This document shows, one piece after another, positions 1-64,000 of a stretch of DNA of 64,000 nt. The translations under genes and the position numbers were made by a program. Below the pieces are notes generated by a model, which was not told the origin of the DNA, did no database searches, and worked only from the letters and a program-made list of their open reading frames with translations. Source of the DNA: Aquirufa sp. (GTDB lineage: Bacteria > Bacteroidota > Bacteroidia > Cytophagales > Spirosomataceae); contig NZ_JBIIBQ010000010.1 in NCBI RefSeq assembly GCF_044239315.1, positions 22,405-86,404 on the forward strand, in the 5' to 3' direction. Each line of letters opens with the position of its first letter. Positions within the stretch are counted from its first letter, which is position 1.

Positions 1-920
1 CAGCTCGTTCCGCACGCCACGATGATAATTCGTTTTGCCTGAGAGAACACGGACATGTGCTCCTCTACGCCAGCTAGTGTTAAGGTTAAGTTTTCCATGT
101 CCAAACGGCCACGTAAACAATCCGTTAAACTGCCTGGTTGGTCAAAAATTTCTTTCAACATGAAATGGTCGAAACCGCCCTTTTCGATTTGGGCTAATTC
201 CATGTCTAATTGTTGTATATAGGGTGTAATGTTTTCGTTACCTAAGTTCTTCAAGATGATTTCATCTGGAGAAATGATGGCTAATTCGTAGTCGTTTACG
301 TAGATTACTTTCTTCGTGTATTCGATAATAGGGGAGGCGTCAGAGGCTAAGAAATGCTCGCCATCGCCTACACCGATTACTAAAGGAGAACCTTTACGGG
401 CTGCGATTAAGCGATTCGGGAAGCCTTCTTCCATCACGATGATGACGTAAGCACCTACGACGCGCTTTAATGCGATGCGCATGGCTTCTTCCAGCGAAGA
501 ATTATTGTTGATTTGGATGTCTTCGATGAAGTTGACCAAAACCTCTGTATCCGTCTCACTCTTGAATGTATAGCCCTTCTGAACTAATTCTTGCTTTAAT
601 GAACCATAGTTTTCGATGATGCCATTATGCACCAAAGTCAAACGTCCACTGTTCGAGCTGTGTGGGTGCGCATTCGCATCAGAAGGTTCTCCGTGGGTTG
701 CCCAACGCGTGTGACCGATACCCACTGTCGCCTCAGAAATGATTTCCTCATCCCAAGCTTCCAGCTCCGCTACGCGGCCTTTTTTCTTGAATGTGTTCAC
801 CATATCGCCGAATAATGCAATACCTGAACTATCATATCCACGGTATTCTAAACGCTTCAGACCCTTTAAAATAACGGGGTATGCTGCTTGTTTTCCGATG
901 TACGCTACGATTCCACACAT
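1..920 (-). CDS. glmS: Glutamine--fructose-6-phosphate aminotransferase, N-terminal ~306 codons; the 3' end lies beyond the left window edge
   Basis: Absent from the ORF track because it is open at the window edge. Reverse-strand translation from ATG 920-918 reads MCGIVAYIGKQAAYPVILKGLKRLEYRGYDSSGIALFGD. It continues with GHTRWATHG, HNGIIENY, KGGFDHFMLKEI and IIIVACGTS. These mark the Cys2 Ntn glutaminase domain and the start of the SIS domain. Confidence 0.9.
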   Translation of the reverse strand, partial: MCGIVAYIGKQAAYPVILKGLKRLEYRGYDSSGIALFGDMVNTFKKKGRVAELEAWDEEIISEATVGIGHTRWATHGEPSDANAHPHSSNSGRLTLVHNGIIENYGSLKQELVQKGYTFKSETDTEVLVNFIEDIQINNNSSLEEAMRIALKRVVGAYVIIVMEEGFPNRLIAARKGSPLVIGVGDGEHFLASDASPIIEYTKKVIYVNDYELAIISPDEIILKNLGNENITPYIQQLDMELAQIEKGGFDHFMLKEIFDQPGSLTDCLRGRLDMENLTLTLAGVEEHMSVFSQAKRIIIVACGTS

Positions 921-1159
921 AAAAGAGGTAATTTATATTTGTATTATTTGAATAATTAGTAGTTTGGGATACTGAGGCTCATTTTCCTAGCAAATATCTC
1001 ATATTTGAATAATAATACCAAATTTATCGGGCATATTTTACTTATCGGCGCATCTATTTTATAGGATTCTTCCGAGAATGTTCCTTCATTTCACTATTTT
1101 TTTCTATTTTCGTGATAGGTATATCAAAACCATTCAATCATTCACTATCAAATTATTTT

Positions 1160-3019
1160 ATGAAAAAAGTCCTTTTCCTAGGCCTCCTTTTTTGTGCCTC
1201 ATTCTCCCTTGTCTCTCAAGATTTACGTGTCGAACCATTGAATTGGTGGGTGGGAATGAAGAACCCGAATTTACAGTTATTGATTAAAGCCAAAGACTTA
1301 AAGGGTGGTGCAGTAACATCCACTAAAGCTGGTTTAACCGTTAAGAAAGTAACCAACGGCGACAGCCCCAACTATTTATTCGTTGATTTAGTAGTTGCAC
1401 CTAATGCGCAAGCTGGAACGTATCCTTTGGTCATTAAAAAGAATGGTGCAGTGATTCACACCATCAATTATTCTTTAGAAGCTCGTGCTAAGAATTCAGC
1501 TAATCGTTCTTCATATTCCACGAAAGATGTGATTTACTTAATTACACCTGATCGCTTTGCAAACGGTAATCCGGCAAATGATAAAGCAGCCGGAATGCGG
1601 GACATGTCATTGAATCGCGGTGCACTATATGATCGCCATGGAGGTGATTTAAAAGGAATTATCGATCATTTGGACTACATTAAAAATATGGGATTCACCG
1701 CTATCTGGAATATGCCGGTGTTAGAGAATGATCAAACCTTAGAAAGTTACCATGGATACGGGATTACGGATCATTATAAGATTGACCGTCGTTTTGGGAC
1801 AAATGAAGAATACCGTGAGTTAGGGAGAAAAATGGAGGCGAATGGGATGTATTTGATCAAGGATGTTGTTTTGAATCACTCTGGAAATGGCCACTGGTGG
1901 ATGGATGATAAGCCATTTACCGATTGGATTAATTATGGAGGTAAATTTGTTTCCACTACACATCGCCGTGAAACAGTTCAAGATCCGCACGTGTCTAAGT
2001 ACGATGCAAAATTACAGTCTGAAGGCTGGTTCGTGCCAGCGATGCCAGATTTGAATCAGAAGAATCCATTTATGCAGCAGTACATTATTCAAAATACGAT
2101 TTGGTGGATTGAATATGCACATTTAGGCGGTATTCGAATCGATACATATCCCTACTCTACGAAGGAGTTTGCGACAATGTGGTCAGACGCAGTTCTAGAT
2201 GAATACCCAAATCTGAACTTAGTAGGAGAGGAATGGTCGTCTAATCCGATCATCACATCCTATTGGCAACGTGGAAAAGTAAATCGCGATGGCTATAAAT
2301 CATCGCTTCCAGCCTTAATGGATTTTCCGTTACAAAACGCGATTTCAGAGGCGATGAATGAAAATGATAAGGACTGGGGTAAAGGGTTGAACAAAATCTA
2401 CAGCGTTATCTCAAGTGATTTAGTATATGCGAATCCAGATAATTTAGTCGTGTTTATGGATAACCATGATATGTCGCGTGTTTTTACACAGATGAAACAT
2501 GATCAATCCTTATTGAAGATGGCCATGACCTATATTTTCACCACGCGCGGAATCCCACAGGTGTTTTATGGCACAGAAATTTTAATGGCTAATCCGAAGT
2601 CGTCTGAGCACGGCGAAATTCGCGGGGACTTCCCGGGCGGCTGGGCAGACGATGCGAAAAATGCATTTACAGGTGCGAACATGACAGCAGATGAGAAAGC
2701 GACTCAAGAGTTCTTCAAAAAGATTTTGACTTGGAGAAAAGGATCAGAGGCGATTCACAAGGGTAAATTGTTGCATTTTGGCCCGGAGAATGCTGGTGAA
2801 GGTAATGGCATTTATGTCTATTTCCGTTACACGGATAAGGCCAAAGTAATGGTGGTTCTAAATAAAAACGCAGAGTCTCGTAACCTTGATTTGAGTCATT
2901 ACGAAGAGATTCTTCCAGCTGGTGCGAAGGCGCACAATGTGATGGAATCGACCGATGTTCTTTTCGGGAAAACTTTAAATGTCCCAGCAAAATCAGCTCA
3001 AATTTTTGAAATCCGATGA
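1160..3019 (+). CDS. Exported GH13 alpha-amylase-family enzyme (cyclomaltodextrinase/neopullulanase-like)
   Basis: ORF 1112..3019, with the start moved to ATG 1160, which gives signal peptide MKKVLFLGLLFCASFSLVSQ. GH13 conserved regions are DVVLNHSG (I), GGIRIDTYPY (II), LVGEEWS (III) and VFMDNHDMSR (IV). Confidence 0.85.
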   Translation: MKKVLFLGLLFCASFSLVSQDLRVEPLNWWVGMKNPNLQLLIKAKDLKGGAVTSTKAGLTVKKVTNGDSPNYLFVDLVVAPNAQAGTYPLVIKKNGAVIHTINYSLEARAKNSANRSSYSTKDVIYLITPDRFANGNPANDKAAGMRDMSLNRGALYDRHGGDLKGIIDHLDYIKNMGFTAIWNMPVLENDQTLESYHGYGITDHYKIDRRFGTNEEYRELGRKMEANGMYLIKDVVLNHSGNGHWWMDDKPFTDWINYGGKFVSTTHRRETVQDPHVSKYDAKLQSEGWFVPAMPDLNQKNPFMQQYIIQNTIWWIEYAHLGGIRIDTYPYSTKEFATMWSDAVLDEYPNLNLVGEEWSSNPIITSYWQRGKVNRDGYKSSLPALMDFPLQNAISEAMNENDKDWGKGLNKIYSVISSDLVYANPDNLVVFMDNHDMSRVFTQMKHDQSLLKMAMTYIFTTRGIPQVFYGTEILMANPKSSEHGEIRGDFPGGWADDAKNAFTGANMTADEKATQEFFKKILTWRKGSEAIHKGKLLHFGPENAGEGNGIYVYFRYTDKAKVMVVLNKNAESRNLDLSHYEEILPAGAKAHNVMESTDVLFGKTLNVPAKSAQIFEIR

Positions 3020-5769
3020 GGTATCTATTTTTCTTACTTTTATCATTTTCTACTTACGCCCAAGTTTCAACTGTTGAAATTTTCCCAACTGGAGATAAAG
3101 AGATTACCTTGATTTTTGATTTGAAGCTCGCGAAAGATTCGCGAGCTTCAGGTCTTTTAGGGAAAACAAACGATGTTTTTTTATGGTCAGGTGCAGGGGA
3201 TTTAGCGACGGGGGATGCATTTAAATACCAGCCCGCAGGTCAAACTAATTTTAGTGTCCCCTTTGAAAAAGGACGGATGACCTCCTTAGGCAATGACAAA
3301 TGGTCGATTAAACTTACCCCACGTACCTACTTTAATGTACCAGCTGCAAATCCGATTGTTAAATTAGGATTACTATTAAAAAGTGGGGATGGTAAAGCGC
3401 AAACGGAAGATTTTATTTTTCCGCTCTTTACAGGTTCGTATTCTTTGAAATGGTTATCCCCTACGGAGCCCTTTACTCTAGCGGATGCGGGGACATCTGT
3501 TTCCATCAGGGCTAAGTTTTCGGCCTCCTCATCGATTAGTTTAAAATCTGCAGGAACAGTGCTAGCCACCGCCTCAGCCTCCGATTCCATCAATTATACG
3601 TATGCATTAGGAACAGAAAAGGGCAAATTACATACGCTGATTTTAGAGGGAATAGCTGGGTCTTCGACAATAAAAGATTCCGTGCGTATTTTAACTAAGC
3701 CAACGGTTGTTACAGAAGCCTTGCCTGCAGGAATTAAAGATGGTATAAATTATGTTGGGAATCGAGTGATCCTCTGTTTTTATGCTCCATCTACCTCTTT
3801 CGTTTATGCGATAGGCGAGTTTTCTAATTGGTCTGCCTTACCCGGCTACTTAATGAAGCGTACTGCCGATGGCTTGCGTTATTGGATTGATTTAGGAGTT
3901 CAAGTGCCTGGCAAAGAGGTGGCCTATCAGTATTGGGTGGACGGCAATTTAGCGGTAGCGGACCCATTAACTGAAAAGATTTTGGACCCTAACAATGATA
4001 AATTCATCACATCTACCACCTACCCTGGCCTTAAAAGTTATCCAGTAGGGGCCAAGGGGATTGTGTCGGTTTTTGAGCCGGGATCCACACCATACGTTTG
4101 GAAATCGACTAATTTTACGCGTCCATCTCCTTCTAATTTACATGTTTACGAATTATTAGTTCGTGATTTCGTAGCTGATCGCCGTTATAAAACGGTGGCT
4201 GATTCTATCGGTTATTTGAAGAAGTTAGGGATTAATGCCTTGGAATTAATGCCGGTGGCAGAGTTTTCAGGAAATGATTCTTGGGGATATAATCCCATCT
4301 TTTATACGGCGCCAGATAAGGCTTATGGGACAAAGAATGACTTGAAATACTTGATTGATAAATGCCATGAAAATGGGATTGCGGTCATTATGGATATCGT
4401 TTTGAACCAGGCAGATTTTGAGAATCCTTATGTAAAGATGTACTGGGATGGGGCTAAACCTACGGCATCGAGTCCTTTCTTCAATCCTACTGCGACGCAT
4501 CCCTTTAGTGTCTTCTTTGATTTTAATCATGAGAGCCTACATACGCAATGGCTGGTTGATCTGGTAACTAAGTTTTGGATAGAGGAATATAAGATAGACG
4601 GGTATCGTTTTGATTTGTCCAAAGGTTTCACACAAACGCCATCAGGTAGCAATGTAGGTCAATGGGGCCAATATGATGGATCACGTGTGCGCAATTGGAA
4701 ACGAATTTATGATAAAATTCGTAGCTATGATGCGTCCGCATATGTCATATTAGAGCATTTTGCCGCAAATAATGAAGAGAATGAATTAGGAAATTATGGC
4801 ATGCTTTTGTGGGGCAATAGCAAGTTTGACATGACGCGTGTAGTTCAAGGTTATACACAGGATTTAAGCCAAATATCTTACAAGACAAGAGGTTTTACGA
4901 ACCCTAGCGTCATGAGTTACATCGAATCGCATGACGAGGAGCGATTGATGGTGGAAATAGCTTCTGGGGCTAAAAAGACATTTACAGCCCAAGAAAGAAT
5001 AGAGCGAATGAAAATGGCAGCAGCCACTTTTTTCACCATTCCAGGGCCTAAACTGATATGGCAATTTGGCGAGTTGGGTTATGATGTGTCAATCAATGAG
5101 AATGGTCGAACTGGGGTAAAGCCCTTGAAGTGGAACTATGCTCAGGATTCTGAGCGTGCAAAATTATTAAAAGTATATCAACAGTTGGGAGCCTTAAAAA
5201 CGTCGAAACCAATTTTTACAACGACTGATTTTACCGTAGGTTCGCTTTCTGTAGTGAAGCGAAATTTATTAACAAGAGGATCAGAACACTTGTTGGTCAT
5301 CGCTAACCCGGATATCAATCCGCAAGTTATCTCTGCTAGCTTTCCTAAAACAGGTACATGGTACGATTATTTTAGTGGAAAATCGTTTGAAGTAAATGAT
5401 GCGGAGGCAAAGATGAGTTTATTGCCAGGAGAGTTTCATTTACTGACTAATGTGGCATGGAATACAACAAATCTGGGTTTAGTACCTTGGTCCACTCCCG
5501 ATTTTAATATCCTGGGCGTGGAGCAGGAATCTCAAAGTCTGAAGCTTTATCCAAACCCTGCTCGTGATTTAGTAAAACTAGACTGGGATTCCGCAGCAGC
5601 AGGTGAAACAATACTCAAATTGATGGATTCGATGGGTCGTGAGGTATTTCAGAAAAATTTACCTCAAACCAAGGGATTAAATTCAACGACTATTTCAGTA
5701 GAGCATATGTCCAAAGGGAATTATTTCATTCAAATAAATAAACAGCGTGCTAAACTATTTATCCAGTAA
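3016..5769 (+). CDS. GH13 alpha-glucan hydrolase with CBM48/E-set-like module and T9SS C-terminal sorting domain (secreted amylase/pullulanase-type enzyme)
   Basis: The start ATG overlaps the upstream stop (ATGA at 3016-3019). Signal peptide is MRYLFFLLLSFSTYAQ. An E-set-like segment reads VILCFYAPSTSFVYAIGEFSNW...YQYWVDG. GH13 regions are MDIVLNQAD, DGYRFDLSKG, VILEHF and YIESHDEER. The C-terminus is a Por-type tail. Confidence 0.85.
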   Translation: MRYLFFLLLSFSTYAQVSTVEIFPTGDKEITLIFDLKLAKDSRASGLLGKTNDVFLWSGAGDLATGDAFKYQPAGQTNFSVPFEKGRMTSLGNDKWSIKLTPRTYFNVPAANPIVKLGLLLKSGDGKAQTEDFIFPLFTGSYSLKWLSPTEPFTLADAGTSVSIRAKFSASSSISLKSAGTVLATASASDSINYTYALGTEKGKLHTLILEGIAGSSTIKDSVRILTKPTVVTEALPAGIKDGINYVGNRVILCFYAPSTSFVYAIGEFSNWSALPGYLMKRTADGLRYWIDLGVQVPGKEVAYQYWVDGNLAVADPLTEKILDPNNDKFITSTTYPGLKSYPVGAKGIVSVFEPGSTPYVWKSTNFTRPSPSNLHVYELLVRDFVADRRYKTVADSIGYLKKLGINALELMPVAEFSGNDSWGYNPIFYTAPDKAYGTKNDLKYLIDKCHENGIAVIMDIVLNQADFENPYVKMYWDGAKPTASSPFFNPTATHPFSVFFDFNHESLHTQWLVDLVTKFWIEEYKIDGYRFDLSKGFTQTPSGSNVGQWGQYDGSRVRNWKRIYDKIRSYDASAYVILEHFAANNEENELGNYGMLLWGNSKFDMTRVVQGYTQDLSQISYKTRGFTNPSVMSYIESHDEERLMVEIASGAKKTFTAQERIERMKMAAATFFTIPGPKLIWQFGELGYDVSINENGRTGVKPLKWNYAQDSERAKLLKVYQQLGALKTSKPIFTTTDFTVGSLSVVKRNLLTRGSEHLLVIANPDINPQVISASFPKTGTWYDYFSGKSFEVNDAEAKMSLLPGEFHLLTNVAWNTTNLGLVPWSTPDFNILGVEQESQSLKLYPNPARDLVKLDWDSAAAGETILKLMDSMGREVFQKNLPQTKGLNSTTISVEHMSKGNYFIQINKQRAKLFIQ
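5539..5766 (+). other. T9SS type-A C-terminal sorting domain of the GH13 enzyme
   Basis: The last ~76 aa read LKLYPNPARDLVKLDW...MSKGNYFIQINKQRAKLFIQ. These carry the YPNP..D and G.Y...I motifs typical of Por_Secre_tail domains. Confidence 0.7.
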
Positions 5770-5770
5770 T

Positions 5771-7408
5771 ATGAAAAAAATCGCCTTCTTGCTGCTTTTT
5801 TCTAGCCCATTATTCTCACAGACAAAATCGGATTTATCTGGGGCTGCGTCCTTGTTTGATATTCAATTCACTACCCAGGAATTAGATACGCTGTATTCAG
5901 ATGTGGTGGATAATCTAGCGAACTATAAGGCGATGCATGCGTTGTCATTAAATAACAATGTGCCCTTGAGTCTTTGGCAAAATCCAAAGCTTCCAGGAAT
6001 GAAATTTGATCAGACGCAGCGACCGGTGGTTTGGCCTGCTGTTGGCTCAATCCTGCCGAAAAATCGCAATGATTTAGCTTTTTATTCCATCGATCAGCTC
6101 GCGCATTTAATCAAGTCAAAACAAATCACTTCGGTCGAATTAACGCAGTTCTTTATTGAACGAATCAAGAAACACGGAGAGACTTTGCAATGCGTCATTA
6201 GTATTCAGGAGGATTTGGCATTAGCACAGGCACGTCAGGCTGACAAGGAAATAGCGAGTGGTAAATACCGAGGTTTATTACATGGAATACCCTATGGTTT
6301 GAAGGATTTGTTCGCGGTGAAAGGCACAAAGACGACCTGGGGAGCTGCTCCTTATAAGGATCAGGTGATCGACGAGGATGCCTATGTTTATTCGAAATTG
6401 AAAGAATCAGGGGCCGTTTTAGTCGCCAAATTCACGTTAGGCGCTTTAGCGATGGGTGATTACTGGTATGGCGGTAGGACAAAAAATCCTTGGAACCTAA
6501 GCTATGGTTCTTCTGGTTCCTCGGCAGGTTCTGCCTCGGCTACGGTCGCCGGATTAGTTCCCTTTGCGATAGGTACCGAGACCTGGGGCAGCATCGTTTC
6601 GCCTTCTACCACTTGTGGTGCTACTGGTTTGCGACCTACCTTCGGAAGTATTAGTCGCTCGGGTGCGATGGCATTGAGTTATAGTTTAGATAAAGTAGGA
6701 CCTATTTGCCGTTCCGCAAACGATGCGGCGATTGTGTTTCATTATTTACATGGGACGGATGGAAAGGATCTTGCGGCAGTTAATATGCCTTTTAATTACG
6801 TATCGAATAGGCCTCTGAAAGCGATGAAAATCGGATATGCGAAGAATTATTTTGACAAAATAAAAGACACCACACGCAGCGAATGGAAAGTCTTAGCTGA
6901 TCTTAGAAAACAGGGTGTGGAACTAATTCCAGTAGAATTTCCAGATGAAAAAGCCTATACGTTTAACATCATGGATGTGGTGATCGGAGCAGAATGTGCC
7001 GCACAATTTGATGAGATGACGCGTAAAAATATCGATGATCAACTTACCCGCCAAACCAAATACGATTGGCCTAATCAATTCAGAACGGCTCGATTTGTGC
7101 CAGCTGTCGAGTACATTAATGCACAACGTCACCGGTATTTACTTATGCAAGAAGTAAACAAAGTTGTGTCACAATATGATGCGATTATCTGTCCTTCTCG
7201 CGGTGGCGGAAATCAATCAGCAATCACGAATTTAACCGGACATCCCGTTGTGTGTGTGCCCACTGGATTAGACGCTAAAAATAATTTGCCTACTGGTATT
7301 TCTTTTGTAGGAAAACTATACGATGAGGGTACTTTATTGCGTATTGCTCAGTTTTACCAAGATCACACCAAACACGAGGAGACTCATCCAGAAAAATTCT
7401 TGAATTGA
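5771..7408 (+). CDS. Exported amidase (amidase-signature family)
   Basis: Start moved to ATG 5771 (MKKIAFLLLFSSPLFSQ signal peptide), 1 nt after the upstream stop. The amidase-signature Gly/Ser-rich block is YGSSGSSAGSASATVAG, preceded by GIPYGLKDLF. Confidence 0.8.
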   Translation: MKKIAFLLLFSSPLFSQTKSDLSGAASLFDIQFTTQELDTLYSDVVDNLANYKAMHALSLNNNVPLSLWQNPKLPGMKFDQTQRPVVWPAVGSILPKNRNDLAFYSIDQLAHLIKSKQITSVELTQFFIERIKKHGETLQCVISIQEDLALAQARQADKEIASGKYRGLLHGIPYGLKDLFAVKGTKTTWGAAPYKDQVIDEDAYVYSKLKESGAVLVAKFTLGALAMGDYWYGGRTKNPWNLSYGSSGSSAGSASATVAGLVPFAIGTETWGSIVSPSTTCGATGLRPTFGSISRSGAMALSYSLDKVGPICRSANDAAIVFHYLHGTDGKDLAAVNMPFNYVSNRPLKAMKIGYAKNYFDKIKDTTRSEWKVLADLRKQGVELIPVEFPDEKAYTFNIMDVVIGAECAAQFDEMTRKNIDDQLTRQTKYDWPNQFRTARFVPAVEYINAQRHRYLLMQEVNKVVSQYDAIICPSRGGGNQSAITNLTGHPVVCVPTGLDAKNNLPTGISFVGKLYDEGTLLRIAQFYQDHTKHEETHPEKFLN

Positions 7409-7478
7409 TTGATTTATAGTAGTTTATAAGTTTATTTTTTCTAATTTGGAACAAATAAACCTATAAAACGATTGAATC

Positions 7479-8912
7479 ATGAGCATCTCCAGACGTGGCT
7501 TTTTGGAAAAAAGCGCCTTAGCATCCAGTTTTTTTATTGTTCCTCGCCACGTATTGGGCGGAAAAGGATTTTTAGCTCCCAGTGACAAATTACTCGTAGC
7601 GGGTATAGGTGTAGGAGGAAAGGGAAAGTCGGATTTGAAAAAATTCTATGAAAGCGGAAAGGCAGAAATTGCTTTTTTATGCGACGTAGATGACCGTCAA
7701 GCAAAGGATTCAGTAGCGGCTTATCCTAAAGCAAAATATTACAAGGATTGGAGAAAAATGATGGAGGTCGAGTCGAAAAATTTCGATGCGGTTTCTGTTT
7801 CAACTCCAGATCATAACCACGCCGTTCAGGCGATGGCTGCTATGCAATTAGGCAAGCACGTATATGTTCAAAAACCGATGACTCACGATATTTATGAGGC
7901 GCGCATGTTAACGGCGGCGGCTGATAAATACAAAGTCGTGACTCAAATGGGAAACCAAGGGTCTTCCGGAGATGGAGTTAGGCAGTTAGTTGAATGGTTT
8001 GATGCGGGAATTATTGGGGATGTGCATACGGTCCAAATTTGGACGAATCGACCTATTTGGCCACAAGGAATTCCTTGGTCTACTGCGAAGCCACCCGTTC
8101 CGGCAGGATTGGATTGGGATTTATGGTTAGGAACTGCACCTTATAAAGACTATGTGGACAATTTAATTCCGGGTTCTTGGAGAGGCTGGTGGGATTACGG
8201 TACAGGTGCTCTAGGTGATTTAGGTTGCCATTTAATGGAGGCTCCTTTCCGTGTTTTAGGACTTAAATATGCCTCTGATGTGCAGGCGAGTGTGGGTAGT
8301 GTGTTTACGGCTTTTGGCCAAAGAGGTGTATTCCCAGACAGCTGCCCTCCATCAAGTCACGCCACCTTAACCTTCCCTAAAACGTCGAAGACGAAGGGAC
8401 CAGTGACCATGCATTGGATGGACGGTGGAATTAAGCCAGAACGTCCGGAGGAATTAGGACCTGACGAACTATTTGGCGATGGTAACTCAGGTATCTTGTT
8501 CATCGGTACAAAAGGAAAAATGATGGCCAGTGAATACGCTGCTAATCCGCGATTATTGCCTTTGACGCGAAATCAAGAAGTAAAAGTAAAGCAAAAATTA
8601 GAGCGCGTTCCGGGCAGCGCTGATGGACACTACGCTCAATGGGTGGAAGGTGCGATTGCCGGTTATGGCAACAAGCAATTAAGCTCTCCATTCGAATTAG
8701 CAGGGCCATTAACGGAAGCCATCTTGATGGCAAACTTAGCCATTCGAGTGGCAGATATGCCATTCCCTCGTCCGACCGGCAAAGGAAATCACTATCCAGG
8801 TTCGAACACGAAATTATTGTGGGATAATGAAAATATGCGCGTGACGAATTTTGACGCCGCGAATCAGTTCGTTAAGCGTACGTATCGCGAGGGCTGGAGT
8901 TTAGGCGTTTAA
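7479..8912 (+). CDS. Gfo/Idh/MocA-family oxidoreductase with twin-arginine (Tat) signal
   Basis: N-terminus MSISRRGFLEKSALASSFFIVP carries a Tat motif (SRRGFL). The Rossmann GxGxxG segment is LLVAGIGVGGKGKSD. The family-typical stretch is VSVSTPDHNHAVQAMAAMQLGKHVYVQKP. Confidence 0.8.
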   Translation: MSISRRGFLEKSALASSFFIVPRHVLGGKGFLAPSDKLLVAGIGVGGKGKSDLKKFYESGKAEIAFLCDVDDRQAKDSVAAYPKAKYYKDWRKMMEVESKNFDAVSVSTPDHNHAVQAMAAMQLGKHVYVQKPMTHDIYEARMLTAAADKYKVVTQMGNQGSSGDGVRQLVEWFDAGIIGDVHTVQIWTNRPIWPQGIPWSTAKPPVPAGLDWDLWLGTAPYKDYVDNLIPGSWRGWWDYGTGALGDLGCHLMEAPFRVLGLKYASDVQASVGSVFTAFGQRGVFPDSCPPSSHATLTFPKTSKTKGPVTMHWMDGGIKPERPEELGPDELFGDGNSGILFIGTKGKMMASEYAANPRLLPLTRNQEVKVKQKLERVPGSADGHYAQWVEGAIAGYGNKQLSSPFELAGPLTEAILMANLAIRVADMPFPRPTGKGNHYPGSNTKLLWDNENMRVTNFDAANQFVKRTYREGWSLGV

Positions 8913-8926
8913 AAGTAAATAGATAA

Positions 8927-8965
8927 GGTCTCATAGAATTTGATTAATTTCAGGTTCTATGAGAC
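8927..8965 (+). promoter_or_regulatory. Stem-loop whose 3' arm contains the start codon of the downstream hydrolase gene
   Basis: An 11-bp perfect stem pairs GTCTCATAGAA (8928-8938) with TTCTATGAGAC (8955-8965) around a 16-nt loop. ATG 8959-8961 lies inside the right arm, and T-rich sequence follows. Confidence 0.35.
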
Positions 8966-11319
8966 TTCTTATTTTATTATTGATAAGCACTAGCTTATTC
9001 GCTCAAAAATCGGTGTCCGATTTAATTGCGTCATCTGAATCTATCAAGGGGAGCGCGGCCTATTTAGCTACTCCTTTCGTCACTGCTGGCGATAAATTAT
9101 ATCTCGTGGGTCACCAGGACGGGACATTTCCCCCTTTAGGATGGCATGTGAAGGATGAGATGGGAGGGATTTGGGCGCACCCAATAAAATTACTAGACGG
9201 ATTCGAAGCATCTTATCTGGATCGAGGCAAGCTAATTCAACTTGATCAGGCCTCGCAGTTTATTAATTATCCGTTTGCAAATCAGCAAGTTTACGCGGGC
9301 TCAGAAATTCAAGTTAGACGATTTCAATTTGTTCCTGATGGTAAGCAGGCAGTCTATGTAGAATATGTTTTTACCAATAAAACACCAGTCAAAAAGTCCA
9401 TTAAGTTTTCTTTAGTGACACGTTCGAACTTGAGACCTGTGTGGATAGGGGAAAGAACTGGAATGGTAGATTCGAAGGATGTAGCGCGATTTGTTAAAGG
9501 TAAAACGGTGGTGAAGGACTCTGCAAATAATTGGTTCACCGTGGTGGGTAGCTCCTTTTCTGCTACATCTGTGGCCTTACCTCGAAACCCATCAAAACCG
9601 AACGCCGCCGTTTCTAAATCCACTTATTCGTTGGAAATTCCAGCGAATGGAAGTTTATCGATTCCATTTGTCATTGCTGGTTCTGTCACTTCTGAGGCAG
9701 AAGCTTTAGCTACTTTTTCGAATGTATTGGAAAATGGCGCTCAACTAGCCCTCGCAAAAAAACAACGCTATCAAAAAATAGCCTCAAAATCTGAAATTCA
9801 ACTATCAGATGCACGGTTAACCCAGGCGATGCGTTGGTTAAAGTACAATGCGGATTGGCTCACTACTGATGTAGATGGCATAGGTCGTGGAATAACGGCA
9901 GGCATGCCTGATTATCCTTGGTTTTTTGGTGGGGATATGACTTATTCATTGCAAGGATTAATTTCCTCTGGCAGAAAGGATATTGCTTACAGCACGATTG
10001 ATTTGATAGCGAAACTATCTGAAAAAACGAATGGAAACGGTCGCATTGTGCATGAAGTCAGTACAAATGGAGCAGTCTATAATCCAGGAAATGTGAATGA
10101 GACACCGCAATTTGCCTCCTTGATTTACAAGGTGTATTGTTGGACGGGCGATCGGTCATTTTTAGCGAAGTATTTTCCCCTGGTTGAAAAAGGCTTCGAA
10201 TGGCTAATGCAGCAGGATAAGGATCAAAACAGTATACCGGATGGGAATGGAATGATGGAGATTCACGGATTAGATTCTGAGATGATTGATGTGGCTGCTT
10301 ACTCTGCTAAGGCCTTTTTAGATGCTTCCAAAATGGCTCTTGAACTAGGTCGCACAGACTTATCTCGTGATTATTATGCCAAATACGAAGCTATTCGATT
10401 AAAAATTAATAGCGATTTTTGGGTACCCTCCTCTAATTCGTATGCAGATTTCAGGGGCACTAAAGTCCAAGCATTGCAATTAACGAAAGATGCTATCGAA
10501 CGGGCGAAAGGATTAAATAATAATTGGGCAGTCGAAGAATTACAGGCTTTGCAAAAACAGATCAGCGCGAACCCAGATACAACAAAACGGGGTTTTGTGC
10601 TTCACCATAATTGGGTAGTGAATACGCCCATGGAGACGGGATTGGCTGATGCTGAAAAAGCCTCTGAAGCCTTGAAAACCGCGGAGAAGTTTCGCAATAA
10701 ATTTGGGATGTATGTAACCGGAATTGATCGTTCTGAGAATTCAGATAAAGCGGAATCGTATGCTGCCAAAGTAGGGAAATCCGAATTTACTTACACCGGA
10801 ACCGTAATGACTTTGCCCACTGGAGTACAGGCGATTTCAGAGAATAAGTATGGTCATCCGAATGCTGCTTATGATTTAGTCCAAAGCATGTTGCGGACCT
10901 TCTCTTTTGCCTTACCTGGTTCCATCTATGAAGTTTCTCCCGATTATGGGATGATGACTCAGGCCTGGAACAGCTTTGCATTCGAAGTGCCCGTGATTCA
11001 ACAATTTTTCGGGATTCAACCTTTGGCCTATAAAAAAGAAATACATTTACAGCCCTCCTGGCCGGATTCCTTACCTTCTGGGGTTATTAAAAACGTGGAA
11101 ATAGGTGATAACCTAGTGACTGTTTCGTATGCTCGTTCAGCAAAAAGAAGTACCTATGATTTAAAGCAATCAAAACCTTGGACGATGCATTTTAGTCCCA
11201 GAACTGGTAGCTACAAACGTTGGTTATTAGATGGAAAACGAGTAGAGCCCACATTAGTGAATGGCTGGCCTACAGTTAAATTAAAGGGCTTGCGACACCA
11301 TCTGGTTTTAATGGATTAG
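8959..11319 (+). CDS. Exported (alpha/alpha)6-barrel glycoside hydrolase, glycogen-debranching-enzyme-like (COG3408/GDE_C-like)
   Basis: Signal peptide is MRLLILLLISTSLFAQ. The central segment GITAGMPDYPWFFGGDMTYSLQGL resembles the G.PWF..FGRD motif of amylo-alpha-1,6-glucosidase-type barrels. The long helical C-terminal half fits the same fold. Confidence 0.6.
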   Translation: MRLLILLLISTSLFAQKSVSDLIASSESIKGSAAYLATPFVTAGDKLYLVGHQDGTFPPLGWHVKDEMGGIWAHPIKLLDGFEASYLDRGKLIQLDQASQFINYPFANQQVYAGSEIQVRRFQFVPDGKQAVYVEYVFTNKTPVKKSIKFSLVTRSNLRPVWIGERTGMVDSKDVARFVKGKTVVKDSANNWFTVVGSSFSATSVALPRNPSKPNAAVSKSTYSLEIPANGSLSIPFVIAGSVTSEAEALATFSNVLENGAQLALAKKQRYQKIASKSEIQLSDARLTQAMRWLKYNADWLTTDVDGIGRGITAGMPDYPWFFGGDMTYSLQGLISSGRKDIAYSTIDLIAKLSEKTNGNGRIVHEVSTNGAVYNPGNVNETPQFASLIYKVYCWTGDRSFLAKYFPLVEKGFEWLMQQDKDQNSIPDGNGMMEIHGLDSEMIDVAAYSAKAFLDASKMALELGRTDLSRDYYAKYEAIRLKINSDFWVPSSNSYADFRGTKVQALQLTKDAIERAKGLNNNWAVEELQALQKQISANPDTTKRGFVLHHNWVVNTPMETGLADAEKASEALKTAEKFRNKFGMYVTGIDRSENSDKAESYAAKVGKSEFTYTGTVMTLPTGVQAISENKYGHPNAAYDLVQSMLRTFSFALPGSIYEVSPDYGMMTQAWNSFAFEVPVIQQFFGIQPLAYKKEIHLQPSWPDSLPSGVIKNVEIGDNLVTVSYARSAKRSTYDLKQSKPWTMHFSPRTGSYKRWLLDGKRVEPTLVNGWPTVKLKGLRHHLVLMD

Positions 11320-11425
11320 CTTACAAAATTCGGCGTATTGTTTGGGCGGTTACCCAGTTTGCGTCGATTTGATTCATAGCTACAAGCTATCAATTTTCGA
11401 CTAGTATCCTATCTCTCCCGCACCC

Positions 11426-12160
11426 TTAAGTTCTAAATTGATAAATGACTGAATAACTCGAGTTCTTTCCGTCGGAAGATTTAACCCTAAAAAAGTACAC
11501 CTTTCCAGTTTGTACTGGAACATCCATGCTGGTGGCTGTGATATTGGTGAACTGTGCGATAGGTGTTTGTTTTCCATCCACTAAGTCGACGAATAGGGTG
11601 TAGGTCAAAGGATCAGATTCCGGATCACTCCCTTTCCAACTGATCGTTACTTTACCATTGGTGATCGTGGCGAAAATAGAAGAGATGGGAGCTGTAATTT
11701 CAGCTGGGAAGGGAGCATAATTTACGATGGAAGAACCCGCTAAATAGAAATTCCAAGATTCACTCGTGGCCGTTGTTGTGGTTTTAGTAGTTTTTGAAAT
11801 CACTCTCCAGGAATATGGAGTGGCTTTATTCAAGGTGACTTTCCGACTAGGGGCAGTTATGTTCGAAAAAGTCTGTACCGCGTTCGTGTTTAAATCCGTC
11901 ACCAGTAAATCATAGCTTTCAGTATTTGTACCGGCGGCCCAAGTGAAGGTAACTTCCGATTGGTTTGTAGAGACAGAGACTCCTGTCTCACAGATTTTGT
12001 TTTTTTCTGGTAAAGATAAGCTCGCTGCCGTAGGAGGATTCACGGTAGGAGTAGGAGGAGTAGGCGGCGTGGGTGCAGGGGCAGGATCCCCTCCACCACC
12101 TGCACATGCAGCTAATCCCCATACTAATACCAAAGCAATGTATCGATTGAAGTTTGACAT
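11426..12160 (-). CDS. Lipoprotein with Pro/Thr-rich linker and two FN3-like beta-sandwich modules (function unknown)
   Basis: Lipobox VWGLAAC is followed by GGGGDPAPAPTPPTPPTPTVNPP. Two segments of ~90 aa follow, with FN3-like patterns (VTFTWAAGTNTESYDLLV...YSWRV and VTISWKGSDPESDPLTYTLFV...YFFRVKSSD). The gene starts 4 nt downstream of the giant gene stop on the same strand. Confidence 0.6.
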   Translation of the reverse strand: MSNFNRYIALVLVWGLAACAGGGGDPAPAPTPPTPPTPTVNPPTAASLSLPEKNKICETGVSVSTNQSEVTFTWAAGTNTESYDLLVTDLNTNAVQTFSNITAPSRKVTLNKATPYSWRVISKTTKTTTTATSESWNFYLAGSSIVNYAPFPAEITAPISSIFATITNGKVTISWKGSDPESDPLTYTLFVDLVDGKQTPIAQFTNITATSMDVPVQTGKVYFFRVKSSDGKNSSYSVIYQFRT

Positions 12161-12164
12161 AATA

Positions 12165-15100
12165 TTATTGCTTACTAATTTTTAGAGTCTTGTTAACATG
12201 TGATCCCGAAACCTGAATAACATAGGTGCCCGAATCCATTTTAGATAAATCATAAGTGATGGTTCTCGAATTATCGAGATCGCGCGACTCATCTAAGATT
12301 GTTTTTTCCAATGAATAAATCAATACTCGAACCGATGGATCAGAACCTGGAACATAAATGGATACCTTACCTGAAGTTGGATTCGGGTATGCTTGTGCTT
12401 GTTCAGAGATAAAGATCTCTTGGTCGAGCCTGCCTTGGCATCCTAAATCAGTAGATACGCTGATTTTATTCAATCCAGTCGAAAGAACTTTTGAATATGT
12501 AGCCCCAGTTACTTTTTCTGTAACCCCGTTAACTGAAATAGAATAGGATTCAGAACCTGATAAATTCAATACTAAGGTATTTGAACTCGGATTGAATACA
12601 CTATTGGTTTTCAGCGCCGCAGGCTCTGTAATAATCACATCAAAACATTGTTCGTAGCCTTCTTTTCCTAATACTTGAATACAAACTGAATAGGTATCTT
12701 TTGCTAAACCAGTGATGTTTAAGGCTGCCGTTTCTGTCGTATTGTAAGTAAATTGTTTTGAGTAGCCAGAAGAGACTCCTACCGCTTTAATTAAGTAGTT
12801 GTAGTTTTTGTTTGCGAAGGCTATTTGGATAGATCCATTATTTGAACCTACGCAGGTAGCAGATCCCATCCCTATCGTATAATTCTTCGCAGGTAGATTA
12901 AAGATTTCGCAACCATTCGCATCGATGATGGCCCCAGCAGTAGTATTATTACATTTGTCTGCGTTATCCTTAATTCCATCCCCATCTGTATCAGCTAGCT
13001 CGTATTTCACTACTAAAGCAGATGAATTAGCGATACACCCGAACGGACTGACTACGTTCACGGTATAACTTCCATCGTTTTGTGGAATGTATTCAGCAGT
13101 TGTAGCCCCTGTAATGACAGTACCATCCTTAGACCATTGGTATTTCGCTCCTGTCACCACTGGTACCTTCAAAGTATAGGTTTTCGTGTCCGTCAGATTG
13201 AATACGAAAGTAGATCCCGTAGTCGTAATGGTTACGTCAGGTGAAGGATTCATGGTAACGGTAGTTGATTCAGAAGTCGAGATATCACCTATCGGATAGG
13301 TAACGGTAACGTTATAATTACCGCTAGTATTAACCGTGATAGATTGAGTCTTCGCCCCCGTTGACCACGTATAAGACAGTCCACCATCAGAGGCAGTTAA
13401 CACCACACTTCCACCTGGACAGAATACTTTTTTGCCTGTATTTACAATCTCAACGATCGGCTTTGCTAAAGTAGGGGTGTAATAGTAGGCTTTACTATCT
13501 CCTAATTCTCCGAATACGTTTAAGCCCCATGACCAGAGAGAGCCATCTGTTTTCAAGGCTAAAGAATGGTTGCCCCCTGTTGAAATTTCCTTCCAATCGG
13601 TTTCAGTGCCTATCCTAGTAGGTGTATTTTTATCAATAATACTACCATCGCCAAGCTGACCATAGTAATTGCTTCCCCAAGCCCACATACTACCATCTGT
13701 TTTTAGAAGCATTTTATGATAGGATAAACCAGAAAGTGATAATTTATTGATGCTATTTATGTTAATTAGGGTAGGAATATTTTTATTTGTGTTTGTTCCA
13801 TCTCCTAGTTGACCTCTTAAATTATAGCCCCATCCCCATAAAGTTCCATCTTTTTTAAGCGCATAGGATTGATCGCTTCCTGTTTCAATAGACACCCAAT
13901 CGTTAGCATTACCTATTTGAATCGGAATAGTAGTATTTGTAGTGTTTCCACTTCCTAATTGGCCATTAAAATTGTACCCCCATGCCCAAATAGTGCCATT
14001 GGATTTTAATCCAATGGCATGACCCCAACCAGCAGAGATCGAAACCCAATCAGTATTATTTCCAATTTGAATCGGTATGCTAGAATTTGCGGTATTTCCA
14101 TTTCCTAATTGACCATAAAAATTTGCTCCCCAAGCCCAAAGCGTCCCATTTTTCTTGATGCCGTATGAAGTTTGTTCAGCGGCATGCACATATGCCCAGT
14201 CCGATGTAGTTCCTATTTGTATGTGAATGTTTTTAGAAGTAGTAGTACCATCTCCTAATTGTCCAACATTATTTGCTCCCCATGCCCATAAAGTTCCATC
14301 CTTTTTTAAAGCAATTGAATGATTATAACCTAAAGACAAAGTTTGCCAATTAGCACTTGTGCCTATTTGAACGGGTACATCTAAATTTCTATCTGATCCA
14401 TTTCCTAGCTGACCTTCGCTATTATTGCCCCATGCCCACAATGTTCCATCTTTTTTAATCGCTGCAGATCGGTAGGTAGTTGTATATATTTTATCCCAGG
14501 TCAAGTCAGTGCCTACTTGTCTAACATTGGTACTATAAGAAAAATTACCTTTTCCTAGTTGTCCTGAAAGATTATAACCCCATGAAAAGACATTATTTTG
14601 CTTATCAAGAGCCAAAACATGGTTAGAACCAACGGCGCCAGATCTCCAATTAGTGGCATTTCCAATTTGTGTCAAACCACTATAGTTTCCTGAATTACCC
14701 TGACCTAGCTGACCATAAGCATTGAATCCAATTGCCCATAGCGTTCCATTCGATTTGATAGCTAAACTTACAGATCCTGAAGGTGGAATATATAAATTAG
14801 ACCAATTGGTTTCGGCACCTACTTGAGTAGGATTTAAAACAGTACTCGATGTTGTACTACCAAATCTATTATAAGAATTATTTCCCCAGCCCCAAAGTGT
14901 TCCATCCGTTCTTAAAGCGAAAACATAATTATTTCCACTATCGATTATTGCCCAGTCTGTTGAATTACCTATTTGAGTTGGAGTATTTTTATTGATAGTT
15001 GATCCATCTCCTAATTGGCTTTGGTTATTTTGACCCCAGGCAAAAAGTTGTCCATTGGATTTGATTGCATAAGAACTATTTCCACCGGCTGATATGGAAA

Positions 15101-18100
15101 CCCAATCGGTATCTGTACCAATTTGTGTAGGAGATAGTAAGGTCGAAGAATTTCCATTACCTAATTGTCCGTTTAAATTATACCCCCATGCCCAAATGGT
15201 ACCATTTGTTTTAAGCGCAACACTGTGGTTAAATCCGACAGATATGGATTCCCAATCAGTAGCGACTCCAATTCGAATTGGGACCAAGGATTCAGCTATA
15301 GTCGCATCTCCAAGACCTAAGTATCCATTGGATCCATTTTGTCCCCAACCCCATAAGCTGCCATCTTTTTTAAGAGCAATGGTGAAACTACTCGTTGTAG
15401 CCACCATTTTCCAATCATTCGCTGTTCCCACTTGAACGGCAATACTTTGATTTATTTTATTGCCTATTCCTAGTTGTCCTAAGCTATTATTTCCCCAGGC
15501 CCATAAGGTACCATTTGGTTTAATTAAGAAACTGCTATTAGATCCGGCGAAAACTTTTGCAGGCGTGAGCGTATCTGATAAGGCATAGGTAATCGTTTGC
15601 GAAACAGATGAAGAAACGCAGCCAAACGTATTTGTGACATTTACCGAATAAACGCCATTCTTTTTAGGCACGTAATTATTTATGATAGCACCAGGAATGG
15701 CAACCCCATTGTTCAGCCATTGGTAAGAAACACCTGTTGCAGAAGGCACCGTTAGCTTATAGGTTTTTAAATCCTCTAAACGATTAACTGTCATCGAACC
15801 AGTGGTGCTTATAGTCGTGCTAGGTAAGACTGGAACAATATAAGGATCAGAAGTGCTGACATCACCAATAGGGTAGGTAACTGTGACACTATAAGAACCA
15901 CCCGTAGTAACGGTGATGGATCGTGTAGTGGCACCAGTAGACCAGGTATAAGAAAGTCCACCCCCTGAAGCTGTTAATATACCACCAGTGCTACCAGGAC
16001 AGAATGTTTTTCTTTCCGAGGAAGTGATATCGACGATAGGTTTTGCCAAAGTAGGGGAGTAGAAAATTGATTTACCATCCCCAAGTTGTGCATAGTATTT
16101 ATCACCCCAAGCCCAAAGACTTCCATCTGATTTGATTGCAAGCGAATGATCTCTCCCCGCAGCTATATCTGTCCAGTCTGAATCTGTTCCTAATCTTTGA
16201 GGTATATTTTTATTAGTTGTAGAACCATCACCTAGTTGTCCATTTGCATTATTTCCCCATAGCCACAGGCTACCATCTGACTTTAAGGTCATCAAATGAT
16301 TTGAAAGTGTTGAAGCCGGCCATTTAATCGAATTATTTAGGGCTAGTAATTGAGTGGGCGCATTTTTGTTAGTATTTGTCCCGTCACCAAGTCCACCCTC
16401 AACATTATTTCCCCAAAGCCAAACAGTTCCATTTTTTTTGACAGCCAGTGAGCTATTATATCCAGCTTGAATATAGTCCCAGTCAGTAGCAGTTCCCACT
16501 TGAGTAGGCGTACTCATATTTGTTGTGTTTCCTAATCCTAGTTGACTAAAATTATTTAATCCCCATGCCCATAGGGTTCCATTCGATTTTAATGCTAAAA
16601 CATGGTTTGAACCTGCAGATATGGCAGTCCAATCAGAAGCGGATCCTATTTGAATTGGAATTGATGAAGTAATCGAGAATGTACCAGAGGCAATATTTCC
16701 CCAATACCAGATAGTTCCATTTGTTTTCACTCCAACAGAATGAGTTAGTGCGGTTGAAACCGTTTTCCAATCGGTAGCAGTACCTATTTGTACAGGAGTA
16801 GTCCGTTGGATAATTGTACCATCACCTAGTTGTCCGGAAGAATTAAATCCCCAACCCCATAGACTTCCATTGGCTTTTATGGCAAGAGTCTGGTATCCAC
16901 CTAAGGATACATATTTCCAATCTTTTCCTGTTCCCACTTGTTTGGGAATATCAACATTGGTTGCAGATAAACCATCTCCTAATTGCCCATATCTATTCCT
17001 TCCCCACATCCAAAGGCTTCCATCTTTTTTGATTGCGGCTGAATGAACAAGTCCAGCAAATACTTTTTCCCAGCTAAAATCATTACCGACTTGTCTAGGA
17101 ACGGCAATGTAAGTATTCCCTTTTCCTAGTTGTCCACTAAAATTATCACCCCAAGAATATAGGTTGTTTAGATTGTCTAGTGCTAAAGAATAGGTAGTTC
17201 CTAAAGCTAAAGAATTGGAAGTTCCTAGAGCTAAAGATCTCCAAGAATTACTGGTTCCTATTTGCGTGAATGAAGTAGAGTTATTTGTATTTCCTTGTCC
17301 AAGTTGACCTGAAAAGTTGTTTCCAGAAGACCAAATGGTACCATTTGCCTTCAGGGCAAATCCATGATTAATTGATAAGCCAATGTTAGTCCAATTTAAA
17401 TCTGTACCTATTTGTGTAGGTTCTGAAATATTTTCTAAGGTCCCATTCCCTAATTGGCCATCGGAATTTAATCCCCAAGCCCATAAACTTCCATTTGTTT
17501 TAAGTGCAAGAACACTATAATTACTGCCTTTAATCATCCCCCAGTCAGTTGAATTACCAATTAAAGTAGGGATGTTTTTTGAAACAGTAGTTCCATCCCC
17601 TAGCTGCCTCGATGAATTTTGCCCCCAAGCGTATAGACTTCCATTATTTTTAATGGCATAGGAACTATATCCTCCTGCTGAAATAGAAGCCCAATCTGTA
17701 TCTGTACCAATTTGTGTAGGACTTAATAAGGTTGTGGAATTTCCATTACCAAGTTGTCCATCAAAATTATATCCCCAAGACCAAATAGTTCCATTTGTTT
17801 TGAGCGCAATGATATGGTTAAATCCCACAGAAATAGATTCCCAATCAGTTGCCACCCCAATTCGTATCGGAACTAATGATTCTGCTATAGTAGCATCTCC
17901 TAATCCTAAATATCCAGAGCTTCCATTAAAACCCCAAGCCCATAAACTACCATCTTTTTTGATAGCGATAGTGTATAAATTTGAAGAAGCTACCATTTTC
18001 CAATCACTCGCTGTTCCCACTTGAACCGCAATGCTTTGGTTGATTTTATTTCCTATTCCTAGTTGGCCATTGATATTGCTACCCCATGCCCATAAGGTCC

Positions 18101-21100
18101 CATTTGGTTTAATTATGAAACTGCTATTTCCTCCAGCGAAAACAGCAGAAGGCGTGAGCGTTTCCGATAAGGCATAGGTAACGGTTTGTGAAACAGATGA
18201 AGAAACGCAGCCAAAAGTATTCGTGATATTTACCGAATAAGTGCCATTCTTTTTAGGGACGTAATTATTCGAGATAGCTCCAGGAATGGCAACCCCATTG
18301 TTAAGCCATTGGTAAGAAACACCTGTTGCAGAAGGCACGGTTAGCTTATAGGTTTTTAGATCTTCTAAACGATTAACCTTCATCGAACCAGTGGTACTTA
18401 GCGTCGTGCTAGGTATAGCTGGAATAACTACGGTTTCAGTAGAAGTGCTAACATCACCAATTGGGTAGGTGACTGTGACACTGTAAGATCCACTCGTCGT
18501 AATGGTGATGGATCGTGTAGTGGCACCAGTGGACCAGGTATAAGATAGTCCTCCTTCGGTAGCGGTAAGCACTATGGTGCCACTTGTACAGTAGGTTGAT
18601 TTACTTGATTGGGTAATTTCTACGATTGGTTTTGCAAGAGTGGGAGTGTAGAATTGTGAATTAGAATTCCCTAATTGGCCATAGATATTACTCCCCCAAG
18701 ACCATAAACTACCATCGGATTTTGTCGCAAGTGTATGGCTGGCTCCTACCGCAAATTCTTTCCAGTCAGTATCTATACTAATTTTAGTGGGTGTAGGATT
18801 TGGATTATTTGAAGCCGTTCCATTACCTAATTGTCCAGCAATATTAGCACCCCATGACCAAAGAGTACCATCTGATTTTTGTATTAAGTTATGGTCTGCT
18901 GCTGATGAATTTGAAAACTTAGTTACATTGTTTAAACTAATTTGAGTAGGTGATGTTTTGTTTATTGTCGTACCATCAGCTAATTCACCATCAATATTGG
19001 ATCCCCACGTCCAGATTGTCCCATCTCTTTTTTGAGCAATAGAATATTCACCACCTGCTTGGATAGCAATCCAATCAGCACTAGTACCTATTTGAATGGG
19101 CGTATTTATTTGTGTTAAAGTCCCATTTCCCAATTGGCCTAATTGATTTCTTCCCCAAGCCCATAGTGTTCCATTGGATTTTAATCCTAAAGTGTGAGTA
19201 TTCCCAGCAGATATTGAAACCCAATCCGAATTATTGCCTATTTGGATCGGAATATTTGAACTTGTGTTATTCCCATTTCCTAATTGTCCATTCGCATTAT
19301 TTCCCCAAGCCCATAAAGTACCATTATTTTTTAAAGCGAAGGAACTTGAACCTCCTGCAGCAGTCAATTTCCAGTCAGTCGATATTCCTAATTGGATAGG
19401 GCTATTTTTTTGAATAGTTGTCCCATCCCCTAATTGGCCACTAGAATTTAATCCCCAAGCCCAAAGTGTACCATCTGTTTTTAAGGCTAATCCATGATAA
19501 AAGCCAAGTGAAACCGATTTCCAATTAGTAGAATTAGTAATTAAAGTTGGATTCTCTTTATTTATGACCGTACCATCACCTAACTGACCAAATTGATTTC
19601 TTCCCCAATTCCAAAGAGTGCCATCTTTTTTTATGGCCCCTGAAAATGAAATACTAGCATAAGCTTTATCCCAGACTAAATCAGTGCCCACTTGTTTAAT
19701 ATTAGTGTTAAAATATGTCTTTTTTCCTAATTGAGAATAGCCATTATATCCCCAAGAATAAAGTTTATTTTGATTATCTAATGCTAATGTATGCTCTGAT
19801 CCCATTGCGACAGATGACCAATTCGTACTATTACCTACCTGGGTAAACAAACTGTTATCTGTGGCATTTCCTAATCCTAATTGACCAAAGGTATTCAATC
19901 CTGCCGACCACAAGGTTCCATTAGCCTTTAATGCAAAGCTGAAAGATCCTTGTGCTGACAAAGAAATATCTATCCAATCTGTATCAGTTCCAATTTGTAT
20001 AGGATTGACATATGTGGTAGAGTTACCTAATTGACCATATTGACTATATCCCCAACCCCATAAAGTTCCATTTGCTTTTAACGCCATGGCATATGCATAT
20101 CCACTCGCTATTTTTATCCAATCGTTCGAGGAGCCTACTCTAGTCGGTGAATTTCTGTTATTTCCACTAGTTCCATCACCTATCTCTCCCGAGAAGTTAT
20201 TACCCCAAGCAAATAAATTTCCATTGTTTTTTATTGCATATGAGGTACTATTACTACTTGCTATTTCGGACCAATCTGAATCTGATCCAATTTGAACTGG
20301 AGAAATTCTCGTAGTGCTTGTCCCATCGCCTAATTGTCCATTACCATTAAATCCCCATGCCCATATGGTACCATTAGACTTAAGTGCAATACTGTGGTTC
20401 CCACCAACAGAAATTGATTTCCAATCATTTGATGTTCCAATTCGTATGGGGACTAATGATTCAGTTGTATTGGCATCGGCGATTCCTAATAAACCATTGA
20501 CTCCATTTTGCCCCCATCCCCAAAGGGTACCATCTTTCTTTAGACCAATAGTAAATGTACTTGCTGTTGCAACCATTAACCAATCTGTTGATGTACCAAC
20601 TTGTGTGGCATAAGTTTGATTAATCTTGTTGCCAATTCCTAATTGTCCTCGATCGTTTCTACCCCAAGCCCACAGAGTTCCGTCTGCTTTAATTTGAAAA
20701 CTAGAATTTGCACTGGCAAAAATCTTAGGTTTAGGGGTAGTAGTTGCGGCAAATAATTGGGTAGGGGTTGATATATATCCAAATTCTCCAATGCCTAAGT
20801 CGCCATCCAAGTTATTTCCCCATGACCATAGGCTGCCATCTGATTTAATTGCAAAAGTACTGGATGAGGGTCCGACATAAATTTTATCCCAATTGGTTTC
20901 TGTTCCTACTCTGGTCCCAGTAAAATTATTGGTAACAGTCCCGTTCCCTAAATTTCCAAAATCATTTTTTCCCCAAGTATAAAGTGAACCATCTGTTTTG
21001 ATAGCACCAGAATGGTTATATGATGATGCAACAGTCCTTATATTGTTTAAACTTGAAATTTGAGTAGGCAACAAAATTTGCCTTGTTGTCGATGGGTCAA

Positions 21101-22925
21101 AACCTAGATTTCCTTGGGAATTTGTCCCCCATGACAATAGATTCCCACTCGAATTTAAGGCAATTGTTCCCTCATAGCTAGTTGAGATTGCTGTCCAGTT
21201 TGACAGATTCCCTATTCTTTGAGGAGTACTGTAATTTGTGTAGGAGTTCAAACCTAATTGGCCGGCCCAATTTTCTCCCCAGCTCCATAATGTTCCATCT
21301 GTTTTTAAACCAATTGTGTTAATAAAATTGGCTCCAATGCTTTTCCAATTTAAATCAGTTCCAATTTGGATTGGTGAAAGAATATTATCAGTTGTAGTAT
21401 TAGAAATTGAATTACCCCAATTGGCTCCCCAGGCCCATAAACTGCCATTGGTTTTAATTGCATAAACATTACTAGCAATAGCAAAAATTTTATCCCAGTC
21501 GGTAGCAATTCCAGTTTGAGCGATGGTCAACCTTGAAATAGTGTTTCCCGTACCTAAATAGCCATTTGTATTATCTCCCCAAGTCCAGAGCGTACCATCT
21601 GTTTTTATGGCAGCAAAGCTACCCCAGGTAGCTACTATCGATTTCCAATTTGTTCCAGTGCCGATTTGAATAGGTGTGTTAGTGCTTGCCTTTGTGTTAT
21701 TCCCAAAAATCCCGGAACTATTATTGCCCCAGGCCCACAAGGTTCCATCTAACTTTATTCCGAAAGTGGTCCCATTACTGTTAGGGCATATCTCTTTCCA
21801 TCCAATAGTACTTTCAACTCTTACTGGTGTTTTTTTGAAAGAATCAATTCCCAAACCAAGGAGCCCACTTTGATTTGATCCCCAAATCCAAATGCTTTTG
21901 TCTGATTTTATACCAATAGAGGAATTAAAACCAAGATAAATATTTTCCCAGTTAAGTTCATTGCCGATTTGAGTCGGTACCGTTGTAATTTCCCCCGGTA
22001 GTCTCCCACTTACACCTTGATTGTTGATACCCCATGACCAAATGGAACCATTAGATTTAATTGCCATTGAGCTTAGATACCCTGCTGAAATTCTTTTCCA
22101 ATTATTGTCAGTTCCAATTCTTAGAGGCGTAAGTTGGGAAGATATGTTATACGTACCTATTCCAATTATTGTTATGTTAATACCTCCCCAAGTCCATAAG
22201 CTTCCATCTTGTTTGATTGCTAAAACATGGTTGCTACCAGCCTCTACTATTTTCCAATTTGTATCTGAATTAACTTGAATGGGTACATTAGAATTGTTTG
22301 TAGAATTATTTCCAAAAGTACCACCATTAAAACCCCAAGCCCATAGAGTTCCATTTTGTTTGATAGCGATAGTAGAATTATTTGATAATGTTACGCTAGA
22401 CCAATTAGATTCAGTTCCGAGTTTAGTAGGAACACCTTTATTCACAGTCGTACCATCTCCTAATTCTCCGTTTCCATTGCTGCCCCAATTCCAAAGTGTC
22501 CCGTCTGTTTTTAACCCAACAACAATATTTCCATTAGTGGTGATAAATTTCCAATTATTGTCAGTGCCTACTTGCCCAGGCACTAATCTTTGTATCTCTG
22601 ATGAATTATTATTCCCGAATTTATTTGAATTGTTTAGTCCCCAAGCCCATAAGGTTCCATCTCTTTTAATCCCAAATGATGTATTATTACTTGTTGCTAC
22701 AGAAATCCATTGTGAGTTAGGCACTATATTTACCGGAATATTCCGATTTGTTGTAGTTCCATCTCCTAATTGTCCACTCGAATTATTTCCCCATGCCCAA
22801 AGGCTACCATCTTCTTTAATAAACAAGGTGGTATTACTCTCTGAGGAAGCAATTTGGCCGTTGGAAAGGTAGCTCAGAAATAATATTATGTTTATTAAAA
22901 GGAATAAAGCTTTTTTCATAGTCAA
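12165..22925 (-). CDS. Giant (3,586 aa) secreted RCC1-like repeat protein with Ig-like modules and T9SS C-terminal sorting domain
   Basis: A single uninterrupted ORF. Signal peptide is MTMKKALFLLINIILFLSYLSNGQ. I counted 56 blades of the type DG[ST]LW.WG.N..GQLG.G, as 14 W-x-W-G motifs in each of four blocks. Three Ig-like pairs follow blocks 2-4 (LSYTWSTGATTRSITVTT.GSYSVTVTYPIGD; GVSYQWLNNGVAIPGA). There is a DTDGDGIKDNADKC calcium-binding-type motif, and the C-terminus reads AYPNPTSGKVSIYVPG...GTYVIQVSGSHVNKTLKISKQ. Confidence 0.85.
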   Translation of the reverse strand: MTMKKALFLLINIILFLSYLSNGQIASSESNTTLFIKEDGSLWAWGNNSSGQLGDGTTTNRNIPVNIVPNSQWISVATSNNTSFGIKRDGTLWAWGLNNSNKFGNNNSSEIQRLVPGQVGTDNNWKFITTNGNIVVGLKTDGTLWNWGSNGNGELGDGTTVNKGVPTKLGTESNWSSVTLSNNSTIAIKQNGTLWAWGFNGGTFGNNSTNNSNVPIQVNSDTNWKIVEAGSNHVLAIKQDGSLWTWGGINITIIGIGTYNISSQLTPLRIGTDNNWKRISAGYLSSMAIKSNGSIWSWGINNQGVSGRLPGEITTVPTQIGNELNWENIYLGFNSSIGIKSDKSIWIWGSNQSGLLGLGIDSFKKTPVRVESTIGWKEICPNSNGTTFGIKLDGTLWAWGNNSSGIFGNNTKASTNTPIQIGTGTNWKSIVATWGSFAAIKTDGTLWTWGDNTNGYLGTGNTISRLTIAQTGIATDWDKIFAIASNVYAIKTNGSLWAWGANWGNSISNTTTDNILSPIQIGTDLNWKSIGANFINTIGLKTDGTLWSWGENWAGQLGLNSYTNYSTPQRIGNLSNWTAISTSYEGTIALNSSGNLLSWGTNSQGNLGFDPSTTRQILLPTQISSLNNIRTVASSYNHSGAIKTDGSLYTWGKNDFGNLGNGTVTNNFTGTRVGTETNWDKIYVGPSSSTFAIKSDGSLWSWGNNLDGDLGIGEFGYISTPTQLFAATTTPKPKIFASANSSFQIKADGTLWAWGRNDRGQLGIGNKINQTYATQVGTSTDWLMVATASTFTIGLKKDGTLWGWGQNGVNGLLGIADANTTESLVPIRIGTSNDWKSISVGGNHSIALKSNGTIWAWGFNGNGQLGDGTSTTRISPVQIGSDSDWSEIASSNSTSYAIKNNGNLFAWGNNFSGEIGDGTSGNNRNSPTRVGSSNDWIKIASGYAYAMALKANGTLWGWGYSQYGQLGNSTTYVNPIQIGTDTDWIDISLSAQGSFSFALKANGTLWSAGLNTFGQLGLGNATDNSLFTQVGNSTNWSSVAMGSEHTLALDNQNKLYSWGYNGYSQLGKKTYFNTNIKQVGTDLVWDKAYASISFSGAIKKDGTLWNWGRNQFGQLGDGTVINKENPTLITNSTNWKSVSLGFYHGLALKTDGTLWAWGLNSSGQLGDGTTIQKNSPIQLGISTDWKLTAAGGSSSFALKNNGTLWAWGNNANGQLGNGNNTSSNIPIQIGNNSDWVSISAGNTHTLGLKSNGTLWAWGRNQLGQLGNGTLTQINTPIQIGTSADWIAIQAGGEYSIAQKRDGTIWTWGSNIDGELADGTTINKTSPTQISLNNVTKFSNSSAADHNLIQKSDGTLWSWGANIAGQLGNGTASNNPNPTPTKISIDTDWKEFAVGASHTLATKSDGSLWSWGSNIYGQLGNSNSQFYTPTLAKPIVEITQSSKSTYCTSGTIVLTATEGGLSYTWSTGATTRSITITTSGSYSVTVTYPIGDVSTSTETVVIPAIPSTTLSTTGSMKVNRLEDLKTYKLTVPSATGVSYQWLNNGVAIPGAISNNYVPKKNGTYSVNITNTFGCVSSSVSQTVTYALSETLTPSAVFAGGNSSFIIKPNGTLWAWGSNINGQLGIGNKINQSIAVQVGTASDWKMVASSNLYTIAIKKDGSLWAWGFNGSSGYLGLGDATIAESLVPIRIGVATDWESISVGFNHIIALKTNGTIWSWGYNFDGQLGNGNSTTLLSPTQIGTDTDWASISAGGYSSYAIKNNGSLYAWGQNSSRQLGDGTTVSKNIPTLIGNSTDWGMIKGSNYSVLALKTNGSLWAWGLNSDGQLGNGTLENISEPTQIGTDLNWTNIGLSINHGFALKANGTIWSSGNNFSGQLGQGNTNNSTSFTQIGTSNSWRSLALGTSNSLALGTTYSLALDNLNNLYSWGDNFSGQLGKGNTYIAVPRQVGNDFSWEKVFAGLVHSAAIKKDGSLWMWGRNRYGQLGDGLSATNVDIPKQVGTGKDWKYVSLGGYQTLAIKANGSLWGWGFNSSGQLGDGTIIQRTTPVQIGTATDWKTVSTALTHSVGVKTNGTIWYWGNIASGTFSITSSIPIQIGSASDWTAISAGSNHVLALKSNGTLWAWGLNNFSQLGLGNTTNMSTPTQVGTATDWDYIQAGYNSSLAVKKNGTVWLWGNNVEGGLGDGTNTNKNAPTQLLALNNSIKWPASTLSNHLMTLKSDGSLWLWGNNANGQLGDGSTTNKNIPQRLGTDSDWTDIAAGRDHSLAIKSDGSLWAWGDKYYAQLGDGKSIFYSPTLAKPIVDITSSERKTFCPGSTGGILTASGGGLSYTWSTGATTRSITVTTGGSYSVTVTYPIGDVSTSDPYIVPVLPSTTISTTGSMTVNRLEDLKTYKLTVPSATGVSYQWLNNGVAIPGAIINNYVPKKNGVYSVNVTNTFGCVSSSVSQTITYALSDTLTPAKVFAGSNSSFLIKPNGTLWAWGNNSLGQLGIGNKINQSIAVQVGTANDWKMVATTSSFTIALKKDGSLWGWGQNGSNGYLGLGDATIAESLVPIRIGVATDWESISVGFNHSVALKTNGTIWAWGYNLNGQLGNGNSSTLLSPTQIGTDTDWVSISAGGNSSYAIKSNGQLFAWGQNNQSQLGDGSTINKNTPTQIGNSTDWAIIDSGNNYVFALRTDGTLWGWGNNSYNRFGSTTSSTVLNPTQVGAETNWSNLYIPPSGSVSLAIKSNGTLWAIGFNAYGQLGQGNSGNYSGLTQIGNATNWRSGAVGSNHVLALDKQNNVFSWGYNLSGQLGKGNFSYSTNVRQVGTDLTWDKIYTTTYRSAAIKKDGTLWAWGNNSEGQLGNGSDRNLDVPVQIGTSANWQTLSLGYNHSIALKKDGTLWAWGANNVGQLGDGTTTSKNIHIQIGTTSDWAYVHAAEQTSYGIKKNGTLWAWGANFYGQLGNGNTANSSIPIQIGNNTDWVSISAGWGHAIGLKSNGTIWAWGYNFNGQLGSGNTTNTTIPIQIGNANDWVSIETGSDQSYALKKDGTLWGWGYNLRGQLGDGTNTNKNIPTLININSINKLSLSGLSYHKMLLKTDGSMWAWGSNYYGQLGDGSIIDKNTPTRIGTETDWKEISTGGNHSLALKTDGSLWSWGLNVFGELGDSKAYYYTPTLAKPIVEIVNTGKKVFCPGGSVVLTASDGGLSYTWSTGAKTQSITVNTSGNYNVTVTYPIGDISTSESTTVTMNPSPDVTITTTGSTFVFNLTDTKTYTLKVPVVTGAKYQWSKDGTVITGATTAEYIPQNDGSYTVNVVSPFGCIANSSALVVKYELADTDGDGIKDNADKCNNTTAGAIIDANGCEIFNLPAKNYTIGMGSATCVGSNNGSIQIAFANKNYNYLIKAVGVSSGYSKQFTYNTTETAALNITGLAKDTYSVCIQVLGKEGYEQCFDVIITEPAALKTNSVFNPSSNTLVLNLSGSESYSISVNGVTEKVTGATYSKVLSTGLNKISVSTDLGCQGRLDQEIFISEQAQAYPNPTSGKVSIYVPGSDPSVRVLIYSLEKTILDESRDLDNSRTITYDLSKMDSGTYVIQVSGSHVNKTLKISKQ
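12168..12393 (-). other. T9SS type-A C-terminal sorting domain of the giant protein
   Basis: The last ~75 aa read AYPNPTSGKVSIYVPGSDPSVRVLIYSLEKTILDESRDLDNSRTITYDLSKMDSGTYVIQVSGSHVNKTLKISKQ. Confidence 0.7.
12991..15565 (-). repeat. Intragenic tandem unit C (14 RCC1 blades + Ig-like pair), ~2.58 kb; boundaries approximate
   Basis: The unit begins VFAGSNSSFLIKPNGTLWAWGNNSLGQLGIGNKINQSIAVQVG and ends ...SALVVKYELA. It is colinear with units A and B. Confidence 0.8.
15566..18150 (-). repeat. Intragenic tandem unit B (14 RCC1 blades + Ig-like pair), ~2.59 kb; boundaries approximate
   Basis: The unit begins VFAGGNSSFIIKPNGTLWAWGSNINGQLGIGNKINQSIAVQVG and ends ...SVSQTITYALSDTLTPAK. It is offset 2,589 nt from the next copy. 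Confidence 0.8.
18151..20740 (-). repeat. Intragenic tandem unit A (14 RCC1 blades + Ig-like pair), ~2.59 kb; boundaries approximate
   Basis: The unit begins PKPKIFASANSSFQIKADGTLWAWGRNDRGQLGIGNKINQTYATQVG and ends ...SVSQTVTYALSETLTPSA. Confidence 0.8.
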
Positions 22926-23032
22926 GCAGAATAGGTTTTGACTTTCAAAATAAGAATATCATATATAAAGGAAAAGAATTATTTATTTAACGGTAATTTT
23001 GTTAAGCGCTGAAAGCTTGATAGTTACCAAAT

Positions 23033-23063
23033 AAAAAAGGCTTCCTATCACTAGAAAGCCTTT
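23033..23063 (-). terminator. Rho-independent terminator downstream of tRNA-Arg
   Basis: The minus strand reads AAAGGCTTTCTAGTGATAGGAAGCCTTTTTT. The stem pairs AAGGCTT with AAGCCTT and is followed by a T-run. Confidence 0.6.
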
Positions 23064-23076
23064 GATTTTAATGGAG

Positions 23077-23148
23077 TAGCCCCGGAAGGAATCGAACCTT
23101 CATCTTAGGTACCGGAAACCTACATTCTATCCATTGAACTACGGAGCC
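23077..23148 (-). tRNA. tRNA-Arg (anticodon CCG)
   Basis: Folded by hand. The acceptor stem is GGCTCCG/CGGGGCT and the D arm is GTTC-AATGGATA-GAAT. The anticodon arm is TAGGT-TTCCGGT-ACCTA, giving anticodon CCG with G37. The T arm is GAAGG-TTCGATT-CCTTC and the discriminator is A. CCA is not encoded. Confidence 0.85.
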
Positions 23149-23160
23149 AGGGCTGTAAAA

Positions 23161-23877
23161 TTACGAATACTTCTCTAAAGTCTTGACCAGCACATTGAAA
23201 TCTTTTGGATACGGCGCCTCTACAGTGATAGGGTCGCCATTCAGCAGATTAAAAGATAAGCTATGAGCATGAAGCGCTACGCGGCGCATCACAGACAGTT
23301 CTTCGGTGTCCTTTTTTAAGTGGAAATTGCGTTTTAAATCAGATAGGTAGATCTCGGGTCCTCCATACATCGCGTCTGAAACGATGGGCGCTTTGAGGCA
23401 GGTGAGGTGAATGCGGATTTGGTGCATACGTCCAGTGATAGGCATGCATTCGACCAAAGTATAGCCACGGAATACTTTCAATGTGCGGAACCAGGTTTCG
23501 GCGTGCTTTCCTTTGGCCCGATCAATCACCACCTTTCCATCTTTCAATGGAAGTATGGGCAAATTCACTAAAAATCCATCCCAATCCTGCATTCCCTCTA
23601 CGACCGCATGGTAGCGCTTTGCCGTTTCGCGGTGCTCGAATTGCATGGATATGTGGCGGTATGCCTCTGGGTTTTTGGCAATCACCAAAGCCCCGGAAGT
23701 CTCCTTATCTAAACGGTGACCCACCTGTGCATCCGACGAATATTCCTTTGCTAAACGCAGTATCGCCGGTGCCAAATCATCCTTCCGCTCATCCAGCGTC
23801 GAAATGCCAGAGGGCTTGTTAATCACGATAAAATCAGCATCCTCGAAAAGGATGGAATCGGTAAATTTGTATTTCAT
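23161..23877 (-). CDS. RluA-family pseudouridine synthase
   Basis: It carries the catalytic motif HRLDKETSGALV, an FIVINKPSG N-terminal segment and GRMHQIRIHL. Confidence 0.85.
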   Translation of the reverse strand: MKYKFTDSILFEDADFIVINKPSGISTLDERKDDLAPAILRLAKEYSSDAQVGHRLDKETSGALVIAKNPEAYRHISMQFEHRETAKRYHAVVEGMQDWDGFLVNLPILPLKDGKVVIDRAKGKHAETWFRTLKVFRGYTLVECMPITGRMHQIRIHLTCLKAPIVSDAMYGGPEIYLSDLKRNFHLKKDTEELSVMRRVALHAHSLSFNLLNGDPITVEAPYPKDFNVLVKTLEKYS

Positions 23878-23898
23878 ATGTTTCGCCGCTGTGCGGCG

Positions 23899-23972
23899 CA
23901 GTAATCAGTATCCGGTAATCAGTAGTCAGTAGTCGGTAGTCAGTGGTCAGTAGCCAGTGGTCAGTCACTAGT
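23899..23972. repeat. Heptanucleotide tandem array, CAGTAGT family (~10 degenerate units)
   Basis: The array reads cagtaat cagtat ccggtaat cagtagt cagtagt cggtagt cagtggt cagtagc cagtggt cagtcac. It is intergenic between anmK and the rluA-family gene. Confidence 0.8.
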
Positions 23973-23993
23973 CGAAAGTACGGAGGACAATAT

Positions 23994-24053
23994 TTACCAT
24001 TCACCAGTTATCATTTAAATTCATTCATCATTCACCACTTACCATTCACCATT
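23994..24053. repeat. Degenerate heptanucleotide tandem array, CCATTCA family
   Basis: The array reads ttaccat tcaccag ttatcat ... tcattca tcattca ccactta ccattca ccatttt. Period 7 is kept apart from one 6-nt unit. Confidence 0.6.
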
Positions 24054-24072
24054 TTATAAAAATCTCCGATTT

Positions 24073-25224
24073 TTATAAAGAAATTTTTCCAAAATTTACC
24101 CACGGCGAATCCCCCAACCTCTCCGAACTTGGCGAATCCGCTAACGTCTCATTTGCTAATAAAGCAAATAAAACAGCCTCCTTCGCTGCCGAAGGCATGC
24201 CTAACTCATCACTTTCGCAAACGCGGAAGGGAAGAAGCTCGGCTAAACGCGCCATGATGACCGGGTTTTTGCTTCCGCCACCACTCACATAAACCGTACC
24301 CTCCACAGAAGAGGGAATGTAAGTTTTCATAGCGAGGGCGATGCTTTGGGCGGTGAATTCAGTCAAGGTCGCGATTAAATCAGCTGGGCTGATGGAGCCG
24401 TGGACGATGTCTAAATTAAAATATTCTGGGCCGGTGCTTTTTGGGAAAGAATCCTTGAAAAAGCTCAGGCTCATGAGTTCTGCTAAAATGCCTGTATCGA
24501 TTTTTCCGGAGCGAGCGATGGCGCCATCTTCGTCGTATGCTTGATTGAAATAGCGGCGAACGGCTGCGTCGATCAAGGTATTTCCAGGGCCGGTATCGGT
24601 TACTAAGATGCCAGCTGGATCGCCAGAGGCAGGTAAATAAGTAAAGTTACCGATGCCTCCAATGTTTAATAAGATACGGTTTGCACCTTTTTTCGAGAAC
24701 AAGAAATAGTCGCCAAACATCGCTAAAGGCGCTCCTTCACCGCCGGCTGCTACGTGTTTTTGGCGGAAGTCAGAAAGGGTAATGATGCCGGTTAGGTGGG
24801 CAATATGATCTCCGTCGCCTATTTGCAAGGTCGAGTGTGGGAGTTTTCCGGTTCTATCTGGGCGATGCATGACGGTTTGACCGTGGGAGGCAACTGCGTC
24901 TACATCAGATGGATTAACACCCCAGCCAGCTAAAACCTCTAAAATAAGTGAGGCATGCAAACGTCCAATTTGGGCGTTAAGTGTGGACAGGGTGGGGAAA
25001 TGAATGTTTTCTTTGGCAAAAACCGAACGAATGGACTCCTTAAAATCTGCTGGATAGGGGCGGGTGTCGTAATGCAAAATCTCGTAAGACGTGTCCAGCC
25101 CGAAACCCGTGAAACGAACCAGTGCTAAGTCCAATCCGTCCAAAGACGTACCCGACATCAAACCTAAAATGGTGCGAGTCGGGGCTTTGGCAATCTGATA
25201 CAAACGTTCTATCCTGGGATTCAT
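24073..25224 (-). CDS. anmK: Anhydro-N-acetylmuramic acid kinase
   Basis: The N-terminus ILGLMSGTSLDGLDLALV matches the AnmK signature. The length (383 aa) and later GGG.N motifs also fit. Confidence 0.85.
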   Translation of the reverse strand: MNPRIERLYQIAKAPTRTILGLMSGTSLDGLDLALVRFTGFGLDTSYEILHYDTRPYPADFKESIRSVFAKENIHFPTLSTLNAQIGRLHASLILEVLAGWGVNPSDVDAVASHGQTVMHRPDRTGKLPHSTLQIGDGDHIAHLTGIITLSDFRQKHVAAGGEGAPLAMFGDYFLFSKKGANRILLNIGGIGNFTYLPASGDPAGILVTDTGPGNTLIDAAVRRYFNQAYDEDGAIARSGKIDTGILAELMSLSFFKDSFPKSTGPEYFNLDIVHGSISPADLIATLTEFTAQSIALAMKTYIPSSVEGTVYVSGGGSKNPVIMARLAELLPFRVCESDELGMPSAAKEAVLFALLANETLADSPSSERLGDSPWVNFGKISL

Positions 25225-25266
25225 CCTTCAAAGCTACGAATAATTCTTTTTACCACCGTTTAGCCC

Positions 25267-25274
25267 TATATTTG
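25267..25274 (+). promoter_or_regulatory. Candidate Bacteroidota -7 promoter box (TAnnTTTG) for lhgO
   Basis: TATATTTG lies 19 nt upstream of ATG 25293. No clear -33 TTTG was seen. Confidence 0.4.
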
Positions 25275-25292
25275 TTCTTCAAATTTCATTTT

Positions 25293-26492
25293 ATGGCATT
25301 AGACGTAATCATCGTAGGCGGCGGCATCGTAGGCCTCGCAACGGCGCATCGCTTATTAGAGGCACGCCCAGATCTTCACATCGCTTTGTTTGAGAAAGAA
25401 AGCATGGTTTCGATGCACCAAACAGGTAATAATTCCGGCGTTATCCACTCCGGATTGTATTATAAGCCGGGTTCGTTAAAGGCCAAAAACTGCATCGAAG
25501 GCTACCACCAATTAATTGATTATTGTACTCAGGAGAACATCCCGTTCGAATTAACGGGTAAAGTGGTAGTAGCTTCCACACAGGAGCAGCGTCCGCAATT
25601 GGACACTTTGTTCCAACGAGGTCAAGAAAATGGTTTGGCAGGTATTCGGAAATTGAATTTGGAGGAAATGCGTGAATACGAACCGCACGTGACGGGAGTA
25701 GAAGGGATGTTTGTTCCCCAAACGGGTATTGTGGATTACCGTGCCATGGCAGCAAAATTAGCTGTCGGGGCTCAAATCAAGGGTTGCGAAATTCACCTAG
25801 GAGAACAAGTACTCGATATTAAAAAAGGCTTGACTTTCTCTATCGTAGAAACGACGAAGTCAGTATATGAGGCGAAATTAATTATTAATTGCGCGGGTCT
25901 TTACTCAGATAAAGTGGCCCAAATGACGCAAAGAGATCCATTAGACGTGCGCATCATACCGTTCCGTGGGGAATATTTCAAATTAAGAAAAGACAAAGAA
26001 TACTTAGTCAAGAACCTGATATATCCGGTTCCAGATCCCAACTTCCCTTTCTTAGGCGTTCACTTTACCCGCATGATGAAAGGTGGCGTGGAGGCGGGAC
26101 CTAATGCGGTTTTGGCGTTCAAGAAAGAGGGTTACAAGAAATTAGGGGTTGATGCCAAGGAGCTTTGGGAAACATTAACCTGGCCAGGCTTCCAAAAAGT
26201 AGCCTTGAAATACTGGGAAACGGGTTTAGGCGAAATGTATCGCAGCTTCTCAAAAGAGGCCTTTACGAAGGCTTTGCAAGTATTAATTCCGGAGATTCAA
26301 ATCAACGATTTAGTTGAAGGTGGGGCAGGTGTGAGAGCTCAGGCTTGCGACAGAGAAGGCGGATTATTAGACGATTTCTCGATTGTGGAGGACGCGAAAG
26401 TGATCAATGTGTTGAACGCGCCAAGTCCTGCGGCGACGTCCTCTTTAGCGATTGGAAAAACGATTGCGGAGATGGCTCTGTCACGATTTTAA
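25293..26492 (+). CDS. lhgO: L-2-hydroxyglutarate oxidase (FAD-dependent)
   Basis: Start moved from 25122 to ATG 25293, because the longer form would overlap anmK. MALDVIIVGGGIVGLATAHRLL is the FAD dinucleotide fold. GNNSGVIHSGLYYKPGSLKA is typical of LhgO/YgaF. Confidence 0.8.
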   Translation: MALDVIIVGGGIVGLATAHRLLEARPDLHIALFEKESMVSMHQTGNNSGVIHSGLYYKPGSLKAKNCIEGYHQLIDYCTQENIPFELTGKVVVASTQEQRPQLDTLFQRGQENGLAGIRKLNLEEMREYEPHVTGVEGMFVPQTGIVDYRAMAAKLAVGAQIKGCEIHLGEQVLDIKKGLTFSIVETTKSVYEAKLIINCAGLYSDKVAQMTQRDPLDVRIIPFRGEYFKLRKDKEYLVKNLIYPVPDPNFPFLGVHFTRMMKGGVEAGPNAVLAFKKEGYKKLGVDAKELWETLTWPGFQKVALKYWETGLGEMYRSFSKEAFTKALQVLIPEIQINDLVEGGAGVRAQACDREGGLLDDFSIVEDAKVINVLNAPSPAATSSLAIGKTIAEMALSRF

Positions 26493-26501
26493 AAAACTTA
26501 C

Positions 26502-28250
26502 ATGAAATTATTACTGAATTATTTGAGTGTGTACCGCTGGCGCGTGCTAGGGGCATTAGCCCTGGCAGCTACGAACCAGATCTTCTCTTTGATGGATCCC
26601 TATATTTTCAGGAAGATCATCGACGATGTGGCGGCGGTGTATCGCTCAGATACCCACACGATGGACCAATTCGTCGCGGCGATTTGGCCTTTAGCCTTAG
26701 CGTCCGTGGGCGTGGCGTTCGTGAGCCGGGTGGCGAAAAACTTTCAGGATTATTTCATTAACACGGTAACCCAAAAAGTAGGTGCAAACCTCTATTCCGA
26801 TGGAATCCGTCATTCCTTAGAACTGCCTTACGAAACCTTTGAAGACCAAAGATCCGGCGAGACCCTAGGTAAACTCCAAAAAGTCCGTACCGACGTCGAG
26901 AAACTGATCACTTTAGGAATTAACATTTTATTCCAATCTGTCATTGCCTTGATTTTCATCTCGGTCTACGCCTTTTCCGTGCATTGGATGGTGATGCCCT
27001 TATTCTTAATCACGGGTCCACTCATCGGTTATGTATCTTCCGTATTAAGTAAGAAGATTAAAGTGATTCAGATTGAAATCGTCAAAGAATCGACCGGCCT
27101 AGCGGGATCTACCACGGAATCTTTGCGCAATATCGAGTTAGTAAAATCCCTTGGTTTGGCAGAGCAAGAAATCGCCCACTTAAATGCGACTACGGAGAAA
27201 ATTCTGAAACTTGAATTGAAGAAAGTGCGTTACGTTCGCTCCATGGCCTTTGTTCAAGGAACCTGCGTGAACTTGTTGCGCATGTTGATGGTGGTCGTTT
27301 TGATTTACTTGATCTACGAAGGAAAGATTACGATCGGTCAATTCTATTCGTTAAACATCTATTCGTTCTTCCTCTTTAATCCATTGCAAGAGATTGGTAA
27401 TGTGGTGAATACCTACCGCGAGGCGGAGGTTTCATTGCAGAATTTCGAGCAGGTATTAAGCATTCCATCGGAGAAGAAACCAGCGAATCCGAAAACGATT
27501 TCGTCTATTCAGGAATTGAAATTTGATCACGTTTCATTCAAACACCAGTCCGCGACGACCGAAGCATTGAATGGAATTACGTTCTCGGTTAAAGGAGGCG
27601 AGACGATTGCTTTCGTAGGTCCATCGGGTGCAGGAAAATCGACTTTGGTAAAATTATTAGTGGGTCTTTACAGACCTAAGAAGGGTCAAGTATATTATAA
27701 TGGCGAGCCGAGCGATGCAATCGATTTCGATCAATTACGTAAAAAGATTGGTTTCGTGACTCAGGATACACAATTGTTCTCCGGATCGATTCGCGAGAAT
27801 TTGTTATTCGTAAACCCAAATGCAACGGACGCCCAGTGCATGGAGGTGTTAGAAAAGGCCGCTTGCCAAAGCCTCTTAGCCAGAGCCGACAAAGGTCTTG
27901 ATTCCCTAATCGGAGAAGGTGGAGTAAAAGTATCCGGAGGAGAGAAGCAACGTTTAAGTATTGCGCGTGCACTTTTACGTGATCCGAACTTATTGGTTTT
28001 CGATGAGGCGACGTCTGCACTAGACTCTTTAACCGAAGAAGAAATTTCCGAAACGATTCGTTCTTTATCCGTTGATACGGAACACCTTACGATCTTGATC
28101 GCCCACCGTTTATCGACAGTGATGCATGCGACGAGGATCTATGTGTTAGAAAAAGGACAGATCGTGGAAGAGGGCTCTCACGACGATTTAGTGGCGAGCA
28201 AAGGACTGTATTTTGCGATGTGGAGACAGCAGGTAGGAGAAAACAAATAA
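26502..28250 (+). CDS. ABC exporter, fused permease/ATPase (ABCB/MsbA-type)
   Basis: It has an N-terminal six-TM-type region, Walker A GPSGAGKST, signature VSGGEKQR and Walker B LLVFDEATSALD. Confidence 0.85.
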   Translation: MKLLLNYLSVYRWRVLGALALAATNQIFSLMDPYIFRKIIDDVAAVYRSDTHTMDQFVAAIWPLALASVGVAFVSRVAKNFQDYFINTVTQKVGANLYSDGIRHSLELPYETFEDQRSGETLGKLQKVRTDVEKLITLGINILFQSVIALIFISVYAFSVHWMVMPLFLITGPLIGYVSSVLSKKIKVIQIEIVKESTGLAGSTTESLRNIELVKSLGLAEQEIAHLNATTEKILKLELKKVRYVRSMAFVQGTCVNLLRMLMVVVLIYLIYEGKITIGQFYSLNIYSFFLFNPLQEIGNVVNTYREAEVSLQNFEQVLSIPSEKKPANPKTISSIQELKFDHVSFKHQSATTEALNGITFSVKGGETIAFVGPSGAGKSTLVKLLVGLYRPKKGQVYYNGEPSDAIDFDQLRKKIGFVTQDTQLFSGSIRENLLFVNPNATDAQCMEVLEKAACQSLLARADKGLDSLIGEGGVKVSGGEKQRLSIARALLRDPNLLVFDEATSALDSLTEEEISETIRSLSVDTEHLTILIAHRLSTVMHATRIYVLEKGQIVEEGSHDDLVASKGLYFAMWRQQVGENK

Positions 28251-28272
28251 TTTATTTTGCTTTTTCTATAAT

Positions 28273-28291
28273 TGCCAAAGATTCTTTGGCA
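28273..28291 (+). terminator. Short hairpin after the ABC exporter gene (weak terminator candidate)
   Basis: TGCCAAAG att CTTTGGCA forms an 8-bp perfect stem. No T-run follows. Confidence 0.3.
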
Positions 28292-28354
28292 TAAACTATC
28301 ACTCTACAAATCGAATTGCGTATATTTAACGTTTGAAAAAATTTATTAAACCCT

Positions 28355-30031
28355 ATGTCATTAAATAAGTATTCACGGACATTAACTCAGGAGGTTTCTA
28401 ATCCCGCTGCGAAAGCGATGCTTTACGGTATCGGTTTAACCAGCGAGGATATGAACAAAGCTCAAATCGGCATCGCCAGCACAGGCTACGAAGGGAATAC
28501 CTGCAATATGCACTTAAATGGACTATCAGTCCACGTGAAAAAAGGAATCCAAGAGAATGGAATGGTCGGTTTGATCTTCCACACCATCGGGGTTTCGGAT
28601 GGAATGACGAATGGAAATGACGGGATGAGTTATTCATTACCTTCACGAGATATTATCGCAGATTCTATTGAAAATGTGGTAGCAGCACAGTGGTATGATG
28701 GCGTAATTGCCGTCGTAGGTTGTGATAAGAATATGCCAGGTGCTATGATAGCCATGGCTCGTTTAAATCGTCCAGGTATTTTAGTGTACGGCGGAACGAT
28801 TCGTAGCGGATCTTACAAAGGCGAAAAATTAGACATTGTTTCGGCGTTCGAAGCTTTGGGAAAAAAATATGCAGGAACCATCTCTGACGAGGATTATGAA
28901 GGCGTAATACGCAATTCAATCCCGGGAGCAGGTGCTTGTGGTGGTATGTATACCGCAAACACAATGGCTTCTTCGATGGAAGCGATGGGCTTAGTACTAC
29001 CTAATTCATCCTCGTATCCAGCAACCCATGAAGGGAAGAAAGAGGAGTGCTTAGCGATAGGCGCGGCGATGAAAGTGTTGTTAGAGAAAAACATTTGCAC
29101 ACGTGACATCATGACGCGTAAAGCGTTCGAAAATGCCATGACGGTGGTAATTGCGTTAGGTGGATCGACGAATGCAGTGCTTCATTATTTAGCCATTGCG
29201 CATGCGGCTGGCATCTCATTTACATTAAAAGACATTCAAGATATCTCGGATCGCACACCGCTGATAGCGGACTTAAAACCTAGTGGTAAATACTACATGG
29301 AAGACGTGTTAGCGATCGGGGGAATGCCTGCGATTTTGAAATATTTACTTTCTGTGGGTTTATTGCACGGAGAGTGTTTGACAGTGACAGGAAAGACAAT
29401 GGCGGAGAATCTAGCGGAGGCTCCGGACTTGAATTTTGACACACAAAAAATCATTTTCCCTATCACTCAGCCGTTAAAACCGACGGGTCACTTACAAATT
29501 ATCTACGGTAATTTAGCTCCAGGCGGTGCAGTGGCTAAGATTACAGGAAAAGAAGGCGAGCGTTTTGAAGGATTAGCTAAGGTGTGTAACAGTGAGGAAG
29601 AAGTGATTGAATACATTTCCAAAGGCGATATTAAGCCGGGTCACGTCATTGTAATTCGCAACGAAGGCCCTAAAGGCGGACCTGGGATGCCAGAAATGTT
29701 AAAACCAACCTCTGCCGTAATTGGTGCTGGTTTAGGAAACTCCGTAGCCATGATTACGGATGGCCGTTTCTCTGGAGGAACGCACGGTTTTGTTGTGGGT
29801 CATGTGACTCCTGAAGCATTTGAAGGAGGTCCTATCGCACTAGTAAAGGATGGAGATAAAATTACGATTGATGCCGTGAATAACACGTTGGTATTGCACG
29901 TATCGGATGAAGAATTAGCAGAACGCAAGAAGAATTGGAAGCCAATTGAGTCTCCATTTAAGCAAGGCGTTCTTCGTAAATATATTAAAAACGTTTCCTC
30001 TGCGAGTCAGGGTTGCGTAACGGATTTATAA
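28355..30031 (+). CDS. ilvD: Dihydroxy-acid dehydratase
   Basis: The 558-aa protein carries [19 protein letters not shown] and [22 protein letters not shown], both IlvD signatures. Confidence 0.95.
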
Positions 30032-30113
30032 GAAAATTATTTTTTTATCTATTCAGAAGGCTTAAATTGGGCTTTCTATTGCGTTGAGACAAATTTTTGA
30101 ATACACGTTAACC

Positions 30114-31856
30114 ATGGGACAAACCCAAACTCAAACCGAAGCAGCTAATCAACCTGACCAAAAGAAATTTTTGTCAGGCGCCCAAGCTATCATGCAATCA
30201 TTGGTAGAGCAGGGTGTGGACACCATTTTTGGTTACCCAGGTGGTGCCATTATGCCCACCTATGATGCACTTTACGATTACCAAGATCACCTAAAACATA
30301 TTTTAGTTCGCCACGAACAAGGGGCAGGCCATGCAGCGCAAGGCTATGCACGTATGTTAAACAAGGCGGGCGTTTGTTTGGTGACATCTGGTCCTGGTGC
30401 TACGAATTTGATTACTCCTATCGCTGATGCGATGTTGGATTCAACTCCTATGGTGTGTATTGTAGGTCAGGTTAAGGCAAATTTATTAGGTACGGATGCG
30501 TTCCAAGAGTGCGATTTAATCGGTATTTCGATGCCTGTGACGAAGTGGAATTACCAAGTGGTGGATGCTGATGAGATCCCAGAGATCATGGCGAAAGCCT
30601 TCTATATCGCGGAAACAGGTCGTCCTGGCCCCGTTTTAATTGATATTACGCGCACGGCTCAAACGGATTTAATGACCAAGCCATTCGAATACATTCCTTG
30701 TAAATCGATTATTTCCTACAAACCTCGTGTAGAGCCTAAGGCAGAGCACGTGGAGGCTGCGGCTAAATTAATTAATGGTGCAAAACGTCCTTATATCTTA
30801 GCCGGTCATGGTATAATCATTTCTGGTGCGGAGAAAGAATTGAATGATTTCGTAGACAAAACAGGAATTCCAGTCGCGACCACTTTATTAGGAATGTCTT
30901 CTATGGACGCTGATCATCCTCTTTATGTGGGTTGGCCAGGTATGCACGGCAATTATGGTGCGAATGTGTTAACGAATTCTTGCGACGTTTTAATTGCCAT
31001 CGGAATGCGTTTCGATGACCGGATTACGGGTGATTTATCTACTTATGCAAAGCAAGCAAAAGTAGTTCATATTGAAATTGACCCAAGTGAAGTAGATAAA
31101 AATGTGAAAGCGGATGCGCCGGTAGTGGGTGATGCTAAGGCTGCATTAAAGGCTTTATTGCCATTAGTGAACAAGGCTGATCACAGTGAATGGAGAGCGG
31201 AGTTTAAGAAATACGACGACGAAGAGTACGATAAAATCACGAAAAAAGACTTATTCCACGAAGGGGATAAGATCAAGATGGGTGAGGCCGTTAATCTTTT
31301 GTCAGTTAAAACCAAAGGCGAAGCTGTTGTGGTGACTGACGTAGGTCAACACCAAATGATTACGAATCGCTATTATCGTTTCAAAAAACGTAATTCTATC
31401 GTCACTTCTGGTGGAGCTGGAACGATGGGCTTTGCCTTGCCAGCCGCTTTTGGCGCCAAGGTAGCGGTACCACAACGCGAAGTGGTAGCGGTAATCGGTG
31501 ATGGTGGGTTCCAAATGACCTTACAAGAATTAGGTACCATCGCTCAAAGCGGTCTGCCAGTCAAAATAATCATCTTGAATAACAACTTCTTAGGTATGGT
31601 GCGCCAGTGGCAGCAATTGTTCTTTGATAACCGTTATTCCTTTGTTGAATTGCAAAATCCTGATTTCATTACCATTGCGAAAGGTTTTGGCATCGCGGGT
31701 CACACCGTGTCGGATCGGGCAGAATTAAGCGATTCATTAGATACTTTATTAAAATCAGATAAGCCTTATCTGTTAGAAATTATTTGTGAAAAAGAGGAAA
31801 ACGTATTCCCCATGGTACCTGCAGGTGGCTGTGTAACCAGTGTGAGGCTAGAATAA
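30114..31856 (+). CDS. ilvB: Acetolactate synthase large subunit
   Basis: Start taken at ATG 30114, since 30084 is a TTG. It has FGYPGGAIMP and the ThDP-binding motif IGDGGFQMTLQELGT...ILNNNFLGMV. Confidence 0.9.
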   Translation: MGQTQTQTEAANQPDQKKFLSGAQAIMQSLVEQGVDTIFGYPGGAIMPTYDALYDYQDHLKHILVRHEQGAGHAAQGYARMLNKAGVCLVTSGPGATNLITPIADAMLDSTPMVCIVGQVKANLLGTDAFQECDLIGISMPVTKWNYQVVDADEIPEIMAKAFYIAETGRPGPVLIDITRTAQTDLMTKPFEYIPCKSIISYKPRVEPKAEHVEAAAKLINGAKRPYILAGHGIIISGAEKELNDFVDKTGIPVATTLLGMSSMDADHPLYVGWPGMHGNYGANVLTNSCDVLIAIGMRFDDRITGDLSTYAKQAKVVHIEIDPSEVDKNVKADAPVVGDAKAALKALLPLVNKADHSEWRAEFKKYDDEEYDKITKKDLFHEGDKIKMGEAVNLLSVKTKGEAVVVTDVGQHQMITNRYYRFKKRNSIVTSGGAGTMGFALPAAFGAKVAVPQREVVAVIGDGGFQMTLQELGTIAQSGLPVKIIILNNNFLGMVRQWQQLFFDNRYSFVELQNPDFITIAKGFGIAGHTVSDRAELSDSLDTLLKSDKPYLLEIICEKEENVFPMVPAGGCVTSVRLE

Positions 31857-31858
31857 GT

Positions 31859-32395
31859 ATGTTAACGAATTACACCATTTCCGTTTTTACGACTAATACG
31901 GTCGGTTTATTGAATCGCATCACGATCATTTTTACGCGTCGAAGAGTAAATATTGAGAGTTTGACGGTTTCAGAAACTGAGCGTAAAGGCGTATCTCGTT
32001 TTACGATCGTGATTAAACACGAAAACCGGGAATTCGTAGAAAAATTAGTTCGCCAAATCCGTAAAGTAACCGACGTTCTCGCGGTGTTTGGCTACCTAGA
32101 TGACGAAATTGTGTTTAATGAAATCGGTTTATTCAAAATAGCTACTCCGCTGGGAGGTCTTCCAGTAGATGTGAAATCTATTAATTTGGATTGGAATGCG
32201 AAGATTGTGCATTTTGGCCTAGATTATGTGGTGGTGGAAAAGAACGGATCAGAAGAAGAGATTCAAGAGTTTTATACCTATTTGAAGAAATGGGAAATAT
32301 TAGAGTACGTTAAGTCGGGTCGTGTTGCCGTAGGTAAAACGGAGAAAGGCTTAGTCGAATTTTTGCCGGAAGAAGGCAATTGGGAAATTGTGTAA
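31859..32395 (+). CDS. ilvN: Acetolactate synthase small (regulatory) subunit
   Basis: It has an ACT-domain N-terminus (ISVFTTNTVGLLNRITIIFTRRRVNIESLTVSETE) and lies immediately after ilvB. Confidence 0.85.
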   Translation: MLTNYTISVFTTNTVGLLNRITIIFTRRRVNIESLTVSETERKGVSRFTIVIKHENREFVEKLVRQIRKVTDVLAVFGYLDDEIVFNEIGLFKIATPLGGLPVDVKSINLDWNAKIVHFGLDYVVVEKNGSEEEIQEFYTYLKKWEILEYVKSGRVAVGKTEKGLVEFLPEEGNWEIV

Positions 32396-32428
32396 TCGAA
32401 AAACGAATATAAATTAAATAACAGAAAA

Positions 32429-33472
32429 ATGGCAAAGATTAATTTCGGTGGAGTTGTTGAAGACATCGTAACAAGAGAAGAGTTTCCATTAGAGAAAGCT
32501 AGACAAGTATTAGCTGATCAAACGATTGCAGTAATCGGATATGGAGTTCAAGGTCCTGGGCAAGCGTTAAACATGAAAGACAATGGCCTGAATGTAATCG
32601 TAGGTCAACGTAAAGGAAAAACTTATGACAAAGCTGTCGCTGACGGTTGGGTTCCAGGTGTAACTTTATTTGAAATCGAAGAAGCTTTGGAAAAAGGAAC
32701 CATCATTTGTTACCTACTTTCGGATGCCGCTCAAATCGAATTATGGCCTACAGTGAAGAAATATTTAACGGCTGGAAAGTCACTTTATTTCTCTCACGGT
32801 TTTGGTATTACCTACAAAGAGAAAACAGGTATCATTCCTCCAGCGGATGTGGACGTATTCTTAGCTGCACCTAAAGGTTCAGGTACTTCATTACGTCGTT
32901 TATTCGTGGCAGGTAAAGGTTTGAACTCTTCGTTCGCTGTTTACCAAGATGCAACAGGAAAAGCTCGTGAGAAATGTATCGCGATGGCCATCGGTGTAGG
33001 TTCTGGCTATTTATTTGAAACAGATTTCTACAAAGAAGTAACGTCTGATTTAACAGGTGAGCGTGGAACTTTAATGGGAGCTATCCAAGGTATTTTCGCT
33101 GCACAATACGATGTATTACGCGCGAACGGTCACTCTCCATCTGAAGCATTCAACGAGACTGTGGAGGAATTAACGCAATCGTTAATGCCTTTAGTAGCGG
33201 AGAACGGAATGGACTGGATGTATGCAAACTGTTCTACTACGGCGCAACGTGGTGCTTTGGATTGGTGGAAACCATTCCGTGATGCGACTAAGCCTGTATT
33301 TGAGCAATTATATAACTCAGTGAAAACGCAAGCAGAAGCAGAGCGTTCTATTACATTGAATTCTCAACCAGATTACCGCGTGAAATTAGATGCTGAATTG
33401 AAAGAAATGGCAGATATGGAAATGTGGAGAGCTGGTGCTGCAGTACGTAGCTTGCGTCCAGAGAATAACTAA
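32429..33472 (+). CDS. ilvC: Ketol-acid reductoisomerase
   Basis: It carries IAVIGYGVQGPGQALNMKDNG (NADPH site) and FSHGF. Length is 347 aa. Confidence 0.95.
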   Translation: MAKINFGGVVEDIVTREEFPLEKARQVLADQTIAVIGYGVQGPGQALNMKDNGLNVIVGQRKGKTYDKAVADGWVPGVTLFEIEEALEKGTIICYLLSDAAQIELWPTVKKYLTAGKSLYFSHGFGITYKEKTGIIPPADVDVFLAAPKGSGTSLRRLFVAGKGLNSSFAVYQDATGKAREKCIAMAIGVGSGYLFETDFYKEVTSDLTGERGTLMGAIQGIFAAQYDVLRANGHSPSEAFNETVEELTQSLMPLVAENGMDWMYANCSTTAQRGALDWWKPFRDATKPVFEQLYNSVKTQAEAERSITLNSQPDYRVKLDAELKEMADMEMWRAGAAVRSLRPENN

Positions 33473-33495
33473 TTTTCCTTTTTGGGATTGAAAGA

Positions 33496-33527
33496 GGGTA
33501 GATGCTTTACGTGTCTGCCCTTTTTTT
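33496..33527 (+). terminator. Rho-independent terminator after ilvC
   Basis: GGGTAGA (33496-33502) pairs with TCTGCCC (33514-33520) with one G-T pair. TTTTTTT follows. Confidence 0.65.
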
Positions 33528-33685
33528 ATTGTCCAAAGGCAGAAAGAGCAGCACCCCTTAAAAAAATGCAAATTTTTATATTCTACCTATGTTTCGTATT
33601 ATAGACTAAGTATCTTATTTATTGTATTTTTTTAGATTATTAATAGTTTTTTAATCTAAATAAAATACAAATGAAGATTATTAAT

Positions 33686-33717
33686 CTATACTCTATACTC
33701 TCTACTCTCTCATCTCC
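33686..33717. repeat. Heptanucleotide tandem array, CTCTACT family (~4.5 units)
   Basis: The array reads ctatact ctatact ctctact ctctcat ctcc, in the leuA leader region. Confidence 0.7.
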
Positions 33718-33774
33718 TTGTTTCCAACTTGGAATTCTTGTAATTTCACATCGAAATAAAACACCCAAAATCAG

Positions 33775-34914
33775 ATGAGTAACCGCATTCAAATTTTTGA
33801 TACCACCTTACGTGACGGCGAACAAGTTCCCGGCTGCCAATTAAACCGAGAAGAAAAAGTAGAAGTTGCTTTACAACTCGAGTTGCTAGGGGTGGATATC
33901 ATTGAAGCAGGTTTTCCTATCTCGTCGCCAGGTGATTTTGCCTCGGTTCAAGCCATTTGCGATGCGGTTAAAGAGCCTACAATTTGCGCCTTAACGCGTG
34001 CCAAAAAAGAAGATATCGACGCCGCCGTGGCTGCCCTTAAAACAGCTCGAAAGCCACGTATTCATACGGGTATCGGTTCGTCTGATGTTCACATCAAGCA
34101 TAAATTCAATTCAACACGCGAAGAAATAATCGAACGCGGGGTTTGGGCTGTTAAGTATGCCAAATCCTTCGTAGAAGATGTCGAGTTTTTTGCAGAAGAT
34201 GCAGGTAGAGCGGATTTGGCTTTTTTAGCCCAATTGACACGCGAAGTCATCAAAGCTGGAGCAACAGTCGTTAACCTTCCAGATACCACTGGATATTTAT
34301 TACCTCATGTGATGCACGATCGCATTAAGTATTTATACGAAAATGTTGATAACATCCATCAGGCAACAATTTCTATGCACAATCACAATGATTTAGGATT
34401 AGCCACTGCGAACACGATTGCTGGAATTCAGGCTGGTGCACGTCAAGTCGAAGTAACGATAAATGGAATAGGAGAACGCGCTGGAAATACGTCTTTGGAA
34501 GAAATTGCCATGATTCTAAACGTACATAAGGATTTAGGATTCAATACGGGCATCAAGCCAAAATATCTGTACCCAACTAGTACGCTCGTTTCTAATTTAA
34601 TGGGAATGAACGTCCAGCCAAACAAAGCAGTCGTAGGAGCAAATGCTTTTGCGCACTCATCAGGCATTCATCAAGATGGCTTCTTGAAGCATGCGCAAAA
34701 CTATGAAATTATGAACCCAGAAGATGTGGGAGTTTCATCCTCAGCCATTTTATTAACCTCCCGTTCAGGTCGCGCCGCATTGCGTCACCGCTTAACGTTA
34801 TTAGGTTATGATTTTGAAAAACCAGAATTGGATAAAATATATACTCGCTTTTTGTTGATGGCGGATGATAGGAAGATGATTCATGATGAAGATCTTAAGG
34901 AGCTTGTCGGCTAA
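33775..34914 (+). CDS. leuA: 2-isopropylmalate synthase-family enzyme, short form without the C-terminal regulatory domain
   Basis: It has the DRE-TIM metallolyase motifs IFDTTLRDGEQ and ISMHNHNDLGLATANT. At 379 aa it ends ...DEDLKELVG. Confidence 0.75.
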   Translation: MSNRIQIFDTTLRDGEQVPGCQLNREEKVEVALQLELLGVDIIEAGFPISSPGDFASVQAICDAVKEPTICALTRAKKEDIDAAVAALKTARKPRIHTGIGSSDVHIKHKFNSTREEIIERGVWAVKYAKSFVEDVEFFAEDAGRADLAFLAQLTREVIKAGATVVNLPDTTGYLLPHVMHDRIKYLYENVDNIHQATISMHNHNDLGLATANTIAGIQAGARQVEVTINGIGERAGNTSLEEIAMILNVHKDLGFNTGIKPKYLYPTSTLVSNLMGMNVQPNKAVVGANAFAHSSGIHQDGFLKHAQNYEIMNPEDVGVSSSAILLTSRSGRAALRHRLTLLGYDFEKPELDKIYTRFLLMADDRKMIHDEDLKELVG

Positions 34915-34922
34915 AATTTAAA

Positions 34923-34950
34923 GAATAGAGCACAAAGCACAAAGAATAAA
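34923..34950. repeat. Heptanucleotide tandem array, GCACAAA family (4 units)
   Basis: The array reads gaataga gcacaaa gcacaaa gaataaa, directly after the leuA stop. Confidence 0.6.
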
Positions 34951-34965
34951 GTTGGCATTAAAAAA

Positions 34966-34987
34966 GGGAACCTCGGTTCCCTTTTTT
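34966..34987. terminator. Bidirectional rho-independent terminator between convergent leuA and the MscS-family gene
   Basis: AAAAAA GGGAAC ctcg GTTCCC TTTTTT. The A-run and T-run flank a 6-bp GC-rich stem. Confidence 0.75.
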
Positions 34988-35017
34988 AATTATCGTATGA
35001 AATGTGAATGAGTCCGT

Positions 35018-35070
35018 CGGTAGCCGGTAGTCAGTATCCAGTAGTCGGTAGTCAGTAATCGGTAGTCAGT
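35018..35070. repeat. Heptanucleotide tandem array, CAGTAGT/CGGTAGT family (left arm)
   Basis: The array reads cggtagc cggtagt cagtat ccagtagt cggtagt cagtaat cggtagt cagt. It uses the same word family as 23899..23972. Confidence 0.8.
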
Positions 35071-35083
35071 CTAGAATGTAAAA

Positions 35084-35165
35084 CTCTACTCTCTACTCTC
35101 TACTCTCTACTCTCTACTCTCTACTCTCTAATCTCTACTCTATAATCTCTACTCTCTACTCTACT
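35084..35165. repeat. Heptanucleotide tandem array, CTCTACT family (~11 units)
   Basis: ctctact is repeated, with variants ctctaat and ctctata. It uses the same word family as 33686..33717. Confidence 0.85.
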
Positions 35166-35191
35166 GACCACTGACGACTGACTACTGTCGG
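35163..35191. repeat. Inverted copy of the CAGTAGT array (right arm)
   Basis: actgacc actgacg actgact actgtcgg is the reverse complement of CAGT[ACG]GT units. It can pair with 35018..35070 in several registers. Confidence 0.75.
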
Positions 35192-35198
35192 AGCGAAG

Positions 35199-36278
35199 CT
35201 ACGACCTAGCCATCACAATCTTCTCCTTCTCCAACACCTTCAAAATGCCCAAGTTAATTGCCTGTTTTGTCGCTTGAAACTTAGCGAAGTCTTTGGTCTG
35301 AACAAAATAAGTTACCGAGATATCGATGGAATAGGCGCTAAAACCTTCAAAAATCACTTTAGGAGCTTTTTTCTTGCATAGAGGCTCATCTTGTATGAAA
35401 GCTTCTATGGCAGCGATAGCTGCTTCAATTTGCGCAGGTTTTGTGTTTAACTCACAAAGTATCGTGTATTTGGCTCGTCTAAAATCTCGTTCACTCATAT
35501 TCTCAAGAGATTGTGAGGTGAGCAAGCGATTAGGAACTAGGATCAAATTTCCATCTGCGCCTCTGATTCGCGTACTTCTGAAGCCAATTTTTTCAATATC
35601 TCCACTAATGGTCCCTATTTGAATATTATCTCCTACTACAAAGGGTAAATCTAAAAAGATGGTGAATGAGGCAAATAAATTCTCTAGGGTTTCACGAGCT
35701 GCTAAAGCTAATGCCAAACCTCCAATTCCTAAACCGGTGATTAATGCTACTACATCTACCTCAAAAATCCGACCAAGGAAAACAAATCCAGAAGCCGTGA
35801 TAATAAAGACCATGGATAGGTCGTTCAGGAAGGGAATGAATTGTTGTTTGGATTTTTGGTCTGCACCGTTCCACTTTTCTTGCGCAACTAAAATAACCAC
35901 CTTCATTAAGCGAACTATTACCCAGGTAATGGTGAAAATAACCGCTGATTCGAAGGCTTTTTCAATCAGGTAAAGTAGTCCAAATTTTTCCATCGGCTCG
36001 ATATTCCAAGCGGATGGCACATGTAAATTTTGGACTGCAAAATATAAGAAGATCCAAAATATGAGTAACTCGAAGGGTTTGCGGATGAGTTGAACACAAT
36101 CTTGAATGGAGATGGATTCATCTGGGATAAAGCGGTAAACAATTTTCGAGAATGAATTAGAGAAAAAACGTCTTAATATAAAACTGATTAACATAATTCC
36201 TCCAAAAAGGATCATATCCCATGCTGAATTATCCAAATAGACCCCATTTTTTAAATCTTCAATCATTTTGTCAATCAT
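35199..36278 (-). CDS. Mechanosensitive ion channel family protein (MscS-like)
   Basis: Start trimmed to ATG 36278 (MIDKMIEDL...) to avoid overlap with the divergent gene. TM helices are followed by the MscS beta-domain pattern PFVVGDNIQIGTISGDIEKIGFRSTRIRGADGNLILVPN. Confidence 0.8.
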   Translation of the reverse strand: MIDKMIEDLKNGVYLDNSAWDMILFGGIMLISFILRRFFSNSFSKIVYRFIPDESISIQDCVQLIRKPFELLIFWIFLYFAVQNLHVPSAWNIEPMEKFGLLYLIEKAFESAVIFTITWVIVRLMKVVILVAQEKWNGADQKSKQQFIPFLNDLSMVFIITASGFVFLGRIFEVDVVALITGLGIGGLALALAARETLENLFASFTIFLDLPFVVGDNIQIGTISGDIEKIGFRSTRIRGADGNLILVPNRLLTSQSLENMSERDFRRAKYTILCELNTKPAQIEAAIAAIEAFIQDEPLCKKKAPKVIFEGFSAYSIDISVTYFVQTKDFAKFQATKQAINLGILKVLEKEKIVMARS

Positions 36279-36372
36279 TTTGAATTCAAATATAGCTAAT
36301 ATCTTAGTCGAATGTGAAATAAAATTACGACCTTTGCAGACTATTATTCCCGAAAGGGAGGATTTCAATTGT

Positions 36373-37680
36373 ATGAATTTTATTTCTTTGGACAAGCCTA
36401 CAACCTATACAAAAACGCTTCGTTTTCTACTAATCGTTTTGTTTCTAATCGTGTCTCCTGTTGTTTGGGCGCAAACCATTTTGAATTCACCGTATTCCTA
36501 TTTAGGTATGGGAGAGATTCAGAGTGGCGATAATGCTACTCAAATGATGATGGGTGGAATTGGCGTATCTAACTCGAATGGTATTTATGCTAACATGGTA
36601 AATCCTGCTTTGTTAGCTAGAAATCGTTATACGAATTTTGAAGTAGGGGTAAATACGGAATACAAAACTTTACAAGATTATCGTCAGCAACAAAAGATTT
36701 TTGGAGGAAATTATCAATCATTAAATTTGACTTTACCTATCAGTTCACGCTGGACGATGTCCGTGGGAATTCGCCCTCATTCGGCGGTGGGATATGAGAC
36801 GAAGTCGTTTCGCAGACTTAATTTATTGGGTGTGGATAGTTTGATTTATTCTTACAAAGGAAGTGGCGGGGTAAGTAAAGTTTCCATTTTAAATGGTGTT
36901 CGATTAGCTAAAGAGTTCTATGTTGGATTACAAATGGATTACTTATTTGGCCAAGTAAATCGTAACGTTGCGACACAGAATTTGTCAGATGGTCAATTCT
37001 ATAAAGTGCAATTAGAAGATTTGTCTTCTTATTCTGATTTTCAGTTTAAGGCAGGTTTTGCTTATCGTCAAAAAATCAAGTCAGATATATTTTTGAATGT
37101 AGGGGCTACTCTTGATCTGAGCTCATCAATTAATGTAAATCAGACTAAGCGTTTCGCGACATTTGACGTTTCAGGTTTAAGTATTATAAATGCGGATACA
37201 CTAGATAAACCTGCTGCATCTGTACAACAAATTCCGGTAACCAAGCGTTATGGTCTTAGTATCGAGAAATTAGCAAATTGGATGTTTGGAGTAGATTATA
37301 CGACTACAGATTGGAGTAAAGTTACTAACAATTTAGGTCGGTCTACTTCTTTACCCACTTCTCATAAAGTTTCAATTGGAGGAGAATACACTCCCGATAT
37401 TGAATCAATTTCAAATTATTTCAAACGTACTACCTACAGAGTGGGTGGTTCCATTGAGAAAACCCCCTATGATTTCCTAGGTAATGGAAGTTATGCGATG
37501 GATAAGAACGTTAGCTTTGGGCTTGCCTTACCGCTTCGCAATCTATCTCTTCTAAACATCGCCTACCAACTAGGTCGTCGTGGTTTGATTACAGAAAATG
37601 GGATGGAGGAACAATATCAAAGAATAACTTTGGGATTAACCTTTAGTGATCTTTGGTTCCAAAAGCAGAAAATCAACTAA
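36373..37680 (+). CDS. Putative outer-membrane beta-barrel protein (function unknown)
   Basis: Start moved to ATG 36373. The signal peptide ends VVWAQ. Alternating-hydrophobic beta-strand patterns occur throughout, and the C-terminal segment is aromatic-rich (ITLGLTFSDLWF). It lies directly upstream of the lptC-like gene. Confidence 0.45.
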   Translation: MNFISLDKPTTYTKTLRFLLIVLFLIVSPVVWAQTILNSPYSYLGMGEIQSGDNATQMMMGGIGVSNSNGIYANMVNPALLARNRYTNFEVGVNTEYKTLQDYRQQQKIFGGNYQSLNLTLPISSRWTMSVGIRPHSAVGYETKSFRRLNLLGVDSLIYSYKGSGGVSKVSILNGVRLAKEFYVGLQMDYLFGQVNRNVATQNLSDGQFYKVQLEDLSSYSDFQFKAGFAYRQKIKSDIFLNVGATLDLSSSINVNQTKRFATFDVSGLSIINADTLDKPAASVQQIPVTKRYGLSIEKLANWMFGVDYTTTDWSKVTNNLGRSTSLPTSHKVSIGGEYTPDIESISNYFKRTTYRVGGSIEKTPYDFLGNGSYAMDKNVSFGLALPLRNLSLLNIAYQLGRRGLITENGMEEQYQRITLGLTFSDLWFQKQKIN

Positions 37681-37689
37681 TTTGCTCTC

Positions 37690-38232
37690 ATGCGCAATTC
37701 GAGCCTACTCTTTTTGCTCTTGGTTACTTGCACTTTTTTTTCCTGTCGCGAAAAGGCGGATGATTCTAAGACTTTCTATTCTGGTCCGAAATCTGAATTG
37801 TTTGGTATTGATATGGTTTATTCAGATTCTGCCAGAAAAGTCGTAAGAATGTTGACGGATGTCCAATTGACATTATCTACAGAGGATCGAGTCTATCCGA
37901 AAGAAGTTAAACTTTGGTTTTATGATAAAAAAGGAAGGATTACCTCAGAGGTTCGAGGTGATTCTGCACATTATTTTCGTGTAAAAAATACCTACAAGCT
38001 GATTGGACACGTTGTTATTAACAACATTGAAAAAGAAGAAACCCTGAAGACGGATGAGTTCAATTGGGTGGTTTCAGAAAAACGGATATTTACTGACAAG
38101 CCGGTTCAATTAAGAACCCGATCTGAATTAGTCAATGGGGTGGGTCTTGATGCCGCCCAAGATTTTTCTACCTATTCCTTGAGACAAGTACGTAATTCGG
38201 TCGTTGCCGTGGAGGGATTGCCTACCAATTAG
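37690..38232 (+). CDS. lptC: LptC-like periplasmic LPS-export lipoprotein
   Basis: The 180-aa protein has lipobox FFSC. Its OstA-like repeated beta pattern includes GDSAHYFRVKNTYKLIGHVVINN...TDEFNWVVSEKRIFTDKPV. Confidence 0.6.
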   Translation: MRNSSLLFLLLVTCTFFSCREKADDSKTFYSGPKSELFGIDMVYSDSARKVVRMLTDVQLTLSTEDRVYPKEVKLWFYDKKGRITSEVRGDSAHYFRVKNTYKLIGHVVINNIEKEETLKTDEFNWVVSEKRIFTDKPVQLRTRSELVNGVGLDAAQDFSTYSLRQVRNSVVAVEGLPTN

Positions 38233-38603
38233 CGACAGTTTTTTAGTGCTAATTTCACACTGTCTATTGGATAAATCTGCTTTTTAGCGCCCCATTTTTC
38301 ACGCATGTACGTAGTCAATTCCGCGATATCTAATGTTTGAAGTTTAGCATTAGCAGGCATAAACCCATTACCTTTCTTTCCATTTCTAATTAAGCAAGCT
38401 AGCGCCTCCGGACTCAAATTCGATTTTTGAATCGAAGGGTACAAATCACGTAATCCCGCGCCATCTGCCTGGTGGCAATTTTCACAATGCGTTTGATATA
38501 AGGCCATGCCTTCAACGGAATATTGCTGCTGGAGTATTTCCTCCTTGCTTTGGCAAGAGAAAAAGAAAAATGCGACGATTGCGATAGGGATGTAATTTTT
38601 CAT
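38229..38603 (-). CDS. c-type cytochrome lipoprotein (class I)
   Basis: It has lipobox FFSC, heme-binding CENCH, and a distal Met candidate in GNGFMPAN. Confidence 0.8.
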   Translation of the reverse strand: MKNYIPIAIVAFFFFSCQSKEEILQQQYSVEGMALYQTHCENCHQADGAGLRDLYPSIQKSNLSPEALACLIRNGKKGNGFMPANAKLQTLDIAELTTYMREKWGAKKQIYPIDSVKLALKNCR

Positions 38604-38605
38604 AT

Positions 38606-38673
38606 TTCAAAGTTCAAAGCTCAAAGCTCAAAGTTCAAAGAGTTGTATTTGATCTTTGCTCTTTGAACTTTGG
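38606..38673. repeat. Heptanucleotide array TTCAAAG x5 plus inverted partial copy, forming a 14-bp stem
   Basis: ttcaaag ttcaaag ctcaaag ctcaaag ttcaaag spans 38606-38640. CAAAGTTCAAAGAG (38629-38642) pairs perfectly with CTCTTTGAACTTTG (38659-38672) around a 16-nt loop. Confidence 0.8.
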
Positions 38674-38681
38674 TATTTTTT

Positions 38682-38718
38682 AAAGGAGTAAAAATGCCAA
38701 AGGCATTTTTACTCCTTT
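38682..38718 (-). terminator. 17-bp perfect hairpin spanning the stop codon of the SCO-family gene
   Basis: AAAGGAGTAAAAATGCC aaa GGCATTTTTACTCCTTT. On the minus strand A residues follow rather than a U-run, so it is not a canonical intrinsic terminator. Confidence 0.4.
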
Positions 38719-39320
38719 AAAAGCAACTCCATATCCTCCAACAAATGATTCACTTCAGCTTCCACTGTACCATCATAAATGCCTCTGACATGTCTGTTTT
38801 TGTCTACTAAAATAAAGGCTCCACTATGCACAAATCCACCTGCCTCATTCGGATCTTCTTGCGCGGAAACTAGATAACTTTTTTGGCCTAATCTATAAAT
38901 GGAAGCTTTATCGCCCGTCAATAAATTCCATTTAGGAGCCTTTACTTGCAAGCGTGTAGCATAATCTTTTAGAACAGAGGTGTTATCGAAATCAGGATCA
39001 ATGCTATGTGAAATAATGCGTACATCGTCACGCTCTTTATAACGCTCATAAATGCGCAACATCTGTGTTTTCATTTTAGGGCAAATGGTAGGACAAGTGG
39101 TGAAGAAGAAATCAGCCACATACACTCTACCCGCCACGTCTTTCTCTGTAACGATAACGGAATCTTGATTTAAAAATTGAAACGCTGGAATCTGATGATA
39201 TACCGTGTCACCTTTCGCGTTCACTGTTTTAGGTCCCAAGAAGGGTAATTTCTTTTCTTGAGAACAGGAGAATAGGATCACGGAGAGCAGTAAACTAAGG
39301 ACGGTATTTTTGTGCTGCAT
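38709..39320 (-). CDS. SCO1/SenC-family copper chaperone / thiol-disulfide protein
   Basis: It has lipobox LFSC, a thioredoxin-fold CxxxC (FFFTTCPTICP) and a conserved downstream His (ISHSIDP). Confidence 0.85.
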   Translation of the reverse strand: MQHKNTVLSLLLSVILFSCSQEKKLPFLGPKTVNAKGDTVYHQIPAFQFLNQDSVIVTEKDVAGRVYVADFFFTTCPTICPKMKTQMLRIYERYKERDDVRIISHSIDPDFDNTSVLKDYATRLQVKAPKWNLLTGDKASIYRLGQKSYLVSAQEDPNEAGGFVHSGAFILVDKNRHVRGIYDGTVEAEVNHLLEDMELLLKE

Positions 39321-39675
39321 TGAGGGTAGAATCTGTCAGTTTTTGAAGATCAGTTAATTGTGTGTATTGTTTCTTGAGATAAATCACCTTTGTTCCTACA
39401 TCCATTTTTTCCAAACTATCGATAGAGAACTGGTGCATCCAATCCATCATGGATTTGTCTGCTTTATCTAAGGAACTAATCAGTTTGCGAACGTGTGTAG
39501 AATCTGCTCCGGTTGAAAGGCTGTCTAATTTCGATTTTAAAGAAACGATTTGTTCTGTTTTAGGCATTAAAACATCATGCAACTCGAGTACTTTTGTTTG
39601 TAATTCTTCACTTATTTTTTCCTCCGCTTGCGAGCAACCGACTAGCAAAAGACAAAAAGCCACTAATTTTTTCAT
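39295..39675 (-). CDS. Small helical lipoprotein, function unknown
   Basis: It has lipobox LLVGC, 126 aa and heptad-like helical sequence. It overlaps both neighbours, recN by 4 nt and the SCO gene by 26 nt, so it is probably co-transcribed. Confidence 0.5.
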   Translation of the reverse strand: MKKLVAFCLLLVGCSQAEEKISEELQTKVLELHDVLMPKTEQIVSLKSKLDSLSTGADSTHVRKLISSLDKADKSMMDWMHQFSIDSLEKMDVGTKVIYLKKQYTQLTDLQKLTDSTLNAAQKYRP

Positions 39676-41333
39676 ACGTGTGATTGGATTAGATTTCGAA
39701 CATTGTCGAGCAAATCTCGGTAGCCTTGTTGACCTCCGATCATTTTAGCGATTTCTTCTACGCGTTCTTCTTCTACTAACTCCCGAAGGTTCGAAACAGT
39801 TTTCAATCCTGCGTGATCTTTGTAAACAAACCAGTGCTTGGATCCAGCTGCTGCGATTTGAGGAAGATGTGTGATGGCGATGATTTGATGCCCTTGACCC
39901 ATTTGGCTGAGCATTTGACCCATCTTGATGGCGATTTCACCAGAAACTCCGGTGTCGATTTCATCCAAAATAAGGGAAGGCAAAGCTCTTTTGTTCGCTA
40001 ATAGGTGCTTTATAGAGAGCATCAAACGGCTCATTTCACCTCCTGAGGCGATTTGCTTGAATGGTTTAGGGGCTAAACCTTTGTTTGCAGAGAAAAGTAA
40101 TTGAATTTTGTCCGATCCATTCGCTGCTAATTCTTTGGCAGTCATCTCCCAGGCCAAATTTGCATTCGGAATGCCTAAGGACTTCAAGGAAACAACTAGC
40201 GCAGAAGAAATCGCATCCAAAACCGCTGAGCGAGACGAGGATAAGTCTGAAGCAGCTGTAGAGGCTACACTAAAATTAGCCTCTACGCGCGCCTTAGCCT
40301 CCTCTAACAGCGTATCCATGGAAGAATATTGAGAAAGTCGCAAATCAAGCGAATCGACTAATTCAATTAATTCGGTAACGTTGGACGCTTGGTATTTTTG
40401 CAATAAGCGATTCAGTAAGTCTAATCGCTTCTGTTTTTGTTCTAATTCCAGAGGGTCGTAGACGAAATCCTCTGCTTCTCCTTCGACTTCCGCCCCTAGA
40501 TCTTTCAATTCAATCCAAATCGATTCAATGCGTGTTTTCCAGTCTGCAAAATTCTCACCCCATTTACTCAAAGCCGTCGCTTGCTGTAGCGCAATGCGGC
40601 TTTGCTGAAGGGCTGAAACTTCTGACAAGCTAAGGGCCTGAGCTAATACGGCCAGTTTTTCCTGGATTTGTTCTGCATTTTGCAGTTTTTGGACCGCTGT
40701 ATCCAAGGCTTCATATTCGCCTTCTTTTAATTGCGCTTTGCTTAATTCATCGTATTGAAATTGGATGAAATCTAATTCTTGTGTTCCTTTAGTAGATTCT
40801 TGTTCTAAGGAACGCAAGGCGGAAACGCTAGACGACCAGGTGGAAAATGCCGAAAAATAGGCCTTTTTCAACGTTTCATTCTGGGCATAGGCGTCCACCA
40901 TGTCCAATGTAAAATCTGGATGGGACATCCACCACGTATCTTGCTGGGAGTGAATATCGACTAATTCGTTTCCGATTCGCTTTAAGGTTTCGAGCGTGAC
41001 AGGAGTGTCATTCACGAAGCTGCGCGATTTTCCTTGTGGGTTGATTTCTCGTCGAATCAGACAAGGCTCCTCGAAGTCGATTTCTTCTTCCTCAAAAACA
41101 GCTTGAATGTGTGTGAAAGAGCTAAGCGAAAATTGACCTTCGATGATGCATTTCTTCGAGGCATCGAATAGACTTTTGCTGTCGGCTCTTTGACCTAATA
41201 ATAAAGAGATAGCTCCTAATAAAATGGACTTTCCTGCACCTGTTTCACCAGTTATCACGGTCAGACCACCCGTCAAATGCAGGTCGAGCTGTTCGATCAA
41301 CGAGTAGTTTTGAATATGTAGGTGCTTCAACAT
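39672..41333 (-). CDS. recN: DNA repair protein RecN
   Basis: It has Walker A GETGAGKSILLGA, a long coiled-coil centre, signature ASGGEMSRLML and Walker B LILDEIDTGVSG. Confidence 0.95.
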   Translation of the reverse strand: MLKHLHIQNYSLIEQLDLHLTGGLTVITGETGAGKSILLGAISLLLGQRADSKSLFDASKKCIIEGQFSLSSFTHIQAVFEEEEIDFEEPCLIRREINPQGKSRSFVNDTPVTLETLKRIGNELVDIHSQQDTWWMSHPDFTLDMVDAYAQNETLKKAYFSAFSTWSSSVSALRSLEQESTKGTQELDFIQFQYDELSKAQLKEGEYEALDTAVQKLQNAEQIQEKLAVLAQALSLSEVSALQQSRIALQQATALSKWGENFADWKTRIESIWIELKDLGAEVEGEAEDFVYDPLELEQKQKRLDLLNRLLQKYQASNVTELIELVDSLDLRLSQYSSMDTLLEEAKARVEANFSVASTAASDLSSSRSAVLDAISSALVVSLKSLGIPNANLAWEMTAKELAANGSDKIQLLFSANKGLAPKPFKQIASGGEMSRLMLSIKHLLANKRALPSLILDEIDTGVSGEIAIKMGQMLSQMGQGHQIIAITHLPQIAAAGSKHWFVYKDHAGLKTVSNLRELVEEERVEEIAKMIGGQQGYRDLLDNVRNLIQSHV

Positions 41334-41394
41334 AGAGAAGGCAATTTACGCAAAAAAAATTGTTCGTATTTTTATTTCGTTCATCAATCAGCTT

Positions 41395-41427
41395 TTTGAT
41401 AATTTTTATCAATATTTTGTACCTTTG
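41395..41427 (+). promoter_or_regulatory. Candidate Bacteroidota promoter for sucD (-33 TTTG / -7 TAnnTTTG)
   Basis: TTTG at 41395-41398 and TACCTTTG at 41420-41427 are spaced 21 nt apart. The -7 box lies 39 nt upstream of ATG 41466. Confidence 0.5.
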
Positions 41428-41465
41428 GAAAAAATTTTCGCCTACGTTATTATAACCCCTAGCTA

Positions 41466-42344
41466 ATGAGTGTTTTAGTAAATAAGAATTCAAAAATTAT
41501 TGTTCAAGGTTTCACAGGTACAGAGGGAACTTTTCACGCGGAGCAAATGATTGCTTATGGTACCCAAGTGGTAGGTGGAGTTACCCCGGGTAAAGGTGGT
41601 GCTAAGCACTTAGATCGCCCTATTTTTAATACAGTAGCAGATGCAGTAGCTTCTACAGGAGCTGATACATCGATCATTTTCGTTCCACCGGCATTTGCTG
41701 CGGATGCGATTATGGAGGCTGCAGATGCAGGAATTAAAGTCATTATTTGTATCACGGAGGGCATTCCTACGAAAGATATGATCGTAGCGAAAGAATATAT
41801 TTCGAACTTCGAAACACGTTTAATCGGACCTAACTGCCCAGGTGTCATGACCGCTGACGAATGTAAAGTAGGTATTATGCCAGGCTTCATCTTCCAAAAA
41901 GGTCGTGTAGGTATCGTATCTAAATCAGGTACATTAACATACGAAGCAGTAGATCAATTAACAAAAGCAGGTTTAGGCCAAACAACAGCGATCGGTATCG
42001 GTGGTGATCCTATCATTGGAACAACTACTAAAGAGGCAGTTGAATTATTAATGAACGACCCAGAAACAGAAGGTATCGTGATGATCGGTGAGATCGGTGG
42101 CGGTATGGAAGCGGAAGCGGCTCGTTGGATTAAAGCAGATGGTAACCGTAAGCCAGTGGTTGGTTTCATTGCTGGCCAAACAGCTCCGAAAGGACGTCGT
42201 ATGGGTCACGCAGGTGCGATTATCGGTGGTGCAGATGACACGGCTGAAGCGAAAATGAAAATCATGCAAGAGTGTGGAATCCATGTGGTTTACTCTCCAG
42301 CTGATATTGGCGAGACAATGATTAAAGCATTAGCTGCTAAATAA
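41466..42344 (+). CDS. sucD: Succinyl-CoA synthetase alpha subunit
   Basis: It carries [21 protein letters not shown] and the phospho-His loop MGHAGAII. Confidence 0.95.
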
Positions 42345-42414
42345 GTTGAATTAATTTCAAGGAATGATTCCTTTCTTTTTAAAATCTGCTCATTTGATTC
42401 CTTCTCGGAAAACG

Positions 42415-43536
42415 ATGAGCAGATTTTTTTTATGGGCTTTGTTATTGACAGCAGCTACTAGTCAGGCAGCCTGGAAGAAGGTATATTCCTTTGAACACGA
42501 CTGGTTAGTGTACCAAGAGGCTTGGAAAAGTTTCTTGCCCTATGTCTCATCGAAACATTACAATTATCATTCAAAGTCCTTGGAGTTGCATCCGCAGGAT
42601 TTCCCCAAAGCCTATTTGGCGATTACCCCTAAGGAAAATTACCATCTTTTTTTACAAGGAGCCTTGTTTAAGGACTTGAAGAAAGGGGTGACTTTTCGAT
42701 TTCCGCTGGATAGTATAAAGCAAAAAGTTATTTTAACCGTCTATTCTGAAAACTTAGAGGGGTTACCAGGTGAATTCTCCATAGAACGCAACGAAAAAAT
42801 TGTTGCGGTAGAAAAAGCTGATTTCTTTTCACTTCAAACACGATCGGGAGCGCCCTTCTCTAATTTCTTTTTATTAAGTATACTCTCTGTAATGGCCTGT
42901 TTGGGTTTATTGTTCTCTGCCTACCCACGTGTATTTATCTCCTTCTATCGCTATGCAGATTGGATTAGGTGGGAGGTAAAGGATGAGGTGTGGATGAGGC
43001 GACCATTTGCGTTACCTAATCTTTTGGTATTATTCACTTTGAGTTTAATCACCGCTTGTTTGGCCTATTTAACGGGTTTTAAAACTGCGCTTAAAGATGA
43101 GTTTTTCGGTAATGCGGATAACTTTGTAACTATCTGGCCCAGTGTTCTCTTTATTTTCTCTAAATTGGGCCTCTCTTTTTTACTATTTATCTCACGTTAT
43201 TTTGTTTATTATTTATTTACAGATTTATTTAAATTGAAGGGCTTAGCCAATGTTCATTATTTTAAATCTCTTCAAACAAATTTGCAATTTTTCACCATTC
43301 TATTTGCCACACTTTGTTTTTATGCGGTTTACGTAGGCCCTGCTACAGCGATTGATTTTAGTCCCATTTTATATATCGTAGATTTCTATTTCATATTTCG
43401 ATTCATTTATTTTTTCCAAAGCTTCCAGCGTAGTTTTTCCTTCCCTAAATTGTTTCTATTCATCTACCTTTTGATCATCGAAGGTCAGATTATCTTGTTT
43501 GGTATCAGGGAATTAATTTTTCCTTCTTACATCTAG
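42415..43536 (+). CDS. Polytopic membrane protein, DUF4271-like
   Basis: Start taken at ATG 42415 (MSRFFLWALLLTAATSQA). The C-terminal half has multiple TM helices. It sits immediately upstream of hemD, the usual position of DUF4271 genes in Bacteroidota. Confidence 0.5.
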   Translation: MSRFFLWALLLTAATSQAAWKKVYSFEHDWLVYQEAWKSFLPYVSSKHYNYHSKSLELHPQDFPKAYLAITPKENYHLFLQGALFKDLKKGVTFRFPLDSIKQKVILTVYSENLEGLPGEFSIERNEKIVAVEKADFFSLQTRSGAPFSNFFLLSILSVMACLGLLFSAYPRVFISFYRYADWIRWEVKDEVWMRRPFALPNLLVLFTLSLITACLAYLTGFKTALKDEFFGNADNFVTIWPSVLFIFSKLGLSFLLFISRYFVYYLFTDLFKLKGLANVHYFKSLQTNLQFFTILFATLCFYAVYVGPATAIDFSPILYIVDFYFIFRFIYFFQSFQRSFSFPKLFLFIYLLIIEGQIILFGIRELIFPSYI

Positions 43537-43566
43537 GCCAAGATAAAATTCTGTAAAAAATTGTCG

Positions 43567-43574
43567 TATATTTG
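43567..43574 (+). promoter_or_regulatory. Candidate -7 promoter box (TAnnTTTG) for hemD
   Basis: TATATTTG lies 49 nt upstream of ATG 43623. Confidence 0.4.
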
Positions 43575-43622
43575 CACTCTGAATTTTAAGGCTGGTATTT
43601 TTCCAGTAAAAATTGATTGATT

Positions 43623-44402
43623 ATGAGTAAAACTGCAATTGAAGAAACGAGTCGTTTAAAGAAAGTAAAGAGTATTCTTGTTACTCAATCTGCACCTGCA
43701 GATGCAAAATCCCCTTACTTTGAAATAGAAAAAAAGTATAATGTAAAGGTGGATTTCAGACCTTTCATTGAAGTTCAAGGAATTGCTTACAAGGAATTTA
43801 GAAAGCAAAAAATTGAAATTCTTCAGCATACAGCTATCATATTTACAAGCCGTCATGCGATCGATCATTTCTTCCGTATGTGTAAAGAGGCAAAGCAGGA
43901 AGTTCCTACAGATATGAAGTATTTCTGCATTACGGAACAGACAGCGAATTATTTGCAAAAATATATTGTGATTCGTAAGCGTAAGGTGTTTACGGGTACG
44001 AAGACAGCCCTAGATTTATTAGAAATAATTAAGAAACACAAGGGAGAGAAATTTTTGTTCCCTTGTTCTAATAAGCGCCAAAAAGATCTTCCAGATTATA
44101 TGGGCACTAACGACTTCCAAATTACAGAAGCGGTTATGTATGAAACCGTTTCAGCAGATCTATCCGATTTAGAGAATGTATTTTATGATGTAATTGCTTT
44201 CTTTAGCCCTTCAGGAATCACTTCTTTATTTCAGAATTTTCCAGATTTTAAGCAAAACAATACACGTTTGGCTGCTTTTGGGCCCACAACTGCGCAAGCT
44301 GTGGTCGATGCTGGATTAATTGTAGATATTCAAGCACCTATGCCGAATGCTCCTTCGATGACCGGAGCTCTTGAACATTACATAAAGCAAGTAAATAAAT
44401 AA
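43623..44402 (+). CDS. hemD: Uroporphyrinogen-III synthase
   Basis: The call rests on the HEM4-like two-lobe pattern, with ILVTQSAP...FIEV in the N-terminal lobe and FFSPSGITSLF in the second. The ~260 aa length and the conserved neighbourhood also support it. Confidence 0.7.
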   Translation: MSKTAIEETSRLKKVKSILVTQSAPADAKSPYFEIEKKYNVKVDFRPFIEVQGIAYKEFRKQKIEILQHTAIIFTSRHAIDHFFRMCKEAKQEVPTDMKYFCITEQTANYLQKYIVIRKRKVFTGTKTALDLLEIIKKHKGEKFLFPCSNKRQKDLPDYMGTNDFQITEAVMYETVSADLSDLENVFYDVIAFFSPSGITSLFQNFPDFKQNNTRLAAFGPTTAQAVVDAGLIVDIQAPMPNAPSMTGALEHYIKQVNK

Positions 44403-44408
44403 TAAAAA

Positions 44409-44431
44409 AGCCTCTTCAATGAGGCTTTTTT
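44409..44431 (+). terminator. Rho-independent terminator after hemD
   Basis: AGCCTC ttcaat GAGGCT is followed by TTTTT and preceded by an A-run. Confidence 0.75.
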
Positions 44432-44463
44432 ATTATTTTAGCCTACCTATTTTCATCCAACGA

Positions 44464-45456
44464 ATGAAACGCAGCTTGAGTATCTTAATAAAGTCATGTC
44501 ATTCCCTGCTTCTTGTGGGTTCTTTATTCGTTTGTTTTTCGCCCCTATTTGCCCAGCAAAGTCCGCAATTCAGCATTTTTTCTGCCAATTCTACCTTGAT
44601 TAATCCGGCTTTTTCGGGTTGGAAATCGTCTAATTATGTGGCAGTACAATTCCGAGATCAATGGTCTGGATATACGACAACAACGGATGGTGCAGGGAAT
44701 TTAGGAACTACCTGGGTGTCAAGCTCGTTTGGAGTAACGCCTAATGTAGGATTAGGAGTTATTTTTTATTCAGACAGAACGCCATCTGGAGTATCTCAAC
44801 AGTCTTTTAAAGTACTAGGAGCCTATCATTTAAGGAAAGGTGAAGGTACTTGGTCCTTTGGATTTTCTGCCGGAACTCAAACTAAAACATTTGATGGTCG
44901 CTCCTTTCGTGTAAGAGACCCCAATGATCCCGTTACATCGTTATTTTCGGGTTCTACTGCCAGTCAAGCTATTCTTGATTTTGGGGCAGGAATTCTCTAT
45001 TCAAAATCGAATTGGCAAGTAGGCATTTCTGTTGATCATATAAATTCACCTAATTTTTCTTTTAAAGGGTATTCTGTTTTAATGCCTTTGGAACAAGTCT
45101 ATTCCTTAAATGGAAGCGCTGAGATTCCATTGAACGATTACTTTGATGTGTCTCCCTATGCCCTATTGAGAGCTTATTCTGGAAATTTAGTTCCTGAAGC
45201 AGGTGCAAGAATTTATTATAATAAACTTTTTTATGTAGGAACTGGTTATAGACATGGAGATGCTGCCATGGGCTTATTGGGAGTGTCTATTTTAGACAAT
45301 AAATTAGATATCGGTTATTCTTTGGATTTAGCTGTAGCTAATTCGTTGGCTAAGAGGCCTTTATCTCATGAAATTGCCATCAGGTACCAGATTCCTGAAC
45401 GAATGAAGAAGAGTAAAGTGGTACCTATTCGAACTCCAAGGTTTAGAATCTTGTAG
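44464..45456 (+). CDS. porP: PorP/SprF-family T9SS outer-membrane protein
   Basis: Start moved to ATG 44464, because the 44419 extension would include the hemD terminator. After the signal peptide comes QQSPQFSIFSANSTLINPAFSG, the family N-terminal motif. It lies directly upstream of gldK. Confidence 0.8.
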   Translation: MKRSLSILIKSCHSLLLVGSLFVCFSPLFAQQSPQFSIFSANSTLINPAFSGWKSSNYVAVQFRDQWSGYTTTTDGAGNLGTTWVSSSFGVTPNVGLGVIFYSDRTPSGVSQQSFKVLGAYHLRKGEGTWSFGFSAGTQTKTFDGRSFRVRDPNDPVTSLFSGSTASQAILDFGAGILYSKSNWQVGISVDHINSPNFSFKGYSVLMPLEQVYSLNGSAEIPLNDYFDVSPYALLRAYSGNLVPEAGARIYYNKLFYVGTGYRHGDAAMGLLGVSILDNKLDIGYSLDLAVANSLAKRPLSHEIAIRYQIPERMKKSKVVPIRTPRFRIL

Positions 45457-45519
45457 TTTATGGATAAATTCATGGTGCTAAGTTTTTTAATTAATACTGA
45501 TATATTCATTAAAAACATT

Positions 45520-45527
45520 TAAATTTG
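45520..45527 (+). promoter_or_regulatory. Candidate -7 promoter box (TAnnTTTG) for the gldKLMN operon
   Basis: TAAATTTG lies 80 nt upstream of ATG 45607. No clear -33 element was seen. Confidence 0.35.
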
Positions 45528-45606
45528 AAAGATTGTGTGAGTTGAGAATGATGAAGACAATTTATTTACATTATTTTCGTTCACCTAATTACTATAATAA
45601 TCGAAT

Positions 45607-46737
45607 ATGAATTTTCGAATTTTTGAGATTAAGTTTTTATCGGTAATTCTTTTGTTAGCTGTTCTTTTTACAATGCCTAGTTGTTCTAAGAAGGCACCTA
45701 GCAATGGCAAATCACTTTCAAGCGAGAAGGGTAAAGAGAAAAAAGGTCCTTTAGGTGGTTTCTTCAGCTTTTTATCAAAAAAGGGCCCTAAGGATGATCC
45801 TGGTCTAATGTCTGGTGAGATTATTGCTACGACCAGAAAGGGCTGGAGTCAGCCTACTCCATTTGGTATGGTATTGGTGCCTGGAGGAAGTTTTATCATG
45901 GGTCAAGCCGATGAGGATATCACTTCCTCTGTCGCTAATTTTAATCGTAGGGTTACCGTAGTACCATTCTTCATGGATGATACGGAGATAACCAACAATG
46001 AATACCGCCAATTTACGAATGCTTTATTAAGGGATTCAGTTTCTGTTTTAGGTGAGGAGCGTATCATGTCAGATTACTATCCAGATACAACCGTTTGGAA
46101 AAAAGATTTCTCTTATCATAATGGAGACCCTTTAACAGAGAATTATTTTGCTAGTCCAGCCTTTGATATGTACCCTGTTGTAGGTGTAAGCTGGAAAGCA
46201 GCTAAATATTTTGCGCTTTGGCGGACTAAAATATTAAATGATTATCGGGCAAAAGAAGGTAAATACGCGATGCCTTCTATTCAATTACCTACTGAATCGG
46301 AATGGGAGTGGGCTGCTAAGGGAGGAAAGGCTGCAGCTAAATATCCTTGGGGTAATCCTTATTTAACGAACTCTAAAGGTTGCTTATTAGCTAATTTTAA
46401 GCCAAGACGTGGTAATTTTGATGCAGATGGCTATGCTTACACTGCACCGGCTAACGCTTACACACCTAATGACTACGGCTTATATAATATGGCGGGTAAT
46501 GTTGCCGAGTGGGTACAAGATTCGTATTCTGAAAATTCTACGGTACTAAACTGGGATTCTAACCCAGTTAATTTAGATGCTAAAGAGCCTCGTAAAGTAG
46601 TTAAAGGTGGATCTTGGAAGGATTTTGCTTACTATTTAGAGACAGGTTCTCGCGTACATGAAATTGAAAATCAAAAAAGATCATATATAGGATTCCGTTG
46701 TTCCATGAGGTACTTGGGCAAGGCTCCTACTAAATAA
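45607..46737 (+). CDS. gldK: Gliding motility / T9SS lipoprotein GldK (PorK)
   Basis: It has lipobox TMPSC and an FGE-sulfatase/SUMF1-like fold (PFGMVLVPGGSFIMG, YPVVGVSW, GLYNMAGNVAEWV, VKGGSW, IGFRC). It is followed by gldL, gldM and gldN. Confidence 0.9.
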   Translation: MNFRIFEIKFLSVILLLAVLFTMPSCSKKAPSNGKSLSSEKGKEKKGPLGGFFSFLSKKGPKDDPGLMSGEIIATTRKGWSQPTPFGMVLVPGGSFIMGQADEDITSSVANFNRRVTVVPFFMDDTEITNNEYRQFTNALLRDSVSVLGEERIMSDYYPDTTVWKKDFSYHNGDPLTENYFASPAFDMYPVVGVSWKAAKYFALWRTKILNDYRAKEGKYAMPSIQLPTESEWEWAAKGGKAAAKYPWGNPYLTNSKGCLLANFKPRRGNFDADGYAYTAPANAYTPNDYGLYNMAGNVAEWVQDSYSENSTVLNWDSNPVNLDAKEPRKVVKGGSWKDFAYYLETGSRVHEIENQKRSYIGFRCSMRYLGKAPTK

Positions 46738-46764
46738 ACTAAAAAGTATAAATTATAAAATCAA

Positions 46765-47502
46765 ATGGAAAAATCGATTAATGTCATTGCTAGTTTTGGT
46801 GCAGCTATTGTAATTGTAGGAGCCCTATTTAAAATCTTACACTGGACCGGTGCGAATGAGATGCTCATGGTGGGAATGTTTACCGAAGCGGCCATCTTTA
46901 TTTTATTTGGCGTGTTGTATTTAAAGTCCAAAGAAGAAAAACAATACGACTGGGAAATCGTATATCCTGAATTGGCAGGTGGAGAGGCTCGTCCTGCTGC
47001 TGCTCGTCACACAGGTGATGTTCCAGGTTTAGATCCTGAAGCAGTAGCGCATTTGACTAAAAGCTTGAAATCATTAACAGATACAGCCAATAGCTTATCT
47101 GATATGTCGAAAGCAACGGGTGCTACACAAGATTTTGTTAAGTCTTTGAACTCTTCAGCTGAGTCTTTAGGTGGATTAAATAAATCTGTTTCAGATGCGT
47201 CTCAATCCTTAACAGCTATATCGACTTCTTCAGCAGAGGCAGCTAAGTACACGCAAAATTATGCAAAAGCAGGGGCTTCTTTAGAGAAGTTAAACTCTGT
47301 TTACGAAGCTGAAATCCAAGAGGCTAGCAAGCACATGAAGGCCATCAATAGCTTCTATGGTAATGTTAATGCTAGTGTGGAGCACATTGCAGCCACACAA
47401 AAGGATGCAGAATTATTCAAAGCTGAATTAGCGAAATTAAACGCGAACATTCAATCCTTGAATCAAGTATATGGTAGTATGTTAACAGCTATGAAAGGCT
47501 AA
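46765..47502 (+). CDS. gldL: Gliding motility / T9SS protein GldL (PorL)
   Basis: It has two N-terminal TM helices (FGAAIVIVGALFKILHW; MVGMFTEAAIFILFGVLY) and then a coiled cytoplasmic tail. Its operon position also fits. Confidence 0.85.
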   Translation: MEKSINVIASFGAAIVIVGALFKILHWTGANEMLMVGMFTEAAIFILFGVLYLKSKEEKQYDWEIVYPELAGGEARPAAARHTGDVPGLDPEAVAHLTKSLKSLTDTANSLSDMSKATGATQDFVKSLNSSAESLGGLNKSVSDASQSLTAISTSSAEAAKYTQNYAKAGASLEKLNSVYEAEIQEASKHMKAINSFYGNVNASVEHIAATQKDAELFKAELAKLNANIQSLNQVYGSMLTAMKG

Positions 47503-47504
47503 TT

Positions 47505-49094
47505 ATGGCAGGTTTAAAAGAAACTCCCCGGCAGAAAATGATCGGGATGATGTATTTAGTGTTAACCGCCTTGCTAGCATTGCAGGTGAGTGACGCTTTA
47601 TTGCAGAAATTTGCCCTTTTAAATAGTAGTTTGGAAGTGGCTAATCAATCATCCCTGAAAAAAAGTAAAGGCATGGTACAAGGGATAGAGGAGCGTATAA
47701 AAGATCTTCCTAATCCTGCTGCCTATGCTGATGTATTAAGAAAAGCTAACGAAGTTAGAAGAATTACAGATTTACTAGTTTCCCACATTGAAAATGTAAA
47801 AGGTAAAGTACTGGAAGCTGGCGGAGGTATTGATCCGCAAACTGGTAATATTAAAAATCCGAAAGAAGAAGAGAAGATTTATGAATTAATGGTTGGTGGG
47901 TCTAAACAAGGAGAAGCCTACAAGCTAATTCCCATGTTTGATAAATATTTAAAAGACTTAACTGTATCAGCTGATCCAGGGACTAAGTTTCCTTCCTTAG
48001 CTCTGTCGGGTAAAGATGATCCTTTGACAAGTAAAGATCCTAATAATGCGAATAAGGATTTTGCGGAATTGAATTTTCAAACTACTCCAGTAGCTGCAGC
48101 TTTAGCCACTTTATCTCAGAAACAATCTGAGATCCGTCGCTACGAGGCGGAAGTATTGAATCAATTAGCCTCTAAAGTGGGTGCAAAGGAAATCAAGTTT
48201 GATAAAGTATTCGCTCAAGTATCGGCTAATGCAAATACAGTAGTAGCTGGAATGGAATACCAGGCTGAAGTATTTATTGGAGCTACTTCAAGTGGCTTTA
48301 CGCCTCGCATGAGCATGAACGGTGCTTCTCTACAGGTATTGGATGGACGAGGTCAGATCAAGTTTAAAACTTCTGGAGGAAATTTTGATGCGAATGGTCT
48401 TTCTAAGAAAACTTATACAGCTTCTGTTTCTTATATGGGCCCTGATGGACCTAAGACAGAGACAATTACGAAAGAATATTTTGTTCTAAAACCGACTTAT
48501 AATATTGAATCAGGAACTTTGCCAGCCTTGTATTTAGGTTGTGCGAATCGTTTGAGTGTTGCTAGTGCGGGATTAGGTGCTTTATGGAACCCTAGCTTTA
48601 CCGCTGATGGTGGTGAAGCAATTGCAGGCGCTAATAAAGGTAAAGTAACAGTTGTTCCGTCTTCAGCAACGGTTACATTAAATGTAAACAATGGTGGTAC
48701 TTTATTAGGAAAAGAAACTTTTCGTGTTCGCCGTGTGCCAAGACCTGATGTGAAGGTGTTCGGTAATGGATCTGAATTGGATGAGAAGAGAGGTGCGGTT
48801 GCATCAGGACTTCGTTCTCTTGATGCTAGAGCAATTGCGGAAGAGTCTTTTAAAACAACTAATCCGGAAGATGCTAATTTTAGAGTAACTCAAGTATATA
48901 TAGCGTTAGCTAGGGGGCAAAGAAAAGTAGATGATATGACTTTGCCGGGTTCTGGATCTATTACTAAGCTTGCACAACAAGCACAAGCAGGTGATCGTTA
49001 CTACATAGAAATTAAAGAGGTTCAAAGAAAGAACTTTAAGGGGGCTGTTGAGACGATTCCTTTTAATATGGTTAAAAATATTCCTTTAAATTAA
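47505..49094 (+). CDS. gldM: Gliding motility / T9SS protein GldM (PorM)
   Basis: The N-terminus reads TPRQKMIGMMYLVLTALLALQV, a single TM helix with a conserved Arg. The 529-aa periplasmic multi-domain body starts 3 nt after gldL. Confidence 0.9.
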   Translation: MAGLKETPRQKMIGMMYLVLTALLALQVSDALLQKFALLNSSLEVANQSSLKKSKGMVQGIEERIKDLPNPAAYADVLRKANEVRRITDLLVSHIENVKGKVLEAGGGIDPQTGNIKNPKEEEKIYELMVGGSKQGEAYKLIPMFDKYLKDLTVSADPGTKFPSLALSGKDDPLTSKDPNNANKDFAELNFQTTPVAAALATLSQKQSEIRRYEAEVLNQLASKVGAKEIKFDKVFAQVSANANTVVAGMEYQAEVFIGATSSGFTPRMSMNGASLQVLDGRGQIKFKTSGGNFDANGLSKKTYTASVSYMGPDGPKTETITKEYFVLKPTYNIESGTLPALYLGCANRLSVASAGLGALWNPSFTADGGEAIAGANKGKVTVVPSSATVTLNVNNGGTLLGKETFRVRRVPRPDVKVFGNGSELDEKRGAVASGLRSLDARAIAEESFKTTNPEDANFRVTQVYIALARGQRKVDDMTLPGSGSITKLAQQAQAGDRYYIEIKEVQRKNFKGAVETIPFNMVKNIPLN

Positions 49095-49098
49095 TCGA

Positions 49099-50037
49099 AT
49101 GAAGATGAATTGGGTGAATAAACTTTTCTTGTGTGCATTAATGGCTGCTAACTTAACCGTTTTTGGTCAAGAGAAGCCTTCCAATGCTAATTCTGCTCAT
49201 CCTATTGAGGAGCAAGATATTCATTATCGTTTACGTTTATGGAGAAGAATGGATTTAAATGAGAAAGTCAATAAGCCATTTTTTTCAATTAATCACCAGA
49301 TATCTAAATTTTTAGTTGATTGGGTGCGTGCAGGGATTTTAACTCCCTATAAAAGCGATTCATTAAATGTTAAATTAACGTTAGAGCAGTTTAACGATAA
49401 TTTAAAAATAGAGGAGTCATTAGGAGGTGGGGGACTTTCTGAAGCTGAAAGATCCGCAGGTTTTGGGGATGAAAATGCAGCGAGCCCTGCAGCTAAGTCG
49501 GCTGCACCCGCTGGTGGTGGTGATGATGGATGGGGCTCTGCGGCACCAGCTAAAAAAGAGGATGCTGCTGCGCCAGCGACTGATGCTTTTGCTGAAAAGC
49601 CTGTTTCTGCGGCTGCTGAATATTATTTTCCTAAAGATTTATCGATCATTGAAATTAGAGAAGATGCGATTATTGATCGTTTGAGATCTCGCCTCTATTT
49701 TGACATTCAATCGATTTCTTTAATCATACCTGCTTCTAACCCGAACAATGTCGCTGGATTTGATAAGCCAGTAGCGAGTTTTAAGTACAAAGATTTATAC
49801 GATTTATTTAAGAATAACCCGGATTGTATTTGGTACAATGCACAGAATGATCTTCAGCATAAAAATATGGCTTATGCTTTCGATTTGCGGTTATTCAGTG
49901 CACGTATTGTTAAAACAGGTAATATCGATGATAAGTTCTTATCTGATTTATTTGGAGGCGAGAGACAAAGTCTCTTGCAGTCTCAAATGATTGAAAATAA
50001 ATTATTAGAAATAGAGAGTAGTCTTTGGGAATATTAG
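49099..50037 (+). CDS. gldN: Gliding motility / T9SS protein GldN (PorN)
   Basis: A signal peptide is followed by LRLWRRMDLNEKVNKPFF, the GldN N-terminal motif. It is the last gene of the gldKLMN operon. Confidence 0.8.
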   Translation: MKMNWVNKLFLCALMAANLTVFGQEKPSNANSAHPIEEQDIHYRLRLWRRMDLNEKVNKPFFSINHQISKFLVDWVRAGILTPYKSDSLNVKLTLEQFNDNLKIEESLGGGGLSEAERSAGFGDENAASPAAKSAAPAGGGDDGWGSAAPAKKEDAAAPATDAFAEKPVSAAAEYYFPKDLSIIEIREDAIIDRLRSRLYFDIQSISLIIPASNPNNVAGFDKPVASFKYKDLYDLFKNNPDCIWYNAQNDLQHKNMAYAFDLRLFSARIVKTGNIDDKFLSDLFGGERQSLLQSQMIENKLLEIESSLWEY

Positions 50038-50065
50038 GACTCATTTCTTTTGTTATAGCAATTTA

Positions 50066-50089
50066 AACCACCTTTTGGTGGTTTTTTTG
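50066..50089 (+). terminator. Rho-independent terminator after gldN
   Basis: AACCACC tttt GGTGGTT is followed by TTTTT. Confidence 0.8.
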
Positions 50090-50134
50090 TGTAATAGATG
50101 TAACTTGCGACGTCATTAGAATCTTATCCAAATT

Positions 50135-51610
50135 ATGTCGTATCAACGCAAGACAAAAATTGTTGCCACAGTAGGTCCCACTTCAGAATCAAGAGAATCA
50201 TTAATCCAATTAGCGAAAGCAGGTGTAAACGTTTTCCGTTTGAACTTTTCTCATGGAACTCATGAGGATCATTTGGCGCGTTTAAAAATGATTCGTTCTA
50301 TATCTGAAGAAATGGGTTTGAATTTAACAATTCTTCAAGATTTACAAGGTCCTAAAATTCGTACACAATTGGTGGAGAACAATGGGGTGCCTTTAGAGGC
50401 AGGAAAGCAATTAATCTTTGCGATGGATGAAAATCTATTAGGTACATCTGAAAAAGTAGGTACAACCTATACTTCAATGTATTTAGATGTGAATCCAGGG
50501 GAACGCATCTTAATGGATGACGGTAATTTAGAAGTGAAAGTACTTTCTGTAGATAAAGTGAAGAAAGAGGTAGTTACTGAGGTGATCTACGGGGGAATTT
50601 TGAAATCTAAAAAGGGAATTAATCTACCAGGTACGAAGGTATCTTTACCTTGTTTGACGCCGAAAGATGAGGCAGATTTATACTTTGGCTTAGATCACGG
50701 TGTGGATTGGGTAGCACTTTCATTTGTTCGTAAGGCGAGTGATATTTGGGATATTAAAGAGAAAATTAAGGCTTATGGCAAGAATACACGCGTTATTGCA
50801 AAGATTGAGAAGCCAGAAGCGATTGATAATTTAGATGAAATTATTGCTGCGACGGATGCTATCATGGTAGCTCGTGGTGATCTAGGTGTGGAGATGGATG
50901 GTGCAGTAGTTCCGTATCTACAAAAAGTAATGGTAGAGAAGTGTACAGCAGCAGGAAAGCCTGTTATTGTTGCGACACAGATGTTAGAGTCGATGATCAC
51001 TAATCCAGTTCCTACGCGTGCCGAAACGTCTGACGTTGCCAATGCGGTATTGCAAGGAGCTTCAGCTACCATGTTAAGTGGTGAGTCTGCTTCAGGCGCC
51101 TATCCAGTGAAAGCGGTAGAGACCATGGCGCATATTCACGAAGTGGTAGAGCAGCAGCAAAATGAGATTGAAATTATTCAAGGAAATGAAGCAGCGATTT
51201 ACTTTAAGAATCACTCTTTAAGTACATCTGCATCTGAGAATGTGCCGTTTCAAGATCGTTTAATTGCAGGAGCTTGCCGATTAGCGCGTGACTCGAAGGC
51301 GAAAGCGATTTTGTGTATCACGAATTCAGGTTATACAGCCTTCCGTCTATCAGCTCACCGCCCTAAGGCTGATTTATTTGTGTTTACCTCAAATAGAGAA
51401 TTGATGTCCACAATGGGTTTATTATGGGGTGCTCGTGTTTTCTTTTATGATCCAGGAGCTGGTGATACAGAGAAAACGGTAGCTGCGATGGTAGATAAAT
51501 TAAAGCAGGATAATTTATTGTCGAAAGGTGATATTTTCGTGACGACATTGTCTGTTCCAGCAAATCAAGATAAGAAAACAAACACAGTTCAATTAGGTAT
51601 TGTAGACTAA
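50135..51610 (+). CDS. pyk: Pyruvate kinase
   Basis: It carries KIVATVGP, NFSHG, MVARGDLGVE and TQMLESM. Confidence 0.95.
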   Translation: MSYQRKTKIVATVGPTSESRESLIQLAKAGVNVFRLNFSHGTHEDHLARLKMIRSISEEMGLNLTILQDLQGPKIRTQLVENNGVPLEAGKQLIFAMDENLLGTSEKVGTTYTSMYLDVNPGERILMDDGNLEVKVLSVDKVKKEVVTEVIYGGILKSKKGINLPGTKVSLPCLTPKDEADLYFGLDHGVDWVALSFVRKASDIWDIKEKIKAYGKNTRVIAKIEKPEAIDNLDEIIAATDAIMVARGDLGVEMDGAVVPYLQKVMVEKCTAAGKPVIVATQMLESMITNPVPTRAETSDVANAVLQGASATMLSGESASGAYPVKAVETMAHIHEVVEQQQNEIEIIQGNEAAIYFKNHSLSTSASENVPFQDRLIAGACRLARDSKAKAILCITNSGYTAFRLSAHRPKADLFVFTSNRELMSTMGLLWGARVFFYDPGAGDTEKTVAAMVDKLKQDNLLSKGDIFVTTLSVPANQDKKTNTVQLGIVD

Positions 51611-51639
51611 ATCTAGAATTTAGGCGCCTCTTTTAGATT

Positions 51640-52401
51640 ATGAAAAACAAAAGTTCTTTGATTTCATTTAGTTTAAGAGGTCTGTATACAATCTGGGCTG
51701 GGCTCGTTTTTGTCAGTATATTTTTAGCATTATACCCTTTCATCTTTGTTTTTTTACAAAGAAGATCATGGAAAAGAGTTGCACATCGGCTTGTCAGGCT
51801 GTGGGGACAACTCTTTTTTCTTTTTTCGGGGATTCGTATCAAAGTTACACATCATTTTAAGCCAGATCCGAAGCAAACCTACGTGTTCTGTTCGAATCAC
51901 TTTTCTTACGTAGATATTGCGGTGGTGGTGGTGATTATTCATCAGTTTTTCTCCTTTGTGGGAAAGAATGCGATGAAGAAGATTCCGCTTTTTGGCTATT
52001 TATACGCTAGTCTGAATATTTTGGTAGACCGAAATGATAAGAATAGTCGGGCAAGTTCCTTGAGTCGATCGTTACGTGCCTTGCAATCGGGTAGAAGTAT
52101 TGTCATTTTTCCTGAAGGAGGAATTGTTTTCAAGCAATTGCCTTATATGGGTAATCCTTTGAAAGATGGTGCCTTCATTATGGCGATTCAACAACAAGTG
52201 CCTATCGTACCGATGAGTTTTCATAATAATCACCAAATCATGGATGAAGACACCTTACTCATGCGTCCAGGTGTTTTGCATGTAGAAATTCATCCACCTA
52301 TAGAGACTCTAGGTTTAACGATGGAAGATTTGCCTGTTTTACGGGAAAAAGTGTTTGAATCCATACAAAATCCTATCTTAGCGTATTACGGTTTAAAATA
52401 A
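51640..52401 (+). CDS. plsC: 1-acyl-sn-glycerol-3-phosphate (lysophospholipid) acyltransferase
   Basis: It has the H(X)4D motif NHFSYVD and the FPEGG motif after an N-terminal TM segment. Confidence 0.75.
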   Translation: MKNKSSLISFSLRGLYTIWAGLVFVSIFLALYPFIFVFLQRRSWKRVAHRLVRLWGQLFFLFSGIRIKVTHHFKPDPKQTYVFCSNHFSYVDIAVVVVIIHQFFSFVGKNAMKKIPLFGYLYASLNILVDRNDKNSRASSLSRSLRALQSGRSIVIFPEGGIVFKQLPYMGNPLKDGAFIMAIQQQVPIVPMSFHNNHQIMDEDTLLMRPGVLHVEIHPPIETLGLTMEDLPVLREKVFESIQNPILAYYGLK

Positions 52402-52407
52402 GCGAAT

Positions 52408-52992
52408 ATGCGTCTTTTGCTTTTTGGTTTTTTAATGACCTTGTTTTCTTGTGGAACCGCCTCAGAGGAAGAAAACACGTCCTTACCACGACCTAAAGGA
52501 TATCCTTTAATTGCCATTCCTACTCATCAATACCGGTCCCTTGAGCCAGGTCATCCCTTTTCTTTTGAAGTCTCTAACATTGCTGAGGTAAAAAAAGATA
52601 CGGTCTATTTTGCGGAGCCACATTGGTTATATATTTACTATCCTCGTTGGGATGCCTTCATACAATTAACTTATAAGCCAGTTCTTCAGGATCCTGTACG
52701 TCTTCAAAAAATGATTCGGGATTCCTACTTGTTAGCCTCTAAGCATCAAATGAAGGCCACTCGAATAGAGGAAGGTTATATTACAACGCTCAGTGGTCGC
52801 AAGGCAGCAGTGATTGAATTAGAAGGTGAAGTAGCTACTTCTTTTCAGTTTATTGTGACGGATAGCACAAAACATTTTCTACGTGGAGCCGTGTATTTTA
52901 ATACAGCCACTAAGAATGATTCTCTGGCGCCTGTTATTCGCTATTTGAAACAAGATGCCATTCACCTGATTCAAACCTTGCGATGGAAATAG
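52408..52992 (+). CDS. gldD: Gliding motility lipoprotein GldD
   Basis: It has lipobox LFSC and ~190 aa. PRPKGYPLIAIP near the N-terminus and TDSTKHFLRGAVYFNT ... IQTLRWK at the C-terminus match my recollection of the GldD family. Confidence 0.65.
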   Translation: MRLLLFGFLMTLFSCGTASEEENTSLPRPKGYPLIAIPTHQYRSLEPGHPFSFEVSNIAEVKKDTVYFAEPHWLYIYYPRWDAFIQLTYKPVLQDPVRLQKMIRDSYLLASKHQMKATRIEEGYITTLSGRKAAVIELEGEVATSFQFIVTDSTKHFLRGAVYFNTATKNDSLAPVIRYLKQDAIHLIQTLRWK

Positions 52993-55466
52993 GGGAGGAG
53001 AAAACCGTTTTTGTGGATGCCTTGCTTCCGCTTCCTATCCCTCGGTATTTTACATATCGAGTGCCTCGGGAATGGGCTGAATTTGTACAATCGGGATTGC
53101 GGGTAGTGGTACCTTTTGGGACGAAAAAAGTACTTACTGGAGTTATCGTTACGGTACATCACAACCCACCTAAGGAATACCAAGCGAAATATTTATTAGA
53201 AATTTTAGATGATGCCCCTTTAGTTACGGCCTCCCAAATTGCCCTTTTCCAATGGGTGGCGGACTATTATATGTGTTATCCGGGCGAGGTTTTCCAGGTG
53301 GCATTACCTGCTGGTTTGAAGATTTCGAGTCAATCGAAGGTTCAGCTGAATCCAGAATTTTCGAGCCCTGAAGCGCTGACGGATAAAGAATTAGCCATCT
53401 ATGTTGAGATCCGCGATAAAGGCGCTTTGACCTATGATGAGTTAGCCAAATTCGCCGAAGTCAAAAGTCCTTATCATCTCATCAAAGCCTTAGTAAGCAA
53501 GGATGCAGTCATTATTTTTGATGAATTAAAGGACCGATATACGCCTAAAGTGCAACGTAAGGTCCGCCTAGGGACTTCTTTTGAAGACAAATTAGTCTTG
53601 ACGGATTTGATTCAATCGCTGGAGGAGAAACCGAAGCAGATGGCGATTCTCTTGCATTACCTGCAATATATCCCGGTGTTAAGGAGCCCAGAAACGAATC
53701 AAAAAGGCCTGGCTAAAAACAGTTTTAGTCAAGCCGGATTGTCGGAAAGTTCCCTTCAGACCTTAGTCAAAAATCAGGTTTTTGAAATTTTTGATGTGGT
53801 CGTTTCGCGCTTTGATGAAATGGATGAAAATTTTGTTCCCTCCACGTTTACGTTAAATGCCCCACAGGATAAAGCTTATCAATCTATTTTGAGCCAATTT
53901 CAAGAGAAGGACGTTGTCCTGTTACACGGGATAACGGGTTCTGGGAAGACAGAGATTTATATCAAGCTAATTCAAGAAGCTTTAGCGAATGGGGATCAGG
54001 TCCTGTATTTACTTCCTGAGATTGCTCTGACGACGCAGATTGTGGTCCGTTTGAAGCGGATATTTGGAGAGCAAGTAGGGATTTATCATTCTAAATTCTC
54101 GGATAACGAAAGGGTGGAAGTATGGAAGTCGATTGTGGAGGGGAAATATCCATTCGTGGTGGGCGTTCGTTCGTCCGTGTTTTTACCTTTTAAAAATTTA
54201 GGGCTGATCATTATCGATGAGGAACATGAAACTTCCTTCAAGCAGGCAGATCCGGCGCCTCGTTACCACGCGCGGGATGTGGCGATCGTATTAGCGCATC
54301 AGCAAAAAGCAAAAGTTTTATTAGGTTCTGCGACGCCTTCGATGGAGACTTATTATCAGGCCAAACAAGATAAGTATGGTCTTGTGGTCTTGAAAGAGCG
54401 TTTTGGAGCGGCTCAATTACCTGCGATGCATTTCATCGATACGAAATATGCGAATCGCATGAAGCAGATGAAAGGTGGGTTTTCGGTTGACTTGATTGAA
54501 GTGTTAGCAGATAATCTGAAGCAGGGTAAGCAAAGTTTATTGTTCCAAAACCGCCGCGGTTATTCCCCTTACTTACAATGTCAGGACTGTGATTGGATTG
54601 CGACTTGTCACCAATGTGATGTCTCATTAACTTATCACGCTCGGGAACAGGAATTACGCTGCCATTATTGCGGACACCACGAGTCATTGATTCACCGCTG
54701 CGGAGCCTGCGGCTCCGCGCAAATGAAGACGATGGGTTATGGAACCGAAAAGCTGGAGGAAGAATTGCAATTACACCTTCCCCAGGCCCGTGTAGCCAGG
54801 ATGGACCTTGACACAACGCGTTCGAAGACTGCCTTTACTTCCTTGATTACAGAAATTCAAAAGGGCCAAGTCGATGTTTTAGTAGGTACTCAAATGGTGG
54901 CTAAAGGCCTGGATTTCGAGGGTTTATCACTCGTAGCCATCTTTGATGCCGATAAGATTATTAATTTCCCAGATTTTAGGGCCCATGAACGTGGCTTCCA
55001 ATTAATTACCCAAGTGGCCGGTCGTGCCGGTAGACGAGATGTGCAGGGCCAAGTATATATTCAGACAAATCAACCTAATCACCGCTTGTTCGGCTACATC
55101 CAAGAGGGAAATTACGAGCAATTGTATTCGGACGAGATGATTGAGCGTGAGGGCTACCATTATCCTCCGTTCACGCGCCTGATTAAAATCGTGATGCGCC
55201 ATTACGAGGCTCGCAATGTGGAAACGGCGGCGAAGGATTTAGGTGTGTTGCTGAAGGCCAAATTTGGCAATGGACGTGTCCTAGGTCCAGAAAAACCTTT
55301 GATCGAACGAATTCGAAATCAGTACGCGATGGAAATCCTGATTAAGCTGGAGAAAGGTGTGGCCTTAGCTACATTTAAAAAGCAGCTTCGCGAAGAACTG
55401 GATACTCTTAGCACGAAGCCCACCTTCAAAGGCCTTCAAATTATTGTAGACGTAGACTGTAACTAG
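52983..55466 (+). CDS. priA: Primosomal protein N' (replication restart helicase PriA)
   Basis: It has Walker A GITGSGKTE, an IIDEEHE box, and the Cys-rich zinc insert CQDCDWIATCHQCDVSLTYH...LRCHYCGH...CGACGS. Confidence 0.95.
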   Translation: MEIGEEKTVFVDALLPLPIPRYFTYRVPREWAEFVQSGLRVVVPFGTKKVLTGVIVTVHHNPPKEYQAKYLLEILDDAPLVTASQIALFQWVADYYMCYPGEVFQVALPAGLKISSQSKVQLNPEFSSPEALTDKELAIYVEIRDKGALTYDELAKFAEVKSPYHLIKALVSKDAVIIFDELKDRYTPKVQRKVRLGTSFEDKLVLTDLIQSLEEKPKQMAILLHYLQYIPVLRSPETNQKGLAKNSFSQAGLSESSLQTLVKNQVFEIFDVVVSRFDEMDENFVPSTFTLNAPQDKAYQSILSQFQEKDVVLLHGITGSGKTEIYIKLIQEALANGDQVLYLLPEIALTTQIVVRLKRIFGEQVGIYHSKFSDNERVEVWKSIVEGKYPFVVGVRSSVFLPFKNLGLIIIDEEHETSFKQADPAPRYHARDVAIVLAHQQKAKVLLGSATPSMETYYQAKQDKYGLVVLKERFGAAQLPAMHFIDTKYANRMKQMKGGFSVDLIEVLADNLKQGKQSLLFQNRRGYSPYLQCQDCDWIATCHQCDVSLTYHAREQELRCHYCGHHESLIHRCGACGSAQMKTMGYGTEKLEEELQLHLPQARVARMDLDTTRSKTAFTSLITEIQKGQVDVLVGTQMVAKGLDFEGLSLVAIFDADKIINFPDFRAHERGFQLITQVAGRAGRRDVQGQVYIQTNQPNHRLFGYIQEGNYEQLYSDEMIEREGYHYPPFTRLIKIVMRHYEARNVETAAKDLGVLLKAKFGNGRVLGPEKPLIERIRNQYAMEILIKLEKGVALATFKKQLREELDTLSTKPTFKGLQIIVDVDCN

Positions 55467-56203
55467 CGAACGTGCACCACTTCCTCGTAGGGTACACGCA
55501 ATCGCGGTCCCCAAACACCCTCTTGCGTTCCTTTACCCACTGATACAATCATATTAATTTCTGCTCCAGCTGGCAGCTCCAAGTGTTTTTTCACGCGTTG
55601 TGCATCAAAACCTTCCATAGGGCAGGATTCAAAACCTTCAGCTGCGATAGAGAGCATGAATGTCTGTGCAGCTAACGCACATGATTTATGCACCATCACC
55701 CGTTGATCCGCTTTGCCGCCAAAACGCATCATCGGTTTTTTCAATCCCATCCAGAAACAGATATTCCAGCGGATGAAAGTAGATATACCAAAAATGTCAT
55801 TGCGGTATAACAACGGAATTAGCTTACCATAGTATTGCAAGCCTCTTTTCTGCATTTTCGTAGGCTCTCCCTCGATGGAGTCCTTTACCTGTTGTAAGTT
55901 CCAGGCGGCTCTTTTTTTCCAAAGGTCCTGGCGAGTCACAAAAACCACCAAATGAGCGGTGTCTTTTGCGGCTGATTGGCCTAGGCATAGTGGTTGAAAT
56001 GCTTTTTTCTCTTCTTCACTTTTGATCCAATAGAACTCCCAAAGCTGCATATTGCTACTATTGGGGGACAAAATTGATCTCTGTAAGCTACGTTCTATGA
56101 CGGCATCATCCACTTTCACAGTGGGGTCATAGCGTCTATTTGAACGTCTCTTTTGAATTATTTCTTCAAATTGGGTTGAAAACATCTCGTTTTTTTGTGG
56201 CAA
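55463..56203 (-). CDS. Nitroreductase-family protein
   Basis: It carries the RRSNRRYD FMN-binding N-terminal motif and SPNSSNMQLW. Confidence 0.7.
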   Translation of the reverse strand: MPQKNEMFSTQFEEIIQKRRSNRRYDPTVKVDDAVIERSLQRSILSPNSSNMQLWEFYWIKSEEEKKAFQPLCLGQSAAKDTAHLVVFVTRQDLWKKRAAWNLQQVKDSIEGEPTKMQKRGLQYYGKLIPLLYRNDIFGISTFIRWNICFWMGLKKPMMRFGGKADQRVMVHKSCALAAQTFMLSIAAEGFESCPMEGFDAQRVKKHLELPAGAEINMIVSVGKGTQEGVWGPRLRVPYEEVVHVR

Positions 56204-56241
56204 ATATAGTAGAAAATCCCCGCTTTTGCCTTCGATTTGCT

Positions 56242-56249
56242 TACCTTTG
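56242..56249 (+). promoter_or_regulatory. Candidate -7 promoter box (TAnnTTTG) for adk
   Basis: TACCTTTG lies 40 nt upstream of ATG 56289. The nearest upstream TTTG is only 13 nt away, which is suboptimal spacing. Confidence 0.35.
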
Positions 56250-56288
56250 TGGTTCGTATAAATTTTTTAAAAAGTAACCCACATTTAT

Positions 56289-56858
56289 ATGCTTAATCTC
56301 GTTTTATTTGGGCCTCCAGGGGCAGGCAAAGGTACTCAGTCCGCAAAATTAATTGCGAAATATGGTTTAATTCACTTATCTACAGGTGATTTATTGCGTG
56401 CAGAAATTACAGCTGGTACGACTTTAGGTCTGGAGGCTAAGAAATTAATGGATCAAGGAATTCTAGTTCCGGATGCCGTTGTGATCGGAATGATTGAGAA
56501 TAAATTAAACGAGAACAAAGAGGCAGCAGGTTTTATTTTTGATGGTTTTCCTCGCACGGAAGCACAGGCACAGGCTTTGGACAACTTATTAGCAGGTCAC
56601 CATTTAGCGATCAATCACATGATTGCCTTAGAGGTGAGTGAAGAAGAATTAACGCAGCGTTTATTAGATAGAGGCAAGACTTCTGGCCGCCCAGATGACC
56701 AGAACGAAGAATTAATTCGCAAACGCGTTCAAGAATACGGTGAAAAAACGGCTCCAGTAGCTGGTTATTATGCTGCTCAACATAAATTCTCAGGAATTAA
56801 TGGTATCGGTGAAATTGAGGATATTTTCTCTCAAATTATCGCCATCATCGAAGGATAA
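56289..56858 (+). CDS. adk: Adenylate kinase (short LID type)
   Basis: It carries the P-loop GPPGAGKGTQ, LSTGDLLR and FDGFPRT. Confidence 0.95.
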   Translation: MLNLVLFGPPGAGKGTQSAKLIAKYGLIHLSTGDLLRAEITAGTTLGLEAKKLMDQGILVPDAVVIGMIENKLNENKEAAGFIFDGFPRTEAQAQALDNLLAGHHLAINHMIALEVSEEELTQRLLDRGKTSGRPDDQNEELIRKRVQEYGEKTAPVAGYYAAQHKFSGINGIGEIEDIFSQIIAIIEG

Positions 56859-56871
56859 TTAATAAAATAGA

Positions 56872-57966
56872 ATGACAACAAACTTCATTGACTACGTCAA
56901 AATCAATCTGCGTTCCGGCCGAGGAGGAAGCGGTTCATCCCACTTTCGGAGGGAAAAACACGTGCCTAAAGGGGGTCCAGATGGAGGAGATGGTGGTCGT
57001 GGAGGTCACATATACCTGGTAGGAAGTACCCAACTTTGGACCTTAATTCACTTAAAATACCAAAAACACATTATCGCGGATAGTGGTAATGGTGGTGAAG
57101 GTGGACGTCGTTCCGGTGCAGAGGGAGAGGATGTTTTCATCCAAGTGCCTTTGGGAACGATTGTTAAAAATGCGGAGACGAATGAGTTTATCGCGGAAGT
57201 AACAGAGGAAGGCCAACAGATTTTAGTCCTTCCCGGCGGTCGTGGAGGTCTAGGTAATCACAACTTTAAATCTTCTACAAACCAATCCCCTCGCCATGCG
57301 CAGCCTGGAGAAGCTGGCCTAGATGTTTGGGTGGTGATGGAATTAAAAGTGTTAGCGGATGTAGGTTTAGTAGGTTTCCCGAACGCAGGAAAATCCACTC
57401 TTTTATCAGTTCTTTCTGCAGCAACTCCAGAAATTGCGGACTATCCGTTTACGACTTTAGTACCTCAATTAGGAGTAGTAGAATATCGGGATGAAAAGTC
57501 CTTCGTGGTGGCGGATATTCCAGGGATTATTGAAGGAGCATCGGAAGGTAAAGGTTTGGGTTTGAGATTCTTACGACATATTGAGCGCAATTCGATTCTG
57601 TGTTTCTTGATTCCATCAGACGCTGAAAATTGGGGTGAAGAATACCGAATTTTGACGGGCGAATTAGAGAAATACAATCCAGAATTATTAGGAAAACGTC
57701 GCGTAATTGTCGTTTCTAAAATGGATCTTTCGATTCCAGAAATGGAAGAAGAAATGCGCGAAAGTTTGCCTAAAGATATTCCGGTATTATTGATTTCATC
57801 CGTAACTCAAGAAGGAATTCAAGAATTGAAGGACTTACTCTGGACTACCTTGTTAGATGAAAATAAAGATTTTGGAAAGCTAAAGGAAGCGCCCGTTTTA
57901 CTTGATCTGCCCGTGGTAAATCCCATGGCAGATGCAATGATGGAAGATCCAGAAGCTTTAGACTAA
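56872..57966 (+). CDS. obg: GTPase Obg/CgtA
   Basis: It has the Gly-rich Obg fold ([28 protein letters not shown]), G1 [10 protein letters not shown] and G3 DIPGIIEGA. Confidence 0.95.
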
Positions 57967-58869
57967 ATCAGCTACTTGTTGCGCCATGATGGCGATACCC
58001 TCTTGAAAAGTTCTAGGTGCATAACCTAGGACTTTTTTTGCTTTATCGAGTACAAATCCGGTTCGAGCCGGTCTTTTTGCCGTTTGCTGGAAGGTAGAAG
58101 AGTCTGCCTTTTGTAAAAGTGATTTATCTAATCCATAATAATCAGCTGTCATCACTGCCATCTCGTAAGGAGTCAAGAAATCAGAGCCAGAGATATTGAA
58201 TATGCCTTCCACTTCATCTTTAGCCAGTAACCAACAGCCCATCGCTAAATCTTCGGCTAGTGTAGGGGTGCGGAATTGATCCGTTACGACTTGGATGGTT
58301 TTCCCATCTTCAAGTGATTTCTTCACCCAAAGCACGATATTTGAACGGCTCATATCTGGAACGATGCCATAGACTAAAACCGTGCGTGCAATACTCCAGC
58401 GAATAGTCGAATCAAATAATAACTGCTCCGCTTTTAACTTGCTTTCGCCATAATAAGAGATTGGATTAGCAATTCCTTCTTCCGTGTAGGGACCAGCTGC
58501 TCCATCAAAAATGAAGTCAGTCGATAAATGACATAAATAGGCGCCGTGTTTTTCGCAGGCCTCGATTAAATAAGCAACTGCGTCCACATTTAATACATCA
58601 CAGCCTTTACGATCTGTCTCGCAAGTATCCACATTCGTCATAGCCGCCGTGTGAATAACCACTTCGGGTTTGAATTGATCAAAGATCGCATGTACTTCAG
58701 CAGGGACCGTGATATCTAAGGACGCATAGGTATATCCTTCCGTCACAGGTAGGCGGTTATCTCCACGAGCCGTGGCGATTAAATTAACATTCGACTGTGC
58801 GCGTAAAAGTTCGACGAGTTTTTGGCCTAATAAACCGTTGGATCCTGTGATTAATATGCGTTTTTTCAT
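57958..58869 (-). CDS. NAD(P)-dependent sugar-nucleotide reductase, RmlD (dTDP-4-dehydrorhamnose reductase)-like
   Basis: It has the Rossmann motif [11 protein letters not shown] and the SDR-extended pattern STDFIFDG...YGESK. Confidence 0.65.
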
Positions 58870-59792
58870 GAACCTAATTCCTGTCTGATTTTACGTAATA
58901 ATTGGTGTGCACCTAGGTGAATGAGCTCCATGGCTACTTCTTTTCCTAATTGCGCTGGATCTGAGCCCGTCGCCGAATGAACAATATTTTCGATTCCGTC
59001 GAGGCTAAGTACCCCGGCTTGCAAAGTCAATTGACCTTCCTGATTTATCGCATGACCATACACCGGAACGCTACATCCGCCTTCTAAATGGGCTAATAAG
59101 TGTCGCTCAGCTAATATAGTAGCCTCCGTCGCCGGATGATTGCAGGCTTTGCGTATTAGTTCTTTTACCTCAGTGTCTAAAGAAACGGCGCATTGGATGG
59201 CTACTGATCCTTGACCTACAGCCGGAACAAATTGATCTAAACTCAGGTGCTGGGTGATATAAGATTCCATTTCCATTCGGTGGACGCCGGCAAAAGCCAA
59301 TAGCATCGCGTCACATTCTCCATTTTTTAATTTCTCCAAACGGGTCTGTAAATTACCTCGCATCTCCACCGCGGTATGTTGTGGGTAGAAATGACTCAGA
59401 AAGGCGCGTCTGCGGGTAGAAGAGGTGCCTATACGCAATTGCTCGCTTGAAGCTAAAGTCTTCGCTGGATGAAGGCTTAAAACGACGTCCTGAGCCGCTT
59501 CGCGCTCCGTGAAGGCGATTAATTCCAGTTCTGTTGGCAAATGGGAGGGAAGATCCTTCGCCGAATGCTGAGCAATTTCGATTTCGCCCGCGCAAAGCAT
59601 GGCTTCTAATTCTTCGGTAAAGACTCCTTTTGATCCGATTTTAGACAGCGAACGATCCAAAATCTGATCCCCCTTCGTCGTAATCGCAACGATTTCGTAG
59701 CCTAAACCCTGAGTAGCTAGCAAAGACCCCACGTGGTGGGCCTGCCATAAGGCTAATGCTGAATTTCGTGTACCAATGCGAACCGTCTTCAT
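58866..59792 (-). CDS. hemC: Hydroxymethylbilane synthase (porphobilinogen deaminase)
   Basis: Start trimmed to ATG 59792 (MKTVRIGTRNSALALWQ), 1 nt after the holB stop. It carries LSKIGSKGVFT and the cofactor Cys in LEGGCSVP. Confidence 0.9.
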   Translation of the reverse strand: MKTVRIGTRNSALALWQAHHVGSLLATQGLGYEIVAITTKGDQILDRSLSKIGSKGVFTEELEAMLCAGEIEIAQHSAKDLPSHLPTELELIAFTEREAAQDVVLSLHPAKTLASSEQLRIGTSSTRRRAFLSHFYPQHTAVEMRGNLQTRLEKLKNGECDAMLLAFAGVHRMEMESYITQHLSLDQFVPAVGQGSVAIQCAVSLDTEVKELIRKACNHPATEATILAERHLLAHLEGGCSVPVYGHAINQEGQLTLQAGVLSLDGIENIVHSATGSDPAQLGKEVAMELIHLGAHQLLRKIRQELGS

Positions 59793-59793
59793 A

Positions 59794-60924
59794 TTAAGAG
59801 TTTTTCGCGTGAAAAACGCGTAATAAGTGGAGTGAAAGATCAAGGTGTACCATTTTGGCTCGTGCATTACGTTCTAAATGGTAGTGAACCTCGGATATTT
59901 TTTCGGTCATCGCCGCAATCTTTTCGGTGCTCAAAGTCTTGGAGAAATTATCCACGAAGGCTTTTTCCTTTTCCAGCGATTTGATCAGACCGCTTGCATC
60001 CGAAATCTGGTACAAACATTGTCTGAAAATATGCAGGCTATAGGTCAAGATGCTTTTTTGATTCTCCTTCGCTAAACCGTCGAATTGATCGGCTAACTGC
60101 ACTAATTTCGATAGATTTCGGGCATAAATGGCACGCATCCACTCCGCAAACCAGGTCGTCGTGCTTAAATTATCGGAGTTTGATTTTTCCAAAGCCTCGG
60201 AGATATTTCCCTCACAATTCACCGCAATTTGATGGGCTTTTTCGGAGTCTATTTCAGCCTTTTGGACTAAATATTCGGCTAAATCCTCCACATCTACTGC
60301 TCCTATGCTCACGCGCTGAGTTCTGGAAATAATCGTCGTTAATAACTTATCAGGCTCCGCACATACGAGTATAAATAAAGTAGAACTAGGCGGTTCCTCC
60401 AAGGTCTTTAATAAGGCATTTCCCGCTGAAGCATTCAGTGTCTCTGGATTCCAAAGCATCACCACCTTGAAAGGCGCCTCGAAGGGTTTTAGGCTGATTT
60501 TTTGGACTAATTTACGCGTTTCTTCTACGGGAATATTTCCTTGGCGATTGCCTTCTGCACCCATGTAGGCTAGCCACTCGGGCAAGGTTCTGAAGTAAGA
60601 TTCCTGTATGAATTTACGCCAATCGGGTAAGAATGCGTCGGATTCTGCGTCTTTGATTTTCTTCGTGATAACCGTCGGATAGACATAGACTAGGTCAGGG
60701 TGAACACCGCGTTGCAATTTCTGGCAACTAGGGCAAACACCGCAGGCGTCTGATTCGGTCCGATTCGTGCAAAATAAATAAGTGACAAACGCATGCGCCA
60801 TCGCGAGCTGAGCTCCTCCCGGAGGTCCTACGAATAATTGGGCATGAGCGATGTGTTGATTTTGCACCGCCAGCGACAAGGTTTTCTTGGTTTTAGCTAG
60901 ACCCGGAATGTCTTGAAATCGCAT
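59794..60924 (-). CDS. holB: DNA polymerase III delta' subunit
   Basis: It carries HAQLFVGPPGGAQLAMA, the zinc module CGVCPSCQK and SRTQ. Confidence 0.8.
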   Translation of the reverse strand: MRFQDIPGLAKTKKTLSLAVQNQHIAHAQLFVGPPGGAQLAMAHAFVTYLFCTNRTESDACGVCPSCQKLQRGVHPDLVYVYPTVITKKIKDAESDAFLPDWRKFIQESYFRTLPEWLAYMGAEGNRQGNIPVEETRKLVQKISLKPFEAPFKVVMLWNPETLNASAGNALLKTLEEPPSSTLFILVCAEPDKLLTTIISRTQRVSIGAVDVEDLAEYLVQKAEIDSEKAHQIAVNCEGNISEALEKSNSDNLSTTTWFAEWMRAIYARNLSKLVQLADQFDGLAKENQKSILTYSLHIFRQCLYQISDASGLIKSLEKEKAFVDNFSKTLSTEKIAAMTEKISEVHYHLERNARAKMVHLDLSLHLLRVFHAKNS

Positions 60925-60950
60925 GCAAATGGCTTTTTAGAAAGAAAGAA

Positions 60951-62030
60951 CTAATTTCGGAAAGATGTGTCCGCTTTCCAAATTTCTTCCATGCTTTGGC
61001 GTAGATTTTCGGGTATTTGTTGGTTTTTCAAGGTAATCCAAGCGCAGGCCGCGGCATAGGCTTTCTCGAAATCAAAGGCACGCAATTCAGGATACTCCCC
61101 AAAACTAAACGAGGGAATGTAACGCGGCGGAAATCCAATGCTCGAAACATTGCAATGGCTGCCTATCACGGTTCCCGTATTAAAGGAAGTGCTTACTCCG
61201 GTGGTGACGAAATCACCAATGATTTGGCCTACCGACTTCAGACCCGTATTTCGTGGCGATTTCAACGCATAATCATAAAGCGAAACAGATTGTATGTCGT
61301 TTCGCAGGTTTGATCCATTCGTTAAAGCGCCTAAATTAGAGAAGGAACCCACGATTGAATTGCCTAGATATCCATCGTGCGCCTTGTTACTGAAGGGAAA
61401 GAAGATACAATGGTTGATTTCGCCTCCTACTTTGCAGCCTGGTCCTATCGTGGTATTCGGTCGGATCTTCGCTCCGATATTCGTGGTTGCGTCCTTTAGG
61501 AGCGCTGCTGGCCCTTGAATCAAGGTGCCTATTTGTATGTTGACTCTTTCCCCTATATAGATAGGGCCTTGGCTGGCATCTAAAATGCTTCCTTTTACGG
61601 AAGCGGATGGATAAATGTAGATTTCTTCCGAACAGATAAACGTATTGTTTCCTGGAGTAGGATTATTTCCCTTGATCTCAGCACGTAAAAACTCGGATTG
61701 AAAATTCAGTAATTCTTCGGGGTGTTTCAGGAAGGGGAGGTATCTCTCTATACTAGAAGTGCCTTTCCCTCTTCGGGCTAAAATCTGACCCTGATATACA
61801 TAGGAAGTGTCCGCTGGTAATTGATCCAAAATTTCGAATGTGCTAGGCAGCGGAAGCAATGAACTCATCACCTGAATGTCCGCGTTTTCCGGAGTTGAAA
61901 CCTGGTGAGGCCACTTATTTTCCAGGGTGCTTGTACCCACCCATAATTCAGCGACTTTACGGTGCTGAGTTAAGGGTTGAAGCGCGGCTTTAATAGCCTG
62001 ATCCTCGAAAAGATAAACGGAGAGCTGCAT
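60951..62030 (-). CDS. Putative sugar nucleotidyltransferase with left-handed beta-helix (hexapeptide) C-terminal domain
   Basis: The N-terminal nucleotidyltransferase-like half reads VYLFED...LWVG. Hexapeptide repeats follow (IGERVNIQIGTLIQGP, IGAKIRPNTTIGPGCKVGGEI). Confidence 0.55.
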   Translation of the reverse strand: MQLSVYLFEDQAIKAALQPLTQHRKVAELWVGTSTLENKWPHQVSTPENADIQVMSSLLPLPSTFEILDQLPADTSYVYQGQILARRGKGTSSIERYLPFLKHPEELLNFQSEFLRAEIKGNNPTPGNNTFICSEEIYIYPSASVKGSILDASQGPIYIGERVNIQIGTLIQGPAALLKDATTNIGAKIRPNTTIGPGCKVGGEINHCIFFPFSNKAHDGYLGNSIVGSFSNLGALTNGSNLRNDIQSVSLYDYALKSPRNTGLKSVGQIIGDFVTTGVSTSFNTGTVIGSHCNVSSIGFPPRYIPSFSFGEYPELRAFDFEKAYAAACAWITLKNQQIPENLRQSMEEIWKADTSFRN

Positions 62031-62046
62031 TGGACAAATCTAGGAT

Positions 62047-62085
62047 AAAAAAAGCCTTCCCCCAAAAATGGAAGAAGGCTTTTTA
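62047..62085. terminator. Bidirectional hairpin terminator downstream of rpmE2
   Basis: AAAAAAA GCCTTC ccccaaaaatggaa GAAGGC TTTTT. Read on the minus strand, a T-run follows the stem. Confidence 0.65.
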
Positions 62086-62103
62086 CTATGGGCATTCGGA
62101 AAA

Positions 62104-62343
62104 TTACTTCGCGTAACGCTTGTTGAATTTGTCCACACGTCCTGTTGTATCTAACAATACGTTCTTACCTGTATAGAATGGGTGAGATTGAGATGAAACC
62201 TCTAATTTGTATACCGGGTAAGTGGCTCCTTCGAATTCTGTTGTCTCTGTAGTAGCAACACATGAACGAGTTAAAAACTTGTAATCAGCTGATAGATCGT
62301 GAAATACAACTTCTTTGTATTCTGGGTGGATATCTTTTTTCAT
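62104..62343 (-). CDS. rpmE2: 50S ribosomal protein L31, type B (no zinc-binding CxxC)
   Basis: Start trimmed to ATG 62343, giving [27 protein letters not shown]...HPFYTGK. The Cys pairs are absent. Confidence 0.85.
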
Positions 62344-62877
62344 GATAATGGATAATAGACGATTCCCTGCCGTCTTGTTTAAATTATTTTTCCAAAGGGG
62401 ATATTTGGACCTCACAATAAGGGATGCAAAATTACAAATTGTATTCTATTTTCCAAATCTTTTCTTTAACAAAATTTCAGAGAATTCTATACTCATTTTA
62501 GGCTATAAAAATTTTATAAAATATTTTTATAGCATTTTTCTAAGAAGCAATACGGCTAACGAATTGAGTGACGGGGGTTTGCATGTGGCATTTCAAATAC
62601 GCCCTTTTTTTATATTTATTTTGGCCAAAAAATAGTTTGCACGAAGCCGGCTTTTTTTCTAATTTTACCAAGAGCACATTCAACCAAAGATGCTTCAATT
62701 TTTGGTTTAGAAAAGCATAAAAACAAAACCGCCACACACTCAATTTGTTAGTGTAAATTGAGTCCAAAAGCTAAGAAAAAAATTCTCTTAACGCAGGGAG
62801 TTTATGGTCTGTTTTTTTGTTGGTTGATTTAAACATTTATATAGAATTCGAGTTTTAATAATAATAGATAGATACAC

Positions 62878-64000
62878 ATGTACGTAGTAAAAAGAGACGG
62901 TCGTCGCGAATCAGTAAAGTTTGACAAAATCACCGCCAGAATTGAAAAGCTGAGTTACAGCTTAGATCCATTTTTTGTTCAGCCTTTAGAGGTTGCCAGA
63001 AAAGTGATCACTGGTTTGTTTGATGGCGTTAAGACAACTGAACTTGATAATTTAGCGGCTGAAACAGCTGCCTCTTTGACGACAAAACATCCAGATTATG
63101 CAGTTCTAGCAGCTCGTATTGCAGTTTCTAACTTGCATAAGAACACATTGAAGTCCTTCTCGGCTACGATGAAACGTTTGTTTACGTACATAGACCCTAA
63201 GACAGGACAAAACGCTGCGCTTCTTTCTAAGGAGGTGTACGATATCATCAAAAACAACGCAGTAGAACTAGACGAGGCCATCATCTATGACCGCGACTTT
63301 GGTTACGATTATTTCGGATTTAAGACTCTAGAGAAATCCTATTTATTAAAGCTTGATGGTCAAATCGCTGAGCGCCCTCAACACATGTTGATGCGTGTGG
63401 CGGTAGGTATCCACAAAAAAGATATTGCGGCGGCTATTGAGACCTATAATTTATTGTCTGAGCGTTGGTTCACTCACGCGACTCCGACCCTATTTAATGC
63501 AGGTACTCCGAAGCCTCAATTATCCTCATGTTTCTTGCTAACTGTACAAGACGATTCTATCGAAGGAATCTATGATACCTTGAAGCAAACAGCGAAGATT
63601 TCTCAGTCTGCTGGAGGTATTGGATTAAGTATCCACAACATTCGTGCCACAGGCTCTTATATCAAGGGAACGAATGGTACCTCGAATGGTATTATCCCTA
63701 TGTTACGTGTATTCAACGATACGGCGCGTTATGTGGATCAAGGCGGCGGAAAGCGTAAAGGAAGCTTTGCGATCTACTTAGAGCCTTGGCATGCGGATGT
63801 TTTCGAATTCTTAGAATTGAAAAAGAATCACGGAAAGGAAGAAATGCGTGCTCGTGACTTGTTCTACGCTCTTTGGATTCCAGATTTATTCATGAAGCGT
63901 GTTGAGAACAACGAAGAGTGGTCTCTATTCTGCCCACATGAGTGTCCAGGTTTAGCGGATTCACACGGAGCTGAATTCGAAGCATTGTATGAGAAATACG
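62878..64000 (+). CDS. nrdA: Ribonucleoside-diphosphate reductase alpha subunit (class Ia), first ~374 codons; continues beyond the right window edge
   Basis: Not in the ORF track because it is open-ended. Translation from ATG 62878 reads [22 protein letters not shown] (ATP-cone). It continues ...[23 protein letters not shown]...[16 protein letters not shown]... Confidence 0.9.

Follow-up and report, generated by a model that had tools for sequence, protein, structure and literature searches.

A giant RCC1-like propeller protein of Aquirufa with a T9SS sorting domain and a tail-lipoprotein pair found with varied cargo in aquatic Bacteroidota

The window, by which we mean the whole 64-kb stretch of Aquirufa DNA that was analysed, carries on its reverse strand a giant gene, which is followed in the same orientation by a small lipoprotein gene (Table 1). 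The 3,586 aa given for the giant protein in an earlier note on this DNA correspond to one unbroken reverse-strand ORF read from its first codon, TTG. However, an ATG lies two codons in, at 22919 (MKKALF...), and is likely to be the true start, because orthologues begin likewise; the protein would then have 3,584 aa. The signal peptide claimed in the same note, MKKALFLLINIILFLSYLSNGQ, has on by-eye reading the basic and hydrophobic shape expected for a Sec signal and is kept in the orthologues. Directly upstream of the giant gene, a hairpin terminator and a gene for tRNA-Arg(CCG) set it apart from upstream transcription. A scan for sigma-70 promoters gave fewer matches than shuffled sequence; promoters of Bacteroidota differ from the sigma-70 type. 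The description of the locus as an accessory element was only partly borne out: a tRNA-Arg gene does lie alongside and the N-terminal half of the protein is divergent, but the region is core chromosomal and the gene is conserved in relatives. The porP-gldKLMN cluster had rightly been placed near the giant gene, at a distance of 21.5 kb. Other neighbours encode amylases, an amidase and a glycoside-hydrolase-like protein; a functional tie to them was considered and dropped, since nothing points to one and, in one related assembly (L002), conservation does not extend to the flank past the lipoprotein gene.

Table 1. Coordinates in the window of the giant gene, its predicted parts and the surrounding features.
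Feature	Position	Strand	Remarks
Lipoprotein gene, 244 aa	11426..12160	-	4 nt past the giant gene's stop; large unnamed family
Giant ORF including stop	12165..22925	-	Single intact ORF, 3,586 codons from TTG
Type A T9SS C-terminal sorting domain (CTD)	12168..12401	-	Residues 3509-3586
Two conserved tail beta-sandwich domains	12402..12890	-	Residues 3346-3508; four conserved Cys
Thrombospondin type 3-like putative Ca-binding loop, DTDGDGIKDNADKC...NGCE	12891..12998	-	Residues 3310-3345; the tail module starts here
Ig-like pair 3	12999..13475	-	Residues 3151-3309; behind block 4
Block 4, 14 RCC1-like blades	13476..15557	-	Residues 2457-3150
Ig-like pair 2	15558..16055	-	Residues 2291-2456; Cys2309, Cys2436; behind block 3
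Block 3, 14 RCC1-like blades	16056..18146	-	Residues 1594-2290
Ig-like pair 1	18147..18644	-	Residues 1428-1593; Cys1446, Cys1573; behind block 2
Block 2, 14 RCC1-like blades, two predicted propellers	18645..20726	-	Residues 734-1427; in the divergent-allele half
Block 1, 14 RCC1-like blades, two predicted propellers	20727..22853	-	Residues 25-733; most divergent; no Ig-like pair behind it
Predicted Sec-type signal peptide, MKKALFLLINIILFLSYLSNGQ	22854..22919	-	Residues 3-24 of the TTG ORF; read from sequence
Hairpin terminator	23063-23036	-	Directly upstream of the giant gene
tRNA-Arg(CCG)	23076-23148	-	Directly upstream of the giant gene
porP/sprF-family gene and gldK, gldL, gldM, gldN	44419..50037	+	All above cut-offs; T9SS core required for export; genomic context only

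The layout proposed in the earlier note, with 56 blades in four blocks of 14, Ig-like pairs, a calcium-type motif and a CTD, proved right in nearly every detail. Most of the protein is built from RCC1-like repeats. In a Pfam scan, RCC1, RCC1_2 and WD40_RLD (PF00415, PF13540 and PF25390) all matched with E = 0, over 44, 43 and 15 stretches and with 1308, 1010 and 1943 bits, respectively, in line with the family named before. A regular expression counted 55 blades and one degenerate blade (in block 3), and an HMM built from the regular-expression blades counted 56, laid out as 14+14+14+14. Since 56 is eight times seven, the array is best read as eight seven-bladed RCC1-like propellers in four double-propeller blocks. 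Blocks 2-4 are 57-59% identical to one another at the protein level and 65-68% at the DNA level; identity of block 1 to these is ~40%. The AlphaFold2 model of block 3 has 14 four-stranded blades, with a mean pLDDT of 62.7 (moderate confidence), and its closed seven-blade propeller superposes onto UVR8 with a target-normalised TM of 0.84 (rmsd 2.6 A over 365 columns). Sequence matches of the array to UVR8, HERC1/2 and RPGR have E values of ~1e-36 to 1e-42, versus ~1e-23 for RCC1. RCC1-like propellers bind widely differing partners across proteins, and no ligand is deducible. Blocks 2-4 are each followed by an Ig-like pair of ~160 aa with two Cys, as had been described. The three pairs are 54-56% identical to one another, and the third was modelled as two beta-sandwiches with pLDDT values mostly of 76-94. 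The Pfam family scan of the pairs returned only PKD and I-set matches below threshold. Their tie to Pfam Ig_7 (PF19081) is indirect, via homologues that carry Ig_7.

The last ~275 residues form a module common to otherwise unrelated cargo, which the earlier note had not recognised as portable. The module has six conserved Cys, four of them within its two beta-sandwiches, and the first of these sandwiches opens with a SprB-repeat-like motif, CVGSNNGSI. The giant protein scores 425 bits against a tail HMM, which has no second match within the window. The calcium-binding-type motif at the start of the module is present in the predicted form (DTDGDG...C), and the pattern DxDxDGxxDxxDxC...GC is visible, but the giant protein's own copy is below the cut-off of TSP_3 (PF02412; 15.2 versus 25 bits). 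The cut-off is passed by homologous tails in L086, L110, L116, L085 and P0021. At the C-terminus, the proposed type A CTD passes both curated cut-offs, if narrowly: PF18962 scores 27.5 versus 27 bits (31.2 when the segment of Ig-like pair plus tail is scanned alone) and TIGR04183 scores 24.8 versus 23 bits over residues 3513-3586. The CTDs of homologous tails reach 26-48 bits, that of L085 being slightly under the cut-off. The giant protein is best read as a T9SS cargo.

A long and repetitive ORF, for which two genes are called in one related assembly, might be taken for an assembly artefact or a decaying pseudogene, and the possibility of artefact had been raised before. The chance that either holds is minute. 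The internal repeats are only ~66% identical in DNA (at most 68%), and three independent Aquirufa-like assemblies (L001, L002 and L057) have orthologues colinear with the giant gene; therefore the ORF is not an assembly artefact. The two-gene call, in L001, reflects merely a run of N. The two orthologues that span the whole gene are 3,580 and ~3,585 aa long and have 55-56 blades, and the third (L057), cut at the locus limit, retains 52 blades in 3,331 aa. Length is thus near-constant and blade number is 55-56 in full-length relatives. Decay of the gene is rejected because it is under purifying selection along its whole length, with dN/dS of ~0.2.

The divergence between strains is very unevenly distributed along the gene. 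Relative to L057, dS is 0.02 in the tail, 0.12 in block 4 and 0.23 in block 3, versus 1.5 in block 2 and 1.8 in block 1; in the flanking genes it is 0.19-0.37. The distal half (blocks 1-2) is therefore saturated and lies five- to ninefold over the genomic background. The N-terminal half of the giant gene is a mosaic, a divergent allele with respect to L057. The comparison with L002 likewise gives dS above 1 in blocks 1-2, yet length and blade number are kept. dN/dS against L057 is 0.12-0.21 in the four propeller blocks, and the tail has no non-synonymous change. Positive selection as the source of the N-terminal divergence is ruled out by saturated dS and dN/dS of ~0.2.

The co-oriented lipoprotein gene that begins 4 nt downstream had been overlooked. 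Its product has a lipobox with Cys19, a Pro-rich (Pro/Gly-rich) tether and two FN3-like domains; Pfam and NCBIfam scans of it gave nothing significant, and the gene does not match PorP_SprF. Among its homologues the lipobox Cys is invariant, and an acidic residue is found 5-8 positions past the Cys in 114 of 114. An acidic patch in this position is compatible with a surface-export signal of Bacteroidota, which is less than proof of one. Both the giant gene and the lipoprotein gene are kept in L001, L002 and L057, whereas past the lipoprotein gene L002 has a different flank. A search for a third conserved gene behind the lipoprotein gene found none.

The pairing of tail and lipoprotein extends well beyond this gene. 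In a blind metagenomic sample drawn by the lipoprotein alone, comprising 49 loci each with at least 400 nt upstream, a tail-bearing ORF lies directly upstream of the lipoprotein homologue in 45, at a spacing of -3 to +38 nt; the tail is absent at the other four. The sample is partly redundant: clustering by lipoprotein identity reduces the 45 tail-bearing loci to 29 groups at 90% and to 13 at 70%. Conversely, every tail-bearing genome locus examined has a lipoprotein homologue directly downstream on the same strand. Searches of genome loci with the tail HMM and tblastn matched only Aquirufa-like loci and Ulvibacterium. Ulvibacterium marinum and four metagenomic contexts have other payloads joined to the same tail and followed by the lipoprotein gene. 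The payloads include cadherin, NHL and FG-GAP arrays, a GH5 cellulase and a subtilase (S8 protease), besides the giant propellers. Closely related lipoproteins are found beside unrelated payloads, as expected if the partner was duplicated with each cargo. We call the C-terminal tail module together with the downstream lipoprotein a cassette; the term is a definition of this analysis and not the name of a family, and the size of the cassette family was estimated from lipoprotein homologues. Many aquatic Bacteroidota use this cassette of tail and FN3-type lipoprotein for widely varied cargo. The literature, within our incomplete coverage, gave no account of such a cassette, and RCC1 occurred together with T9SS only in one proteomics table. 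What is new here is the tail-lipoprotein pair and the mosaic N-terminal half.

The multi-propeller RCC1 architecture in itself is already known, so that the giant protein is less unusual than the earlier note held. The view taken there, drawn from characterised bacterial RCC1-like proteins of a single propeller, needs correcting, since multi-propeller arrays occur in many phyla. Loci with 7 to more than 50 blades were found in Bacteroidota, Verrucomicrobiota, Bacillota, Actinomycetota and CPR lineages, and blade counts in the fetched loci lie near multiples of seven (7, 14, 21, 27 and higher, some of them one or two blades away). Three of the four Bacteroidota loci tested outside Aquirufa combine RCC1 arrays with type A CTDs. 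Proteins of Chryseobacterium, Flavobacterium and Chitinophagales join RCC1-like propellers to a type A CTD, as does THC0290_2385 of F. psychrophilum. This last protein, with RCC1 and TIGR04183, belongs to the gld-dependent surface proteome of its species, needs an intact gld/T9SS machinery to be found on the surface (PMC5682007) and is the one precedent for surface display by the T9SS. However, these other T9SS-linked proteins of Bacteroidota have 14-27 blades versus 56 in the giant protein, their spacers are fn3, TIG or PKD_6, and they are without the giant protein's tail and lipoprotein. West-Roberts et al. reported giant proteins made of RCC1 only from Oscillospiraceae (bioRxiv 10.1101/2023.11.21.568195). 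These are likewise very long, extracellular and almost wholly composed of RCC1 repeats, and one such locus was among those retrieved (L050, at least 5,188 aa, 36 blades), but their lineage is Gram-positive and without a T9SS, and they have neither punctuation by Ig-like pairs nor the tail-lipoprotein cassette. The seven-bladed RCC1-type fold is shared with UVR8, HERC2, RPGR, RCC1 and the secreted binder BLIP-II (PMC9218822), all of them platforms for binding proteins or ligands. UVR8, HERC2, RPGR and RCC1 each have one propeller and specific partners inside the cell, and BLIP-II, which is secreted, likewise has just one; no ligand-binding residue of the five proteins is transferable to the giant protein. 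Another giant surface structure related to T9SS is the filament of the GhpA grappling hook in Aureispira. In a Foldseek search with the model of Ig-like pair plus tail, the Ig-domain neck of GhpA was the top match (9flp_A, E = 3e-14, TM 0.12-0.23). Given the low TM, the likeness is that of a generic string of Ig domains, and nothing about the giant protein points to a hook or to predation.

Further parallels are found in the gliding Bacteroidota. SprB and RemA of Flavobacterium johnsoniae are likewise giant, repetitive and T9SS-secreted, but the giant protein has another fold, that of RCC1 propellers. In SprB-SprF and similar pairs of F. johnsoniae, as in the cassette, a cargo gene is directly followed by the gene of its own outer-membrane partner, which is duplicated per cargo. 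For type B cargo, the C-terminal region is proposed to hold both secretion and targeting signals, and cognate partners are known for type B cargo only (PMC12618676). The differences are that the CTD of the giant protein is of type A, whereas that of SprB-SprF cargo is of type B, that the partner is a ~240-aa FN3-type lipoprotein instead of a PorP/SprF beta-barrel, and that the candidate recognition part would be the folded domains upstream of the CTD, unlike in SprB-SprF cargo. By analogy, the cassette would be a type A counterpart to the SprF/PorP partners of type B cargo.

We give an even chance to the following working model. The giant protein would be a surface-displayed binding array of an Aquirufa-like freshwater bacterium (Cytophagales), Sec-exported, T9SS-secreted and tethered by its cognate lipoprotein. 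Sec export would carry it into the periplasm, where the T9SS would recognise its CTD by the PorV route and move it across the outer membrane; the CTD would then be removed. The tail would remain docked on the outer-membrane lipoprotein, so that the C-terminus would lie at the membrane while the propellers of the N-terminal end face outward, and the propellers would offer a multivalent ligand-binding surface whose distal blocks 1-2 are exchanged between strains as divergent alleles. We infer export, CTD cleavage, tethering, orientation and binding, and with the latter a possible adhesin or ligand-binding function, from the domain layout and its comparisons. The pairing of tail and lipoprotein may show how some T9SS cargo stays on the cell surface. 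The broader proposal is more tentative: tail and lipoprotein could be a system, not described before, that is dedicated to its cargo and serves to retain or target one subclass of T9SS substrates with a type A CTD. It would be widespread in freshwater and marine Bacteroidota and would make these substrates stay at the surface instead of being released; the 56-blade array would rank among its largest payloads, its distal end being swapped between strains as divergent alleles. Against the anchor it must be said that gene adjacency does not equal physical interaction, and that the lipoprotein could face the periplasm.

The fate of the cargo is the point on which another explanation turns. Type A cargo can be released instead of attached, and a significant subset is freely released, the choice between the two being stated as unknown (PMC10202324). 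The giant protein could thus be secreted by the T9SS and set free into the water after CTD cleavage, with the lipoprotein acting on the periplasmic or translocon side as a helper (chaperone, targeting adaptor or quality control) and not as an anchor. Such very large cargo might require a dedicated helper, and the GH5 cellulase and S8 protease carried on the cassette could work as soluble enzymes. We nevertheless regard this as unlikely: a long flexible tether with two FN3 domains is what one expects of a protein reaching off the membrane, and the Ig-like spacers and propellers in a string resemble a stalk. Moreover, the CTD alone is sufficient for secretion (PMC12618676), and a transient signal would have no need for the folded tail domains that precede the cleavable CTD.

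Two further explanations accept surface display and differ as to its use. The array might be mainly a variable protective coat or decoy, for instance against phage adsorption or protist grazing, with N-terminal alleles kept by frequency-dependent selection. The elevated distal dS next to a near-identical proximal half and tail is a pattern typically seen in surface structures that face enemies, and a protein of this size is a large cellular investment. The probability of this explanation is low in our estimate, as dN/dS of ~0.2 leaves no surplus of amino-acid change and the conserved exact blade number suggests a structural or binding requirement; a coat is also compatible with a binding function and hard to tell apart from it. 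The other explanation, to which we give only a slim chance, takes up the likeness to SprB and RemA in the earlier note: a gliding adhesin would be moved along the surface by the gliding machinery and give traction on particular substrata. Aquirufa strains glide on soft agar (PMC12528234), genes of the gld/T9SS motor are present in the window, the protein is repetitive and predicted to be surface-directed, and RemA is itself an adhesin with a type A CTD (PMC10202324). Apart from the CTD type of RemA, the likeness is loose. The SprB repeat (PF13573) matches one 13-residue stretch of the giant protein with 14.1 bits versus a cut-off of 28 (E = 0.037), the NCBIfam scan gives the type A model only and not the type B CTD (TIGR04131), and no sprF/porP-like gene adjoins the giant gene, the sole porP-family gene of the window being that of the gldKLMN cluster. 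In addition, hydrolases on the same cassette argue for a general display device, and a static lipoprotein tether has no obvious coupling to a moving track.

Returning to the tethered binding array, a two-gene cassette with very different payloads offers a concrete hypothesis on the fate of type A CTD cargo, and one that is genetically testable in culturable Aquirufa or in marine Flavobacteriaceae. If the lipoprotein is an anchor, the cassette would be a natural modular scaffold for surface display in aquatic Bacteroidota. The giant protein also adds a clearly delimited example of multi-propeller RCC1 proteins in bacteria, with a predicted eight propellers, a stable copy number and distal allelic variation. 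The ligand of the array would reveal what abundant freshwater bacteria attach to or capture.

The giant gene is a single unbroken ORF of 3,586 codons. Its listed start is TTG, and an ATG two codons further in (MKKALFLL...) agrees with the starts of the orthologues, suggesting that the protein is most likely 3,584 aa long. The RCC1-type repeats read from the sequence in the earlier note are matched by three Pfam models, each with E = 0: RCC1 (44 stretches), RCC1_2 (43 stretches) and WD40_RLD, which describes a whole propeller (15 stretches). The expression DG[ST]LWxWG locates 55 blades at a spacing of ~50 residues, with a single gap of twice that length in block 3, and an HMM made from these blades finds 56. 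A putative signal peptide opens the protein. Blocks 1 and 2 come next as an unbroken run of 28 blades, blocks 3 and 4 have 14 blades each, an Ig-like pair closes each of blocks 2, 3 and 4, and the tail comes last. The three units of block plus Ig pair (2, 3 and 4) are copies of one another in colinear order (57–59% identity in protein, 65–68% in DNA), and block 1 is ~40% identical to the others. Cysteines are nearly confined to the Ig pairs (two each) and the tail (six). The sorting domain (CTD) exceeds both curated thresholds by a small margin and its scores are marginal: 27.5 versus 27 bits for PF18962 (31.2 when the Ig-pair-plus-tail segment is scanned by itself) and 24.8 versus 23 bits for TIGR04183. 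Judged by these features, the protein belongs to the RCC1-like repeat family and qualifies as a type A T9SS cargo. All factual statements of the earlier note are thus borne out (unbroken ORF, 56 blades, Ig pairs, type A CTD, porP-gldKLMN cluster), that on the CTD narrowly. Asn, Ser, Thr and Gly together make up ~45% of the protein, which has 130 N-x-S/T sequons, mostly supplied by the blade motif NG[ST]LW, and a single Bacteroidota-type O-glycosylation motif D[ST][AILVMT]. In Cytophaga hutchinsonii, T9SS cargo is reported to be N-glycosylated (PMC10202324).

Features of the window and of the loci fetched for comparison
Sequence	Position (strand)	Feature	Remarks
Window	1112-3019 (+)	cyclomaltodextrinase-like gene	
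Window	3016..5769 (+)	alpha-amylase-family protein, 917 aa	clear T9SS type A CTD, 43 bits
Window	11426..12160 (-)	lipoprotein gene, 244 aa	same strand as giant gene, four nt past its stop
Window	12165..22925 (-)	giant gene	
Window	23076-23148 (-)	tRNA-Arg(CCG)	directly upstream of giant gene; with strong hairpin terminator (element span 23036-23148)
Window	36268-37680 (+)	BamG-family outer-membrane assembly protein	
Window	42364-43536 (+)	390-aa ORF	two genes upstream of porP-gldKLMN cluster; no NCBIfam match
Window	44419..50037	porP-family gene, gldK, gldL, gldM, gldN	
L002, 'Cytophagaceae' MAG	741-2650	same tRNA, then 1.7-kb insertion ahead of giant gene	two small reverse-strand genes, 164 aa and 284 aa
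L006, Chryseobacterium jejuense	4668-17186	three tandem RCC1 genes	21, 14, 22 blades; type A CTD in 2/2 scanned
L010, Chthoniobacter MAG	5039-22087	RCC1 ORF	at least 5,683 aa, 53 blades
L050, Oscillospiraceae MAG	2-15565	RCC1 ORF	at least 5,188 aa, 36 blades
L052, metagenomic contig	1041-8105	short tail protein, 461 aa	large CTD-less protein (1,651 aa) 4 nt upstream
L055, metagenomic contig	1-6339	short tail protein, 350 aa	large CTD-less protein (1,517 aa called) 4 nt upstream

An AlphaFold2 model of block 3 and its Ig pair, based on an alignment of only four sequences (mean pLDDT 62.7), contains 14 four-stranded blades. Foldseek superposes it on the complete seven-bladed propeller of UVR8 with a target-normalised TM-score of 0.84 (rmsd 2.6 Å, 365 columns), and a PDB sequence search retrieves UVR8, HERC1/2 and RPGR at E ~1e-36 to 1e-42 and RCC1 at ~1e-23. 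The superposition and the PDB matches indicate that each 14-blade block amounts to two propellers, eight altogether. Prediction of one repeat unit, which the earlier note had proposed, yields 14 blades matching a seven-bladed RCC1-type propeller, a model in which we place moderate confidence. The last Ig pair and tail are modelled as five beta-sandwich beads and a TSP3-like loop (mean pLDDT 83.8). In the PDB this model comes closest to the neck of GhpA, the Aureispira grappling hook, which consists of Ig domains; given the low TM-scores, the resemblance is no more than that of any string of Ig domains.

Multi-propeller RCC1 arrays are not as exceptional as the earlier note took them to be: they occur in many phyla, several with type A CTDs. 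Among the loci fetched with block 4 and the tail as query, RCC1-blade ORFs come from Bacteroidota, Verrucomicrobiota, Bacillota, Actinomycetota, Myxococcota, Nitrospirota and candidate-phyla (CPR) lineages. The number of blades tends towards 7, 14, 21 or 27, a few ORFs deviating by one or two, and incomplete ORFs have at least 36 and at least 53 blades. Across phyla, blade numbers are multiples of seven or close to them. Arrays with a type A CTD are found in Flavobacterium lotistagni and in a Chitinophagales MAG (2,821 aa, with TIG and PKD_6 spacers), as well as in C. jejuense; the CTD scan of a 2,440-aa array from a Bacteroidales MAG found none. According to a proteomics table (PMC5682007), the surface proteins of F. 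psychrophilum include one with RCC1 repeats and TIGR04183, which gldD and gldG mutants lose, and RCC1-only giant genes of Oscillospiraceae have been described in a preprint (10.1101/2023.11.21.568195). A function is reported for none of the RCC1-array proteins in the fetched loci and the literature. The giant, with 56 blades, stands at the upper end of this uncharacterised class, and its array, taken alone, adds another member to an already known kind.

Two close relatives emerged from a scan of species-representative genomes, a 'Cytophagaceae' MAG (L002, 85%) and a MAG of Aquirufa sp. (L003, 79%), indicating that the source of the window is an Aquirufa-like freshwater member of the Cytophagales. 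Colinear giants emerged from the orthologue survey proposed in the earlier note. That of L002 has 3,580 aa and 56 blades, a second is on metagenomic contig L057, and that of GCA_964616575.1 (L001) is annotated as two genes solely owing to a run of N. In comparisons with L057 and L002, dN/dS is 0.12–0.21 in all four propeller blocks and drops below this range in the tail, indicating purifying selection over the whole length of the giant. Propeller number is unchanged between orthologues so far apart that their synonymous sites have reached saturation. The internal repeats are much too diverged for misassembly, which together with the colinear orthologues and purifying selection throughout excludes an assembly artefact or a pseudogene.

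Conservation is unevenly distributed along the gene. Amino acid identity to the L001 and L057 orthologues is 90–100% in blocks 3 and 4 and the tail, but only 46–74% in blocks 1 and 2. Relative to L057, dS is 1.8 in block 1, 1.5 in block 2, 0.23 in block 3, 0.12 in block 4 and 0.02 in the tail, versus 0.19–0.37 in flanking housekeeping genes, and dN/dS remains near 0.2. These values point to an old divergent allele of the N-terminal half, recombined onto a near-identical C-terminal half. Rapid evolution of the N-terminal half driven by positive selection is ruled out by the dS pattern and the dN/dS. If the giant is held by its C-terminus, the divergent half is the end farthest from the cell.

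In the lipoprotein encoded next to the giant, the lipobox reads ...GLAAC, and there are two FN3-like repeats and a linker rich in Pro; it received no assignment from Pfam or NCBIfam. A search with the last Ig pair and tail retrieves proteins that share only the tail with the giant, and in every context looked at a lipoprotein homologue lies a few nucleotides behind the tail-bearing gene: next to a 903-aa protein of Ulvibacterium marinum with an unrelated N-terminus, and in four metagenomic or genomic places. For reverse sampling, a lipoprotein-only alignment was used to fetch 80 metagenomic loci, on which the tail HMM was then run. Of these loci, 49 extend 400 nt or more upstream of the lipoprotein gene, and in 45 of them a tail ORF (126–439 bits) stops between -3 and +38 nt ahead of that gene; the tail end is seen at the contig edge in eleven shorter ones. 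Clustering the lipoproteins of the 45 loci gives 29 groups at 90% identity and 13 at 70%, from a redundant sample biased toward aquatic Bacteroidota; the opposite direction, tail without lipoprotein, is based on fewer than ten loci. True orphans, without a tail-bearing gene upstream, are L079, L087, L092 and L099, whose partners, if any, are encoded elsewhere. The 917-aa amylase-family T9SS cargo of the window lacks the tail module by the tail HMM and has no lipoprotein gene behind it.

Among the cassette payloads scanned, RCC1 blades occur only at the Aquirufa-like locus. The others include cadherin and Big_9 arrays, a GH5 cellulase with CBM6, a DUF1501 protein, an S8 subtilase, TSP3 arrays (one with a weak metallopeptidase-like match, one with a proprotein-convertase P-domain) and giants of >3,000 aa built of NHL, FG-GAP, LVIVD and cadherin repeats. 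Near-related lipoproteins pair with unrelated payloads, which suggests several cassettes per genome, each cargo with its own lipoprotein copy. Lipoproteins at least 70% identical (L067, L078, L102, L110, L114, L116 and others) accompany cadherin arrays, GH5 with CBM6, TSP3 arrays and a >3,333-aa giant with DUF285, LVIVD and FG-GAP repeats. No conserved third gene was found behind the lipoprotein in the sampled loci. On contigs L052 and L055, where the tail is on short proteins, the payload may be a separate polypeptide; the large L052 protein has a coiled coil at its end and, judged by eye, is similar to the intramolecular-chaperone C-terminus of tail fibres.

The lipoprotein family has 309 word-index matches, all unnamed. 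Among 1.84 billion cluster representatives there are 1,664 matches at E <= 1e-10 and 403 at E <= 1e-30, some being larger proteins with tandem arrays of its FN3-like domain. Two cysteines never vary in the homologues, that of the lipobox and another (homologues P0067-P0186), which is Cys57 of the window lipoprotein, where the first FN3-like domain begins. Freshwater lineages have a linker rich in Pro, marine lineages one rich in Gly. Bacteroidota lipoproteins have acidic surface-export signals, and an acidic residue 5–8 positions past the lipobox Cys, present in 114/114 homologues with a recognisable lipobox, is compatible with such a signal. Our literature coverage, which is incomplete, yielded no description of the tail-lipoprotein pairing; as a whole, the giant is a variant on a known type with an apparently undescribed pairing. 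Functionally, the arrangement most like it is that of type B CTD cargo-partner pairs, which differ in signal class and in the kind of partner.

In all its sequence features the giant looks like a type A T9SS substrate, its lineage has a T9SS, and it is very probably secreted by this system as an extracellular protein. Such cargo is exported by Sec to the periplasm, its CTD is recognised and it is translocated via SprA; PorV then takes over the cargo and PorU removes the CTD, after which the cargo is attached or released, the basis of the choice being unknown (PMC12618676, PMC10202324). We propose that the folded domains preceding the CTD in the tail would dock on the cognate lipoprotein, which would keep the cargo at the outer membrane by a flexible tether. 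The Ig spacers would carry the eight propellers outward to form a multivalent binding surface, in which the four variable distal propellers might confer the specificity. To retention through the lipoprotein we give nearly an even chance; the main alternative is release of the giant into the medium, the lipoprotein being a secretion helper.

A function as an adhesin or in ligand capture is put forward tentatively, as slightly less probable than retention itself. The Aquirufa lineage glides (PMC12528234), and the giant is possibly a gliding adhesin, RemA being of type A as well; however, SprB-type membership tests on the giant were negative, no SprB-type feature supports this reading, and hydrolases ride on the same cassette. 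A variable protective coat would agree with the allelic mosaic, but is hardly separable from a binding role.

The surroundings of the giant gene, with ilv and leu genes, recN, priA and obg among them, are a core part of the chromosome. The site beside the tRNA appears variable, since L002 carries an insertion there, and the 164-aa product of this insertion resembles, by eye, a small outer-membrane beta-barrel.
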